A DNA stretch of 54,064 nt, filler included, from Bilabrum cf. latius (Eukaryota), in the NCBI GenBank assembly GCA_965178125.1. It is 2 parts of 2 records of this genome, joined end to end, with 100 filler letters (N's around TTAATTAATTAA, not from the genome) between each part and the next. Parts side by side here need not be neighbours in the genome. Positions count along the whole stretch, not along the records: positions 27,169 to 54,064 come from CBCXTV010000030.1; 1 more part is not named here. One strand, given 5' to 3'. Made by a program: the position numbers and the translations under genes. Of the stretch, positions 1 through 54,064 are shown in pieces (the first letter of the stretch is position 1; every line of letters begins with the position of its first letter). The notes beneath the pieces are model-generated. The model ran no database searches. It was not told the origin of the DNA and was given only the letters and a program-made list of their open reading frames with translations.

Positions 1-1492
1 GTCCCAAAGATACGGATCCATTTTGCCGTCTTCCCGCGCATACTGCATCGCTCTGCAAAACTGCATTGCGCAGTGGATCCCCGAGCGTCGACTGCCAATA
101 GCAGGCGGCCTCGCAAGGCCTTCATGGACGCAGGATTTGGGCTTCTTCATCGTAAATTTGGGGTCTGCTCAGCGCGCGAAAATTCCAACGCTTCAAAATG
201 ATCCGGACGTCGCGAGAAGGGAACTCGTTGCTTGCTCACCTGTGCGGAGGGGTTGGATGCCCGATGTGCTAAAGAGAGGATACTGTCCGTCGGCGTTCTC
301 TCTTCACCTTGTGCGGAAGGGTTGGGTGCCTGATTTCAGACAGAGAAGGTCTCGTCCGTTGGGAGCGCTTAGGAATACTTCCGGATGGGGCGTCCAGACG
401 CGGTCCAGGACCTCCAGCTCGTCGGGGTCAATGTCGCCCGCGCCGTCCGTGCCTTTGACGCCCTCTGGATCGATGATGCCCACGATCTTTGTCATCTCGG
501 ACGACACACGTCCCAGCTGCTCTTTGGTAGTGCATTACCTCATTGACCCCGAAGCGTTGAATATTTAATGAAGACCCTTCGGAAGCTGGCGAAGTTTGTC
601 AGCTTGTCGGAGCGCAGCCTGGGTCCTTGTCAACAAACATGGAGGGTTTCGGGGCGGATTTCCAGCGTTCCGCCTTGATATCGAGTGCACCTCGAGGTCG
701 GGATCGAAGCGGGGCGGGCGGTTCGTCATCCTCTGTGATACGCTTAGGAGGCGCCGACTTGATGCCCACCTTGTCCCCCAATCACTCCAGACGTAACTGG
801 GGAACTCTTCCCGTCGTGGGCCGGGTACGCCTCCGAATCCCACGCGAGCCGTTCCCCACGGCGCACCGATAAGCGCCGCTGCAAGCGTACCAAGAGGGGC
901 GTACCAAGAGGTGCTTCCTTCGCTCGGCAGTGTGGCACTTCAAGCAGTAGAATGTGCCACTCCCAGCACGTAGGTGGAGTTTGCGAGCTGCCGGCCGACA
1001 TGCTCGTGTGGTGACCTCCGGCGCACCGATAAGTGCCGCTGCAAGCGCACCAATACTACTTCGCTTGGGAGCGTGGCACTTTAAGCAATGCAGTGCGCCG
1101 GTTTTCGTGCACGCCCAGTCGCGCGGACGCCGCAGGTGGCTTGGCCGTAGGATAGAATTAGTGGCGGGTCGGTTTTGCATGTCTTCCCTCTCCTCTTGAT
1201 ATGGTACACAAAGGCAAGAGCCTGACGATGCAGACGGAACTCCTGGATTTCACCGCCACATTCCTAGTCAAGACAGCCCTCGACTAAACAGACGCCGAGT
1301 TATCTTGAGCAGCATCCCACGACGCAGTGATGTGGACGGCAAGGGTGATGCCATGCTTTCCGGGCCTCCCATGTGACCGCTTTTTGCGTACCGAAACACT
1401 TTCCGGGGTCGACGCCCCGGCGGAACACGCCGGCGCGGCGGCAAGCGTCGATGTTGCGGGCGGCCCAGCCATGAGGTACATGATCAAGTACA

Positions 1493-3311
1493 CGGAAAGC
1501 ACGCAGAGCGTCGTCAATCCGTTCGTGAGCCGCGAGTTCCAAAAGGTCTTCGAGACATCCGCCCGGAAAGCACGCAGAGCATCGTCAATCCGTTCGTGAG
1601 CCGCGAGTTCCAGAAGGTCTTCGAGCACATCCCCCCGGAAAGCACGCAGAGCATCGTCAATCCGTTCGTGAGCCGCGAATTCCAAAAGGTCTTCGAGCAC
1701 ATCCCCCGGATGATGTCGAGCATGCGGACGCCCTGCTCCGGATGATGTCGGCCATGCGGACGCTCTTCCCAGACCTTGCGCGGCAGCGGGACGAAAATGG
1801 AGCTCTCCCTGCACCGCAAGCACGCCGGAAACCTGGTGCACTTCCACGTGTGCATGACGGACTCCGAGAGGTCGCATCGTTGTCGCGTGGCGGAGGATTT
1901 CATTTGGGCCGGCAGCAGGCCGAATGTCGTGTACGGCTTTAAGGTACCGAACCGGAGCTCCCGGCAGCAGCGCAGGCGGCATGCTTGGGGCGGCACGTGG
2001 ATCTTCGACGACGCCATTACGCTCAGCGATTGCGGGTCGAGGGTGCAGATCGACGCGCCGCAGTCGAAGGTCTTGGCGATGGTAATGCCCCGGAAGTCGG
2101 GCCAGTGGATTCCTCATAGGCTGCGCTCGCGTACGATCTGGTATTTGGGTGGGGAGCAGTCGGCCGTGATCACCAACCTCAAGTGCCAGGCCTGCCCCGG
2201 AAGTCGGGCCAGGGCATTCTCCGAGTCTCTTTGCCGATGATGTCTGAGGAGAAACCGTCCGAGAGCATTGCTGTTTCCTTGGGAGACGGCCGCAATCTTC
2301 GTGGGCGTCAAGGCGCCGGTAATATGGGAAACGAGGGCGGCATGTTGGCGCGCGAGGTCGACGCCCCGGCGGAGGGGGGGGGCCGTACGTGCCGTGACAG
2401 GTACGGAAAGCACGCAGAGCGTCGTCAATCCGTTCGTGAGCCGCGAGTTCCAAAAGGTCTTCGAGACATCCGCCCGGAAAGCACGCAGAGCATCGTCAAT
2501 CCGTTCGTGAGCCGCGAGTTCCAGAAGGTCTTCGAGCACATCCCCCCGGAAAGCACGCAGAGCATCGTCAATCCGTTCGTGAGCCGCGAATTCCAAAAGG
2601 TCTTCGAGCACATCCCCCGGATGATGTCGAGCATGCGGACGCCCTGCTCCGGATGATGTCGGCCATGCGGACGCTCTTCCCAGACCTTGCGCGGCAGCGG
2701 GACGAAAATGGAGCTCTCCCTGCACCGCAAGCACGCCGGAAACCTGGTGCACTTCCACGTGTGCATGACGGACTCCGAGAGGTCGCATCGTTGTCGCGTG
2801 GCGGAGGATTTCATTTGGGCCGGCAGCAGGCCGAATGTCGTGTACGGCTTTAAGGTACCGAACCGGAGCTCCCGGCAGCAGCGCAGGCGGCATGCTTGGG
2901 GCGGCACGTGGATCTTCGACGACGCCATTACGCTCAGCGATTGCGGGTCGAGGGTGCAGATCGACGCGCCGCAGTCGAAGGTCTTGGCGATGGTAATGCC
3001 CCGGAAGTCGGGCCAGTGGATTCCTCATAGGCTGCGCTCGCGTACGATCTGGTATTTGGGTGGGGAGCAGTCGGCCGTGATCACCAACCTCAAGTGCCAG
3101 GCCTGCCCCGGAAGTCGGGCCAGGGCATTCTCCGAGTCTCTTTGCCGATGATGTCTGAGGAGAAACCGTCCGAGAGCATTGCTGTTTCCTTGGGAGACGG
3201 CCGCAATCTTCGTGGGCGTCAAGGCGCCGGTAATATGGGAAACGAGGGCGGCATGTTGGCGCGCGAGGTCGACGCCCCGGCGGAGGGGGGGGGCCGTACG
3301 TGCCGTGACAG
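1493..3311 (+). repeat. 911-bp tandem duplication; each copy starts with three 71-72-bp subrepeats
   Basis: Identical ORFs recur at an offset of 911 (1514/2425, 1776/2687). The subrepeat CGGAAAGCACGCAGAGC...GGTCTTCGAG starts at 1493, 1564 and 1636. Confidence 0.9.
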
Positions 3312-3566
3312 GTCGCGCCGGAGCCGGCGGAGGAGGCGACATGGACTTGCAACGCGTGCCAGGGCCTAAGCCCCGGTCAGAGTACTTCAAGAAGTGGAAG
3401 GACTGGATCCAACCAGTTTGCCGGGTGTGTTACGACAAGTTCGACAGCGCGACGCCGTGGTGGGTGAGGTGCAAGAACTGCAAAAACGAGTTTCCGGCGT
3501 ACCGATTTCCCCAGATCCGCCGGAAGAGGGACGGGCCTCGATCTCGGAAAGGGCGGGAGTCCGTTC

Positions 3567-4889
3567 TTGCATTCGGAATGGGCGGGGAGTTGCTTTTCCT
3601 GGGAGCATGTGCGAGATTCCTTCTCCGCGGGTCCTCTTTCGGCTTCGGCAGTCAGCAGCGCACTCTGCGGGAACGGCATTCTCCGAGTCTCTTTGCCGAT
3701 GATGTCTGAGGAGAAACCGTCCGAAAGCATTGCTGTTTCCTTGGGAGACGGCCGCAATCTTCGTGGGCGTCGAGGCGCCGGTGATATGGGAAACGAGGGC
3801 GGCATGTTGGCGCGCGAGGTCGACGCCCCGGCGGAGCACGCCGGCGCGGCGGCAAGCGTCGATGATTCGGGCGGCCCCCACATCGAGAGCGGCGGCGCGG
3901 AGGCGGCGTCCACGGGGATGCTCGGAGAGGAGAGCGGCAAGGCAGCGCCGAAGGAGGACGCCGAAGACGACGGCGGCAAGAAGACGGAGGAGGAGGATGC
4001 TCGCGGCGGTGGACGTGCTGTGGTGCCCGGAGGTAATGACGACGTATGGACCGACGCAGCAGCTTGGAAGGCGGGTGGCGGCGTGGCAGCCGGGGCGGTC
4101 TCTGGCGCTGATAGCTGGGCTCTATGGGGGACCCCTGCGAAGTCGTCATGGGGGGAGACGTACGTGCCGCGGCAGGTCGCGTCGGAGCCGGCGGAGGAGG
4201 CGACATGGACTTGCAACGCGTGCCAGTGCTGCAAGCCCCGGTCGGCGTACTTCAAGAAGTGGAAGGACTGGATCCAACCAGTTTGCCGGGTGTGTTGCGA
4301 CAAGTTCGACAACGCGACGCCGTGGTGGGTGTGGTGCAAGAACTGCAAAAACGAGTATCCGGCGTACCGATTTCCCCAGATCCGCCGGAAGAAGGAGAAC
4401 TTGCGCTATTTCTTCCCTGAGGACTGGTGCGCGAAGTGCCTGGTTGCGCGTGGCTGGAGTCTCCATGATGTCCGTTCCTCTGCGGGTGAAGCGAAGCGTT
4501 GGGTGCCAAAAGCTGGCGCGAATACCGGTGACGGCGACAACGACGCTCGTGCTCCCGCACGCGACGAGCTTCCTGCAGGAGGCGCCGCCTCCTGCAGCAA
4601 CGCCGTGCGTCAGAGTTCTTCGCGTGACGAGGCCTTGGATGACATCAACCGGGCCATGGAGCTTCTCCGGAATGCGGAGAAATTCATCTCCGCGATGCCA
4701 TCGTGCATGCAGTGTGCGGTGCAGGACCAGTTGATGCAGGGCATCGTCAAAGACCAGGCCCTCTTGGATATCTTCTCCGGCAAGATAACGGACTGGATCA
4801 AATACCATCCGGCCACTCTTGGGGCGATCCAATCCTATCGAAACGCATGGCTGTGGGCCGACGGAATGGCTCATGGTTGTCGAGGATGA
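3567..4889 (+). CDS. Chimeric ORF: zinc-ribbon protein copy fused in frame to pieces of two other element-A genes
   Basis: Near-identical to 19229-20521 up to RAMELL, then CMQCAVQDQLMQG (cf. CTQCAVEDQLMQG in ORF 24276) and IVKDQALLDIFSGKITDW (cf. GT ORF). Confidence 0.5.
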   Translation: MHSEWAGSCFSWEHVRDSFSAGPLSASAVSSALCGNGILRVSLPMMSEEKPSESIAVSLGDGRNLRGRRGAGDMGNEGGMLAREVDAPAEHAGAAASVDDSGGPHIESGGAEAASTGMLGEESGKAAPKEDAEDDGGKKTEEEDARGGGRAVVPGGNDDVWTDAAAWKAGGGVAAGAVSGADSWALWGTPAKSSWGETYVPRQVASEPAEEATWTCNACQCCKPRSAYFKKWKDWIQPVCRVCCDKFDNATPWWVWCKNCKNEYPAYRFPQIRRKKENLRYFFPEDWCAKCLVARGWSLHDVRSSAGEAKRWVPKAGANTGDGDNDARAPARDELPAGGAASCSNAVRQSSSRDEALDDINRAMELLRNAEKFISAMPSCMQCAVQDQLMQGIVKDQALLDIFSGKITDWIKYHPATLGAIQSYRNAWLWADGMAHGCRG

Positions 4890-5420
4890 TATCGAACCTC
4901 GCGAAGCATGCGTGGATCGGCTACTCGTAGTTCTTCACGCCATCGCGAAACCCCAAGGTGACGCAGATGGCCATGTTAGCGGGGTCAGAAGCACCGAGAA
5001 TGGTCAGCCTCCAGCGCGGAAACTCCACCTCCATGCACAACTGCGAGCGCCTCTTGGACGTGCGGACCTATCCGGCGCACTGGGTAGACAACACATTTGT
5101 GGTCCCCTACCACGTCGGCATGGGCCTAAAGTGGTATCTCATCAGCCCGGAGGGGAGGAAGGCGCTCCTGAAGATGCGGATCCCGAACCGAAGCTTCGAA
5201 CGCTGCGTCTGGCGCCGCCTCTTCGACACGTTCCACGCCGGCGAAACCTCGAGTTTTGGCATCAAGATCGTGTCGCGGCCAGGCTGTACGACGGCGGCAA
5301 GAAGACGGAGAAGGAGGATGCTCACGGTATCGCCCTGATCATCTGCACGACTTCGTGGGGCTCCATGACGTAACGGCGAGCGAGAACATTGACTGGTGGC
5401 GTGGCTGGAGGATCTCGGGA

Positions 5421-5725
5421 ACACACGGCGGGCGAGCCGTTTTTCAAAAGGAGCACGGGTCCTTCGGGACGCCATTTCACTTACGGCGGGCGAGCCGTTT
5501 TCCGAATGGTGCGGGGGTCCTACTGATGCACACGGCGATCGCTGGTTCACTCACGGCGGACACACGGCGGGCGAGCCGTTTTTCAAAAGGAGCACGGGTC
5601 CTTCGGGACGCCATTTCACTTACGGCGGGCGAGCCGTTTTCCGAATGGTGCGGGGGTCCTACTGATGCACACGGCGATCGCTGGTTCACTCACGGCGGGC
5701 GAGCCGTTTTCCGAATGGTGCGGAG
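5421..5725. repeat. 139-bp tandem repeat (~2.2 copies) with internal ACGGCGGGCGAGCCGTTTT subrepeats
   Basis: ACACACGGCGGGCGAGCCGTTTTTC starts at 5421 and 5560. Confidence 0.9.
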
Positions 5726-6045
5726 TCCTCCAGATGACCACGGTGATGGGTGGCAGCATGTCATAGGCGCGCCGTCGGAAGCTTCCCCTTCGAGTGCTGC
5801 CTAAAACTGAGAAACCTGGAGATCCTAGCATCGTATGGAGGCAAGAGGTAACACCTTGGGGTCCGTTCTCCGCTTCAATTCCTGTCCCAAATCCGATTCC
5901 CATTTCGAGACCGAAAAAGGTGACCCGGAAAACGACGGTACTTATTTCTGAACCGTTTTCCGGACGCTTTCCGGGCCTCCCATGTGACCGCTTTTTGCGT
6001 ACCGAAACACGTTCCGCGCGTGAGGAGCAGATGCGGGGATTTCGC

Positions 6046-6940
6046 CAAAAATGGCCGATCCGCACAAGGAATTTAAGTTGCGGCGACACAGCTCGGACCC
6101 CGGCTTTTTTTTGGCTGTTTCGGGGCCCCAAGAGGGCTCCCGGCCCCAAAAAGGGCAAAACGCGAGGTTGTGGTGGAAAAAATGGGCCCCAAGGAGCCCC
6201 CAAACGACGCAAAACGCCACGTTGTTGTGGATTTTAGAGCCCCTAAATCGCCCAAAAAAGACGCAAAACGCCACGTGGTGGTGGATTTTAGAGCCCCTAA
6301 ATCGCCAAAAAAGACGCAAAACGCCACGTTGTAGTGGATTTTAGAGCCCCTAAATCGCCCAAAAAAGACGCAAAACGCCACGTTGTGGTGTTTTTTTTGA
6401 GCGTTTTCGGGGGGCTCGGAAGGGGACCCCCCCAGGATTTGGCCAAAAATGGCCGATCCACACAAGGACTTTAAGTTGCGGCGACACAGTTCGGGCCCCG
6501 GTTTGTTTTTGCGGTTTGGGGGCCCCGAGAGGGCTCCCGGCCCCAAAAAGGGCAAAACGCGAGGTTGTGGTGGAAAAAATGGGCCCCAGGCAGCCCCCAA
6601 ACGACGCAAAACGCCACGTTGTGGTGGATTTTAGAGCCCCTAAATCGCCCAAAAAAGACGCAAAACGCCACGTGGTGGTGGATTTTAGAGCCCCTAAATC
6701 GCCCCAAAGAGACGCAAAACGCCACGTTGTAGTGGATTTTAAAGCCCCTAAACCGCCCTAAAAAGACGCAAAACGCCACGTTGTGGTGTTTTTTTTTGAG
6801 CGTTTTGGGGGGGCCCGGAAGGGGACCCCCCCAGATTTGGCCCAAAATGGCCGATCCACACAAGGAATTTAAGTTGCGGCGACACAGTTCGGGCCCCGGG
6901 GTTTGTTTTGCTGTTTGGGGGCCCCAAGAGGGCTCCCGGG
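6046..6940. repeat. Nested satellite: ~398-bp unit (~2.2 copies) containing ~54-bp subrepeats
   Basis: ATGGCCGATCC at 6051, 6449 and 6847. GACGCAAAACGCCACGT at 6206, 6260, 6313, 6367 and again in the second unit. Flanked by ~78-bp direct repeats at about 5865-5942 and 6958-7034. Confidence 0.9.
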
Positions 6941-9758
6941 AGGCCCTAGAGTGGCCCTTCTCCGCTTCAATTCCTGTCCCAAATCCGATTCCCATTTCGA
7001 GACCGAAAAAGGTGACCCGGAAAACGACGGTACTCTCCGTCACTCCATCTGGCGGCGAAAATTGCCTCAGTTTCCGGTCCCCGATTCCGGGCCCAAGGAC
7101 CCCCGAAATTCCCGATTCCGCGCAGTGCCGAAAGCTCGACATAAACCACAAACACGACACACAACACAACACGATAGCGCCTCCCCACGCGCGGGACTGG
7201 GTCCTTCCGCTCGCTGCATGTGAGCTGCAGTGTGTTCTTGCCGGGAATGTCACTGGAAGTCGCGCTGCAGTCTGCTCAGGGCGCCTTATGACCATGAAGG
7301 CGTCTCAGCACCCGCGACGGCAAGAGGGGGCACGCACGACGTTGCGAAGCACCCGCCCTGGGTGAAGAAACTGCGTATCCACAGGAGTCACGTTCAGTTG
7401 CGCGAGAATTGGAAAGGCGGGGTAACTGGTGCAGAGGAGCTTGTTCGCAGCGCGGCTTCCACCAGCGCCGCTGACGATAAGATGCATCGGTCTCGGTACA
7501 TGAGTCGGCACGGTGTTGCGTGATTGACTTCACGATGCGGGAGTGTGCAGCCTTCCGCAGCGGGAGAATTGTATCTCCCCACGACCGCCGAAAAAAAAAA
7601 AAGGCTATGCTGGACTCGTTCCAGGGAAGGCTATGCGATGAGTATCTCTAGGCGCTTTCCGGAAGACCCACCCACTACACGCTGGTCAGCCCTCCCAAGC
7701 GGGAGTGAACCGCGGAGCCGCGGGCCCGTGAGCGCTGCTGCTACGATCATTTCTGCCCGTTTGACTCTCGCCCACTCTTGCCGTGACCAAAGACGCGCAG
7801 ATCCTTATGACGCATGACACCTCGTCGAGGTGTCGAGACTGCCTCACATTCCCGTTACGGAGACCCACAGCACTGCGACAACGAAATCGGTCACGAAGAG
7901 AGCAAGAGGCCGCGCACCTGAGCATCACAAAAACCCCGAGAGACATAAACAACACCGTACCGTGAAGTCCCTGCGACGAGGGGATGCTAAGCGGCTCCCA
8001 CGGCGGCTCCTCTGCGGGAGAAGCTGCCGCAGACCTCGAGATGGGATGCACATGATTGCGAAGATTGCGGAACTCGTCCGAAGCCGGTCGCACGAGGGTC
8101 ACAGCGAATGGAGGCATATCTTTGAAATAGAGTCTGCGTGCAAAGCAGCATTCCAAACGATCGTCCGCATTCTTCCGAGCAAATCCTTGGGAGCACACAT
8201 CCTGCGGACGACATCTCTTTTCTATCCACCCCAGCGTACTCCCCGCGCACACTTCTCGCGAATGATTGAGAATTCTGTGCGGCACATGTAATATCAGGCT
8301 ACCATGATACGCGGAATGGCGTGCTATTGCTCGCACGTTCGTGCGCCCCCTTCCGAATGCGCTTACCACATCACTATGTTCGTCGGCAACCGTATACACC
8401 GTAGGGGTCTTCCCTCCGACACCAAGCGTACACGACTGGCCGTAATAGCGCAGCGTAGATGTTTCGGACGTCGCCCAGGACAAGTGTCGACGCCCGGTTC
8501 GTCACGATCACTACGTGTGCACTTCACTCACCGCCCTCCAGCCGCTAGACTTCTTTTGGAACGCGACATCCTACGACGCGCTATGACACGTAGCCGTAAA
8601 CCGCAGACGGCCTCGCGTTCACTGCTGGCAGCGCAAGTGCGTGAACAAGAACCGCCCGCGTGGCACACCTTCGCAGGCGCGGAAGACAAAAAGTTCCTTC
8701 TAAGCTTGTATTCGGGTCCGAAAGCCAAATTCCACTTCGGGGTCGAGAAGGGCGACCCGGGAAATCACCGTACGCTCTGTGAATCCATTTCCCGGGGAAA
8801 GTCCCCGAGTTCCCGCTACCCGGTCCCAGGCCCAGCGACCCAGGAAAGTTCCCGTCCCCCCGCATGCGGAAACCTCCCACGAAGCACGCCCACCTCACGC
8901 TTCACACGCAAAAGTCCAGGAGTCAAATCCATTCCGGACCCAGCAGTTCACCCCCCGTGACGATTGGGAAAGGCTCTTGCACACACCTTCTCGTCCGAGC
9001 AGTCTATGGAGCACACGCCTGTCTTCGTTGCCTTTTCCGGCCAAAAATGCAGGGAGTTCGAAGGGGAAGTAGCAAACGCGGAAGACCGCTTTCGAAACGC
9101 AGGTGCTCAGGGAAAAACAACCAGAGCGTCCCTGATCCTCGGCAGAGCCGTCCAGGAGGGACGGGCACGGACGGGCATCGCAGATCTTGCAGCGCCACCA
9201 TTCGCCGGGATGGGCGACCGGACGAGGGCGACCACAAGTACGTAGCGTGCGACGTCCGTCAGTCGCCATGTTGCGCTCATTCGCTTTCGCGGCACGACTT
9301 CCAGGGCCGGCCTTACTCACTCCTCGGAGTCCGCGTGTGGATTCTCCCCTGCGCACGATCTGCCGCTCTAGATGCTACACAAAGATCCCGCTCGGATGAC
9401 CCCCTCTGTGCATTCTGCAAGATTTTACGCGCCTCCATTCAATGCGCGAAGCATGCACCGCAGCAGTCTGAGTCCGGTGACCACCTTCAATAGCGTGGGA
9501 CAAATTCCGTCCGCGATGTGCATTCGGGCATGCTCCCCTTTCCGAGTCTCTGTGACCCGTAGTGCGTCCGCGGCCAACGACTCAGGACTCCACGATGGTA
9601 CGCACGAGTTGCATTCCTTGCACGAAGCGTGCGGAGAGAAAGCGATGCTCAGACATCGAGGCGCTTGGAGGGTCTGCACACGACATGCTTCGAGAGGCCA
9701 TGCAAACATGCGAAACCAGAACTGAGGTTCCTCATCGTTCCTGCTGTCGAGCGCTCAA

Positions 9759-12491
9759 TTGGGGCATCGGATCAGGACGAAGCTCGCGAAGAGAAGGCGC
9801 GGGTGTCCCCATCCAAAAATCCGCCGCCTTCAAGGCTCATGTTCCCGGATCCTGCATTCGCGAGTTTCGGGAGCAGAAGTGCAAGATCGCCGCTGGACAC
9901 ACAGCGCATGCCATTTCCCGTCTCTGGAGATGTCGGGCTTCCAGGCGCAATTCGGACACCATCGCCAGGACCTCGGGAAGATGACATGTCTGCTGATCTG
10001 CAGGGAAGAGTCCCGCTTCGAGGAGTGGCGACAAAAAAAAGGGGCGCGAGAACTCCACGAGCACATGGGAGCGGTCCTTCGGCTCCCCAATCCAGTGTTT
10101 CCGCAGACCGACAGGGACCCAGATGGACGCGACATCGTCAAAGACCAGGCCCTCTTGGATATCTTCTCCGGCAAGATAACGGACTGGAGCAAATACAATC
10201 CGGCCACTGTTGGGGCGATCCAATCCCATCGAAACGCATGGCTGTGGGCTGAGAACCACACGCCGACGGAATGGCTCATGGTTGTCGAAGATGATATCGA
10301 ACCTCGCGAAGCATGCGTGGATCGGCTACTCGTAGTTCTTCACGCCATCGCGAAAAACCCCAAGGTGACGCAGATGGCCATGTTAGCGGGGTCAGAAGCA
10401 CCGAGAATGGTCACCCTCCAGCGCGAAAACTCCACCTCCATCCACAATTGCGAGCGCCTCTTGGACGTGCGGACCTATCCGGCGCACTGGGTAGACAACA
10501 CATTTGTGGTCCCCTACCACGTCGGCATGGGCCTAAAGTGGTATCTCATCAGCCCGGAGGGGAGGAAGGCGCTCCTGAAGATGCGGATCCCGAACCGAAG
10601 CTTCGAACGCTGCGTCTGGCGCCGCCTCTTCGACACGTTCCAAGGGCCGGTATGGAAGTGGGGAGATTGCCTCCGCATGACATCTGTGCTGGCAGCCAGC
10701 CCGGTCCTCGCATCGACTCCCGAAAGCATGGACACGGAGTGGGGGGGCTCGGGACGACGAAGTGCGGATGCAGGGCACAGTATGAAACCGTACATAATGA
10801 TCGACCCGAGTGACGACTGGACTCTTGGCGAGCGATTAAACACATTGTCCGTCGTGATGTCCGTGTGCGCGGCCCTGAGTTGGGGGGTTGTCCTCGTCTG
10901 GGAAAAAACAGAGCGCGTGCCCATCTCCTACGAAGACTTGTGCGGTGTTCACGAGCACGCCGGCGAAACCAACACGTTCGTCCACCTCCTCCAGGACAAA
11001 CGCGGCGGGTCGTATTCGTACTTCCTGAGGTACGGAGACATCCGCATCCACGTGGTGCAGCCGATGATGTGCATCCCCACCCTCGACAGAATGCTCGACA
11101 TGGTAGCCATGAAGAGGCCCAAGATGAACACCCTGCCTCCCTTGAAATGGCAGACCGCTCGATGGATCCAAGTCAAGCAGAAGTGGATCGATAAACTCCA
11201 CACGGAGATGCCGGGGGCCGAGCTGCCCTCATGGCTGGAGTGGCCACCCTCAACCCACGCGCTTGTCCTCTGCGACGACAGGGACTTGGCGGCGCATTGC
11301 CTCGAGGGGAGATGCCAAGAGGAGCAGCAGGAGTGGATGAACGGCGGGAAGGACAACAGCATCCAGTACTACATCCTTGAGGCAAAGCAGGCGCTGCAGA
11401 ACGAGTTGGAAGACATCCTAAAGGGGGACAGCAGCTCGCGCCTCGTCGTGATCCGCATGACAACCAAACCGCTGGGACAGGTCTGGGTGGACATGATGAA
11501 GCACCTCACGAAGCAGTTCAGGGAGCGCATCATAACGCCAACGTTCCTCCTCCCGAAAATGATCCCCAAAAGGAGGCACGACGAGAAGAACCCGAGTGAT
11601 GATTGGATTACTTGGGGAGCATCCTTGGCGAAAACCGTGGGCCTCCTCACGCTCATACCTCCGATGCAAGTGCACTATCCCATCATGAGCTGGACCGTGG
11701 CCTGGAACCACTTCATGTTTAAGGGCAGGACTGCCACGGACACCGTGATCCCAGACGTCATCCGAACTCTGTACGCTCCGCACAAGAGCAACAGGAAGCA
11801 GCTCCTCAAGAACGGCCCGCTGTGCCAGACGAGGCGCGCCGTGCTGGACTCGCCCGCACTGCGGGACATTGCGAACAACTACTCAAGGGCCAAGGACAAG
11901 ACCTATAACCTCTTGAGTTATTCCAAATGGTTTGCCGAGGAAGCCATGTGGCACATGATCAAGTACGCGGAAAGCACGCAGTGCATCGTCGACCCGTTCG
12001 TGAGCCGCCAGTGCCAAAAGGTCTTCGAGCACATCCCCTCGGACGACATCGGCCATGCGGACGCCCGGCTCCGGTACAACCTTCAGGATGCCGACGACCG
12101 AGGTTACCGCTTCAACGCGGGGCATCTCTACACCGCGGTGCAGGGCATCAAAACGGTGAACATCGCATACAACAAGTGGCTCACCGAGCAGGCACAGAGT
12201 CATTCCGAATGGAGCTGGGGCAAAACGTTCATCAAGCTTGTGATCAACCAGTGGCGGCAGCAGCAGGGCAGTGAGCCGTATGACGTGGACGAGGAGGAGT
12301 ACGTGAGCCTTCCGCGGACCTTCCACGGGAATTCGTTGAAGCTCGCGAGGAGCGTAAGCCACAAGGACACGAGATCCTGCTCCAGATCGTCCTCATCCTA
12401 TTCCAGGTCGCCCTCCACCAACAGGACTGAGGCACAGCCTTCGAAGAGAGCGCGCCTGACCCCGGCACCCGGCGTAAAGCACGAGCCCTGA
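9759..12491 (+). CDS. Putative multidomain glycosyltransferase (GT25-like N-terminal domain, then a fucosyltransferase-like segment); first ATG at 9930
   Basis: 910-codon open frame. GAIQSHRNAW...WLMVVEDD...YLISPEGRKALL resembles the GT25 pattern GCxxSHxxxW...ILEDD...YxxSxxGAxxLL. LGERLNTLSVVMSVCAALSWGVVLVW resembles the GLGNRL...W start of fucosyltransferase domains. Confidence 0.65.
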   Translation: MGHRIRTKLAKRRRGCPHPKIRRLQGSCSRILHSRVSGAEVQDRRWTHSACHFPSLEMSGFQAQFGHHRQDLGKMTCLLICREESRFEEWRQKKGARELHEHMGAVLRLPNPVFPQTDRDPDGRDIVKDQALLDIFSGKITDWSKYNPATVGAIQSHRNAWLWAENHTPTEWLMVVEDDIEPREACVDRLLVVLHAIAKNPKVTQMAMLAGSEAPRMVTLQRENSTSIHNCERLLDVRTYPAHWVDNTFVVPYHVGMGLKWYLISPEGRKALLKMRIPNRSFERCVWRRLFDTFQGPVWKWGDCLRMTSVLAASPVLASTPESMDTEWGGSGRRSADAGHSMKPYIMIDPSDDWTLGERLNTLSVVMSVCAALSWGVVLVWEKTERVPISYEDLCGVHEHAGETNTFVHLLQDKRGGSYSYFLRYGDIRIHVVQPMMCIPTLDRMLDMVAMKRPKMNTLPPLKWQTARWIQVKQKWIDKLHTEMPGAELPSWLEWPPSTHALVLCDDRDLAAHCLEGRCQEEQQEWMNGGKDNSIQYYILEAKQALQNELEDILKGDSSSRLVVIRMTTKPLGQVWVDMMKHLTKQFRERIITPTFLLPKMIPKRRHDEKNPSDDWITWGASLAKTVGLLTLIPPMQVHYPIMSWTVAWNHFMFKGRTATDTVIPDVIRTLYAPHKSNRKQLLKNGPLCQTRRAVLDSPALRDIANNYSRAKDKTYNLLSYSKWFAEEAMWHMIKYAESTQCIVDPFVSRQCQKVFEHIPSDDIGHADARLRYNLQDADDRGYRFNAGHLYTAVQGIKTVNIAYNKWLTEQAQSHSEWSWGKTFIKLVINQWRQQQGSEPYDVDEEEYVSLPRTFHGNSLKLARSVSHKDTRSCSRSSSSYSRSPSTNRTEAQPSKRARLTPAPGVKHEP

Positions 12492-13365
12492 CGACGAAAT
12501 GCCGCGGAACAGCGCGTTGCGAGGAGACAAAGCTCCGCAGGCAACAGCAGAAGGCCGCCGAGCGCCGGAGTTGGAGGGTCACATAGTTCCATCGGTCCCA
12601 TTCTCTCCGGAAGTCGCATAGCACGTGGAGATCCGCATGCTCTCGGTGCATGAACGCTGGCAGCACGCAGTGCCAAAGTCGCAAAGCGCTTCAGAGTCAC
12701 AAGTCCAGAAGTTCTTCTGCCAATGTGTGTCCTCTTCCCACTCATGTGTGCATCCTCGGAGGAAGTCTGGAGATGACAGGACCCAGCACGCACCACATCA
12801 GAAGTCCTTTTTTAAAGCGGCATCGTCAGACAAAAATCTGGAACGCCCTTCCGCAAAAAAGAGTGCTGCCCACAGAAAAAAGGGAAACACCTGAGGCCCC
12901 AGAAGCCAAAGGGAGGACCGCGAAGGACGCAGTTTCGAGGTCACACTTTCCGGGACCAGTTTTGAGCCCAAAAAGGGGTACACAAGAGGAAAACACGATG
13001 CGGGAGGCTTGAAATTGTCACCGAAAACGGGCCCAAAATTGGGACCCCTTTTTCGCAAATTTCGCAGCATCCAGACGACCCAGAAAGGCTTTCCCAGGCG
13101 CCGCCTCGAAGCTCACCTTCTCGCATGCAACCATGACGCAGCCCCACCTCCTCATGCAGACGCGTCTGAGAGACCCCGCAGTGGAACTTCTCCCATTCTG
13201 CGCAGGAAGCACTTCAGTCTACAAGGACCCGCGCACTTCTTACCGCACCACCTCCATGTGAAAGCACTTCTCGCGGAGTTTTTTTCGGGCCCAGGAATAC
13301 AGCAACTGCCAGAAGCTTCGCACAGAAAAGCAGCCCACTCAGGAAGCAAACTCACTGCACACCCC

Positions 13366-13836
13366 ATGGCGAGCGACGCAGAACCGGAGGACGCAATGCG
13401 GCTCGACTCCCCTAGAGATGCGGATGCAGCGGCGCCACCCGAAGCGACGGAGGCAGGATCACAGAAACCAGATCATGCGCAGCAGTTCTTCGAGGAGCCC
13501 TGCCCGAAAGACGGACACATGGAAGCGCTAGAGAAGACCGCCAAGACGGACGAACCTGGCGACACACCCTTGTTCGTCGACAAGTGGACGGCAGCGATCA
13601 CACGCCTTACCGAGGAGCGCAAGGCTCTCAAGCTCGAGCAGCGGGCTAAAACGAAGGCCATCCGCAAAACCATCCGGCAGAAAAGGCGCACCATGAAGAA
13701 CGCCAAAAAACTCACAGACGACGAGCTCGCCCAAATCGTGCTAGACAGGAAGATCTTGCAGTTGGTGCAAAAAGAAGAGATCGCAGCACGCAGCTCCGCC
13801 AACTCCTCAACGAGCCAGGCGAAGTCGACCTTGTGA
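13366..13836 (+). CDS. Small basic coiled-coil protein (156 aa), conserved between elements A and B
   Basis: ATG at 13366 within ORF 13009-13836. ITRLTEERKALKLEQRAKTKAIRKTIRQKRRTMKNAKKLTDDELAQIVLDR aligns without gaps to 36967-37401. Confidence 0.75.
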   Translation: MASDAEPEDAMRLDSPRDADAAAPPEATEAGSQKPDHAQQFFEEPCPKDGHMEALEKTAKTDEPGDTPLFVDKWTAAITRLTEERKALKLEQRAKTKAIRKTIRQKRRTMKNAKKLTDDELAQIVLDRKILQLVQKEEIAARSSANSSTSQAKSTL

Positions 13837-14195
13837 GAAGCGCTTCCCGTGTTCAGAGAACCGAGGATTACAGATAGACCCCGCGTCACAGAAGCCATCG
13901 CAAGAGGGCAGAGCGTCAAGTACAGCGCAGTCTTGACGGACACAGATAGCCCGAGCAGCACAAAGCAGCGGATGCGGCTGCCCAGCGGAGTCGCGCACTC
14001 GGACAGCATACACGGGACGTGCTGGCAGAAATCACTCAGTCCGCGAGCACCGTCGTCAAGAGCACGGGAGGGGCAGACTCGACATGCACAATTTTGAAAA
14101 ACGGGAGGGGCACGAAAGGAAGACAAATTTGGCATTAATCCTTGATTACCCCCGCCCCCCCGTAGAATCAGAGCGAGGAGATATGCTCGGAAGGT

Positions 14196-14503
14196 CCGGG
14201 GGGCAGTCGCAGAAAAGTGCACGCGAAAATAAGAGGAAAGGAGACCCCCCAAACCCACGTAGTGCGATCCTGGGTGGTACCCTCTAAGGTACTAAGAATC
14301 CTTCCCCCGAAAATCGCACTACATCGGTCCCTGGCGTCGGGGAAAGCGGAAAAAAGGGGAGCACTACCGTGAAAAAATCCTGCATTTTACAGGAAAATCG
14401 GAGCACTACGTGTCAAAAACTGGGGGTTTTTGAGGTTTTTTTTCCAGAAAAACGGCATTTTTTTATGTAAAAACCGCGCGAAACGAGCACTACCGAGCAC
14501 TAC
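14196..14503. promoter_or_regulatory. Candidate origin/terminus of element A: inverted repeat plus iterated GCACTAC motifs
   Basis: GTAGTGCGAT (14259-14268) pairs with ATCGCACTAC (14313-14322) around an inner GTACC-CTCTAA-GGTAC. GAGCACTAC occurs at 14359, 14401, 14485 and 14495. Lies between the coiled-coil gene and Rep. Confidence 0.5.
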
Positions 14504-15012
14504 ATCGCCTCCTCCAGTCGTGTTTCGCATTTTTTTCGCTGGCCGAAAATGTCTCCGAAGGCGCTGCCTCGAGGGGGGGTTCCGATGGCTGATTTTGGGC
14601 GTTCTGTTGTCGATTTCGCGTGCATTTCAGGTTGTCGGCGAGGCCTTTTTGGCGTATGTCGCAGGTTCGGATGCCCTCGAACGTCGTGTCTCATGTGGTA
14701 TTCGCCGGTTTCTATGTTGGAGAAGGCGGTCGGTCGGTCATCCTCTCTGGCAGGCTCCGAAGTGCGTTTGTGATCGTGCTAATTGCAACGCCATGCTTTC
14801 CTTCGTTGGCTTCGAGAATCCTTCCCTCGGAAGCGGTACTACCTCGCCCAGGGCGGCACGAGCTGCAGACTCAGCTGCCTCGGTGCTCATGTGTGTCCCG
14901 TGTCAGCAGTTTCGGTGTTACGAACAGCAAGGATTCTGGGCATTGCGTGTCGGAGGCAAGTGTTCTATCTTGAGGCATTCCGCGATTCGTCGAAGGATTA
15001 TTTGCGCAAATA

Positions 15013-17298
15013 ATGTCGGCTCCGTTCAAGGGCGAAACGATGAGTTTGTCTGTTGCCGAGTCGCTGAAGTCCCGAGTCGCATCCTGCTCCTGGGATCCCG
15101 CGTGGGTTTCCGCGAGCTGCGTGCCGTGCGATGGCCTCCCCACAAGCCAGGAGTCAGAAGCGTCCACGACGGCGACCTCTGCTTTGTTAGGGGTGTCCGA
15201 GGCGTCCCCAACGTGCTCGTGTGGCCTCGGTGTCTCCAATTCGGTGGCTGCAGCGCGCGCGGCCGCTGTCCCGAGTTTTGGCTTTGACGATGCGGAGAAC
15301 GACTTCGACGCCAGTCTCGACATGATTGAGGCCTCATGCGAGGTCGCATGCGAGGCAGAATGCGAGGGCGATCCGGGAGCCTGCTTGTTGTCCCACGGCA
15401 AGTCGAGCGGTCAGTGGCAGATCGGCGTAGTGGGTGAACGAGTCCTTTATGAGGGCCTCAGCGTTGAGGGCGACATTCCTGGCCGCGTTGCTGCCTCCGA
15501 AGCGCTCGCCGCGGGTGTCATCAATTTGGAACCCCCGTCAGAGGAAGTACTTTTGCCGGTGCAGCTTCTGCGGAGTAGTCAAGGTTACCGTGGGGTTCTG
15601 CCCATCGAGGATTCTGCGCCCGATGCGAGGGGGCGACCGCAGATGCTCATGCTTCCCGATTTCGTGCCCCCCGTGAAGAGGCGGCGTCTTCGGCAGAAGT
15701 GCGACCCTGCTGAGGGCGATGCAGCACCGAGTCTTGCGGCTCATCTCGGACCTCCGCCCGCGGCTCGTGCCGCGGCCGGAGCGTCTGGGCCGCAGCGCTC
15801 GACTGGAAGGCCTTCGACTCGTCCTATTGATAGTGTCATCTATCGTCTCCTGCGGGTTTTCCCTGACGATTTCAAGTTGGCGTTTCCGGCGTCGGTGTCA
15901 CACCAGCGGAAGCGGTGCCTCATCAGGGAGGCGCTTCGCAATGTACCCGGTGACCGCATGTGCATCTTGAAAGACTGGGCTGCGGGGGCGGAGGACACTC
16001 CTTGCCAGCTTCGTTTCGAGGAGCTCTTCCCGGAGCTTGCGCGGCAGCGGGACGAAGTTGTGAGGAATCCGGGATCGCATTCAGTGCCCGTGGGCGAGAT
16101 TGTGCCTGCGTCCGACAAGAACACGAGGCGGGGAAGGGCCGTGATGCTTACCTTTCACGGTCGCTGGGGTGTCGAAAAGGAGCCTGTGCGCGACATCATG
16201 TCGGCATCCGTGGCAAGGGGCGTCCTGAGGCGATTGGTTCTCGCGTCTCCGTTCTATGTGGAGCTTTGGGCCACCTTCAAGGCATGGGCGCAGGACATCG
16301 CGCGGCGGATGATGTGGCCTCAGCTGTCCATGAAAATGGAGCTCTCCCTGCACCGCAAGCACGCCGCAAACTTGGTGCACTTCCACGTATGCATGACGGA
16401 TTCCGAGAAGTCGCATCGTTGTCGCGTGGCGGAGGATTTCATGTGGGCCGGCAGCAGGCCGAATGTCGTCTACGGCTCCGGGCGGTCAGCGAAGGCGCAG
16501 GAACGTGGCGCGTCGGAGTTACACTATTATTGTCAAGCTCCCAAAGTCGGTGCGCTGCTTTGCGCCACGAACTACCGAGCCGGACGCGATTTCGTCGTCA
16601 ATGGTAAGTTCGTGCACGCGTTGTTCGCACGCTTCAAAATGGATCCGGACGTCGCGAGAAGGGAACTCGTGGCGTATCGGTGTCGGGACGCCGAGAACTT
16701 AGTGCGCGCCATCGACTTCCACATACAGAATGCCGCGGAGAGGAGAGAGGTGTGCGCGCAGGCCGCGGTGCACGTAGTGACGAAGCTCCGCCCCTTTAAG
16801 GTGGTGCCCGAAGTCGAGAAGTGGCGCGAGAGCTATCGTCAGGAGTGGTTCGCGCACATGCGCTTCAAGTTCCTTGTCTTGGTGGGGGACTCCCGGTTCG
16901 GGAAGACAGTGTACGCGCGGAATCTCTTCGGGAGCGAAAGGACTCTTGTTGTGAACTGTCAGGGCAGTGTGGAACCTCCGCTCCGTGGCTTCGATCGAAG
17001 TCGGCATGTGGCCATTGTGTTCGACGAGGCAAATGCCCTGTGGGTCGTCAACAACAAACAGGTCTTTCAGGCTGGCCTTGACCCCTCCCTGCTCGGCCAG
17101 AGCAAGACGAACAGCCTCGCATACTCTGTGTGGCTCCACGGTATCGCCCTGATCATCTGCACGAATTCGTGGGGCTCTGACGTGACGGAGTCGGTGGACC
17201 GCGATTGGCTTGACAACAACTGCACGAAAGTGGAGGTGAAAGATCGGCTCTACTTCGACGAGGACTTGTTGTCTCTCACGGATGTGCAGAAGAGCTGA
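15013..17298 (+). CDS. rep: CRESS/geminivirus-like replication initiator: HUH endonuclease + superfamily 3 helicase
   Basis: Motif I VMLTF, motif II VHFHV, motif III HYYCQAPK, Walker A GDSRFGKT, Walker B IVFDEA, motif C IICTN. Long low-complexity N-terminal extension. Confidence 0.9.
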   Translation: MSAPFKGETMSLSVAESLKSRVASCSWDPAWVSASCVPCDGLPTSQESEASTTATSALLGVSEASPTCSCGLGVSNSVAAARAAAVPSFGFDDAENDFDASLDMIEASCEVACEAECEGDPGACLLSHGKSSGQWQIGVVGERVLYEGLSVEGDIPGRVAASEALAAGVINLEPPSEEVLLPVQLLRSSQGYRGVLPIEDSAPDARGRPQMLMLPDFVPPVKRRRLRQKCDPAEGDAAPSLAAHLGPPPAARAAAGASGPQRSTGRPSTRPIDSVIYRLLRVFPDDFKLAFPASVSHQRKRCLIREALRNVPGDRMCILKDWAAGAEDTPCQLRFEELFPELARQRDEVVRNPGSHSVPVGEIVPASDKNTRRGRAVMLTFHGRWGVEKEPVRDIMSASVARGVLRRLVLASPFYVELWATFKAWAQDIARRMMWPQLSMKMELSLHRKHAANLVHFHVCMTDSEKSHRCRVAEDFMWAGSRPNVVYGSGRSAKAQERGASELHYYCQAPKVGALLCATNYRAGRDFVVNGKFVHALFARFKMDPDVARRELVAYRCRDAENLVRAIDFHIQNAAERREVCAQAAVHVVTKLRPFKVVPEVEKWRESYRQEWFAHMRFKFLVLVGDSRFGKTVYARNLFGSERTLVVNCQGSVEPPLRGFDRSRHVAIVFDEANALWVVNNKQVFQAGLDPSLLGQSKTNSLAYSVWLHGIALIICTNSWGSDVTESVDRDWLDNNCTKVEVKDRLYFDEDLLSLTDVQKS

Positions 17299-17702
17299 CG
17301 CCGGCCGCTGAGGTTTTCAGTCCGGTTCACACGAGCGCCGGAGCCGCAGCGGCAGCCGCTTCGGTGCTCCTGAAGGTCTAATGTCCTCAATGCGTTTCGT
17401 GTGCAAAAAGGATGTGGTTTCTACATGGGGGCATTCCGCAAGTTTCATGTGGTCCGTCGCGTTCGTCCGGGGGAGTGCTTGCCTAGTATTGGGAGCTTGC
17501 CTGACACACACACACGTGGCACCCAGCCTGATGGGTTGCAAGTGTGTGTGTGTCTCCGCAGTGCCGCGGTTGGGACCCGGCGGGTCGTTTGCTTTTACGT
17601 CGCCGCGTCGCGCGCCGACGAGACATTTCTTGGTCTCAGAAGCCTCTGCTTCCGGTAGGCGCGCCGTGTACGCTCGCGGGCCGAAGGTGGGTGCGTTGCT
17701 TG

Positions 17703-18395
17703 ATGGCCTACGTCGGTATCGCCGATGCACCGTATGTGCCCGTGGTTGCCGCGTCGACCTCCGAGCACGCCCCGGAGGGCGAGGTGGAGATGATGCTTGC
17801 GCCTCTTGCCGGAGATGTCGGTTTCAAGCGGCCTCGCGTGTTTCCTCCCGGTTCGCGACTTCTTCCTAAGTCGCCGGCCCATCCGGCGGTGCTCATAACA
17901 GCGCTCGGCAGTGAGGCACCCCAGGACACACAGTGCGTCGTTTGGTCGGACTCTAAGGCTTTCGACCTCGCGGAGTTTGTATGCTCTTCCTGCGGCTGCA
18001 ATCGTGTCATGGCGGACCTGAATCATCGTATGCGTGATCGTCTCGTACGTCGCGTGCAGCGCACGCTTTATGCCGATGATTCTCCGTGCGGCAGGGGTGC
18101 GATTTCGTGTCGTGCTTGTCGCGAGAAGGCGCGCGACGCGGCGCCGAAGACGTCGATTATGAACGCGGCGAACAAGAAGAAGATCTCGGGAACTCTTCGC
18201 ATGCAGTTGGATCTCATTGTAGAGACCGGGGAGCGGAAGGGTCAGCGTTGTACTGCGGAGAAAATTCTGACATTGGGAACGATGAAGCAGCACAGGGTTT
18301 TCGAGAGGGACCTTTACGATGAGGCATGGCGCGGGCTTGTTCGTCTGTCTGGACGCGAGGCTTGGAGCGATGACGACTCGTGGTCTCCGCGTTGA
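17703..18395 (+). CDS. Hypothetical protein with two CxxC pairs (230 aa)
   Basis: ATG at 17703 in ORF 17544-18395; FVCSSC...ISCRAC; co-oriented with the array. Confidence 0.55.
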   Translation: MAYVGIADAPYVPVVAASTSEHAPEGEVEMMLAPLAGDVGFKRPRVFPPGSRLLPKSPAHPAVLITALGSEAPQDTQCVVWSDSKAFDLAEFVCSSCGCNRVMADLNHRMRDRLVRRVQRTLYADDSPCGRGAISCRACREKARDAAPKTSIMNAANKKKISGTLRMQLDLIVETGERKGQRCTAEKILTLGTMKQHRVFERDLYDEAWRGLVRLSGREAWSDDDSWSPR

Positions 18396-19513
18396 GCTTG
18401 CGTGACGGTTTTCCCTCTTAACCTGGCCTCTTGCGTGGCGCTGCTTCCGCGTGTGGCCTGAGCGTGCGACCTGAGCGTTCGGCCTGCTGTCGCGTGTGAC
18501 CTGAGCGAACGGGCGCTCGACAGTATCCCGCGTTTGTTGCTTCTGGGGTTCAAGAAACTTGTACTTTTTGGGCTGTACGGTGGTCAGTGGTGCACGGTTC
18601 GTTCGCAGCCTCCGCGTTGTTGGAAAGCTATGGTGGAGCATGGTTCTTTTCGCAGCCTCCGCGTTGTGATCAAGCTACGGTGGAGCATGGTTCGTGAGCA
18701 TGGTTCTTTTCGCAGCCTCCGCGTTGTTGACACGTGAAAGCTACGCGAACGTGACCACACAATAGGCCATACCCCAGGTGAAATCCGGACTCGGACATCC
18801 AGACGAAACGGCATCATGCACACTGTTGAACACACAAATGACACTGAGCTCCACCGTAACGTAACTTTCCATCACCACCTGGTTTATTTTCTCCGCGATG
18901 GCAGCTTGGCGGTGACGCTGTGTCTTCGGGCATGAAGGGGCAAATCTTTGATTTTTTGGGCCCTGTTTCGGTCACCGAAAAGTCGTGTGATTTCTGGCGC
19001 GCAGGAGGAGTGACGCAAGGTATTTCTGAACCGTTTTCCGGACGCTTTCCGGGCCTCCCATGTGACCGCTTTTTGCGTACCGAAACACGTTCCGCGCGTG
19101 TGGAGCAGATGCGGATCTCCGCGGGTCCTAGTTGTGTCCTTTTTCGGGGGACGAAATCGGGCGCACTTGTCGTGCCGATTCGTGGTCGTCTCTGAGACCG
19201 GCTGCGAGTCGGGAAAGGTGCCCGGGAGATGCTCGTGTCCTTGGCTTCGTATTTCTCCGCGTATTCTTCAAACGCGGGCGCACGTCTCCTACCGATTCGT
19301 GGTCGGTTTCCGAGGCCGATCGCGAGTCGGGAAATGCGCCCGCGATGCGCTCTCGATCTCGGAAAGGGCGGGAGTCCGTTCTTGCATTCGGAATGGGCGG
19401 GGAGTTGCTTTTCCTGGGAGCATGTGCGAGATTCCTTCTCCGCGGGTCCTCTTTCGGCTTCGGCAGTCAGCAGCGCACTCTGCGGGAACGGCATTCTCCG
19501 AGTCTCTTTGCCG

Positions 19514-20521
19514 ATGATGTCTGAGGAGAAACCGTCCGAGAGCATTGCTGTTTCCTTGGGAGACGGCCGCAATCTTCGTGGGCGTCGAGGCGCCGGTGAT
19601 ATGGGAAACGAGGGCGGCATGTTGGCGCGCGAGGTCGACGCCCCGGCGGAGCACGCCGGCGCGGCGGCAAGCGTCGATGATTCGGGCGGCCCCCACATCG
19701 AGAGCGGCGGCGCGGAGGCGGCGTCCACGGGGATGCTCGGAGAGGAGAGCGGCAAGGCAGCGCCGAAGGAGGACGCCGAAGACGACGGCGGCAAGAAGAC
19801 GGAGGAGGAGGATGCTCGCGGCGGTGGACGTGCTGTGGTGCCCGGAGGTAATGACGACGTATGGACCGACGCAGCAGCTTGGAAGGCGGGTGGCGGCGTG
19901 GCAGCCGGGGCGGTCTCTGGCGCTGATAGCTGGGATCTATGGGGGACCCCTGCGAAGTCGTCATGGGGGGAGACGTACGTGCTGCGGCAGGTCGCGTCGG
20001 AGCCGGCGGAGGAGGCGACATGGACTTGCAACGCGTGCCAGTGCTGCAAGCCCCGGTCGGCGTACTTCAAGAAGTGGAAGGACTGGATCCAACCAGTTTG
20101 CCGGGTGTGTTGCGACAAGTTCGACAACGCGACGCCGTGGTGGGTGTGGTGCAAGAACTGCAAAAACGAGTATCCGGCGTACCGATTTCCCCAGATCCGC
20201 CGGAAGAAGGAGAACTTGCGCTATTTCTTCCCTGAGGACTGGTGCGCGAAGTGCCTGGTTGCGCGTGGCTGGAGTCTCCATGATGTCCGTTCCTCTGCGG
20301 GTGAAGCGAAGCGTTGGGTGCCAAAAGCTGGCGCGAATACCGGTGACGGCGACAACGACGCTCGTGCTCCCGCACGCGACGAGCTTCCTGCAGGAGGCGC
20401 CGCCTCCTGCAGCAACGCCGTGCGTCAGAGTTCTTCGCGTGACGAGGCCTTGGATGACATCAAGCGGGCCATGGAGCTTCTCCAGAATGCGGAAAGGTTC
20501 CTCCTCACGATGCCAGCGTGA
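19514..20521 (+). CDS. Zinc-ribbon protein (four CxxC pairs) with acidic/Gly-rich N-terminus
   Basis: ATG at 19514 in ORF 19229-20521; WTCNAC, VCRVC, WCKNC, WCAKC. Second near-identical copy at about 3700-4690. Confidence 0.65.
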   Translation: MMSEEKPSESIAVSLGDGRNLRGRRGAGDMGNEGGMLAREVDAPAEHAGAAASVDDSGGPHIESGGAEAASTGMLGEESGKAAPKEDAEDDGGKKTEEEDARGGGRAVVPGGNDDVWTDAAAWKAGGGVAAGAVSGADSWDLWGTPAKSSWGETYVLRQVASEPAEEATWTCNACQCCKPRSAYFKKWKDWIQPVCRVCCDKFDNATPWWVWCKNCKNEYPAYRFPQIRRKKENLRYFFPEDWCAKCLVARGWSLHDVRSSAGEAKRWVPKAGANTGDGDNDARAPARDELPAGGAASCSNAVRQSSSRDEALDDIKRAMELLQNAERFLLTMPA

Positions 20522-20721
20522 CGCGGGAGCTTCCCGAATGGGTCCGTCGTACTGTGAGGGCGCTCCGGAAGGAAGAGCGCGAGTGAGTCATCCTTGCGCC
20601 GAGGTGAGCGCGACGTCGGAGGAGCACGGTCGTTTGATTGGGAACGATATGGTCGGCAGAGTGTGAAAATCCGAGTTTCTCGTGCAGGATTGGGCAGCTC
20701 TCTAGATATCTTGCCTGGGAA

Positions 20722-21700
20722 GGGTGTGATGTGGTGGGAGCGCTTCCGCCTCACGTGGCAGACGTCCACACTTCCTGGTTCCCCGGCAGGCTGTTTGGCG
20801 AGACGGAGTGGCAAAGCATCCGCCTGCTGATTCCTACTTTGTTACCTCGATTGTGAGCTCGGAGCTTGGGGCGGAGGATTCTGCGGGCAGCTCATGTGTG
20901 CCTAGAGTGTCATCCCGCGACCCTCTGACTTCTGTTCGTGGCTTTACCTCTTCGCGCAGGAAGATTCCTCATGAGGCAAGCCCGGTCCGAACTCGCGTGG
21001 GATGCCGTGCGCTGGTGCGGCTTCCACTCATCCCCGGGGTGGGGAGCGCTGGGTAAAGGATCGTCTGTCCCTGCAAGTTTCGATTCGGCGAGGTGCGGCA
21101 GCATGACGCGGACCGAGGTGAAGTCCTTTGTCCGCGATAGGTCGCCGCGTCGCGCGGTGGCGACCCCACAGCGCCCAAATCCCATTCCGGAGAGGGGGTG
21201 TGATGCAGTGGGAGCCCTTCCGCCTCACGTGACAGACGTTCACACTTCCTGGTTCCCATAAGGTCTTCAGCACAGCGCATGCGAGGCAGGCTGTTCGGCG
21301 AGACGTAGTGGCATCGCCCCCGCCTGCTCATTCCTACTTTGTTACCTCGATTGTCAGCTTGGGGCTCGGGGGCGGCGGATTCAGCGGGCAGCTCATGTAT
21401 GCTGGAGTGTCATCCCGCGACCTCTGACTTCTGTCCGTGGCTTTACCTCTTCGCGCAGGAAGATTCCTCATGAGGCAAGCCCGGTGCGAACTCCTGTGGG
21501 ATGCCGTGCGCTGGTTCGGATTCCACTCATGCCCGATGTGGGGAGCGCTAGGGTAAAGGATCGTCTGTCCCTGCAAGTTTCGATTCGGCTCGAGTCAATG
21601 TGAGGAAGGAGAGGTGCGGCAGCATGACGCGGAACGAGGTGACGTCCTTTGTCCGCGATAGGTCGCCGCGTCGCGCGGTGGCGACCCCGCAGCGCCCAAA
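20722..21700. repeat. Diverged ~475-500-bp tandem duplication
   Basis: GGGTGTGATG...CTTCCGCCTCACGTG...CACACTTCCTGGTTCCC at about 20722 and 21197; both copies end in ...GGTGGCGACCCC(A/G)CAGCGCCCAAA. Confidence 0.85.
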
Positions 21701-22145
21701 CCCCGCCCCGCCTAGTCCTCACTCGACAGCGGTGTCGAACCTGCAGCAGCGCTTCGAGAACATGCAGCAGCGTGCGGAAAGCTTGAGCGCTCAGCTGGAG
21801 TACGCCCAAAGTGTGATCAGGCTGCTCTCAGGCCTGTTGCGCGATGAGGCTCCTCGGTTCCATGCAGACTTTGATCCCGTGATTCGGCGTGCGATGTCTG
21901 GCGCAAGCGGCTCCGTTGCGGGTAGGTCTTTCCGTCTTGTGGACGGAGGCGTCATCCACGGACCTGACACAGCAGTCGCTGCTCCTCCGCGTCGTCTCAT
22001 CGTTGAGGTGCGTACGGACTGGGAGATGACCGAGACTGCCTCAACTGTGCTGGATTCCTCAGGATCAGACGACATGGGTTCCGAGGACTCGCCGCCGCCG
22101 ACCGTCGTCCTCCCCAGCGGCGCGGCGGGCGCCGGCGGTGCCTAG
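21624..22145 (+). CDS. Hypothetical coiled-coil protein (173 aa)
   Basis: ATG at 21624; heptad-like VSNLQQRFENMQQRAESLSAQLEYAQSVIRLL; co-oriented. Confidence 0.5.
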   Translation: MTRNEVTSFVRDRSPRRAVATPQRPNPAPPSPHSTAVSNLQQRFENMQQRAESLSAQLEYAQSVIRLLSGLLRDEAPRFHADFDPVIRRAMSGASGSVAGRSFRLVDGGVIHGPDTAVAAPPRRLIVEVRTDWEMTETASTVLDSSGSDDMGSEDSPPPTVVLPSGAAGAGGA

Positions 22146-22683
22146 TCCTCGGCAGCTCCTGCATCGGAGCCTCCTGTCGAGATTCGATCGCGCAACGTCG
22201 TTCCTTACATTGCTTGCCGTCGCATGTGCCGGGCGGTGGTGGGTGTGCGTGTTCGCCGAAAGTTCCCGGCCTCGTCTTCCTCAGGAGAGCTCCTCGACCC
22301 GAAATTGGCAGCTCAGCGCTGCCGTGGCCGATACAGTACCCGTGCACGGCCAGTTGGCAGCTACGCGCTGCCGTTGCCAATGTCGTCCGCACGAGAGCAG
22401 AGTGGCAGCTCAGCGCAGGCGAGAAACCGCGCTCGCAATGCTGCGAGGTGTATTCAATGCTGTGCACGTGTCTATCCCTCTCCCTGGTTTTGTCTCGCTT
22501 GCGCCAGTGTGACCGCAGCAGAGCGGGTGCTTCCCGTGCGTCTTCAGCTTTGAGCACTCCTCCAGCGACAGGAAGGCATTCGCTTGCTCTCGCTCCCCGC
22601 CTGCGTCCTATCCCTCCCGGGTATCTTCAGAGGCCACAGGCAGTGCGAAGCTTGGCAGCGGGTCCGTCCGCGTCGTTTCGGCT

Positions 22684-24321
22684 GTGAGCGATCTTCTGCC
22701 CGGTTCCTCACGCGTCATAATGTTCTCTGCTTCGGTGCCGGATCAGCTCGCACGGATCAGTAAGGAGCTGAAGTGTCTCAGAGACGCGAGACAACGGGCG
22801 CGCAATGGGCTGCGCCATCCGTGGTTGCGCGCCATGGAGGCACAGGTCGCTGAGGTTATTCGTCATCACCCCGGAGGTGGCGAGGCAGCTCTTCGAACCT
22901 ATGTCTCTCGTCAGTTGCAGAGTCGACAGGTTTCCACGCGGACGGCTTCGCAGGAGGAGTTTCAAAGGCAGGTCGATGAGGAGGTCGCGCTCACCATGAG
23001 GCGCCCAGCTGAGGCGTGGCAGCGAAATCCTCTTCGCTCATGTCATCGAGAGTCCGTGGCACGCGCAGAGACCTTTCTCGCCGAGGCTTCTGTCGTTGCT
23101 TGGATCGACCATGTGAACGAGCAGCGTGGGTGTGCTCCAACTGGGAACATGGTTTTCGCCATGCTTGCGAGGATGGGCGTTCGCGCGGGGAAGGACTCGG
23201 CTCGACGGCAGTGGCTCCTGCGCTTCCGTCGTCGTTGGCGGCTTCGGCATGGCCGATTGAAGAAGCAGCCCCCGGTAACACTCGATTACGTCAGACTCGC
23301 GTGTCGTGTCTTCTATCAGTGGATTGAATTCGCAGAAGCGCGAGTGCCCCCCAACCGCCGCCTCGTCTTTGTGAACTTCGATGAGTCCAGCGTGCCCTTT
23401 GCCTTTCCGGGAATGCGCGGGTACATCGCACCGAGGTCAGGAACGGAGCCCGCTTCGCTTGGTTCGCGCACGGAGCGCCTCGCCTCGAATAGCAATCGAG
23501 GATCGTACACCTTTCTGGGTTTTATTAGCGACTGCCCGGAAATCCAGCGACGACTCCCGCGTATACTCATCGGGAAGCACACGCGGCTGAGCAAGCGCTT
23601 GATGCGTGGGGCGCCGAACCAAATGGTGGACGGAATGGAAGTCTGGGCCCGAGAGAGCTCGTGGGTGACGCAGTCCCTCATGTTCGACATTCTGCGTCGG
23701 CTTTTCGCTTCTTGGATGGACATTCAGCATGAGATCTATCCAATAGTGATACTTGACTGCGCGCCCCAACACATTTCCACTGAGATTGTGAACTTCGCAC
23801 ACGGCCTTGGCATGGATCTCGTGTTTATTCCTGGTCGACTCACCTTCTTGCTTCAGCCGTTGGACGTTCTCGTCTTTCAGCTTCTTAAGCGCGACCTTCG
23901 GGAGACGTGGATGCAGGAGCGCTCGCGTCATGAAGCGGGTCATGTCGATGTCTCTTGCCATCTCAGGGTTGTCGCTGAGTGCACGAAGAGAGTGCTCTCG
24001 TCTGGCTCGTGGCAAGGCGCTTTCGATATGACAGGCATTACCAGCGGCAGGCGCCGCTTGCATTCGACCCTACGGCGCTTGTTTGAGTGTGACATGGAGG
24101 ACATCTCCAGCGATGCTCCGTCTGTCGACCAGCTCCGCTTCATCAGCAGTCCGCAGCAGCCTCTCCCGCACGATGCGCTCATCAACAGGGCCCCAGTCGC
24201 GTCCGGACACGGGGTCGACGGAGGCGTCCACGGTGGTAACGCTCGCCGCGTGCCTCGTGGCCGCAGACTAAACGGATGGACCCCCCGCGATCGCGCTCAC
24301 CCCTCGGCGGCCATGCCGTGA
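22684..24321 (+). CDS. pogo-family (DDE_1) DD35D transposase; first ATG at 22720
   Basis: CENP-B-type HTH end WLLRFRRRW. Catalytic motifs NFDES, ILDCAPQH and LQPLD, with 35 residues between D2 and D3. Confidence 0.9.
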   Translation: MSDLLPGSSRVIMFSASVPDQLARISKELKCLRDARQRARNGLRHPWLRAMEAQVAEVIRHHPGGGEAALRTYVSRQLQSRQVSTRTASQEEFQRQVDEEVALTMRRPAEAWQRNPLRSCHRESVARAETFLAEASVVAWIDHVNEQRGCAPTGNMVFAMLARMGVRAGKDSARRQWLLRFRRRWRLRHGRLKKQPPVTLDYVRLACRVFYQWIEFAEARVPPNRRLVFVNFDESSVPFAFPGMRGYIAPRSGTEPASLGSRTERLASNSNRGSYTFLGFISDCPEIQRRLPRILIGKHTRLSKRLMRGAPNQMVDGMEVWARESSWVTQSLMFDILRRLFASWMDIQHEIYPIVILDCAPQHISTEIVNFAHGLGMDLVFIPGRLTFLLQPLDVLVFQLLKRDLRETWMQERSRHEAGHVDVSCHLRVVAECTKRVLSSGSWQGAFDMTGITSGRRRLHSTLRRLFECDMEDISSDAPSVDQLRFISSPQQPLPHDALINRAPVASGHGVDGGVHGGNARRVPRGRRLNGWTPRDRAHPSAAMP

Positions 24322-25340
24322 CCTCGACCACGACCATGTCAGGGGCGAACGCGACTTCGTCAACCTCGAGCACGACCATCCCAGCGGCGAACGCGGCTTC
24401 CTCGATGGGATCCCTGACCCCGACGAAGCTTCCCCGACCTCGGCCACGTGAACCTGCAGGCGCATTCTTGCCCGATGTGCCCGCGCAGGTGGCGGCCTGC
24501 ACGGCGTGGGCGCCACCGTTTCGTCGACCAGACAGCTCAGCCACTCCGGCGACGCGCGAGGCGGCAACGTCCACGTGCATCAATCCGTGGACCGCTCTCT
24601 CCTGGTATCCGACACCACCGCAGCCGACGGACCCCCCTTCCGACAGGCCTCGCGAGGTACCGAACCGGAGCTCCCGGCAGCAGCGCAGGCGTCATGCTTG
24701 GGGCGGCACGTGGGTGTTCGACGACGCCATTACGCTCAGCGATTGCGGGTCGAGGGTGCAGATCGACGCGCCGCAGTCGAAGCTCTTGGCGATGGTCGTG
24801 CCCCGGAAGTCGGGCCAGTGGATTCCTCGTAGGCTGCGCTCGCGTACGATCTGGTATTTGGCTGGGGAGCAGTCGGCCGTGATCACCAACCTCAAGTGCC
24901 AGGCCTGCAGTCGGGTCAAGCACGCGGACAGCTTCAACCCGAAGAGCTTGCGTCGGGCTCAGTACTCGTTGCTGCATTCCCTGTGGCCCGGCTACATACG
25001 ACGTACCGAGCGGTCTATTTGGTGCACGCAGTGTGCGGTGGAGGACCAGTTGATGCAGGGCAACTTTCCGGACGGCTACTGTTTCCGGATCCGCGCCACA
25101 CTCGAAATTTGCCATCAAGATCGCGTCGCGGCCAAGCTGTTTGCAGTGCACGACAGTAACGCTCTCTTCGAGCAGATCCCGCTGAGCTCCCGTGCGGCCA
25201 TGGACGTGGCGGAGCAGTTGCGCCGATACTGGCAGGATGCCGTGTCCTCAGACGGCCAGAGCAACATCTTCCACAGCGACCACGTTTCGACAGACGACGA
25301 CTCTGAGTTCGCACCGGGCGGACCGGAGAGCGTGCCGTGA
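24276..25340 (+). CDS. Hypothetical protein with CxxC...CxxC motif and Ser/Thr/Pro-rich N-terminus
   Basis: 354-aa ATG ORF overlapping the transposase 3' end; LKCQAC...IWCTQC. Fragments are copied into the left mosaic. Confidence 0.6.
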   Translation: MDPPRSRSPLGGHAVTSTTTMSGANATSSTSSTTIPAANAASSMGSLTPTKLPRPRPREPAGAFLPDVPAQVAACTAWAPPFRRPDSSATPATREAATSTCINPWTALSWYPTPPQPTDPPSDRPREVPNRSSRQQRRRHAWGGTWVFDDAITLSDCGSRVQIDAPQSKLLAMVVPRKSGQWIPRRLRSRTIWYLAGEQSAVITNLKCQACSRVKHADSFNPKSLRRAQYSLLHSLWPGYIRRTERSIWCTQCAVEDQLMQGNFPDGYCFRIRATLEICHQDRVAAKLFAVHDSNALFEQIPLSSRAAMDVAEQLRRYWQDAVSSDGQSNIFHSDHVSTDDDSEFAPGGPESVP

Positions 25341-25540
25341 GGGACCGCAGCGACAGTAGCGTCGCTTAGGTGAGGAGCGGGTGCCAATGCTCTTTTGAAA
25401 ATGGTGTGTCGTACGTACGGCAGGAGCCGTCGGTGGGAGCGGGGCGGATCCTGCGGGAAGTCGTGGAGACTGAGGGCAGAGACTCTCGGGTCGGTCAGGG
25501 TCTCATGTAACGTGCTGTTCACCGCAGAGGTATGTGCGGA

Positions 25541-25794
25541 TCTTGGTGGATCTCTCGAGGACATGGGTGGCATACCGTTGTGCATCCGTTCCCCGGGGGG
25601 GGCGGTCGCAGAAGCGTGCACACGAAAACAAGAGGAAAGGAGACCAACCCCCCAAACCCACGTAGTGCGATCCTGGGGGGTACCCTATAAGGTACTAAGA
25701 ATCCTTCTCCCGAAAATCGCACTACCTCGGGCCACAACGTCTTGGTGGATTCCTCGAGGACATGGGTGGCATACCGTTGTGCATCCGTTCCCCG
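25541..25794. repeat. Second copy of the element-A inverted-repeat cassette, bracketed by 55-bp direct repeats
   Basis: 25593-25730 resembles 14196-14327. TCTTGGTGGAT...GCATCCGTTCCCCG occurs at 25541-25595 and 25740-25794. Confidence 0.85.
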
Positions 25795-26689
25795 TCGCTC
25801 CCTAACGTCTTCAGTGGCAGGTTCGGAAAAGACACCTCCGTAGGCACGCGACAAGTCCCGGTGAAGCGGGCTCGCACCGCGCTGGGCGGGAGATCGTGAG
25901 CGCTTAGAGGACCGGAGCTCTCGGGCGGGTGCGTGTCTCGACAAACTCCCTCTTGACCACGGGCGGGGAACGTGTAGGGCGGAAGCTAAAGACACCGTAA
26001 GTAGCGGAGGGCTAACATTCCGTCCTTCGGTGAGAGCCAAAAGTTCGAGTCTGCGAGAGACTATTATACGAAGTTCTCCCCTCCTCATACGTGCGCATAG
26101 CCTCCTCACGCGGTAGCGCGAGCGCGGGACCCGGACCTGTCCCTGATGGGCGTGAATCTGAACCCGGCGTACTCTCCTAGTCTGTCACTTCCACGACCTT
26201 GTTGTCGCGGAACCACTTGCACGGAGAGGAACCTGTCGTTCAAGCGGGTGCAGCCGGACGCGCAGGTGTAGTGCATCGCCTTGCATATGTGCACGGCCAA
26301 GTAGATGCCGGAACCGTAGAGGTATCACACTTCCCGCGGAGCTTGGGTGGGTCTTTCGCTGCTGTCGTCTGCTCCAGAAGGTTTGCGCCAAAAACCGGAA
26401 AACTTCTAAGACAGAGGTGGGATGCCAGGAGCTCACGGTCCTGCCGGATTGGGGAGGTCCATGCCCACGCGAGCCGGGTACGCGTCCAAATCAACGCACA
26501 GAGCGGGAGCTGAGGGCGCCAAGGACGCTCACTGTCAGGCACACACAACGCGCACAGAATTCGTCATTTCGCGTTCAAAGCCTGCCAACGACGTGGTGCT
26601 TGGCGAAATGGGGTGGGTGGCGAAGATGTGGTACTTCGCCGTGCCTTTCTCTATGACGGCCAAGCGTGCACTCGCCATCGCGCTCGGAC

Positions 26690-26845
26690 GCCACAGGAAG
26701 AGATCCCAGCTCGCAGCTCCGCCGCCTCATCCAGGAGTAAGGCGAAGTCGAATCGTGAATAGCGCTTCGCACCTTCACAGAGCCGAGGATCACAGATAGG
26801 CCCCGCCTCACAGAACCCAGCGCCATAGGGCAGAGCGTGAAGTAC
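26690..26845 (+). pseudogene. Diverged remnant of the coiled-coil gene 3' end and its downstream flank
   Basis: GAAGAGATCCCAGCTCGCAGCTCCGCC...GGCGAAGTCGA...AGCGCTTC...CCGAGGATCACAGATAG...GGGCAGAGCGTGAAGTAC matches about 13770-13925. Confidence 0.7.
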
Positions 26846-27068
26846 CTGGCCGCTTGGCTTGGCCGGACCCCCGCCCGCCCTCCGCCGGCAGCTCCTCCCG
26901 TCCGTCCCTATGGAGGCAGATCCGCGTACCCATGCTGCGGCGGGATCCTGACACAATCCGCTCCTCTTAGTGTGTGGCCGTGGGGCATGAGTGGAGCAGC
27001 ATCGGGCCCTCACCAGCCGTGGAACGGAAGCAGCTCTCCGTGCGGCAGCTGTGCGATGCACAGACCTC

Positions 27069-27168
27069 NNNNNNNNNNNNNNNNNNNNNNNNNNNNNNNN
27101 NNNNNNNNNNNNTTAATTAATTAANNNNNNNNNNNNNNNNNNNNNNNNNNNNNNNNNNNNNNNNNNNN
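27069..27168. other. Artificial assembly spacer (N44-TTAATTAATTAA-N44)
   Basis: Exactly 100 nt, with a six-frame stop linker at 27113-27124. Confidence 0.95.
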
Positions 27169-27865
27169 GAGCCCACCCGGTCGCGAGACCGCCAAAAACA
27201 ATGCGGTGAAGTACTTCCAGCGCTGTACCATGGAAGCTCGTTCGGAACCGGGTCTCGTCGAAATCCGTGGCGATCCTGTCTGCCGCGGGCAAATCGAATC
27301 GCACATAGAAACCGAGGGGAGAAAAAGAACCCTCCGGGCGGTCTATGGCACCGCGAAGAATGCCATTCACCAACCGCGGTCGGGTCGCGATCCATTCCCA
27401 CAAGGTATGGACCGCTGTAAACGGTCGGGCGTCGCGTCGCCCTATCGAACCGCCTGCGGCGACCCAACGAGTGAAGCTTCGGGTCCGACCAGCATCCAGA
27501 GCGATGACTGGATTAGTTCCGCGCCACCGCCGGATGTGCGGGGCCGGCGCGTTCTCCACGCCGTCCCACATGAAACGGCCCATACCGCCTCGCCAAGCCA
27601 GGGGCCCGGCTGGCCTCTGGGCCGTGGGCGGCCACGGCGGAACGTCGCCAGGCATGCCCTTAAAACGCCGTGCGTATGACGGCAATTCATCGACCATGAG
27701 ATAGGCGCCTAGGGTCGTGCCGCTCTCAGTCGTCACCCGGCTTGCCGTTGCGGCGGGCATTTCCGGCGCGTTCGCTATCTCCGCCTCGGAGACCAGCTCT
27801 GCCGGAATGTCCGCCCTCGCGACCGCCTCCGTGATCGACGCCTGGTCGACGCTGCTTGTCGCCAT
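27169..27865 (-). CDS. PARP-like ADP-ribosyltransferase, 5' part (cut by the assembly gap)
   Basis: Identical to the 5' part of 40479-41585; includes FHGT. Confidence 0.6.
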
Positions 27866-28049
27866 CACCTTTTCTTTCCAAGGCCCAAGCCATGTTTTGT
27901 ATATAGAGGCGCTGGAGACCTGGGTATGAATCCAAGAAGAAAAAATGCTCGGTCCTTCCCGCGTTCAGATTCACATTTCTGGACAAAACACCGGCAGCTC
28001 ACGAGGGCGCACGGCGGAAAAAAAGACCACTGAATGGATACACTCCGCC

Positions 28050-28750
28050 CGTGGCGACCCGCCCGCGCGCCCGCCCGCTCGCCCGTCCGCCCGTCTGCCC
28101 GCCCGCCCGCCCGTACGACCGCTCGCCCGCTCGCCCTTTCGTCCGCCCACCCGCGTGCACCCGCCCGCCCTTTCACCCAATTGCCCGCACGCCTGCCCGC
28201 CCACTCGACCGTGCGTCCGCCCAGAGGCCCGCCCACCGGCCCGCCCGGGCGCCCACCCGCCAGCCCGCTCGCCGGCCCTCAGGCCCGTTGGCCGGTTTGC
28301 CCGCTCGCGCCTCCGTCCGCCCGTGGCCCGCCCGCTCGCGAACCCGCTGGCTAGCCCGCGCGCCCGCCCGCCTACACCAATCCACTCGCGCACGCTCGCT
28401 CCCGCCCACCCGGCCGCCCGTCCGCCCGCCCGTCCGACAGCCAGCCGACCCGTCCGCCCGCGAGCCTGCCTGCCCACGCGTGCGCGCGCTCGCCTGCTTG
28501 CGCACACCCGCGCGCGCTCACGCGCGTACGCGTGGCGACCCGCGGGCTCGCCGGCCCAACAGCTCCACCGGATAGCCGCTCGGCTTTCTGCCCGCTCCCC
28601 CGCCCGCCCGATCGCCCGCGCACCCACCCGATCGCTCGCCCGACCAGTCGCCCGCCCGCCCGCCTGCCCGCCCGCCCGCCCGTCCTCCGCCCGCCTGCCC
28701 GCGAACAGGCCCGCCCGCGCGCCCGCACGCCGGGCCGCCCACCCGCCCGG
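28050..28750. repeat. Degenerate (CCCG)n low-complexity tract
   Basis: Direct reading. Similar tracts at about 32220-32345 and 39810-40165, and in unit 2. Confidence 0.9.
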
Positions 28751-28891
28751 AAATGTCAGACATTCCCTGTCATAAGGAAACTGTTGCGCGGTGAGATGCA
28801 TCCTCAGAAAAACTCCACGCTCGTATGAAAACGCCAAGAAAAATGCTCGAGGAAAGTACCCAGATCACTCAAACGAATGACTGCAATGTTC

Positions 28892-29542
28892 CTAAAAGCC
28901 ATGCCGTGTCCCCGCTACAAGTACGCATGCCGATATTACCTCCGCCATCGCTGCTGCAACACTCGACGACCGAAGTGGTGGCGGCGTGCGCTCGCGCGAC
29001 GAGGAGGCCGCGCTCGAGCTCGCTGACAACGACGAGATCGGAGTCAACGCCCGCGCCCACATGCGGGCAACTCGCATCCCGACGTCAGCAACGTCTGCGG
29101 CATTCATAGATGACCGCAAACTCTCGAGCATGCGACCCCCTCGAGTCGCCCCCAGCGCTTCGGACAACGTTGTCCAAGCCACCGCGACACATGCGCGATG
29201 CTCCGTGGGCAACGTGTCCCATGCAAGACGCGCCGCAAACACCGCAATCACGAACTTCATCGCACCAGTGACAGATTCGATGTTGTACGCGAGGCACAAC
29301 ATCTTCTCATCATACACCAAATACGTGCCGCAATCACGGAGTTCCCAAAGCGCCTCATACCGAATTCCATGCAAGGAGCGCCTGAGTTGTGACCCCTCTC
29401 CACGACGCGCGCCGGGGCGCGAGAGTCGATGGCTGTGTCCCTCACAACTGCAGTGCGCCCCACAGTAAGGTCCGCCGACAGCCAGACAGCGGACCGCAGC
29501 GACGTTCGAGCATCCCTCAATCGCGCACGACCGAGAAGCCAT
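28892..29542 (-). CDS. Hypothetical protein with an N-terminal Cys/His cluster
   Basis: 216-aa ATG ORF; CAIEGC...C...CGAHCSCEGH; co-oriented with the element B genes. Confidence 0.6.
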   Translation of the reverse strand: MASRSCAIEGCSNVAAVRCLAVGGPYCGAHCSCEGHSHRLSRPGARRGEGSQLRRSLHGIRYEALWELRDCGTYLVYDEKMLCLAYNIESVTGAMKFVIAVFAARLAWDTLPTEHRACVAVAWTTLSEALGATRGGRMLESLRSSMNAADVADVGMRVARMWARALTPISSLSASSSAASSSRERTPPPLRSSSVAAAMAEVISACVLVAGTRHGF

Positions 29543-30575
29543 GATACGCTCGCGGGTTTATTGCGCGCGGATCGTTTCGGGACGCTCTGACACTCGCTGA
29601 AAAAAATCATGCGAAACACATATAACTCACGCTCGGTTCTAGGCCGGAAGACCGCCCGTCCGCTCGCCCGACTGCTCGCCTCTCCGAAGGTCCACCGTGC
29701 CGCCTGCTCATTAGCGTCCCCGCGTGAACGCCCGTTCCTCATAGGGAAGTGACCTGCAACATCACTCTCGCACTTGCTGCGAAAACACCATGCCTGTACC
29801 AATCAATGCTACCGCTGTGACGAGCATGACCAAGATTGGAAGAAGATCAGAGCTGCAAGTTTCCATCACCATGTGCACCTCCGCAAAAAAAAAGACGTGA
29901 TGAAAGCACAACTTGTTTCCACCGGCAGCTCTCCTTGGGCGCACGGCGAGACATGAAAAAGAAAACAATGATCAGTCCGTTGCTCGAACATTCACATACC
30001 AATGCAGGAAGGCATTGTTAATGACATTCTCCATCGCGCTTTGCGCTTTCTTCTCACATGCGCCACAGATGCAGACACACTTGCCCGTCCGACTCCCTGA
30101 TGGCACAAGCATGTGATCGGCTACGAAAGGTGACGGAAAAAAACAGCCAATGCAGTGTCGTGCACGGAACTCATGCAAATCCGAATGGACTGCTTCCGAG
30201 AAATGAGACTAGCCACATTGGTGGATCGATCAAAAAAATGATAACACTTTCACACACACACACACACGGTATGGTCGCGGCCGGTCAATTCTTTTCGTGT
30301 GACAATCACCAAGACCAAATTCTGACAGAGCGAGTAAACATATGAAATTGCCTTCTGCACAGACATGTTGTCCGACAAGCCGTGCGTAAGCATCATCAGA
30401 CTCCGGCAACGGATCTTTCCATCCGAACCGCAATGACAACGGATGCTCAAGGTTTGTTGCGGGACACAAGCACGCACTATACATTGAAAAAACAAGCTAT
30501 ACAAAACAAAGTTCGCGTTGCCCGGCACTGTCTGTTTCATGCCGGTCGTCACGAACACAAAGGCGTCATGGCGTT

Positions 30576-31025
30576 TTACGGCCATTTGACACCGACTTCG
30601 CGAGCACGACGTCGGAGTTCGACGCCCTGGGTCGGCGTACATCCGAGCCACCGAATGCGCCGATTGAATTCTTGCCACTCGGCGTGGCCGATGGGCACCA
30701 GATCAGGGTGCTTATGGAAAACAATCCATGGCAACCCTTTCTCCGTCCCGAAGGCAGGGCTCTCACACGGCAACCGCGGCGGTACGCCGGCTTTGCGAAA
30801 CTCAGCGTCTGTCCACCACTGATATTTCACGCCCTCGTCCCTCGAGTCGTGGAGCGACTGCACCCATCTCCTGTACTGCGCTTCACACGAGCGCATATAT
30901 GAGCGCACCCATGCGGACGGGTCGCTCACCTTTTCGCCAGCAGCGCTTGAGGACGCCGGCATGTCCACCACCTCTTCCGCTTCATCAGCCGGAGAAATGG
31001 GCGAAGCACTTCCATACCACGCCAT
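30576..31025 (-). CDS. Hypothetical Trp-rich protein (149 aa)
   Basis: ATG at 31025 within ORF 30576-31073; protein-like composition; downstream of the motif copy at 31242. Confidence 0.45.
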   Translation of the reverse strand: MAWYGSASPISPADEAEEVVDMPASSSAAGEKVSDPSAWVRSYMRSCEAQYRRWVQSLHDSRDEGVKYQWWTDAEFRKAGVPPRLPCESPAFGTEKGLPWIVFHKHPDLVPIGHAEWQEFNRRIRWLGCTPTQGVELRRRAREVGVKWP

Positions 31026-31241
31026 ACCCACGGATGAAGAGGAAACTCGGGATGGGGCGACAAAAAGACGCAATCAAACGACGTCTGAATGCGAGCACCA
31101 ACATTTCGGAGAGGAATGAATGATCACTTGGAAAAGATGCATGCGAGAAAACAATGCCATGATACGCTCATGCTGTTCCACGCAGACATGGGACAATGAC
31201 ATGGCCAATCTCCGTATTGTCCTGAAAATCGCATATCAAGG

Positions 31242-33470
31242 ACCGGCAGCTTACCATGGGCGCACGCAAAAGAGAAGAAACTATGAGATAAAAATATTTT
31301 TCCCGCCCTCGCTTCCGCAACAATGTAATACACAGACCACACGTCTACACAAATGCCCGCACCCTACAGGACACACCAGGACCGCAAAACCGCACGCCAG
31401 CACGGCGGGTGCTAGACAACAATTTGGCGCGCTCTCCTGTGACGGACTTGTGCCACAGGGCACCGACACGGATAACGCAGACTGCCTCAGACGCCCCTCG
31501 TTTACCATGACGAGGCACAGACCCACAGGGAGGACCGCAAAACGCGTCCACCTGGCGGACGCGAAATTGGGCCCAGAATACGGCCACCATTTCGCGGCCG
31601 GAAAACGGCACCAAAACCGGGGGCAAAAATGGGGGACCCGACTGTTGGGTCCCCCTTTTTTCCTCTATTTTTTGTGGCCGTTTTCCGGCCGCCGAAATAG
31701 GCCCGCGGCGCGGACCGCCGAGATGCACACCTCCGGGGGGGCCACTGTACACAGTTCCCCGGCCACACGCGCCCTGCTGGAGAATAACACACGGCGCCCG
31801 CGGACAAACTGTACTACACGGGTGCGGAAAAAAACACCGACCAACCGAACGCACAGGCACGTTCTACGTGTAGGCTGCGCCACACCTTTGCCGACCCAAA
31901 ACAGTGTGCTGCATTTGGACACATGCGGTACAGAAATTCCCAGAGATTCTCACGAAGTTCATCGAATCTTTGTCCACTTGCACCCCATTTGCCAGAAGTG
32001 TCGCGATTTATAAACCAAGTCCGGTCCAATTTCGGCAATCATAGCTCATTGTCCACGACCGTGATTCCCGCGAAAAATGAGCAACATGTGTCGGCGATGA
32101 AGACAACTTCTCCGCGATTTCGGTCCATTCAAGGCAATGTTGGCAGGCTTTCCCTTAGCGGTCCATACCAAAACAAATCGCTAGTCTCACTCGCGATCTG
32201 CTCTCTCACGCCTGCACACCCGCGGGCCCACCCGCCCGCCCGCTGGCCTCTCCGCCCGTCCGGACGCCCGCTAGCCCGCCCGCCTGCCCACCGGTCGGCC
32301 CGCGCGCCCGTCCGACCGCTCACCCGCCCGCCCGTCCTCCCGACCGTCAAGAGTAAAAGAACATCTATATTCGAAAACGCGTCCAGAAGCAGGGTTGTCT
32401 AGGGAAACGGGGGATTTTTCAAGTCGTGCGACTTGCAACAAAATTCTGGCATGAAAACGCCATTTTCTATCAGCCTACGGAACGGTGGATGCGGCAGTTT
32501 ACCTTACCTTACACAGACACGGTCATGGATGCGCCAGTTGGGTTTTCCACAAGAGGACCAGGTCCGGACCCCTTCTTCACATCGTATTTTCAAAACAAAG
32601 AACCCAATCCACGAGGAGGCAGGCGACGGAGGGCGGGCGGGGGTCGGGCCAGCCAGCCATGTGCGTACGCAGGTGGAACGCGACGTCTTGCAAGACGTCG
32701 TGCATGGTGAGATGCGGTTTGACGATGACGTCGTCGACCGCGTCCTGGTGCCTTTCGATACAGGTTCCTTAACTTCAAAATCTGAGCGGAGGAGAAGCTA
32801 CCTTTCGCGTACGACGAGGGCGTCCACACAGACGCGGCCGTGGCGGGCCTTCCCGCTTACCTCTCGCCGAGTCACATTGGCGGGCTGTGTGGCACACCTG
32901 TTGCCGAGTCGGACGGGACCGCGCCAAAAGAGCCTGCCGTTTTAAAACGGGCCCGGTAGACGGGACAGGGTCCGAAAAGCCAACTGACGCAATCATGACC
33001 TCGCCGTTTAGCCGCCCGACAAGAATGCACGACTCGGAATGATCTGGGAAGTTTGAAATGGGTCCGGACACATCATGGGAGAGTGAGATGGCCAGACGTC
33101 ACGGTGTCATGAAAACCCACAATCGGTGACCGGCAGCTCACCATGGGCGCACGGAAAACAACGACGTTTGAAAGAAACAATTTTTCCCGCCGTCGCTTCC
33201 GAAACAAGATGATACACAGACCGCACGCCTACACAAATGCCCGCACCCTGCAGGACACAGCATGACATTAAAACCGCATGCCCGCACGGCGGCCGCCAGG
33301 CAACAATTTGGCGCGCTCTCCTGTGACGGACTTCGACCGCAGAGAACCGACACGGATAACGCAGACTGCCTACGACGCCCCTCGTTTACCATGACGAGGC
33401 AGAGACCCACAGGGAGGACCGCAAAACGCGTCCGCGTTTCGGACACGAAATTCGGCCCAGAATACGGCCC
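31242..33470. repeat. Diverged ~340-bp internal direct repeat (about 31242-31585 and 33129-33470)
   Basis: Both copies begin with the ACCGGCAGCT motif and share CAACAATTTGGCGCGCTCTCCTGTGACGGACTT and ...GGCCCAGAATACGGCC. Confidence 0.85.
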
Positions 33471-33613
33471 CCATGTGACGTCCGGAATATATAAAGACGA
33501 CAGTCCCTTCTACAATATCTGCAGGACACGCACCTCCGACGCACAGCAATCGCGTTTGCATTTTCCTGCCAAGAGACACGCTTTGGAAATACAGATTCAA
33601 TCACAAGAGAAAA

Positions 33614-35560
33614 TTACAGCGCGGTACGCGGGACCCACAGCGCTTCACCGGCATAGTAATACCGGCTGTTGTCCTGGATCCACTTTCTCTCCGACGCTAG
33701 CAAAAGATTTAAACCCGCGTTCCAATCGTTGCAACAAACAACAATCTTCGCGCGGTGAACCCACTGGCGATAACTGTACATATTCGTCGCCGTGTGGGAC
33801 AAGGACACCCACTCCGCAGGCGCCTGAAAGAGACGTTTGTTCTGGATGACTAAAGATGCCGAAGCCTCATCCATCACAATCACCTCATCATGCAGCGGTC
33901 GAAAAGACCGAAGATCGGGCTGCGTTGCTTGTTGGCAATCACAGAAAAAGACATGGCCGGTATCGGCCAATGAGCATGCATACTGCGTCTTTCCGACGCA
34001 GGAGGGGCCGTCCAAAATTAAAAAGCGATAGCGGGATGCCAGACGGTTGAACTCCGCTAACCACTCGGAGACAACGTCTATCTCTCGAAAGGGGCACATC
34101 CCTCCACGCAACTCTGCTTGGACAGCCTGTACGTGCGCTGCCAAACTCGCCTCGGATGTGGCCGATTCATAAGCGGCCAGGGTCCGGAGCATGTTTGGAA
34201 GATTCCGCACTACACGCACAGACAACCGACGCGCAGTGCCAACGGCAATCTTGCCGGACTGGAGTAGCTGTATAATCCAATCGGCTTGAACGAGATAGTC
34301 ATGAAACATCTCGACACTCCCACCGCCGTCTACGCGACCAAACTTCGGCGCCTGCACGTAAAAAAACCCTTGAAAACCGCGTGCAGCACCACGCACACGT
34401 TCGGCGACGCACAAAGACACAACAGGCGGGGATATTCCTTGAAACATAATCCCCGTGAAGTACTCTAACACCGCCGAAGACGCACGCAATGCAACGTGAA
34501 AATGAACACGGGCTTGCGAATTGGGAGCACGAATGGTCGTCGGCGACACTTCCGCGCACCACACATACTGTACAACACGCCAGTGCTCCACAAAGGGCAT
34601 GAACCACGCAAGAAAGGCAACACGCAAAGCCATAAACCACGCCGATAACGACACAGACATCGCAACCGTGTCGACGTCCACTTCCGCGTTGCCTGGTTGA
34701 AAAATCAACGAAGGCACAAGCCCCCATGGCCCATTCAACGAAAACAGACGAGTGGCCGGACGGCTCGCAGAAGCACCGCCTTGGACGCCTTGGGAGCCAG
34801 ACCTGTGCCCGCGGATGAGGCACGCGCCAACCTGCTGCGCACACTCCGGAAGATCACACTGGCTATCCAGAAAACGGCGCAGCAGCGCGCGCTGCTCATC
34901 CCGCAGGGCACTGCCGGCCTCGCGGCGTAAACCGTGGGTCGCCCACACAGTCTTCTCCGCCGCCGTCCCACTCGACGCCACCCATCGCGACAGGCGTCGC
35001 CACAACCTCGTGTACGCAGCGTGATCCAGAGAAGTGCTCAGGGACTCATCTGCGACAGACCCGAGGGCAATGTCGCGTCGGCGCGCGCCGTCGGCACTGC
35101 CTGCGGCTTGGGAGGCAGACGGGGATGGGTACACAAACGGAGCGGCGGAGCTCGCCTGAGACACAGGCAACACCGGCTCAGGCACGGCCACGCGCGCTGA
35201 CGCCACCGCAGGGGATCGCTTCGAAGAAAAGCGACGGCGCTTAGTCGGATGCTCCGAAGCTTGCCCGGACGAAGACAACATCGCACTGCAAAGCGTCACA
35301 ATCCGTTCGGCGCTCGGACATCTCCGACTGAAAACACTGCAAACTAGGCGACGATGATTCGGAGCATAAAACCGACTGCTCGCACACGAAGTCTGCAAGG
35401 AACAACATGTTGAATGTGGACATGCTGACGACAGAAAAAAAAGCACTGACAACGGGAGCTCAAAAAAATCTTGCGCTGTGAAACAAAACAAACATACCGT
35501 ATGCACCCCTTCATATCCATCAGACACACAACAAGCAGAACATGCCGAAAAAGGAGACAC
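33614..35560 (-). CDS. rep: CRESS/geminivirus-like Rep (HUH + SF3 helicase); likely ATG at 35281
   Basis: Motif I region LFSLNGPWG, motif II VHFHV, motif III FYVQAPK, Walker A GPSCVGKT, Walker B IVMDEA, motif C VVCCN. Collinear with 15013-17298. Confidence 0.9.
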   Translation of the reverse strand: MSPFSACSACCVSDGYEGVHTVCLFCFTAQDFFELPLSVLFFLSSACPHSTCCSLQTSCASSRFYAPNHRRLVCSVFSRRCPSAERIVTLCSAMLSSSGQASEHPTKRRRFSSKRSPAVASARVAVPEPVLPVSQASSAAPFVYPSPSASQAAGSADGARRRDIALGSVADESLSTSLDHAAYTRLWRRLSRWVASSGTAAEKTVWATHGLRREAGSALRDEQRALLRRFLDSQCDLPECAQQVGACLIRGHRSGSQGVQGGASASRPATRLFSLNGPWGLVPSLIFQPGNAEVDVDTVAMSVSLSAWFMALRVAFLAWFMPFVEHWRVVQYVWCAEVSPTTIRAPNSQARVHFHVALRASSAVLEYFTGIMFQGISPPVVSLCVAERVRGAARGFQGFFYVQAPKFGRVDGGGSVEMFHDYLVQADWIIQLLQSGKIAVGTARRLSVRVVRNLPNMLRTLAAYESATSEASLAAHVQAVQAELRGGMCPFREIDVVSEWLAEFNRLASRYRFLILDGPSCVGKTQYACSLADTGHVFFCDCQQATQPDLRSFRPLHDEVIVMDEASASLVIQNKRLFQAPAEWVSLSHTATNMYSYRQWVHRAKIVVCCNDWNAGLNLLLASERKWIQDNSRYYYAGEALWVPRTAL

Positions 35561-36172
35561 CGGCAGCTCTCAACGGGCGCACGGCGAAATCCATGAAGAA
35601 ATCACATTCCTGTTCCTACATAATGCATCCCGCACATGCCACCGTTCGAAAAACGTCGCGTCCAGAATTCCCTCAAGTGCCTTCCGCTTCTCCTCGAAGC
35701 GCACACTCAAACGGCCTCACAGGGATTTTCTGCATGCCCATACCCTCAACTGACGCCGTCGCCACGGCACAAGCACGAGAACGAAACGGCACGTCTCCCA
35801 ACATAGAACAAAAGATTCCGGCTCAAAAGCCCTCCAGAACTCCACATCCCCTTCAAACATTATCTCGGACACTTCCCTGCACATGGCATACTTCCCCTTC
35901 GGTCCCTTCCTTCATATAACCACATCTCCATTTCAGCATCATTTCCTCCCCGGCAAGATGGCAGAATAGTCCAAACAACCTCACGATATCCTCAAGAGCA
36001 CGGCAGCATGAACATCCAAAACACGGGGACCCCTCAAAGATGGTATCGACGTCAGTTGTTTTCGGTCGTTCTTTTTCTGATTCGCTCTTCTCGCAGAAGT
36101 CTCTTTGGAGGCATTTTTCTCCAAGTGGCCTCCTTTGGGCCTTCTCTTTTGGGGAGGTCCTTTTTTCCCTAA

Positions 36173-36330
36173 AAAAAGGGGGGGGGAAGCGGAAGCGCTG
36201 GGAAAGGCTTTTAAATATTAAAAGCGCTTTCCAGCGCTTCCGCGCTACCCCCCCCCCTTTTTGTACTCATTTTACAGTAGTTTTTCACGATTTAGGGGGG
36301 TAGCGCTAGGGGGTTTTCCACGCTACCCCC
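36173..36330. promoter_or_regulatory. Long imperfect hairpin: candidate rolling-circle origin or element end junction
   Basis: Arms 36173-36214 and 36218-36262 around ATA; the minus-strand apex reads TAATATTTA. CGCTACCCCC at 36243 and 36321, with its inverse GGGGGTAGCG at 36296. Confidence 0.65.
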
Positions 36331-36966
36331 TGTTTTGGCCTCGATTTTGGCAATTGTTCCACCCACTTTGGTCCAATTTCCCCATTTTTCTAGGATTTTT
36401 GCTATTTTTCTCGATTGTTCGGGCATTTTGTGTGGAAATTTCCACATTTTCACCGAATCTGGACCGATTTTCCTGTTTTTTTGGGGAGTTTCGCGATTTC
36501 CTTCCATTCCCGCCTCACACTCTTCCCCCTCTTCTTATGCATTTTCGCGATTTATTCGCCAAATCTGGTCCCATCTCGGTGGTCATGGCCGGTTCTGTGC
36601 GATTTTCAGGGATTCTCATCGATTAAGGCTATTTGTTCGCGATGTCGGTCGGTTCTGGACGATCTTTCCGATTCTGGTTGATCTTCGCTGTCTTTCTCTC
36701 TCCTCTCCGTGGTCCAAGGACGCATCACTCTTCGCCGATTTCGCTTCTTATGTCGTTGAGGTGCGTCTGCTGGGCTCCTTTGGCTAGCCGGTGGTCTCCA
36801 TGCAATAGCGCGTCTCTTCCGCCGCAGTTTCTTTCGCCTGAGAGTCATCCATGTCATCATGCGCAATGAAACACAATACACAATCCATGGCATGCTTCCC
36901 ACTCAGCTGTCAAACCACCACACTTCCATGAAGTATGTGGCAATATGATGCTCGCGTGGCGCGCCT

Positions 36967-37401
36967 TCACGCCTCCTTGGCCGATGAGTTCTTTTTCGGC
37001 TTTTTTGGGGCGGCGGATGACGACGCCGCGTCGCCAGCCTTTTCGCTGCCGGCGTCCGGGCGACTTGCCTCCCGCATCAGCATGACCTCGGCGAGGTCGT
37101 CGTTGCTGAGACGACGTGCGTTGGCCTTCAAACGGCGACGTCGCTTTTCGTGGTTGCGGAGGTCTTTTGCCACCCGCTTTCGCTCGGCTGTCATTGCCGC
37201 CTGTTTCGCGCGCAACTCGTCGATTTTCGCCGAGAGCGGCTTCGACGGCACGCCTCCGGCAGGTGTCGTTGCCGCAGCGACTGCGTCGTCTAGCTGCCTT
37301 TCTTCTGTTACGGCCTTCGCGTCGCCGGCCAGAGCCGGCGCGCTCTCGGCAGCGACGATGGTGCGCTCGTTGTCGCTTTCGGCCTCGCTGCGGTCCGACA
37401 T
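36967..37401 (-). CDS. Small basic coiled-coil protein (144 aa), homologue of 13366-13836
   Basis: IDELRAKQAAMTAERKRVAKDLRNHEKRRRRLKANARRLSNDDLAEVMLMR; same position upstream of the hairpin and Rep as in element A. Confidence 0.75.
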   Translation of the reverse strand: MSDRSEAESDNERTIVAAESAPALAGDAKAVTEERQLDDAVAAATTPAGGVPSKPLSAKIDELRAKQAAMTAERKRVAKDLRNHEKRRRRLKANARRLSNDDLAEVMLMREASRPDAGSEKAGDAASSSAAPKKPKKNSSAKEA

Positions 37402-39292
37402 GCCGGCACTTCCGAGCGAAAGGCGCTCGCGTCGCCCGCGGCCCCGTGTGGGGCGGCGATTTCTGGCGCTGCGGCTTCAGGGCGCGCTAGAGCTGCAAAA
37501 GCTGCAGGTGGGGCACTTTCGCCTTCCGCGCGAACGGGCAAATGGAACCACCACCCGAGCGGTAACCGCGCGCGTGCTGTGGTACAAAGTTGGAGCTCTT
37601 CCAGCGATGGAAGCTCGTGTCCTACCGTCGGGGGTGCTTCCAGTCCGGTGCGAGCTTTGCATCGGGTGCCGAGGTGCTCCTGACCTTGTCCGAAGCCACA
37701 AGAGAGAAACGCGAATTTCCAGCACCGCGCCTGCAAAACTTGCTGCGTGGCCTTGGTCCACATGCGAACGATATCTCTGTTCGGAATTGGCCCCACTGGT
37801 TGTTTCAGGTACAACTCTTCGAGGCCATTTCGCGCAGCGCGCTTCAAATGGTGAAAGACGTGCACATCGAGCGGTTGCAGGAAGGACGTCGTGCACGGTG
37901 GCACGAACACAATTCTGATTGCGCTCTCCGCGGCTGCGCGTGCGACGCTCTCTGTCCAATGCGTCGGGCAAGCATCGAGTGCGAGAATGAATTCGTGCGA
38001 CGCCTTCCATGGCTGCAACGCGCGGCCTGCAAGTCGCACAATGCGACCGAGCTCTGGGCCTTTCAACCACGCGGTTTTCCGCCGCTCTACAGTCACGCCT
38101 GAATTCCGCGTTTCTTCGCGGATCCACGTCGTATCTGCCGCGGATATGGTGTGCGAATTCACCAAGAGAATTTGTGGCAATGCTTTCTGTATCTCCGCAT
38201 TGTCTGCAAGGAAAGCGAGAAGAGAGAAAGCCGTGCGCTTGCTCTTGAGGGAGGCCACCTGTCGCGGGACACGCCCGCGCCTCACTTCGAGGTGTGTTCG
38301 GGCACTCAGTAAACCTGGCTTCGGCGGTGTCCACAGGCGGCACGAACTCTCGTCGAAATTGAGGAAGACGGTCGTTTTGTTGTGCGGCACGGTGTGCTCC
38401 AAAAAATTCGCCCACTTCCACATGGCCGTTGCCTCGTGTTTGCCGGGAACGCGGTGGTCTGTGGGACGATTTGGCGGGCCCGATTCTGCGGCCGGAATCC
38501 GGCCACCCCCCATGTGGTGGAATGAATGCGTGGGCCCCAAATCGTGGCCATTTTCTGGCCGCCAAACTGGGCCCGCAAAAGTGGCCCGGGGGGCGATTTT
38601 TTGGGAGCCGCCGGTGGGGCAAATGTGGGGCTCTTTCCTGCCGGAACCTTCCGTGCCGCCTCCTCCGTCGTCGTGCCCGTCCCGGAGGGGAGCGTGCCGC
38701 GGCGTAGCGCCCATCGACGCATAAAGCCACGCATCCATTTTTTCCTTCGCGGGGGGAGCGCTGCATGCAATGGGACGTCGTGAGCGGCAGTGGCCACACT
38801 TTCGCATGCCGAAGCGCGCGTACGTTGTGTGTAGACGGTCCGAGTACTCGGCGCGAGACCGCGTCCCCGGTTCTGCTCATCGATCCATTGCACCAGATCT
38901 TTTTCGCGCAGATACTTCTCGGCGTCGCTTTGTCGTCGATTCCACCATCCCGTCGTGGCCTCGTTGTTCATGTTTGTTGCGGTACTTCTCTCTCGCACCA
39001 CGTTCATGAACTTCGCCGCGTTGACGGGCACGCCCAATTTCCGCCCGAGGGATGCTTCCAGGAAGGTTTGTGCTGCCTTCCCGCTGTCTGGGACACGCAT
39101 GTAAATCACGATCGCGGTGTCTCGATATCGAGGTGTGCAGTTCTTGTCGGTCACCTCAACATCGCTCGCCGTGTCTGCGGTACGCTCGGCATCGCGTCGC
39201 TCTTCCGCCCGGATTTCGCTCCGCATTTTGCGTAAAGCATCCGTGAGGTCATTGCGGCGCGCACGTGCGTCGGTGATGGCGGACCTTTTCAT
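37308..39292 (-). CDS. pogo-family DD35D transposase, two exons (39292-38648 and 38432-37308; 589 aa), intron 38433-38647
   Basis: Exon 1 has WIDEQN..GLAP and WMRGFMRRW. Exon 2 has NFDES, LDACPTH and LQPLD (35-residue spacing). Removing AAG|GT...AG|GCA restores gap-free alignment to the element-A transposase. Confidence 0.85.
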
Positions 39293-40478
39293 CGTTCGGG
39301 CCTCAGCTTTTCAGAGGCGGCTCGCGAAAAGGGCTGCAGACAAGATGCCGCTGTCGGGGGGCTTTCGTGCCGGGTTACAGGTCCCTGTAGGGAAGTGTGC
39401 ACTGGCGGATGCGCTTGCAGTGCGTGGTTCTCGTGTTGCGGGGTGCGCTAACCACAGTTCGTCATTTGCGTCGTCGTCATCAAGTTTCGCTGCATGCTCG
39501 GCGGGGTTTTGGTACAGCCCTTTTTTCACGGATCTCGTATGTTGAGTCCTGCTCTCCTGTGGCCCTTTTTCCAACGTGCCCCAGATCATTTCCGGAATAA
39601 GCGTTTGGCCTAGGTAATCGCGGCATCATAGAACTTGGGATTCCCTTTCCCCGCGATTGCGGACTCAGCCATGGTGAACTTCCGCCCTCTACCTTGGGCT
39701 TTTCCTGCTTCGACTTCTTCGTGGAATGTGCCTGGGGTCGCCATCATACAACCAAAAATCCACGAGAACAAGGAACGACTCCGTTCTGCAAAAGAGTCTG
39801 CGTCCGCTGGTTCCCGCCCACCCGCTCGTCCGCAAGTCCACCCGCCCGCCCGCCCGCCGGCCCTCCTGCCCGCCCGCCCGTTCTCCCGTTCGCCCTTGGT
39901 CTACCCGCACATTAGCTCGTCCGCCCGCCCGCCCCCCCGCTCGCCCGCCCGCCCACCTGCCCGCCCGCCCTCCCGCCCACCCGCGTGTCATTCCGTCCAT
40001 CAGCTCGCGCGCCCGCCCGCCCGCCTGCAAGCCCGTCCGCCCGCCCGCGCACCGGCCCGTCCGCCCCGCCGTCCGCCCGCCCGCCCGCCCGCTAGCCCGC
40101 CCGCCCGTCCACCCGCTGGCCCGTCCGCCCGTCCGCCCGCCCGCTCGGCTCCCCGCTCACCTGCCCAGTCGCATGCCAATTCTTACTGTGATGAATTCCA
40201 TCATGAGAAAATTGAGCAACTCACACATGCAAACGCGACACCGGCAGCTCACGTGGGCGCACGGCGATGTGTCTCTAGATGGAAGCGTGGGCATGAGCTC
40301 GTGCTAGTGAAGCGTCACGCGCTTTCACCATTTCCTGCATGTCGTCATCATAACATTGACCAAGTGAGACATGCCAAGGGTACACCGGCAGCTCACGTGG
40401 GCGCACGGCGATGTGGATTTTCCATGCACGCGATCACAGTCCATCGCATTCCATCGCAGCAGAGGACACGTATCCTTC

Positions 40479-41585
40479 TTAGACAACCACGTCCGCTGCC
40501 TGCCTACTCGCATGCAAAAGGTATTCCCAGCTTGCGTCTGGGTGTACTTCCAGCGAATGCTGGAATGCCGGTTCCGCGTACAGAGACACACCCGCGTCTG
40601 CGGGATGCAAGTACAGCGTTGACACGTGCACAATGTGCACCCAGACATGCGTGGGAAAAGTGCTATCGGGGTAGGAGATCCACTGGTGGCGGTCCCCTCC
40701 GCCTGATCGGCGCAGGACGGTTTTCCGCTTTTGCGGATCATCGTGTGGACTGCGGACCTCTAAAAAAGGACCATACAACCACCCCGAGTCGTCGAGGGCA
40801 CTGTACAATATATACGACGACAAAAGATGCGCACGTTGAGGCGCGAATGTATAAATTCCCTGCAACTCCCGCCCGGCCTCAAAATTCCGAGCCCACCCGG
40901 TCGCGAGACCGCCAAAAACAATGCGGTGAAGTACTTCCAGCGCTGTACCATGGAAGCTCGTTCGGAACCGGGTCTCGTCGAAATCCGTGGCGATCCTGTC
41001 TGCCGCGGGCAAATCGAATCGCACATAGAAACCGAGGGGAGAAAAAGAACCCTCCGGGCGGTCTATGGCACCGCGAAGAATGCCATTCACCAACCGCGGT
41101 CGGGTCGCGATCCATTCCCACAAGGTATGGACCGCTGTAAACGGTCGGGCGTCGCGTCGCCCTATCGAACCGCCTGCGGCGACCCAACGAGTGAAGCTTC
41201 GGGTCCGACCAGCATCCAGAGCGATGACTGGATTAGTTCCGCGCCACCGCCGGATGTGCGGGGCCGGCGCGTTCTCCACGCCGTCCCACATGAAACGGCC
41301 CATACCGCCTCGCCAAGCCAGGGGCCCGGCTGGCCTCTGGGCCGTGGGCGGCCACGGCGGAACGTCGCCAGGCATGCCCTTAAAACGCCGTGCGTATGAC
41401 GGCAATTCATCGACCATGAGATAGGCGCCTAGGGTCGTGCCGCTCTCAGTCGTCACCCGGCTTGCCGTTGCGGCGGGCATTTCCGGCGCGTTCGCTATCT
41501 CCGCCTCGGAGACCAGCTCTGCCGGAATGTCCGCCCTCGCGACCGCCTCCGTGATCGACGCCTGGTCGACGCTGCTTGTCGCCAT
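40479..41585 (-). CDS. PARP-like ADP-ribosyltransferase domain protein (368 aa)
   Basis: SFHGT...RIVFGGL...QGIYTF...SSY matches the PARP-type HGT...GxGIY...Y pattern. The ORF spans the arbitrary unit 1/unit 2 boundary intact. Confidence 0.65.
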   Translation of the reverse strand: MATSSVDQASITEAVARADIPAELVSEAEIANAPEMPAATASRVTTESGTTLGAYLMVDELPSYARRFKGMPGDVPPWPPTAQRPAGPLAWRGGMGRFMWDGVENAPAPHIRRWRGTNPVIALDAGRTRSFTRWVAAGGSIGRRDARPFTAVHTLWEWIATRPRLVNGILRGAIDRPEGSFSPLGFYVRFDLPAADRIATDFDETRFRTSFHGTALEVLHRIVFGGLATGWARNFEAGRELQGIYTFAPQRAHLLSSYILYSALDDSGWLYGPFLEVRSPHDDPQKRKTVLRRSGGGDRHQWISYPDSTFPTHVWVHIVHVSTLYLHPADAGVSLYAEPAFQHSLEVHPDASWEYLLHASRQAADVVV

Positions 41586-42611
41586 CACCTTTTCTTTCCA
41601 AGGCCCAAGCCATGTTTTGTATATAGAGGCGCTGGAGACCTGGGTATGAATCCAAGAAGAAAAAATGCTCGGTCCTTCCCGCGTTCAGATTCACATTTCT
41701 GGACAAAACACCGGCAGCTCACGAGGGCGCACGGCGGAAAAAAAGACCACTGAATGGATACACTCCGCCCGTGGCGACCCGCCCGCGCGCCCGCCCGCTC
41801 GCCCGTCCGCCCGTCTGCCCGCCCGCCCGCCCGTACGACCGCTCGCCCGCTCGCCCTTTCGTCCGCCCACCCGCGTGCACCCGCCCGCCCTTTCACCCAA
41901 TTGCCCGCACGCCTGCCCGCCCACTCGACCGTGCGTCCGCCCAGAGGCCCGCCCACCGGCCCGCCCGGGCGCCCACCCGCCAGCCCGCTCGCCGGCCCTC
42001 AGGCCCGTTGGCCGGTTTGCCCGCTCGCGCCTCCGTCCGCCCGTGGCCCGCCCGCTCGCGAACCCGCTGGCTAGCCCGCGCGCCCGCCCGCCTACACCAA
42101 TCCACTCGCGCACGCTCGCTCCCGCCCACCCGGCCGCCCGTCCGCCCGCCCGTCCGACAGCCAGCCGACCCGTCCGCCCGCGAGCCTGCCTGCCCACGCG
42201 TGCGCGCGCTCGCCTGCTTGCGCACACCCGCGCGCGCTCACGCGCGTACGCGTGGCGACCCGCGGGCTCGCCGGCCCAACAGCTCCACCGGATAGCCGCT
42301 CGGCTTTCTGCCCGCTCCCCCGCCCGCCCGATCGCCCGCGCACCCACCCGATCGCTCGCCCGACCAGTCGCCCGCCCGCCCGCCTGCCCGCCCGCCCGCC
42401 CGTCCTCCGCCCGCCTGCCCGCGAACAGGCCCGCCCGCGCGCCCGCACGCCGGGCCGCCCACCCGCCCGGAAATGTCAGACATTCCCTGTCATAAGGAAA
42501 CTGTTGCGCGGTGAGATGCATCCTCAGAAAAACTCCACGCTCGTATGAAAACGCCAAGAAAAATGCTCGAGGAAAGTACCCAGATCACTCAAACGAATGA
42601 CTGCAATGTTC

Positions 42612-43262
42612 CTAAAAGCCATGCCGTGTCCCCGCTACAAGTACGCATGCCGATATTACCTCCGCCATCGCTGCTGCAACACTCGACGACCGAAGTGGTG
42701 GCGGCGTGCGCTCGCGCGACGAGGAGGCCGCGCTCGAGCTCGCTGACAACGACGAGATCGGAGTCAACGCCCGCGCCCACATGCGGGCAACTCGCATCCC
42801 GACGTCAGCAACGTCTGCGGCATTCATAGATGACCGCAAACTCTCGAGCATGCGACCCCCTCGAGTCGCCCCCAGCGCTTCGGACAACGTTGTCCAAGCC
42901 ACCGCGACACATGCGCGATGCTCCGTGGGCAACGTGTCCCATGCAAGACGCGCCGCAAACACCGCAATCACGAACTTCATCGCACCAGTGACAGATTCGA
43001 TGTTGTACGCGAGGCACAACATCTTCTCATCATACACCAAATACGTGCCGCAATCACGGAGTTCCCAAAGCGCCTCATACCGAATTCCATGCAAGGAGCG
43101 CCTGAGTTGTGACCCCTCTCCACGACGCGCGCCGGGGCGCGAGAGTCGATGGCTGTGTCCCTCACAACTGCAGTGCGCCCCACAGTAAGGTCCGCCGACA
43201 GCCAGACAGCGGACCGCAGCGACGTTCGAGCATCCCTCAATCGCGCACGACCGAGAAGCCAT
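42612..43262 (-). CDS. Hypothetical Cys/His-cluster protein (copy 2)
   Basis: Identical to 28892-29542. Confidence 0.6.
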   Translation of the reverse strand: MASRSCAIEGCSNVAAVRCLAVGGPYCGAHCSCEGHSHRLSRPGARRGEGSQLRRSLHGIRYEALWELRDCGTYLVYDEKMLCLAYNIESVTGAMKFVIAVFAARLAWDTLPTEHRACVAVAWTTLSEALGATRGGRMLESLRSSMNAADVADVGMRVARMWARALTPISSLSASSSAASSSRERTPPPLRSSSVAAAMAEVISACVLVAGTRHGF

Positions 43263-44295
43263 GATACGCTCGCGGGTTTATTGCGCGCGGATCGTTTCGG
43301 GACGCTCTGACACTCGCTGAAAAAAATCATGCGAAACACATATAACTCACGCTCGGTTCTAGGCCGGAAGACCGCCCGTCCGCTCGCCCGACTGCTCGCC
43401 TCTCCGAAGGTCCACCGTGCCGCCTGCTCATTAGCGTCCCCGCGTGAACGCCCGTTCCTCATAGGGAAGTGACCTGCAACATCACTCTCGCACTTGCTGC
43501 GAAAACACCATGCCTGTACCAATCAATGCTACCGCTGTGACGAGCATGACCAAGATTGGAAGAAGATCAGAGCTGCAAGTTTCCATCACCATGTGCACCT
43601 CCGCAAAAAAAAAGACGTGATGAAAGCACAACTTGTTTCCACCGGCAGCTCTCCTTGGGCGCACGGCGAGACATGAAAAAGAAAACAATGATCAGTCCGT
43701 TGCTCGAACATTCACATACCAATGCAGGAAGGCATTGTTAATGACATTCTCCATCGCGCTTTGCGCTTTCTTCTCACATGCGCCACAGATGCAGACACAC
43801 TTGCCCGTCCGACTCCCTGATGGCACAAGCATGTGATCGGCTACGAAAGGTGACGGAAAAAAACAGCCAATGCAGTGTCGTGCACGGAACTCATGCAAAT
43901 CCGAATGGACTGCTTCCGAGAAATGAGACTAGCCACATTGGTGGATCGATCAAAAAAATGATAACACTTTCACACACACACACACACGGTATGGTCGCGG
44001 CCGGTCAATTCTTTTCGTGTGACAATCACCAAGACCAAATTCTGACAGAGCGAGTAAACATATGAAATTGCCTTCTGCACAGACATGTTGTCCGACAAGC
44101 CGTGCGTAAGCATCATCAGACTCCGGCAACGGATCTTTCCATCCGAACCGCAATGACAACGGATGCTCAAGGTTTGTTGCGGGACACAAGCACGCACTAT
44201 ACATTGAAAAAACAAGCTATACAAAACAAAGTTCGCGTTGCCCGGCACTGTCTGTTTCATGCCGGTCGTCACGAACACAAAGGCGTCATGGCGTT

Positions 44296-44745
44296 TTACG
44301 GCCATTTGACACCGACTTCGCGAGCACGACGTCGGAGTTCGACGCCCTGGGTCGGCGTACATCCGAGCCACCGAATGCGCCGATTGAATTCTTGCCACTC
44401 GGCGTGGCCGATGGGCACCAGATCAGGGTGCTTATGGAAAACAATCCATGGCAACCCTTTCTCCGTCCCGAAGGCAGGGCTCTCACACGGCAACCGCGGC
44501 GGTACGCCGGCTTTGCGAAACTCAGCGTCTGTCCACCACTGATATTTCACGCCCTCGTCCCTCGAGTCGTGGAGCGACTGCACCCATCTCCTGTACTGCG
44601 CTTCACACGAGCGCATATATGAGCGCACCCATGCGGACGGGTCGCTCACCTTTTCGCCAGCAGCGCTTGAGGACGCCGGCATGTCCACCACCTCTTCCGC
44701 TTCATCAGCCGGAGAAATGGGCGAAGCACTTCCATACCACGCCAT
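44296..44745 (-). CDS. Hypothetical Trp-rich protein (copy 2)
   Basis: Identical to 30576-31025. Confidence 0.45.
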   Translation of the reverse strand: MAWYGSASPISPADEAEEVVDMPASSSAAGEKVSDPSAWVRSYMRSCEAQYRRWVQSLHDSRDEGVKYQWWTDAEFRKAGVPPRLPCESPAFGTEKGLPWIVFHKHPDLVPIGHAEWQEFNRRIRWLGCTPTQGVELRRRAREVGVKWP

Positions 44746-47333
44746 ACCCACGGATGAAGAGGAAACTCGGGATGGGGCGACAAAAAGACGCAATCAAACG
44801 ACGTCTGAATGCGAGCACCAACATTTCGGAGAGGAATGAATGATCACTTGGAAAAGATGCATGCGAGAAAACAATGCCATGATACGCTCATGCTGTTCCA
44901 CGCAGACATGGGACAATGACATGGCCAATCTCCGTATTGTCCTGAAAATCGCATATCAAGGACCGGCAGCTTACCATGGGCGCACGCAAAAGAGAAGAAA
45001 CTATGAGATAAAAATATTTTTCCCGCCCTCGCTTCCGCAACAATGTAATACACAGACCACACGTCTACACAAATGCCCGCACCCTACAGGACACACCAGG
45101 ACCGCAAAACCGCACGCCAGCACGGCGGGTGCTAGACAACAATTTGGCGCGCTCTCCTGTGACGGACTTGTGCCACAGGGCACCGACACGGATAACGCAG
45201 ACTGCCTCAGACGCCCCTCGTTTACCATGACGAGGCACAGACCCACAGGGAGGACCGCAAAACGCGTCCACCTGGCGGACGCGAAATTGGGCCCAGAATA
45301 CGGCCACCATTTCGCGGCCGGAAAACGGCACCAAAACCGGGGGCAAAAATGGGGGACCCGACTGTTGGGTCCCCCTTTTTTCCTCTATTTTTTGTGGCCG
45401 TTTTCCGGCCGCCGAAATAGGCCCGCGGCGCGGACCGCCGAGATGCACACCTCCGGGGGGGCCACTGTACACAGTTCCCCGGCCACACGCGCCCTGCTGG
45501 AGAATAACACACGGCGCCCGCGGACAAACTGTACTACACGGGTGCGGAAAAAAACACCGACCAACCGAACGCACAGGCACGTTCTACGTGTAGGCTGCGC
45601 CACACCTTTGCCGACCCAAAACAGTGTGCTGCATTTGGACACATGCGGTACAGAAATTCCCAGAGATTCTCACGAAGTTCATCGAATCTTTGTCCACTTG
45701 CACCCCATTTGCCAGAAGTGTCGCGATTTATAAACCAAGTCCGGTCCAATTTCGGCAATCATAGCTCATTGTCCACGACCGTGATTCCCGCGAAAAATGA
45801 GCAACATGTGTCGGCGATGAAGACAACTTCTCCGCGATTTCGGTCCATTCAAGGCAATGTTGGCAGGCTTTCCCTTAGCGGTCCATACCAAAACAAATCG
45901 CTAGTCTCTCTCGCGATCTGCTCTCTCACGCCTGCACACCCGCGGGCCCACCCGCCCGCCCGCTGGCCTCTCCGCCCGTCCGGACGCCCGCTAGCCCGCC
46001 CGCCTGCCCACCGGTCGGCCCGCGCGCCCGTCCGACCGCTCACCCGCCCGCCCGTCCTCCCGACCGTCAAGAGTAAAAGAACATCTATATTCGAAAACGC
46101 GTCCAGAAGCAGGGTTGTCTAGGGAAACGGGGGATTTTTCAAGTCGTGCGACTTGCAACAAAATTCTGGCATGAAAACGCCATTTTCTATCAGCCTACGG
46201 AACGGTGGATGCGGCAGTTTACCTTACCTTACACAGACACGGTCATGGATGCGCCAGTTGGGTTTTCCACAAGAGGACCAGGTCCGGACCCCTTCTTCAC
46301 ATCGTATTTTCAAAACAAAGAACCCAATCCACGAGGAGGCAGGCGACGGAGGGCGGGCGGGGGTCGGGCCAGCCAGCCATGTGCGTACGCAGGTGGAACG
46401 CGACGTCTTGCAAGACGTCGTGCATGGTGAGATGCGGTTTGACGATGACGTCGTCGACCGCGTCCTGGTGCCTTTCGATACAGGTTCCTTAACTTCAAAA
46501 TCTGAGCGGAGGAGAAGCTACCTTTCGCGTACGACGAGGGCGTCCACACAGACGCGGCCGTGGCGGGCCTTCCCGCTTACCTCTCGCCGAGTCACATTGG
46601 CGGGCTGTGTGGCACACCTGTTGCCGAGTCGGACGGGACCGCGCCAAAAGAGCCTGCCGTTTTAAAACGGGCCCGGTAGACGGGACAGGGTCCGAAAAGC
46701 CAACTGACGCAATCATGACCTCGCCGTTTAGCCGCCCGACAAGAATGCACGACTCGGAATGATCTGGGAAGTTTGAAATGGGTCCGGACACATCATGGGA
46801 GAGTGAGATGGCCAGACGTCACGGTGTCATGAAAACCCACAATCGGTGACCGGCAGCTCACCATGGGCGCACGGAAAACAACGACGTTTGAAAGAAACAA
46901 TTTTTCCCGCCGTCGCTTCCGAAACAAGATGATACACAGACCGCACGCCTACACAAATGCCCGCACCCTGCAGGACACAGCATGACATTAAAACCGCATG
47001 CCCGCACGGCGGCCGCCAGGCAACAATTTGGCGCGCTCTCCTGTGACGGACTTCGACCGCAGAGAACCGACACGGATAACGCAGACTGCCTACGACGCCC
47101 CTCGTTTACCATGACGAGGCAGAGACCCACAGGGAGGACCGCAAAACGCGTCCGCGTTTCGGACACGAAATTCGGCCCAGAATACGGCCCCCATGTGACG
47201 TCCGGAATATATAAAGACGACAGTCCCTTCTACAATATCTGCAGGACACGCACCTCCGACGCACAGCAATCGCGTTTGCATTTTCCTGCCAAGAGACACG
47301 CTTTGGAAATACAGATTCAATCACAAGAGAAAA

Positions 47334-49280
47334 TTACAGCGCGGTACGCGGGACCCACAGCGCTTCACCGGCATAGTAATACCGGCTGTTGTCCTGGATC
47401 CACTTTCTCTCCGACGCTAGCAAAAGATTTAAACCCGCGTTCCAATCGTTGCAACAAACAACAATCTTCGCGCGGTGAACCCACTGGCGATAACTGTACA
47501 TATTCGTCGCCGTGTGGGACAAGGACACCCACTCCGCAGGCGCCTGAAAGAGACGTTTGTTCTGGATGACTAAAGATGCCGAAGCCTCATCCATCACAAT
47601 CACCTCATCATGCAGCGGTCGAAAAGACCGAAGATCGGGCTGCGTTGCTTGTTGGCAATCACAGAAAAAGACATGGCCGGTATCGGCCAATGAGCATGCA
47701 TACTGCGTCTTTCCGACGCAGGAGGGGCCGTCCAAAATTAAAAAGCGATAGCGGGATGCCAGACGGTTGAACTCCGCTAACCACTCGGAGACAACGTCTA
47801 TCTCTCGAAAGGGGCACATCCCTCCACGCAACTCTGCTTGGACAGCCTGTACGTGCGCTGCCAAACTCGCCTCGGATGTGGCCGATTCATAAGCGGCCAG
47901 GGTCCGGAGCATGTTTGGAAGATTCCGCACTACACGCACAGACAACCGACGCGCAGTGCCAACGGCAATCTTGCCGGACTGGAGTAGCTGTATAATCCAA
48001 TCGGCTTGAACGAGATAGTCATGAAACATCTCGACACTCCCACCGCCGTCTACGCGACCAAACTTCGGCGCCTGCACGTAAAAAAACCCTTGAAAACCGC
48101 GTGCAGCACCACGCACACGTTCGGCGACGCACAAAGACACAACAGGCGGGGATATTCCTTGAAACATAATCCCCGTGAAGTACTCTAACACCGCCGAAGA
48201 CGCACGCAATGCAACGTGAAAATGAACACGGGCTTGCGAATTGGGAGCACGAATGGTCGTCGGCGACACTTCCGCGCACCACACATACTGTACAACACGC
48301 CAGTGCTCCACAAAGGGCATGAACCACGCAAGAAAGGCAACACGCAAAGCCATAAACCACGCCGATAACGACACAGACATCGCAACCGTGTCGACGTCCA
48401 CTTCCGCGTTGCCTGGTTGAAAAATCAACGAAGGCACAAGCCCCCATGGCCCATTCAACGAAAACAGACGAGTGGCCGGACGGCTCGCAGAAGCACCGCC
48501 TTGGACGCCTTGGGAGCCAGACCTGTGCCCGCGGATGAGGCACGCGCCAACCTGCTGCGCACACTCCGGAAGATCACACTGGCTATCCAGAAAACGGCGC
48601 AGCAGCGCGCGCTGCTCATCCCGCAGGGCACTGCCGGCCTCGCGGCGTAAACCGTGGGTCGCCCACACAGTCTTCTCCGCCGCCGTCCCACTCGACGCCA
48701 CCCATCGCGACAGGCGTCGCCACAACCTCGTGTACGCAGCGTGATCCAGAGAAGTGCTCAGGGACTCATCTGCGACAGACCCGAGGGCAATGTCGCGTCG
48801 GCGCGCGCCGTCGGCACTGCCTGCGGCTTGGGAGGCAGACGGGGATGGGTACACAAACGGAGCGGCGGAGCTCGCCTGAGACACAGGCAACACCGGCTCA
48901 GGCACGGCCACGCGCGCTGACGCCACCGCAGGGGATCGCTTCGAAGAAAAGCGACGGCGCTTAGTCGGATGCTCCGAAGCTTGCCCGGACGAAGACAACA
49001 TCGCACTGCAAAGCGTCACAATCCGTTCGGCGCTCGGACATCTCCGACTGAAAACACTGCAAACTAGGCGACGATGATTCGGAGCATAAAACCGACTGCT
49101 CGCACACGAAGTCTGCAAGGAACAACATGTTGAATGTGGACATGCTGACGACAGAAAAAAAAGCACTGACAACGGGAGCTCAAAAAAATCTTGCGCTGTG
49201 AAACAAAACAAACATACCGTATGCACCCCTTCATATCCATCAGACACACAACAAGCAGAACATGCCGAAAAAGGAGACAC
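47334..49280 (-). CDS. rep: CRESS/geminivirus-like Rep (copy 2); likely ATG at 49001
   Basis: Identical to 33614-35560. Confidence 0.9.
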   Translation of the reverse strand: MSPFSACSACCVSDGYEGVHTVCLFCFTAQDFFELPLSVLFFLSSACPHSTCCSLQTSCASSRFYAPNHRRLVCSVFSRRCPSAERIVTLCSAMLSSSGQASEHPTKRRRFSSKRSPAVASARVAVPEPVLPVSQASSAAPFVYPSPSASQAAGSADGARRRDIALGSVADESLSTSLDHAAYTRLWRRLSRWVASSGTAAEKTVWATHGLRREAGSALRDEQRALLRRFLDSQCDLPECAQQVGACLIRGHRSGSQGVQGGASASRPATRLFSLNGPWGLVPSLIFQPGNAEVDVDTVAMSVSLSAWFMALRVAFLAWFMPFVEHWRVVQYVWCAEVSPTTIRAPNSQARVHFHVALRASSAVLEYFTGIMFQGISPPVVSLCVAERVRGAARGFQGFFYVQAPKFGRVDGGGSVEMFHDYLVQADWIIQLLQSGKIAVGTARRLSVRVVRNLPNMLRTLAAYESATSEASLAAHVQAVQAELRGGMCPFREIDVVSEWLAEFNRLASRYRFLILDGPSCVGKTQYACSLADTGHVFFCDCQQATQPDLRSFRPLHDEVIVMDEASASLVIQNKRLFQAPAEWVSLSHTATNMYSYRQWVHRAKIVVCCNDWNAGLNLLLASERKWIQDNSRYYYAGEALWVPRTAL

Positions 49281-49892
49281 CGGCAGCTCTCAACGGGCGC
49301 ACGGCGAAATCCATGAAGAAATCACATTCCTGTTCCTACATAATGCATCCCGCACATGCCACCGTTCGAAAAACGTCGCGTCCAGAATTCCCTCAAGTGC
49401 CTTCCGCTTCTCCTCGAAGCGCACACTCAAACGGCCTCACAGGGATTTTCTGCATGCCCATACCCTCAACTGACGCCGTCGCCACGGCACAAGCACGAGA
49501 ACGAAACGGCACGTCTCCCAACATAGAACAAAAGATTCCGGCTCAAAAGCCCTCCAGAACTCCACATCCCCTTCAAACATTATCTCGGACACTTCCCTGC
49601 ACATGGCATACTTCCCCTTCGGTCCCTTCCTTCATATAACCACATCTCCATTTCAGCATCATTTCCTCCCCGGCAAGATGGCAGAATAGTCCAAACAACC
49701 TCACGATATCCTCAAGAGCACGGCAGCATGAACATCCAAAACACGGGGACCCCTCAAAGATGGTATCGACGTCAGTTGTTTTCGGTCGTTCTTTTTCTGA
49801 TTCGCTCTTCTCGCAGAAGTCTCTTTGGAGGCATTTTTCTCCAAGTGGCCTCCTTTGGGCCTTCTCTTTTGGGGAGGTCCTTTTTTCCCTAA

Positions 49893-50050
49893 AAAAAGGG
49901 GGGGGGAAGCGGAAGCGCTGGGAAAGGCTTTTAAATATTAAAAGCGCTTTCCAGCGCTTCCGCGCTACCCCCCCCCCTTTTTGTACTCATTTTACAGTAG
50001 TTTTTCACGATTTAGGGGGGTAGCGCTAGGGGGTTTTCCACGCTACCCCC
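49893..50050. promoter_or_regulatory. Hairpin / candidate origin (copy 2)
   Basis: Identical to 36173-36330. Confidence 0.65.
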
Positions 50051-50686
50051 TGTTTTGGCCTCGATTTTGGCAATTGTTCCACCCACTTTGGTCCAATTTC
50101 CCCATTTTTCTAGGATTTTTGCTATTTTTCTCGATTGTTCGGGCATTTTGTGTGGAAATTTCCACATTTTCACCGAATCTGGACCGATTTTCCTGTTTTT
50201 TTGGGGAGTTTCGCGATTTCCTTCCATTCCCGCCTCACACTCTTCCCCCTCTTCTTATGCATTTTCGCGATTTATTCGCCAAATCTGGTCCCATCTCGGT
50301 GGTCATGGCCGGTTCTGTGCGATTTTCAGGGATTCTCATCGATTAAGGCTATTTGTTCGCGATGTCGGTCGGTTCTGGACGATCTTTCCGATTCTGGTTG
50401 ATCTTCGCTGTCTTTCTCTCTCCTCTCCGTGGTCCAAGGACGCATCACTCTTCGCCGATTTCGCTTCTTATGTCGTTGAGGTGCGTCTGCTGGGCTCCTT
50501 TGGCTAGCCGGTGGTCTCCATGCAATAGCGCGTCTCTTCCGCCGCAGTTTCTTTCGCCTGAGAGTCATCCATGTCATCATGCGCAATGAAACACAATACA
50601 CAATCCATGGCATGCTTCCCACTCAGCTGTCAAACCACCACACTTCCATGAAGTATGTGGCAATATGATGCTCGCGTGGCGCGCCT

Positions 50687-51121
50687 TCACGCCTCCTTGG
50701 CCGATGAGTTCTTTTTCGGCTTTTTTGGGGCGGCGGATGACGACGCCGCGTCGCCAGCCTTTTCGCTGCCGGCGTCCGGGCGACTTGCCTCCCGCATCAG
50801 CATGACCTCGGCGAGGTCGTCGTTGCTGAGACGACGTGCGTTGGCCTTCAAACGGCGACGTCGCTTTTCGTGGTTGCGGAGGTCTTTTGCCACCCGCTTT
50901 CGCTCGGCTGTCATTGCCGCCTGTTTCGCGCGCAACTCGTCGATTTTCGCCGAGAGCGGCTTCGACGGCACGCCTCCGGCAGGTGTCGTTGCCGCAGCGA
51001 CTGCGTCGTCTAGCTGCCTTTCTTCTGTTACGGCCTTCGCGTCGCCGGCCAGAGCCGGCGCGCTCTCGGCAGCGACGATGGTGCGCTCGTTGTCGCTTTC
51101 GGCCTCGCTGCGGTCCGACAT
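50687..51121 (-). CDS. Small basic coiled-coil protein (copy 2)
   Basis: Identical to 36967-37401. Confidence 0.75.
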   Translation of the reverse strand: MSDRSEAESDNERTIVAAESAPALAGDAKAVTEERQLDDAVAAATTPAGGVPSKPLSAKIDELRAKQAAMTAERKRVAKDLRNHEKRRRRLKANARRLSNDDLAEVMLMREASRPDAGSEKAGDAASSSAAPKKPKKNSSAKEA

Positions 51122-53012
51122 GCCGGCACTTCCGAGCGAAAGGCGCTCGCGTCGCCCGCGGCCCCGTGTGGGGCGGCGATTTCTGGCGCTGCGGCTTCAG
51201 GGCGCGCTAGAGCTGCAAAAGCTGCAGGTGGGGCACTTTCGCCTTCCGCGCGAACGGGCAAATGGAACCACCACCCGAGCGGTAACCGCGCGCGTGCTGT
51301 GGTACAAAGTTGGAGCTCTTCCAGCGATGGAAGCTCGTGTCCTACCGTCGGGGGTGCTTCCAGTCCGGTGCGAGCTTTGCATCGGGTGCCGAGGTGCTCC
51401 TGACCTTGTCCGAAGCCACAAGAGAGAAACGCGAATTTCCAGCACCGCGCCTGCAAAACTTGCTGCGTGGCCTTGGTCCACATGCGAACGATATCTCTGT
51501 TCGGAATTGGCCCCACTGGTTGTTTCAGGTACAACTCTTCGAGGCCATTTCGCGCAGCGCGCTTCAAATGGTGAAAGACGTGCACATCGAGCGGTTGCAG
51601 GAAGGACGTCGTGCACGGTGGCACGAACACAATTCTGATTGCGCTCTCCGCGGCTGCGCGTGCGACGCTCTCTGTCCAATGCGTCGGGCAAGCATCGAGT
51701 GCGAGAATGAATTCGTGCGACGCCTTCCATGGCTGCAACGCGCGGCCTGCAAGTCGCACAATGCGACCGAGCTCTGGGCCTTTCAACCACGCGGTTTTCC
51801 GCCGCTCTACAGTCACGCCTGAATTCCGCGTTTCTTCGCGGATCCACGTCGTATCTGCCGCGGATATGGTGTGCGAATTCACCAAGAGAATTTGTGGCAA
51901 TGCTTTCTGTATCTCCGCATTGTCTGCAAGGAAAGCGAGAAGAGAGAAAGCCGTGCGCTTGCTCTTGAGGGAGGCCACCTGTCGCGGGACACGCCCGCGC
52001 CTCACTTCGAGGTGTGTTCGGGCACTCAGTAAACCTGGCTTCGGCGGTGTCCACAGGCGGCACGAACTCTCGTCGAAATTGAGGAAGACGGTCGTTTTGT
52101 TGTGCGGCACGGTGTGCTCCAAAAAATTCGCCCACTTCCACATGGCCGTTGCCTCGTGTTTGCCGGGAACGCGGTGGTCTGTGGGACGATTTGGCGGGCC
52201 CGATTCTGCGGCCGGAATCCGGCCACCCCCCATGTGGTGGAATGAATGCGTGGGCCCCAAATCGTGGCCATTTTCTGGCCGCCAAACTGGGCCCGCAAAA
52301 GTGGCCCGGGGGGCGATTTTTTGGGAGCCGCCGGTGGGGCAAATGTGGGGCTCTTTCCTGCCGGAACCTTCCGTGCCGCCTCCTCCGTCGTCGTGCCCGT
52401 CCCGGAGGGGAGCGTGCCGCGGCGTAGCGCCCATCGACGCATAAAGCCACGCATCCATTTTTTCCTTCGCGGGGGGAGCGCTGCATGCAATGGGACGTCG
52501 TGAGCGGCAGTGGCCACACTTTCGCATGCCGAAGCGCGCGTACGTTGTGTGTAGACGGTCCGAGTACTCGGCGCGAGACCGCGTCCCCGGTTCTGCTCAT
52601 CGATCCATTGCACCAGATCTTTTTCGCGCAGATACTTCTCGGCGTCGCTTTGTCGTCGATTCCACCATCCCGTCGTGGCCTCGTTGTTCATGTTTGTTGC
52701 GGTACTTCTCTCTCGCACCACGTTCATGAACTTCGCCGCGTTGACGGGCACGCCCAATTTCCGCCCGAGGGATGCTTCCAGGAAGGTTTGTGCTGCCTTC
52801 CCGCTGTCTGGGACACGCATGTAAATCACGATCGCGGTGTCTCGATATCGAGGTGTGCAGTTCTTGTCGGTCACCTCAACATCGCTCGCCGTGTCTGCGG
52901 TACGCTCGGCATCGCGTCGCTCTTCCGCCCGGATTTCGCTCCGCATTTTGCGTAAAGCATCCGTGAGGTCATTGCGGCGCGCACGTGCGTCGGTGATGGC
53001 GGACCTTTTCAT
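51028..53012 (-). CDS. pogo-family DD35D transposase (copy 2), intron 52153-52367
   Basis: Identical to 37308-39292. Confidence 0.85.
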
Positions 53013-54064
53013 CGTTCGGGCCTCAGCTTTTCAGAGGCGGCTCGCGAAAAGGGCTGCAGACAAGATGCCGCTGTCGGGGGGCTTTCGTGCCGGGTTACAG
53101 GTCCCTGTAGGGAAGTGTGCACTGGCGGATGCGCTTGCAGTGCGTGGTTCTCGTGTTGCGGGGTGCGCTAACCACAGTTCGTCATTTGCGTCGTCGTCAT
53201 CAAGTTTCGCTGCATGCTCGGCGGGGTTTTGGTACAGCCCTTTTTTCACGGATCTCGTATGTTGAGTCCTGCTCTCCTGTGGCCCTTTTTCCAACGTGCC
53301 CCAGATCATTTCCGGAATAAGCGTTTGGCCTAGGTAATCGCGGCATCATAGAACTTGGGATTCCCTTTCCCCGCGATTGCGGACTCAGCCATGGTGAACT
53401 TCCGCCCTCTACCTTGGGCTTTTCCTGCTTCGACTTCTTCGTGGAATGTGCCTGGGGTCGCCATCATACAACCAAAAATCCACGAGAACAAGGAACGACT
53501 CCGTTCTGCAAAAGAGTCTGCGTCCGCTGGTTCCCGCCCACCCGCTCGTCCGCAAGTCCACCCGCCCGCCCGCCCGCCGGCCCTCCTGCCCGCCCGCCCG
53601 TTCTCCCGTTCGCCCTTGGTCTACCCGCACATTAGCTCGTCCGCCCGCCCGCCCCCCCGCTCGCCCGCCCGCCCACCTGCCCGCCCGCCCTCCCGCCCAC
53701 CCGCGTGTCATTCCGTCCATCAGCTCGCGCGCCCGCCCGCCCGCCTGCAAGCCCGTCCGCCCGCCCGCGCACCGGCCCGTCCGCCCCGCCGTCCGCCCGC
53801 CCGCCCGCCCGCTAGCCCGCCCGCCCGTCCACCCGCTGGCCCGTCCGCCCGTCCGCCCGCCCGCTCGGCTCCCCGCTCACCTGCCCAGTCGCATGCCAAT
53901 TCTTACTGTGATGAATTCCATCATGAGAAAATTGAGCAACTCACACATGCAAACGCGACACCGGCAGCTCACGTGGGCGCACGGCGATGTGTCTCTAGAT
54001 GGAAGCGTGGGCATGAGCTCGTGCTAGTGAAGCGTCACGCGCTTTCACCATTTCCTGCATGTCG

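What the first reader, a model, noticed from the sequence alone, without database searches (positions are those of the whole stretch)
36173..36330. Large stem-loop with geminivirus-like TAATATT apex and GGTAG repeats upstream of Rep
Seen: ~45-bp imperfect arms closing on GCTTTTAA-ATA-TTAAAAGC inside an AT-rich island. The minus strand reads TAATATTTA, and the GGGGGTAGCG/CGCTACCCCC motif occurs three times. Known: geminivirus origins are hairpins bearing TAATATT/AC, and the TGMV Rep-binding iteron core is GGTAG. Inference: this is the Rep nick site. Alternatively it is the joined left and right TIRs of tandem elements around a TA, the pogo target. It could serve both enzymes.
Basis: partly seen in the sequence, partly recalled or inferred. 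Interest (0 to 1): 0.82.

Follow-up and report, generated by a model that had tools for sequence, protein, structure and literature searches.

The report
Origin hairpin of a Rep-transposase element
A long DNA hairpin tipped with TAATATT lies upstream of a virus-like replication gene in a 13.7-kb head-to-tail repeated element, and is most likely where that protein nicks the DNA to start copying, because distant relatives keep the same layout.

Summary
Positions 36171-36261 form a 91-nt imperfect palindrome (44-nt arms, apex ATA; DNA fold z about -8 to -9). The only TAATATT of each repeat unit sits at its tip. A 10-nt word occurs three times beside it. The window is two contigs joined by a spacer; the second contig is 1.96 head-to-tail copies of a 13,720-bp unit.

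The ORF downstream (33614-35560, minus strand) has no Pfam hit. It does keep invariant HUH, Tyr, Walker A/B and motif C residues. Its model (pLDDT 91) matches full-length AAV Rep68 and CRESS-virus Reps.

The decisive evidence is comparative. Four of five distant relatives (Rep 28-35% identical) with at least 450 nt upstream of Rep carry a strong stem-loop there. The stems are unrelated in sequence, but the tips are AT-rich, and three share TTTAATAT with the window.

I read the hairpin as the Rep origin and nick site (confidence 0.68). The link to the geminivirus GGTAG iteron is not supported. The joined-TIR alternative is disfavoured.

A pogo-like DDE_1 gene is linked to Rep in three lineages. 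A second conserved palindrome (31594-31692) remains unexplained. The host is unresolved and probably eukaryotic.

The parts
36171..36261 (.). Large imperfect hairpin/palindrome (44-nt arms, 3-nt apex ATA): candidate Rep origin
   Evidence: the core 36187-36246 is invariant in 57 of 60 columns among three diverged copies, against 60-72% in the flanks
36207..36224 (.). AT-rich apex CTTTTAAATATTAAAAGC; the - strand (Rep sense) reads TTTAATATT, the + strand AAATATTAA; predicted nick region
   Evidence: TTTAATAT occurs only here and in the tandem copy; 0.09 expected
36186..36198 (+). GAAGCG-GAAGCGC direct words in the left arm (iteron-like)
36234..36252 (+).
36296..36330 (.). Second small hairpin made of motif copies 2 and 3 (GGGGGTAGCG ... 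CGCTACCCCC)
   Evidence: (I16); three paired positions change on both sides in contig C25 of the other assembly
33614..35560 (-). Rep gene (648-aa frame; likely start at ATG 35281). Motif I 34730-34744, HUH 34493-34504, Tyr motif 34343-34366, Walker A 33986-34009, Walker B 33863-33877, motif C 33725-33736
37308..38807 (-). pogo-like DDE_1 transposase ORF, conserved partner of Rep
   Evidence: PF03184, E 1.1e-07, 32 bits against cut-off 22
38306..39292 (-). Upstream ORF in another frame, overlapping the DDE ORF; the wording of its sequence suggests a helix-turn-helix (my reading, no family hit)
31594..31692 (.). Second large palindrome (49-nt arms, apex GAC-T-GTTGG), 1.9 kb downstream of the Rep stop; conserved in relatives; role unknown
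27169..40888 (.). One 13,720-bp unit of the head-to-tail repeat (circular or tandem)
40889..54064 (.). Second, incomplete copy of the unit (99.99% identical), holding the second hairpin copy at 49891-49981
27069..27168 (.). Artificial spacer (N runs around TTAATTAATTAA) joining two separate contigs

Best explanation
The hairpin is the cis-acting origin of the element, served by the Rep gene downstream of it.

Proposed mechanism:
1. Rep (HUH nuclease + SF3 helicase) binds the repeated GAAGCGC / GCGCT(A/T)C words in and beside the stem.
2. The AT-rich 15-18-bp tip melts or extrudes.
3. The catalytic Tyr401 cuts one strand inside the TAATATT / AATATTA word. By analogy with CRESS-DNA viruses the cut would fall after the seventh base.
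4. The 3'-OH primes rolling-circle synthesis around the 13.72-kb unit.
5. At the next copy of the hairpin, Rep cuts and rejoins to release a unit-length circle.

The head-to-tail 1.96-mer in the window is what a circular episome, a rolling-circle concatemer or an integrated tandem would assemble into.

Shown: the hairpin, its conservation, its tip word, its place upstream of Rep in several distant lineages, and the catalytic motifs and overall fold of Rep.

Inferred: binding, melting, the cut, the strand that is cut, and rolling-circle replication.
For: (1) Hairpin stability. z is -7.7 to -9.0, with 0 of 200 shuffles as good.

(2) Conserved island. Among the window and two copies that are 88% and 81% identical over this intergenic region, 57 of 60 columns of the core are invariant, against 60-72% in neighbouring segments.

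(3) Rep is a Rep.
- Invariant in 40 family members: E337, H353, H355, Y401, K406, G518, K524, D564, E565, N611.
- Model pLDDT 91.3, with the two His on a strand and the Tyr on a helix.
- Foldseek best PDB match is full-length AAV2 Rep68 (E 1.1e-08, 475 columns), then vientovirus Rep, papillomavirus E1 and, lower in the list, PCV2 Rep.
- BFVD best matches are CRESS-virus Reps and parvovirus NS1 (E 1e-11 to 1e-8, about 400-450 columns).
- ESM Atlas neighbours at 0.96-0.97 are Cressdnaviricota Rep clusters.

(4) Relatives. Of 8 distant loci with at least 250 nt upstream of the Rep frame, 4 have a strong stem-loop with an AT-rich tip 0.3-0.9 kb upstream. That is 4 of 5 loci with at least 450 nt upstream.
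- L006: 71-nt perfect arms, loop holding GTTTAATATTAAAC, z -20.6.
- L017: z -6.1, loop holding TTTAATATTAAT; it is the strongest fold in a 10.5-kb locus.
- L013: z -4.9, loop holding TTTAATATAATTTAA.
- L016: z -6.35, loop holding AAATTATTAAT.
The stems share no sequence between lineages, while the tip word is kept.

(5) Rarity of the tip word. TTTAATAT occurs in the window only at the tip (0.09 expected). In the family loci it occurs only at these tips, plus one extra site shared by L006/L014/L026.

(6) Lineage-specific repeats. By my reading of the sequences (not counted by a tool), each lineage repeats its own short word in and beside the stem: window GAAGCGC; L006 GTTGACCC; L017 and L013 GCGTCC/GGACGC; L016 GGCAC.

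(7) Head-to-tail continuity. The join 40888->27169 is bridged by contigs in 4 of 4 runs from 4 studies. Two assemblies break the unit at different, non-hairpin places.
Against: - The tip is only a 3-nt loop in the minimum-energy fold, so the TAATATT word is base-paired. In canonical CRESS origins it is exposed in a 9-13-nt loop (recalled).
- The word is followed by TA, not AC.
- In contig C25 of the other assembly an A-to-T change at the tip removes TAATATT from the Rep-sense strand, leaving AAATATT on both strands.
- The three flanking repeats differ between the window and C25 (TACCCC against TTCGGC) although the Reps are 580/583 identical. They therefore cannot be specificity determinants matched to Rep, unless Rep reads only the shared AGCGC core.
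- One paired position in the stem changes on both sides to a mismatch (G-C to A/G).
- No such hairpin was seen in L011 (1,282 nt upstream available), nor in L012 and L015 (about 250 nt each).
- A second palindrome with a conserved tip exists in the unit and in 6 of 7 relatives that reach far enough. It could be the true nick site.
- Rep has no sequence-level link to any Rep family: no Pfam family reaches E 0.01, members give only weak P-loop matches, and there is no PDB match by sequence.
VIA-align rows cover mainly the ATPase domain.
- Nothing here shows a nick. Only contigs were available, and table 6 lists no start or end places.
Confidence: 0.68

Rival explanations
1. The conserved second palindrome (31594-31692, tip AC-T-GT) is the Rep nick site. 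On this view the reader's hairpin has another role: a Rep-binding or promoter element, or the origin for complementary-strand synthesis, like the single-strand origins of rolling-circle plasmids.
For:
- A palindrome with the tip word ACTGT lies 0.85-2.5 kb downstream of Rep in 6 of 7 distant loci that extend at least 1.7 kb beyond Rep: L007, L011, L014, L017, L018, L019, but not L016.
- L007 and L014 are only 77% identical around it, yet keep it almost unchanged.
- In L017 both hairpins share the arm word GCGTCC/GGACGC.
Against: - Its tip has no likeness to any HUH nick motif that I can cite from a tool result.
- Both sites may be needed, one per strand.
Confidence: 0.13
2. The palindrome is the joint of the left and right terminal inverted repeats of a DDE (pogo-like) transposon. 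The repeats abut around a TA in an excised circle or tandem array, and the DDE_1 transposase acts on them.
For: - A DDE_1 gene lies 1.1 kb from the hairpin.
- It is linked to Rep in three lineages with similar divergence: DDE 24-31% identical, Rep 27-28%.
- In C25 the tip is a perfect palindrome centred on TA.
- No separated pair of terminal inverted repeats was found in the unit. The only long inverted repeats are the two palindromes.
Against: - In L006, L017, L013 and L016 the arms are separated by 25-43 nt of loop that is not palindromic, not by a target dinucleotide.
- The arms in the window are only 77% complementary and unequal in length.
- None of the 24 loose ends listed (433 more were not shown) lies at 36216. 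The nearest are 36100 and 37013, in one run.
- The arm ends do not begin with the CAGT-type termini that I recall for Tc1/pogo elements (recalled, not tested).
Confidence: 0.07
3. The hairpin is a transcriptional element with no part in replication. It could be a terminator for the DDE-side transcript, or a cruciform or promoter element between the two gene blocks.
For: - G/C-rich arms are followed by T runs on both strands.
- The hairpin lies between the 3' end of the DDE-side genes and the 5' end of Rep.
- AT skew flips sign at about 36000-36200.
Against: - The terminator scan does not flag the hairpin, and finds 5 small sites against 3.5 +/- 1.9 expected.
- A terminator does not explain a tip word kept across lineages whose stems are unrelated.
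- No sigma-70-like promoter was found, although the host is probably not bacterial.
Confidence: 0.07

Closest known systems
Origins of CRESS-DNA viruses (Geminiviridae, Circoviridae, Nanoviridae and relatives): a stem-loop with a conserved nonanucleotide, plus iterons, served by an HUH + SF3 Rep
   Same: - Stem-loop next to the 5' side of rep.
- AT-rich tip word TAATATT / AATATTA, kept across lineages while the stems turn over.
- Short repeated words beside the stem.
- A Rep with motifs I-III, one Tyr, and an SF3 helicase.
   Different: - Stems are 17-71 bp rather than about 10 bp (recalled).
- The loop is only 3 nt in the window.
- The last two bases of the nonanucleotide differ.
- The unit is 13.7 kb (11.4 kb in contig A), and no capsid gene was recognised.
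- Rep is about 600 aa, with a 250-aa N-terminal extension and about 75 residues between motifs I and II.
- No Pfam Viral_Rep or Gemini_AL1 hit at E 0.01 or better.
- A DDE_1 transposase gene is linked to Rep.
Parvovirus / AAV terminal hairpins (Rep-binding repeats in the stem, nick site nearby)
   Same: - A long imperfect palindrome with short direct repeats inside the stem.
- The best solved-structure match of the whole Rep model is AAV2 Rep68.
   Different: - Here the palindrome is internal to a head-to-tail unit, not a terminus of a linear genome.
- Neighbouring units are direct, not inverted.
- AAV Rep68 is among the few full-length two-domain Rep structures solved (recalled), so its top rank is not specific.
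Double-strand and single-strand origins of rolling-circle plasmids (pMV158/pE194 type)
   Same: - A hairpin harbouring the nick site, with direct repeats bound by Rep (as described in passages of PMC10288648).
- A second large palindrome could act as a single-strand origin.
   Different: - Those Reps lack the SF3 helicase.
- The hosts are bacteria.
- There was no match to this Rep in 72,556 plasmid records.
Eukaryotic HUH transposons: Helitrons and Replitrons
   Same: An HUH nuclease on a multi-copy element of (probably) eukaryotic genomes; hairpins at or near the functional sites.
   Different: - The Helitron protein has two Tyr and an SF1B (Pif1) helicase. Replitron transposases have no helicase (PMC10288648: abstract and passages read).
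- This protein has one invariant Tyr and an SF3 helicase.
Tc1/mariner-pogo DNA transposons
   Same: A DDE_1 transposase gene in the unit.
   Different: - No terminal inverted repeats or TA duplications were found.
- The unit also carries a Rep and an origin-like hairpin.

Membership tests
CRESS-type rolling-circle origin | Stem-loop adjacent to the rep gene | tested here: met
   Hairpin 36171-36261, 0.66-0.94 kb upstream of Rep. The same holds in 4 of 8 distant loci with upstream sequence.
CRESS-type rolling-circle origin | Conserved nonanucleotide (TAATATT/AC type) exposed in the loop | tested here: inconclusive
   - TAATATT is present once per unit at the tip.
- It is followed by TA, lies in a 3-nt-loop fold, and is lost on one strand in C25.
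- L006 and L017 carry TAATATTAA in 25-28-nt loops.
CRESS-type rolling-circle origin | Iterons bound by Rep near the stem | tested here: inconclusive
   - Repeated words are present and change in concert between copies.
- The Reps are 580/583 identical although the words differ.
- Binding cannot be tested here.
CRESS-type rolling-circle origin | Rep with HUH motifs I-III (one Tyr) fused to an SF3 helicase | tested here: met
   - Invariant residues in 40 members.
- Two-domain Foldseek matches to AAV Rep68 and CRESS Reps.
- The nuclease domain was not confirmed on its own.
CRESS-type rolling-circle origin | Site-specific nicking and joining by Rep | not testable with these tools
   Only contigs of public runs were available; no start or end places were listed.
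Cressdnaviricota virus genome | Small circular genome (about 2-6 kb, recalled) with a capsid gene | tested here: not met
   - The unit is 13,720 bp.
- Of 9 ORFs scanned, only one has a Pfam hit (DDE_1). Capsid genes are often unrecognisable.
- No relative was found in IMG/VR with two profiles.
Geminiviridae origin | Exact TAATATTAC and a Rep of the Gemini_AL1 family with GGTAG-type iterons | tested here: not met
   - The tip reads TAATATTTA / AAATATTAA.
- No Pfam family, Gemini_AL1 included, reaches E 0.01.
- GGTAG is replaced in sister copies.
Tc1/mariner-pogo transposon ends | Element termini at the palindrome centre with TA target duplication | tested here: inconclusive
   - No copy with an end at 36216 was seen among what one search listed; many rows were not shown.
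- Loops of 25-43 nt in relatives speak against abutted ends.
Tc1/mariner-pogo transposon ends | DDE_1 transposase | tested here: met
   PF03184 above its cut-off in the unit, in contig A and in L017.
Parvovirus-type terminal hairpin | Palindrome at the end of a linear genome; neighbouring units inverted in replicative forms | tested here: not met
   Units are head-to-tail and the palindrome is internal, with unlike flanks.
Helitron / Replitron | Two-Tyr Rep with an SF1B helicase (Helitron), or Rep without a helicase (Replitron) | tested here: not met
   One invariant Tyr, plus Walker A/B and motif C of SF3 type, and fold matches to SF3 helicases. Definitions taken from PMC10288648.

The most novel reading that the evidence does not exclude
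The hairpin is the origin of a so far undescribed class of 11-14-kb elements, probably of protists. These elements would combine a CRESS-like HUH + SF3 Rep and its TAATATT-tipped origin with a co-inherited pogo-like DDE transposase.

On this reading the element is an episome or tandem array that multiplies by rolling circle from the hairpin and moves into and out of chromosomes with the DDE enzyme. The second conserved palindrome would be the partner site, either a complementary-strand origin or a transposase site.

The Rep family behind it is large (2,173 cluster representatives at E <= 0.001). Its members carry no source names in the clusters I looked up, and the 40 members scanned give only weak P-loop matches in Pfam.
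Probability: 0.3. Interest if true: 0.85.

Novelty: new variant of a known kind. Interest (0 to 1): 0.6.

Why it matters
- It pins down the likely cis-acting origin of a large, unnamed family of replication proteins that current family libraries miss. That gives a concrete, cheap biochemical test: does Rep cut the tip oligonucleotide?
- The long stems and the linkage of a virus-type Rep and origin to a cut-and-paste transposase gene in three lineages suggest a bridge between CRESS-like replicons and DNA transposons. Four paper searches did not turn up a description of this.
- Practically, the element sits in assemblies labelled as bacterial, yet it was found in only 1 of 401 genomes of that bacterial family (G001 itself). 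It is therefore a marker of foreign DNA in such bins.
- New HUH nuclease and target pairs are also of interest as DNA-protein coupling tools (PMC7826260, seen only in a search listing).

Tried and rejected
- Whole genome of the window: not held.
- Earlier findings of this scan: nothing by place, sequence or words.
- Sequence-level naming of Rep:
  - Pfam gave 0 families at E 0.01.
  - PDB by sequence gave 0.
  - A profile against PDB gave only weak Lon/AAA matches, best E 0.037.
  - In Pfam on 40 members, the 25 most-matched families are mostly P-loop ATPases; RNA_helicase matched 3 of 40, best E 0.13.
- Rep in other collections: no match in plasmids or phages; no relative in IMG/VR with profiles A1 and A5.
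- Rfam on the whole window: 0 families.
The 6-member profile was used instead.
- First hairpin scan with loops up to 12 nt and a high score cut-off: it missed the relatives' stem-loops and found only L019. Wider loops were needed.
- Circular signatures in the relatives' contigs: none in 15 loci.
- Run search: no RNA holder was listed.
- Laid contigs: no places where molecules begin or end. Contigs of two runs stop at 36221, inside the palindrome; I take this as an assembly break at an inverted repeat, not as an end.
- VIA-align wide search and second look: both are filled by AAA+ ATPase domains (Z 10-11.5) and say almost nothing about the nuclease domain.
- Contig A's 10-bp stem module as a homologous origin: the fold is not better than chance (z -1.6 and -2.8), so it is kept only as a lead.
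- Bacterial terminator or promoter reading: the scan was not significant.
- MAFFT alignment of the tips: it put the window group out of register, so the shared word was read directly and counted.
Full report
WHAT THE WINDOW IS. The window is not one molecule. Positions 27069-27168 are an artificial spacer (N runs around TTAATTAATTAA) that joins two contigs. The second contig (27169-54064) is 1.96 head-to-tail copies of a 13,720-bp unit: 27169-40344 equals 40889-54064 at 99.992% over 13,176 bases. The finding therefore occurs twice, at 36171-36261 and 49891-49981. No whole genome is held for the window. The nearest genome, G001, shares the element itself. Its contig C25 (13,455 bp) is almost one unit, broken at another place: window 35664-40888 then 27169-35365, at 97.1% and 99.8% identity. 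Its contig C3 (7,792 bp) is a 90-91% identical partial copy.

The arms 36171-36214 and 36218-36261 are 44 nt long and 77% complementary, with ATA between them. As single-stranded DNA the region folds far better than shuffles: z -7.7 on the + strand, -8.5 on the - strand, and -9.0 for the hairpin alone, with 0 of 200 shuffles as good in each. TAATATT is read on the - strand at 36214-36220 and nowhere else in the window except in the tandem copy. The 10-nt word CGCTACCCCC / GGGGGTAGCG is present three times: 36243, 36296 (inverted) and 36321. The last two copies form a small second hairpin. Local GC is 0.47-0.53, against about 0.6 around it.

THE GENE DOWNSTREAM IS A REP, THOUGH NO LIBRARY NAMES IT.
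- The 648-aa frame 33614-35560 (- strand) has no Pfam hit and no PDB match by sequence.
- A word-indexed search found 5 relatives. An exhaustive profile search found 2,173 cluster representatives at E <= 0.001, of which 672 are at <= 1e-30. In the 10 clusters I looked up, the only names are 'hypothetical protein', and all members come from metagenome or run assemblies.
- In 40 aligned members the invariant residues are E337, H353, H355 (the HUH motif), Y401 and K406 (Tyr motif), G518 and K524 (Walker A), D564 and E565 (Walker B) and N611 (motif C). A nearly invariant T274/G277 word lies where motif I is expected.
- An AlphaFold2 model of residues 240-648 has mean pLDDT 91.3. The two His lie on a strand and the Tyr on a helix.
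- Foldseek's best solved match is full-length AAV2 Rep68 (E 1.1e-08, 475 alignment columns), followed by vientovirus Rep, papillomavirus E1 and, lower in the list, PCV2 Rep.
- In the viral library the best matches are CRESS-DNA virus Reps and parvovirus NS1 over about 400-450 columns.
- Language-model neighbours at 0.96-0.97 are Cressdnaviricota Rep clusters.
The nuclease fold therefore rests on the two-domain Foldseek alignments and the motifs.

COMPARATIVE EVIDENCE FOR THE HAIRPIN. Within the close copies the hairpin core is a conserved island. 57 of 60 columns are invariant among the window, C25 and C3, against 60-72% in the segments beside it, in an intergenic region that is only 88% and 81% identical overall.

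Fifteen distant loci with Rep 26-39% identical were fetched. Eight of them have at least 250 nt upstream of the Rep frame. Four of these carry a strong stem-loop with an AT-rich tip 0.3-0.9 kb upstream of Rep:
- L006: 71-nt perfect arms, 25-nt loop holding GTTTAATATTAAAC, z -20.6.
- L017: z -6.1, 28-nt loop holding TTTAATATTAAT; it is the strongest fold in 10.5 kb.
- L013: z -4.9, loop holding TTTAATATAATTTAA.
- L016: 17-bp stem, z -6.35, loop holding AAATTATTAAT.

The other four do not show it. L014 is 98.8% identical to L006 and its contig starts just after the hairpin. L011 has 1,282 nt upstream and no such structure. L012 and L015 have only about 250 nt. Among loci with at least 450 nt upstream, the count is 4 of 5.

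The stems have no sequence in common between lineages, but the tip word is kept. In Rep sense, TTTAATAT is shared by the window, C3, L006, L017 and L013. In the window it occurs only at the tip (0.09 expected). In the family loci it occurs only at these tips, plus one extra site shared by L006/L014/L026. A structure that is kept while its stem sequence turns over, with a conserved loop word next to rep, is the signature of a CRESS-type origin (established knowledge, recalled).

THE REPEATED WORDS. In C25 all three sites read CGCTTCGGCC / GGCCGAAGCG. In C3 the inverted copy is an intermediate (GGGGGAAGCG). In the small hairpin, three paired positions change on both sides between the window and C25. 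C3 breaks two of those pairs (my reading). The Rep of C25 is 580/583 identical to the window's over residues 66-648. The variable part of the word therefore cannot be a determinant matched to Rep. What is invariant is the AGCGC core and the GAAGCGC / GCGCTTC words inside the stem. GAAGCGC is mildly enriched in the window: 28 matches against 17.4 +/- 3.75 expected. By my reading of the sequences, each distant lineage likewise repeats its own short word in and next to its stem. I take these as candidate Rep-binding sites. This is inference.

THE TRANSPOSASE AND THE TIR ALTERNATIVE.
- The ORF 37308-38807 (- strand) is a DDE_1 (pogo-type) protein. It is not a chance passenger.
- Contig A of the same window (1-27068) is a second, distant member of the family. 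It has Rep at 15013-17298 (27% identical) and DDE_1 at 22684-24321 (28% identical).
- Metagenome locus L017 has DDE_1 (339-1520, PF03184 at 27.2 bits), then the hairpin, then Rep, then the second palindrome. This is the same order as in the window read on its - strand.
- Rep and DDE are the only genes shared between contig A and the unit, and they have diverged to similar degrees.

Even so, the hairpin does not look like abutted transposon ends. In four relatives the arms are separated by 25-43 nt of asymmetric loop. The window's arms are unequal. None of the loose ends listed lies at the centre. Two assemblies break the unit elsewhere.

A SECOND PALINDROME. Positions 31594-31692 form a palindrome with 49-nt arms and tip GAC-T-GTTGG (z -7.3), 1.9 kb downstream of Rep. 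A palindrome tipped with ACTGT lies 0.85-2.5 kb downstream of Rep in 6 of 7 distant loci that reach far enough: L007, L011, L014, L017, L018 and L019, but not L016. It is the main rival for the nick site. It could instead be the partner site, for example a complementary-strand origin. I could not decide its role.

CONTEXT AND HOST.
- Contigs bridge the 40888->27169 join in 4 of 4 runs from 4 studies. Each run holds many diverged copies; one run has 1,908 laid contigs, mostly 90-95% alike.
- The element was found in 1 of 401 genomes of G001's bacterial family, namely G001 itself, apart from one weak P-loop-only match.
- It was not found in plasmid, phage or IMG/VR collections.
- A neighbouring ORF (40479-41588, - strand) has a weak PARP-like lead with eukaryotic neighbours.
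- Together with the pogo-type transposase and a basic RRRLR-K word conserved in the Rep N-terminus, this points to a eukaryotic, probably protist, host and to mis-binning. The host is not shown.

MECHANISM PROPOSED. Rep binds the stem words. The AT-rich tip opens. Tyr401 cuts in the TAATATT / AATATTA word. Rolling-circle synthesis runs round the unit, and re-cutting at the next hairpin copy releases unit circles.

The strand that is cut is open. The tip is nearly palindromic. ATATT is kept on the strand opposite to Rep in 6 of 7 copies, and on the Rep-sense strand in 5 of 7 (my reading). This is a weak hint for the opposite strand.

NOVELTY. The kind of feature (a Rep origin hairpin) is known. 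The variant is new in four respects:
- Very long stems.
- A minimal loop in this lineage.
- A Rep family that Pfam does not recognise beyond weak P-loop matches.
- A linked DDE transposase on 11-14-kb units.

Four literature searches and reading of the Replitron paper (PMC10288648: abstract, outline and passages) found no description of such elements. Replitrons lack the helicase, and Helitrons use a different one. PMC9651163 was checked by passages only and is not relevant. Supplements were not consulted.

LIMITS. There is no evidence of nicking, binding or single-stranded forms. The comparative set is small (five lineages). The nuclease domain was not confirmed on its own. The host is unresolved.

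Noticed in passing
window 27069-27168: The window is two contigs joined by an artificial spacer (N runs around TTAATTAATTAA). Features must not be read across it.
   Followed up: yes
window 31594-31692; L007 3156-3192; L014 4835-4871; L017 8605-8629; L018 3649-3673; L019 1864-1968; L011 4971-4995: A second large palindrome lies downstream of Rep. Its tip word AC-T-GT is conserved across distant lineages (6 of 7 loci that reach far enough). The arms in the window and in L019 show spaced A/T tracts. Its role is unknown: a rival nick site, a complementary-strand origin, or a transposase site.
   Followed up: partly
window 1-27068 (contig A): Rep 15013-17298 (+), DDE_1 22684-24321 (+), modules 14198-14330 and 25597-25733: Contig A is a second, distant member of the same element family (Rep 27% and DDE 28% identical to the unit's). 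A 135-nt module with a 10-bp stem (GTAGTGCGAT/ATCGCACTAC) is repeated in direct orientation 11.4 kb apart, bracketing Rep and DDE; the word GCACTAC follows the first copy twice more. Homology between the two copies stops at the end of the right arm. The fold is not better than chance (z -1.6 and -2.8), so this is only a lead that the hairpins mark unit boundaries.
   Followed up: partly
window 35664-36900 against G001 C25: The intergenic region around the hairpin is a divergence hot spot: 88% identity here, against 99.8% over 27169-35365 in the same pair of copies. This suggests recombination or fast evolution of the control region, with the hairpin core spared.
   Followed up: partly
window 38306-39292 and 37308-38807 (- strand): Two overlapping ORFs in different frames make up the transposase region. 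The frame switch falls near 38506-38549 and is kept in the 90% identical copy C3. This suggests an intron or a programmed or inherited frameshift. Typical homologues of the DDE part are about 370 aa.
   Followed up: partly
window 40479-41588 (- strand, spans the unit junction): A 369-aa ORF with 4 metagenomic homologues and a weak language-model lead to PARP-type ADP-ribosyltransferase catalytic domains of eukaryotes (0.92, few shared features). It has no Pfam hit.
   Followed up: no
window 27945-28840, 32200-32350, 39800-40170: GC-rich CCCGCC-type simple repeats give long spurious Ala/Arg/Pro ORFs on both strands. In run X7 their summed contig depth reaches 1,756 to 6,491, against about 50-300 in most other bins. 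They therefore belong to a much more abundant repeat class.
   Followed up: no
window 31187-31603 and 33074-33487: A 420-bp internal direct repeat (83% identical). Its first copy ends inside the left arm of the second palindrome; its second copy ends about 130 bp beyond the Rep stop.
   Followed up: no
window 36262-36800: A T-rich stretch (AT skew to -0.54) right of the hairpin, with several repeated words: TTCACCGAATCTGGACCGAT-like three times at about 100-nt spacing, and TTTTCGCGATTTA twice. AT skew flips sign at the hairpin. Unexplained.
   Followed up: no
window 36967-37401 (- strand): A 144-aa ORF between the DDE gene and the hairpin, with a basic, coiled-coil-like stretch. It has no Pfam hit. 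It may be a small DNA-binding protein of the element.
   Followed up: no
L006 1-165: The contig starts exactly at the base of a perfect 71-bp stem, and its near-identical twin L014 starts just after the hairpin. This is expected if assemblers break at a long inverted repeat, but a true hairpin end of a linear form is not excluded for that lineage.
   Followed up: no
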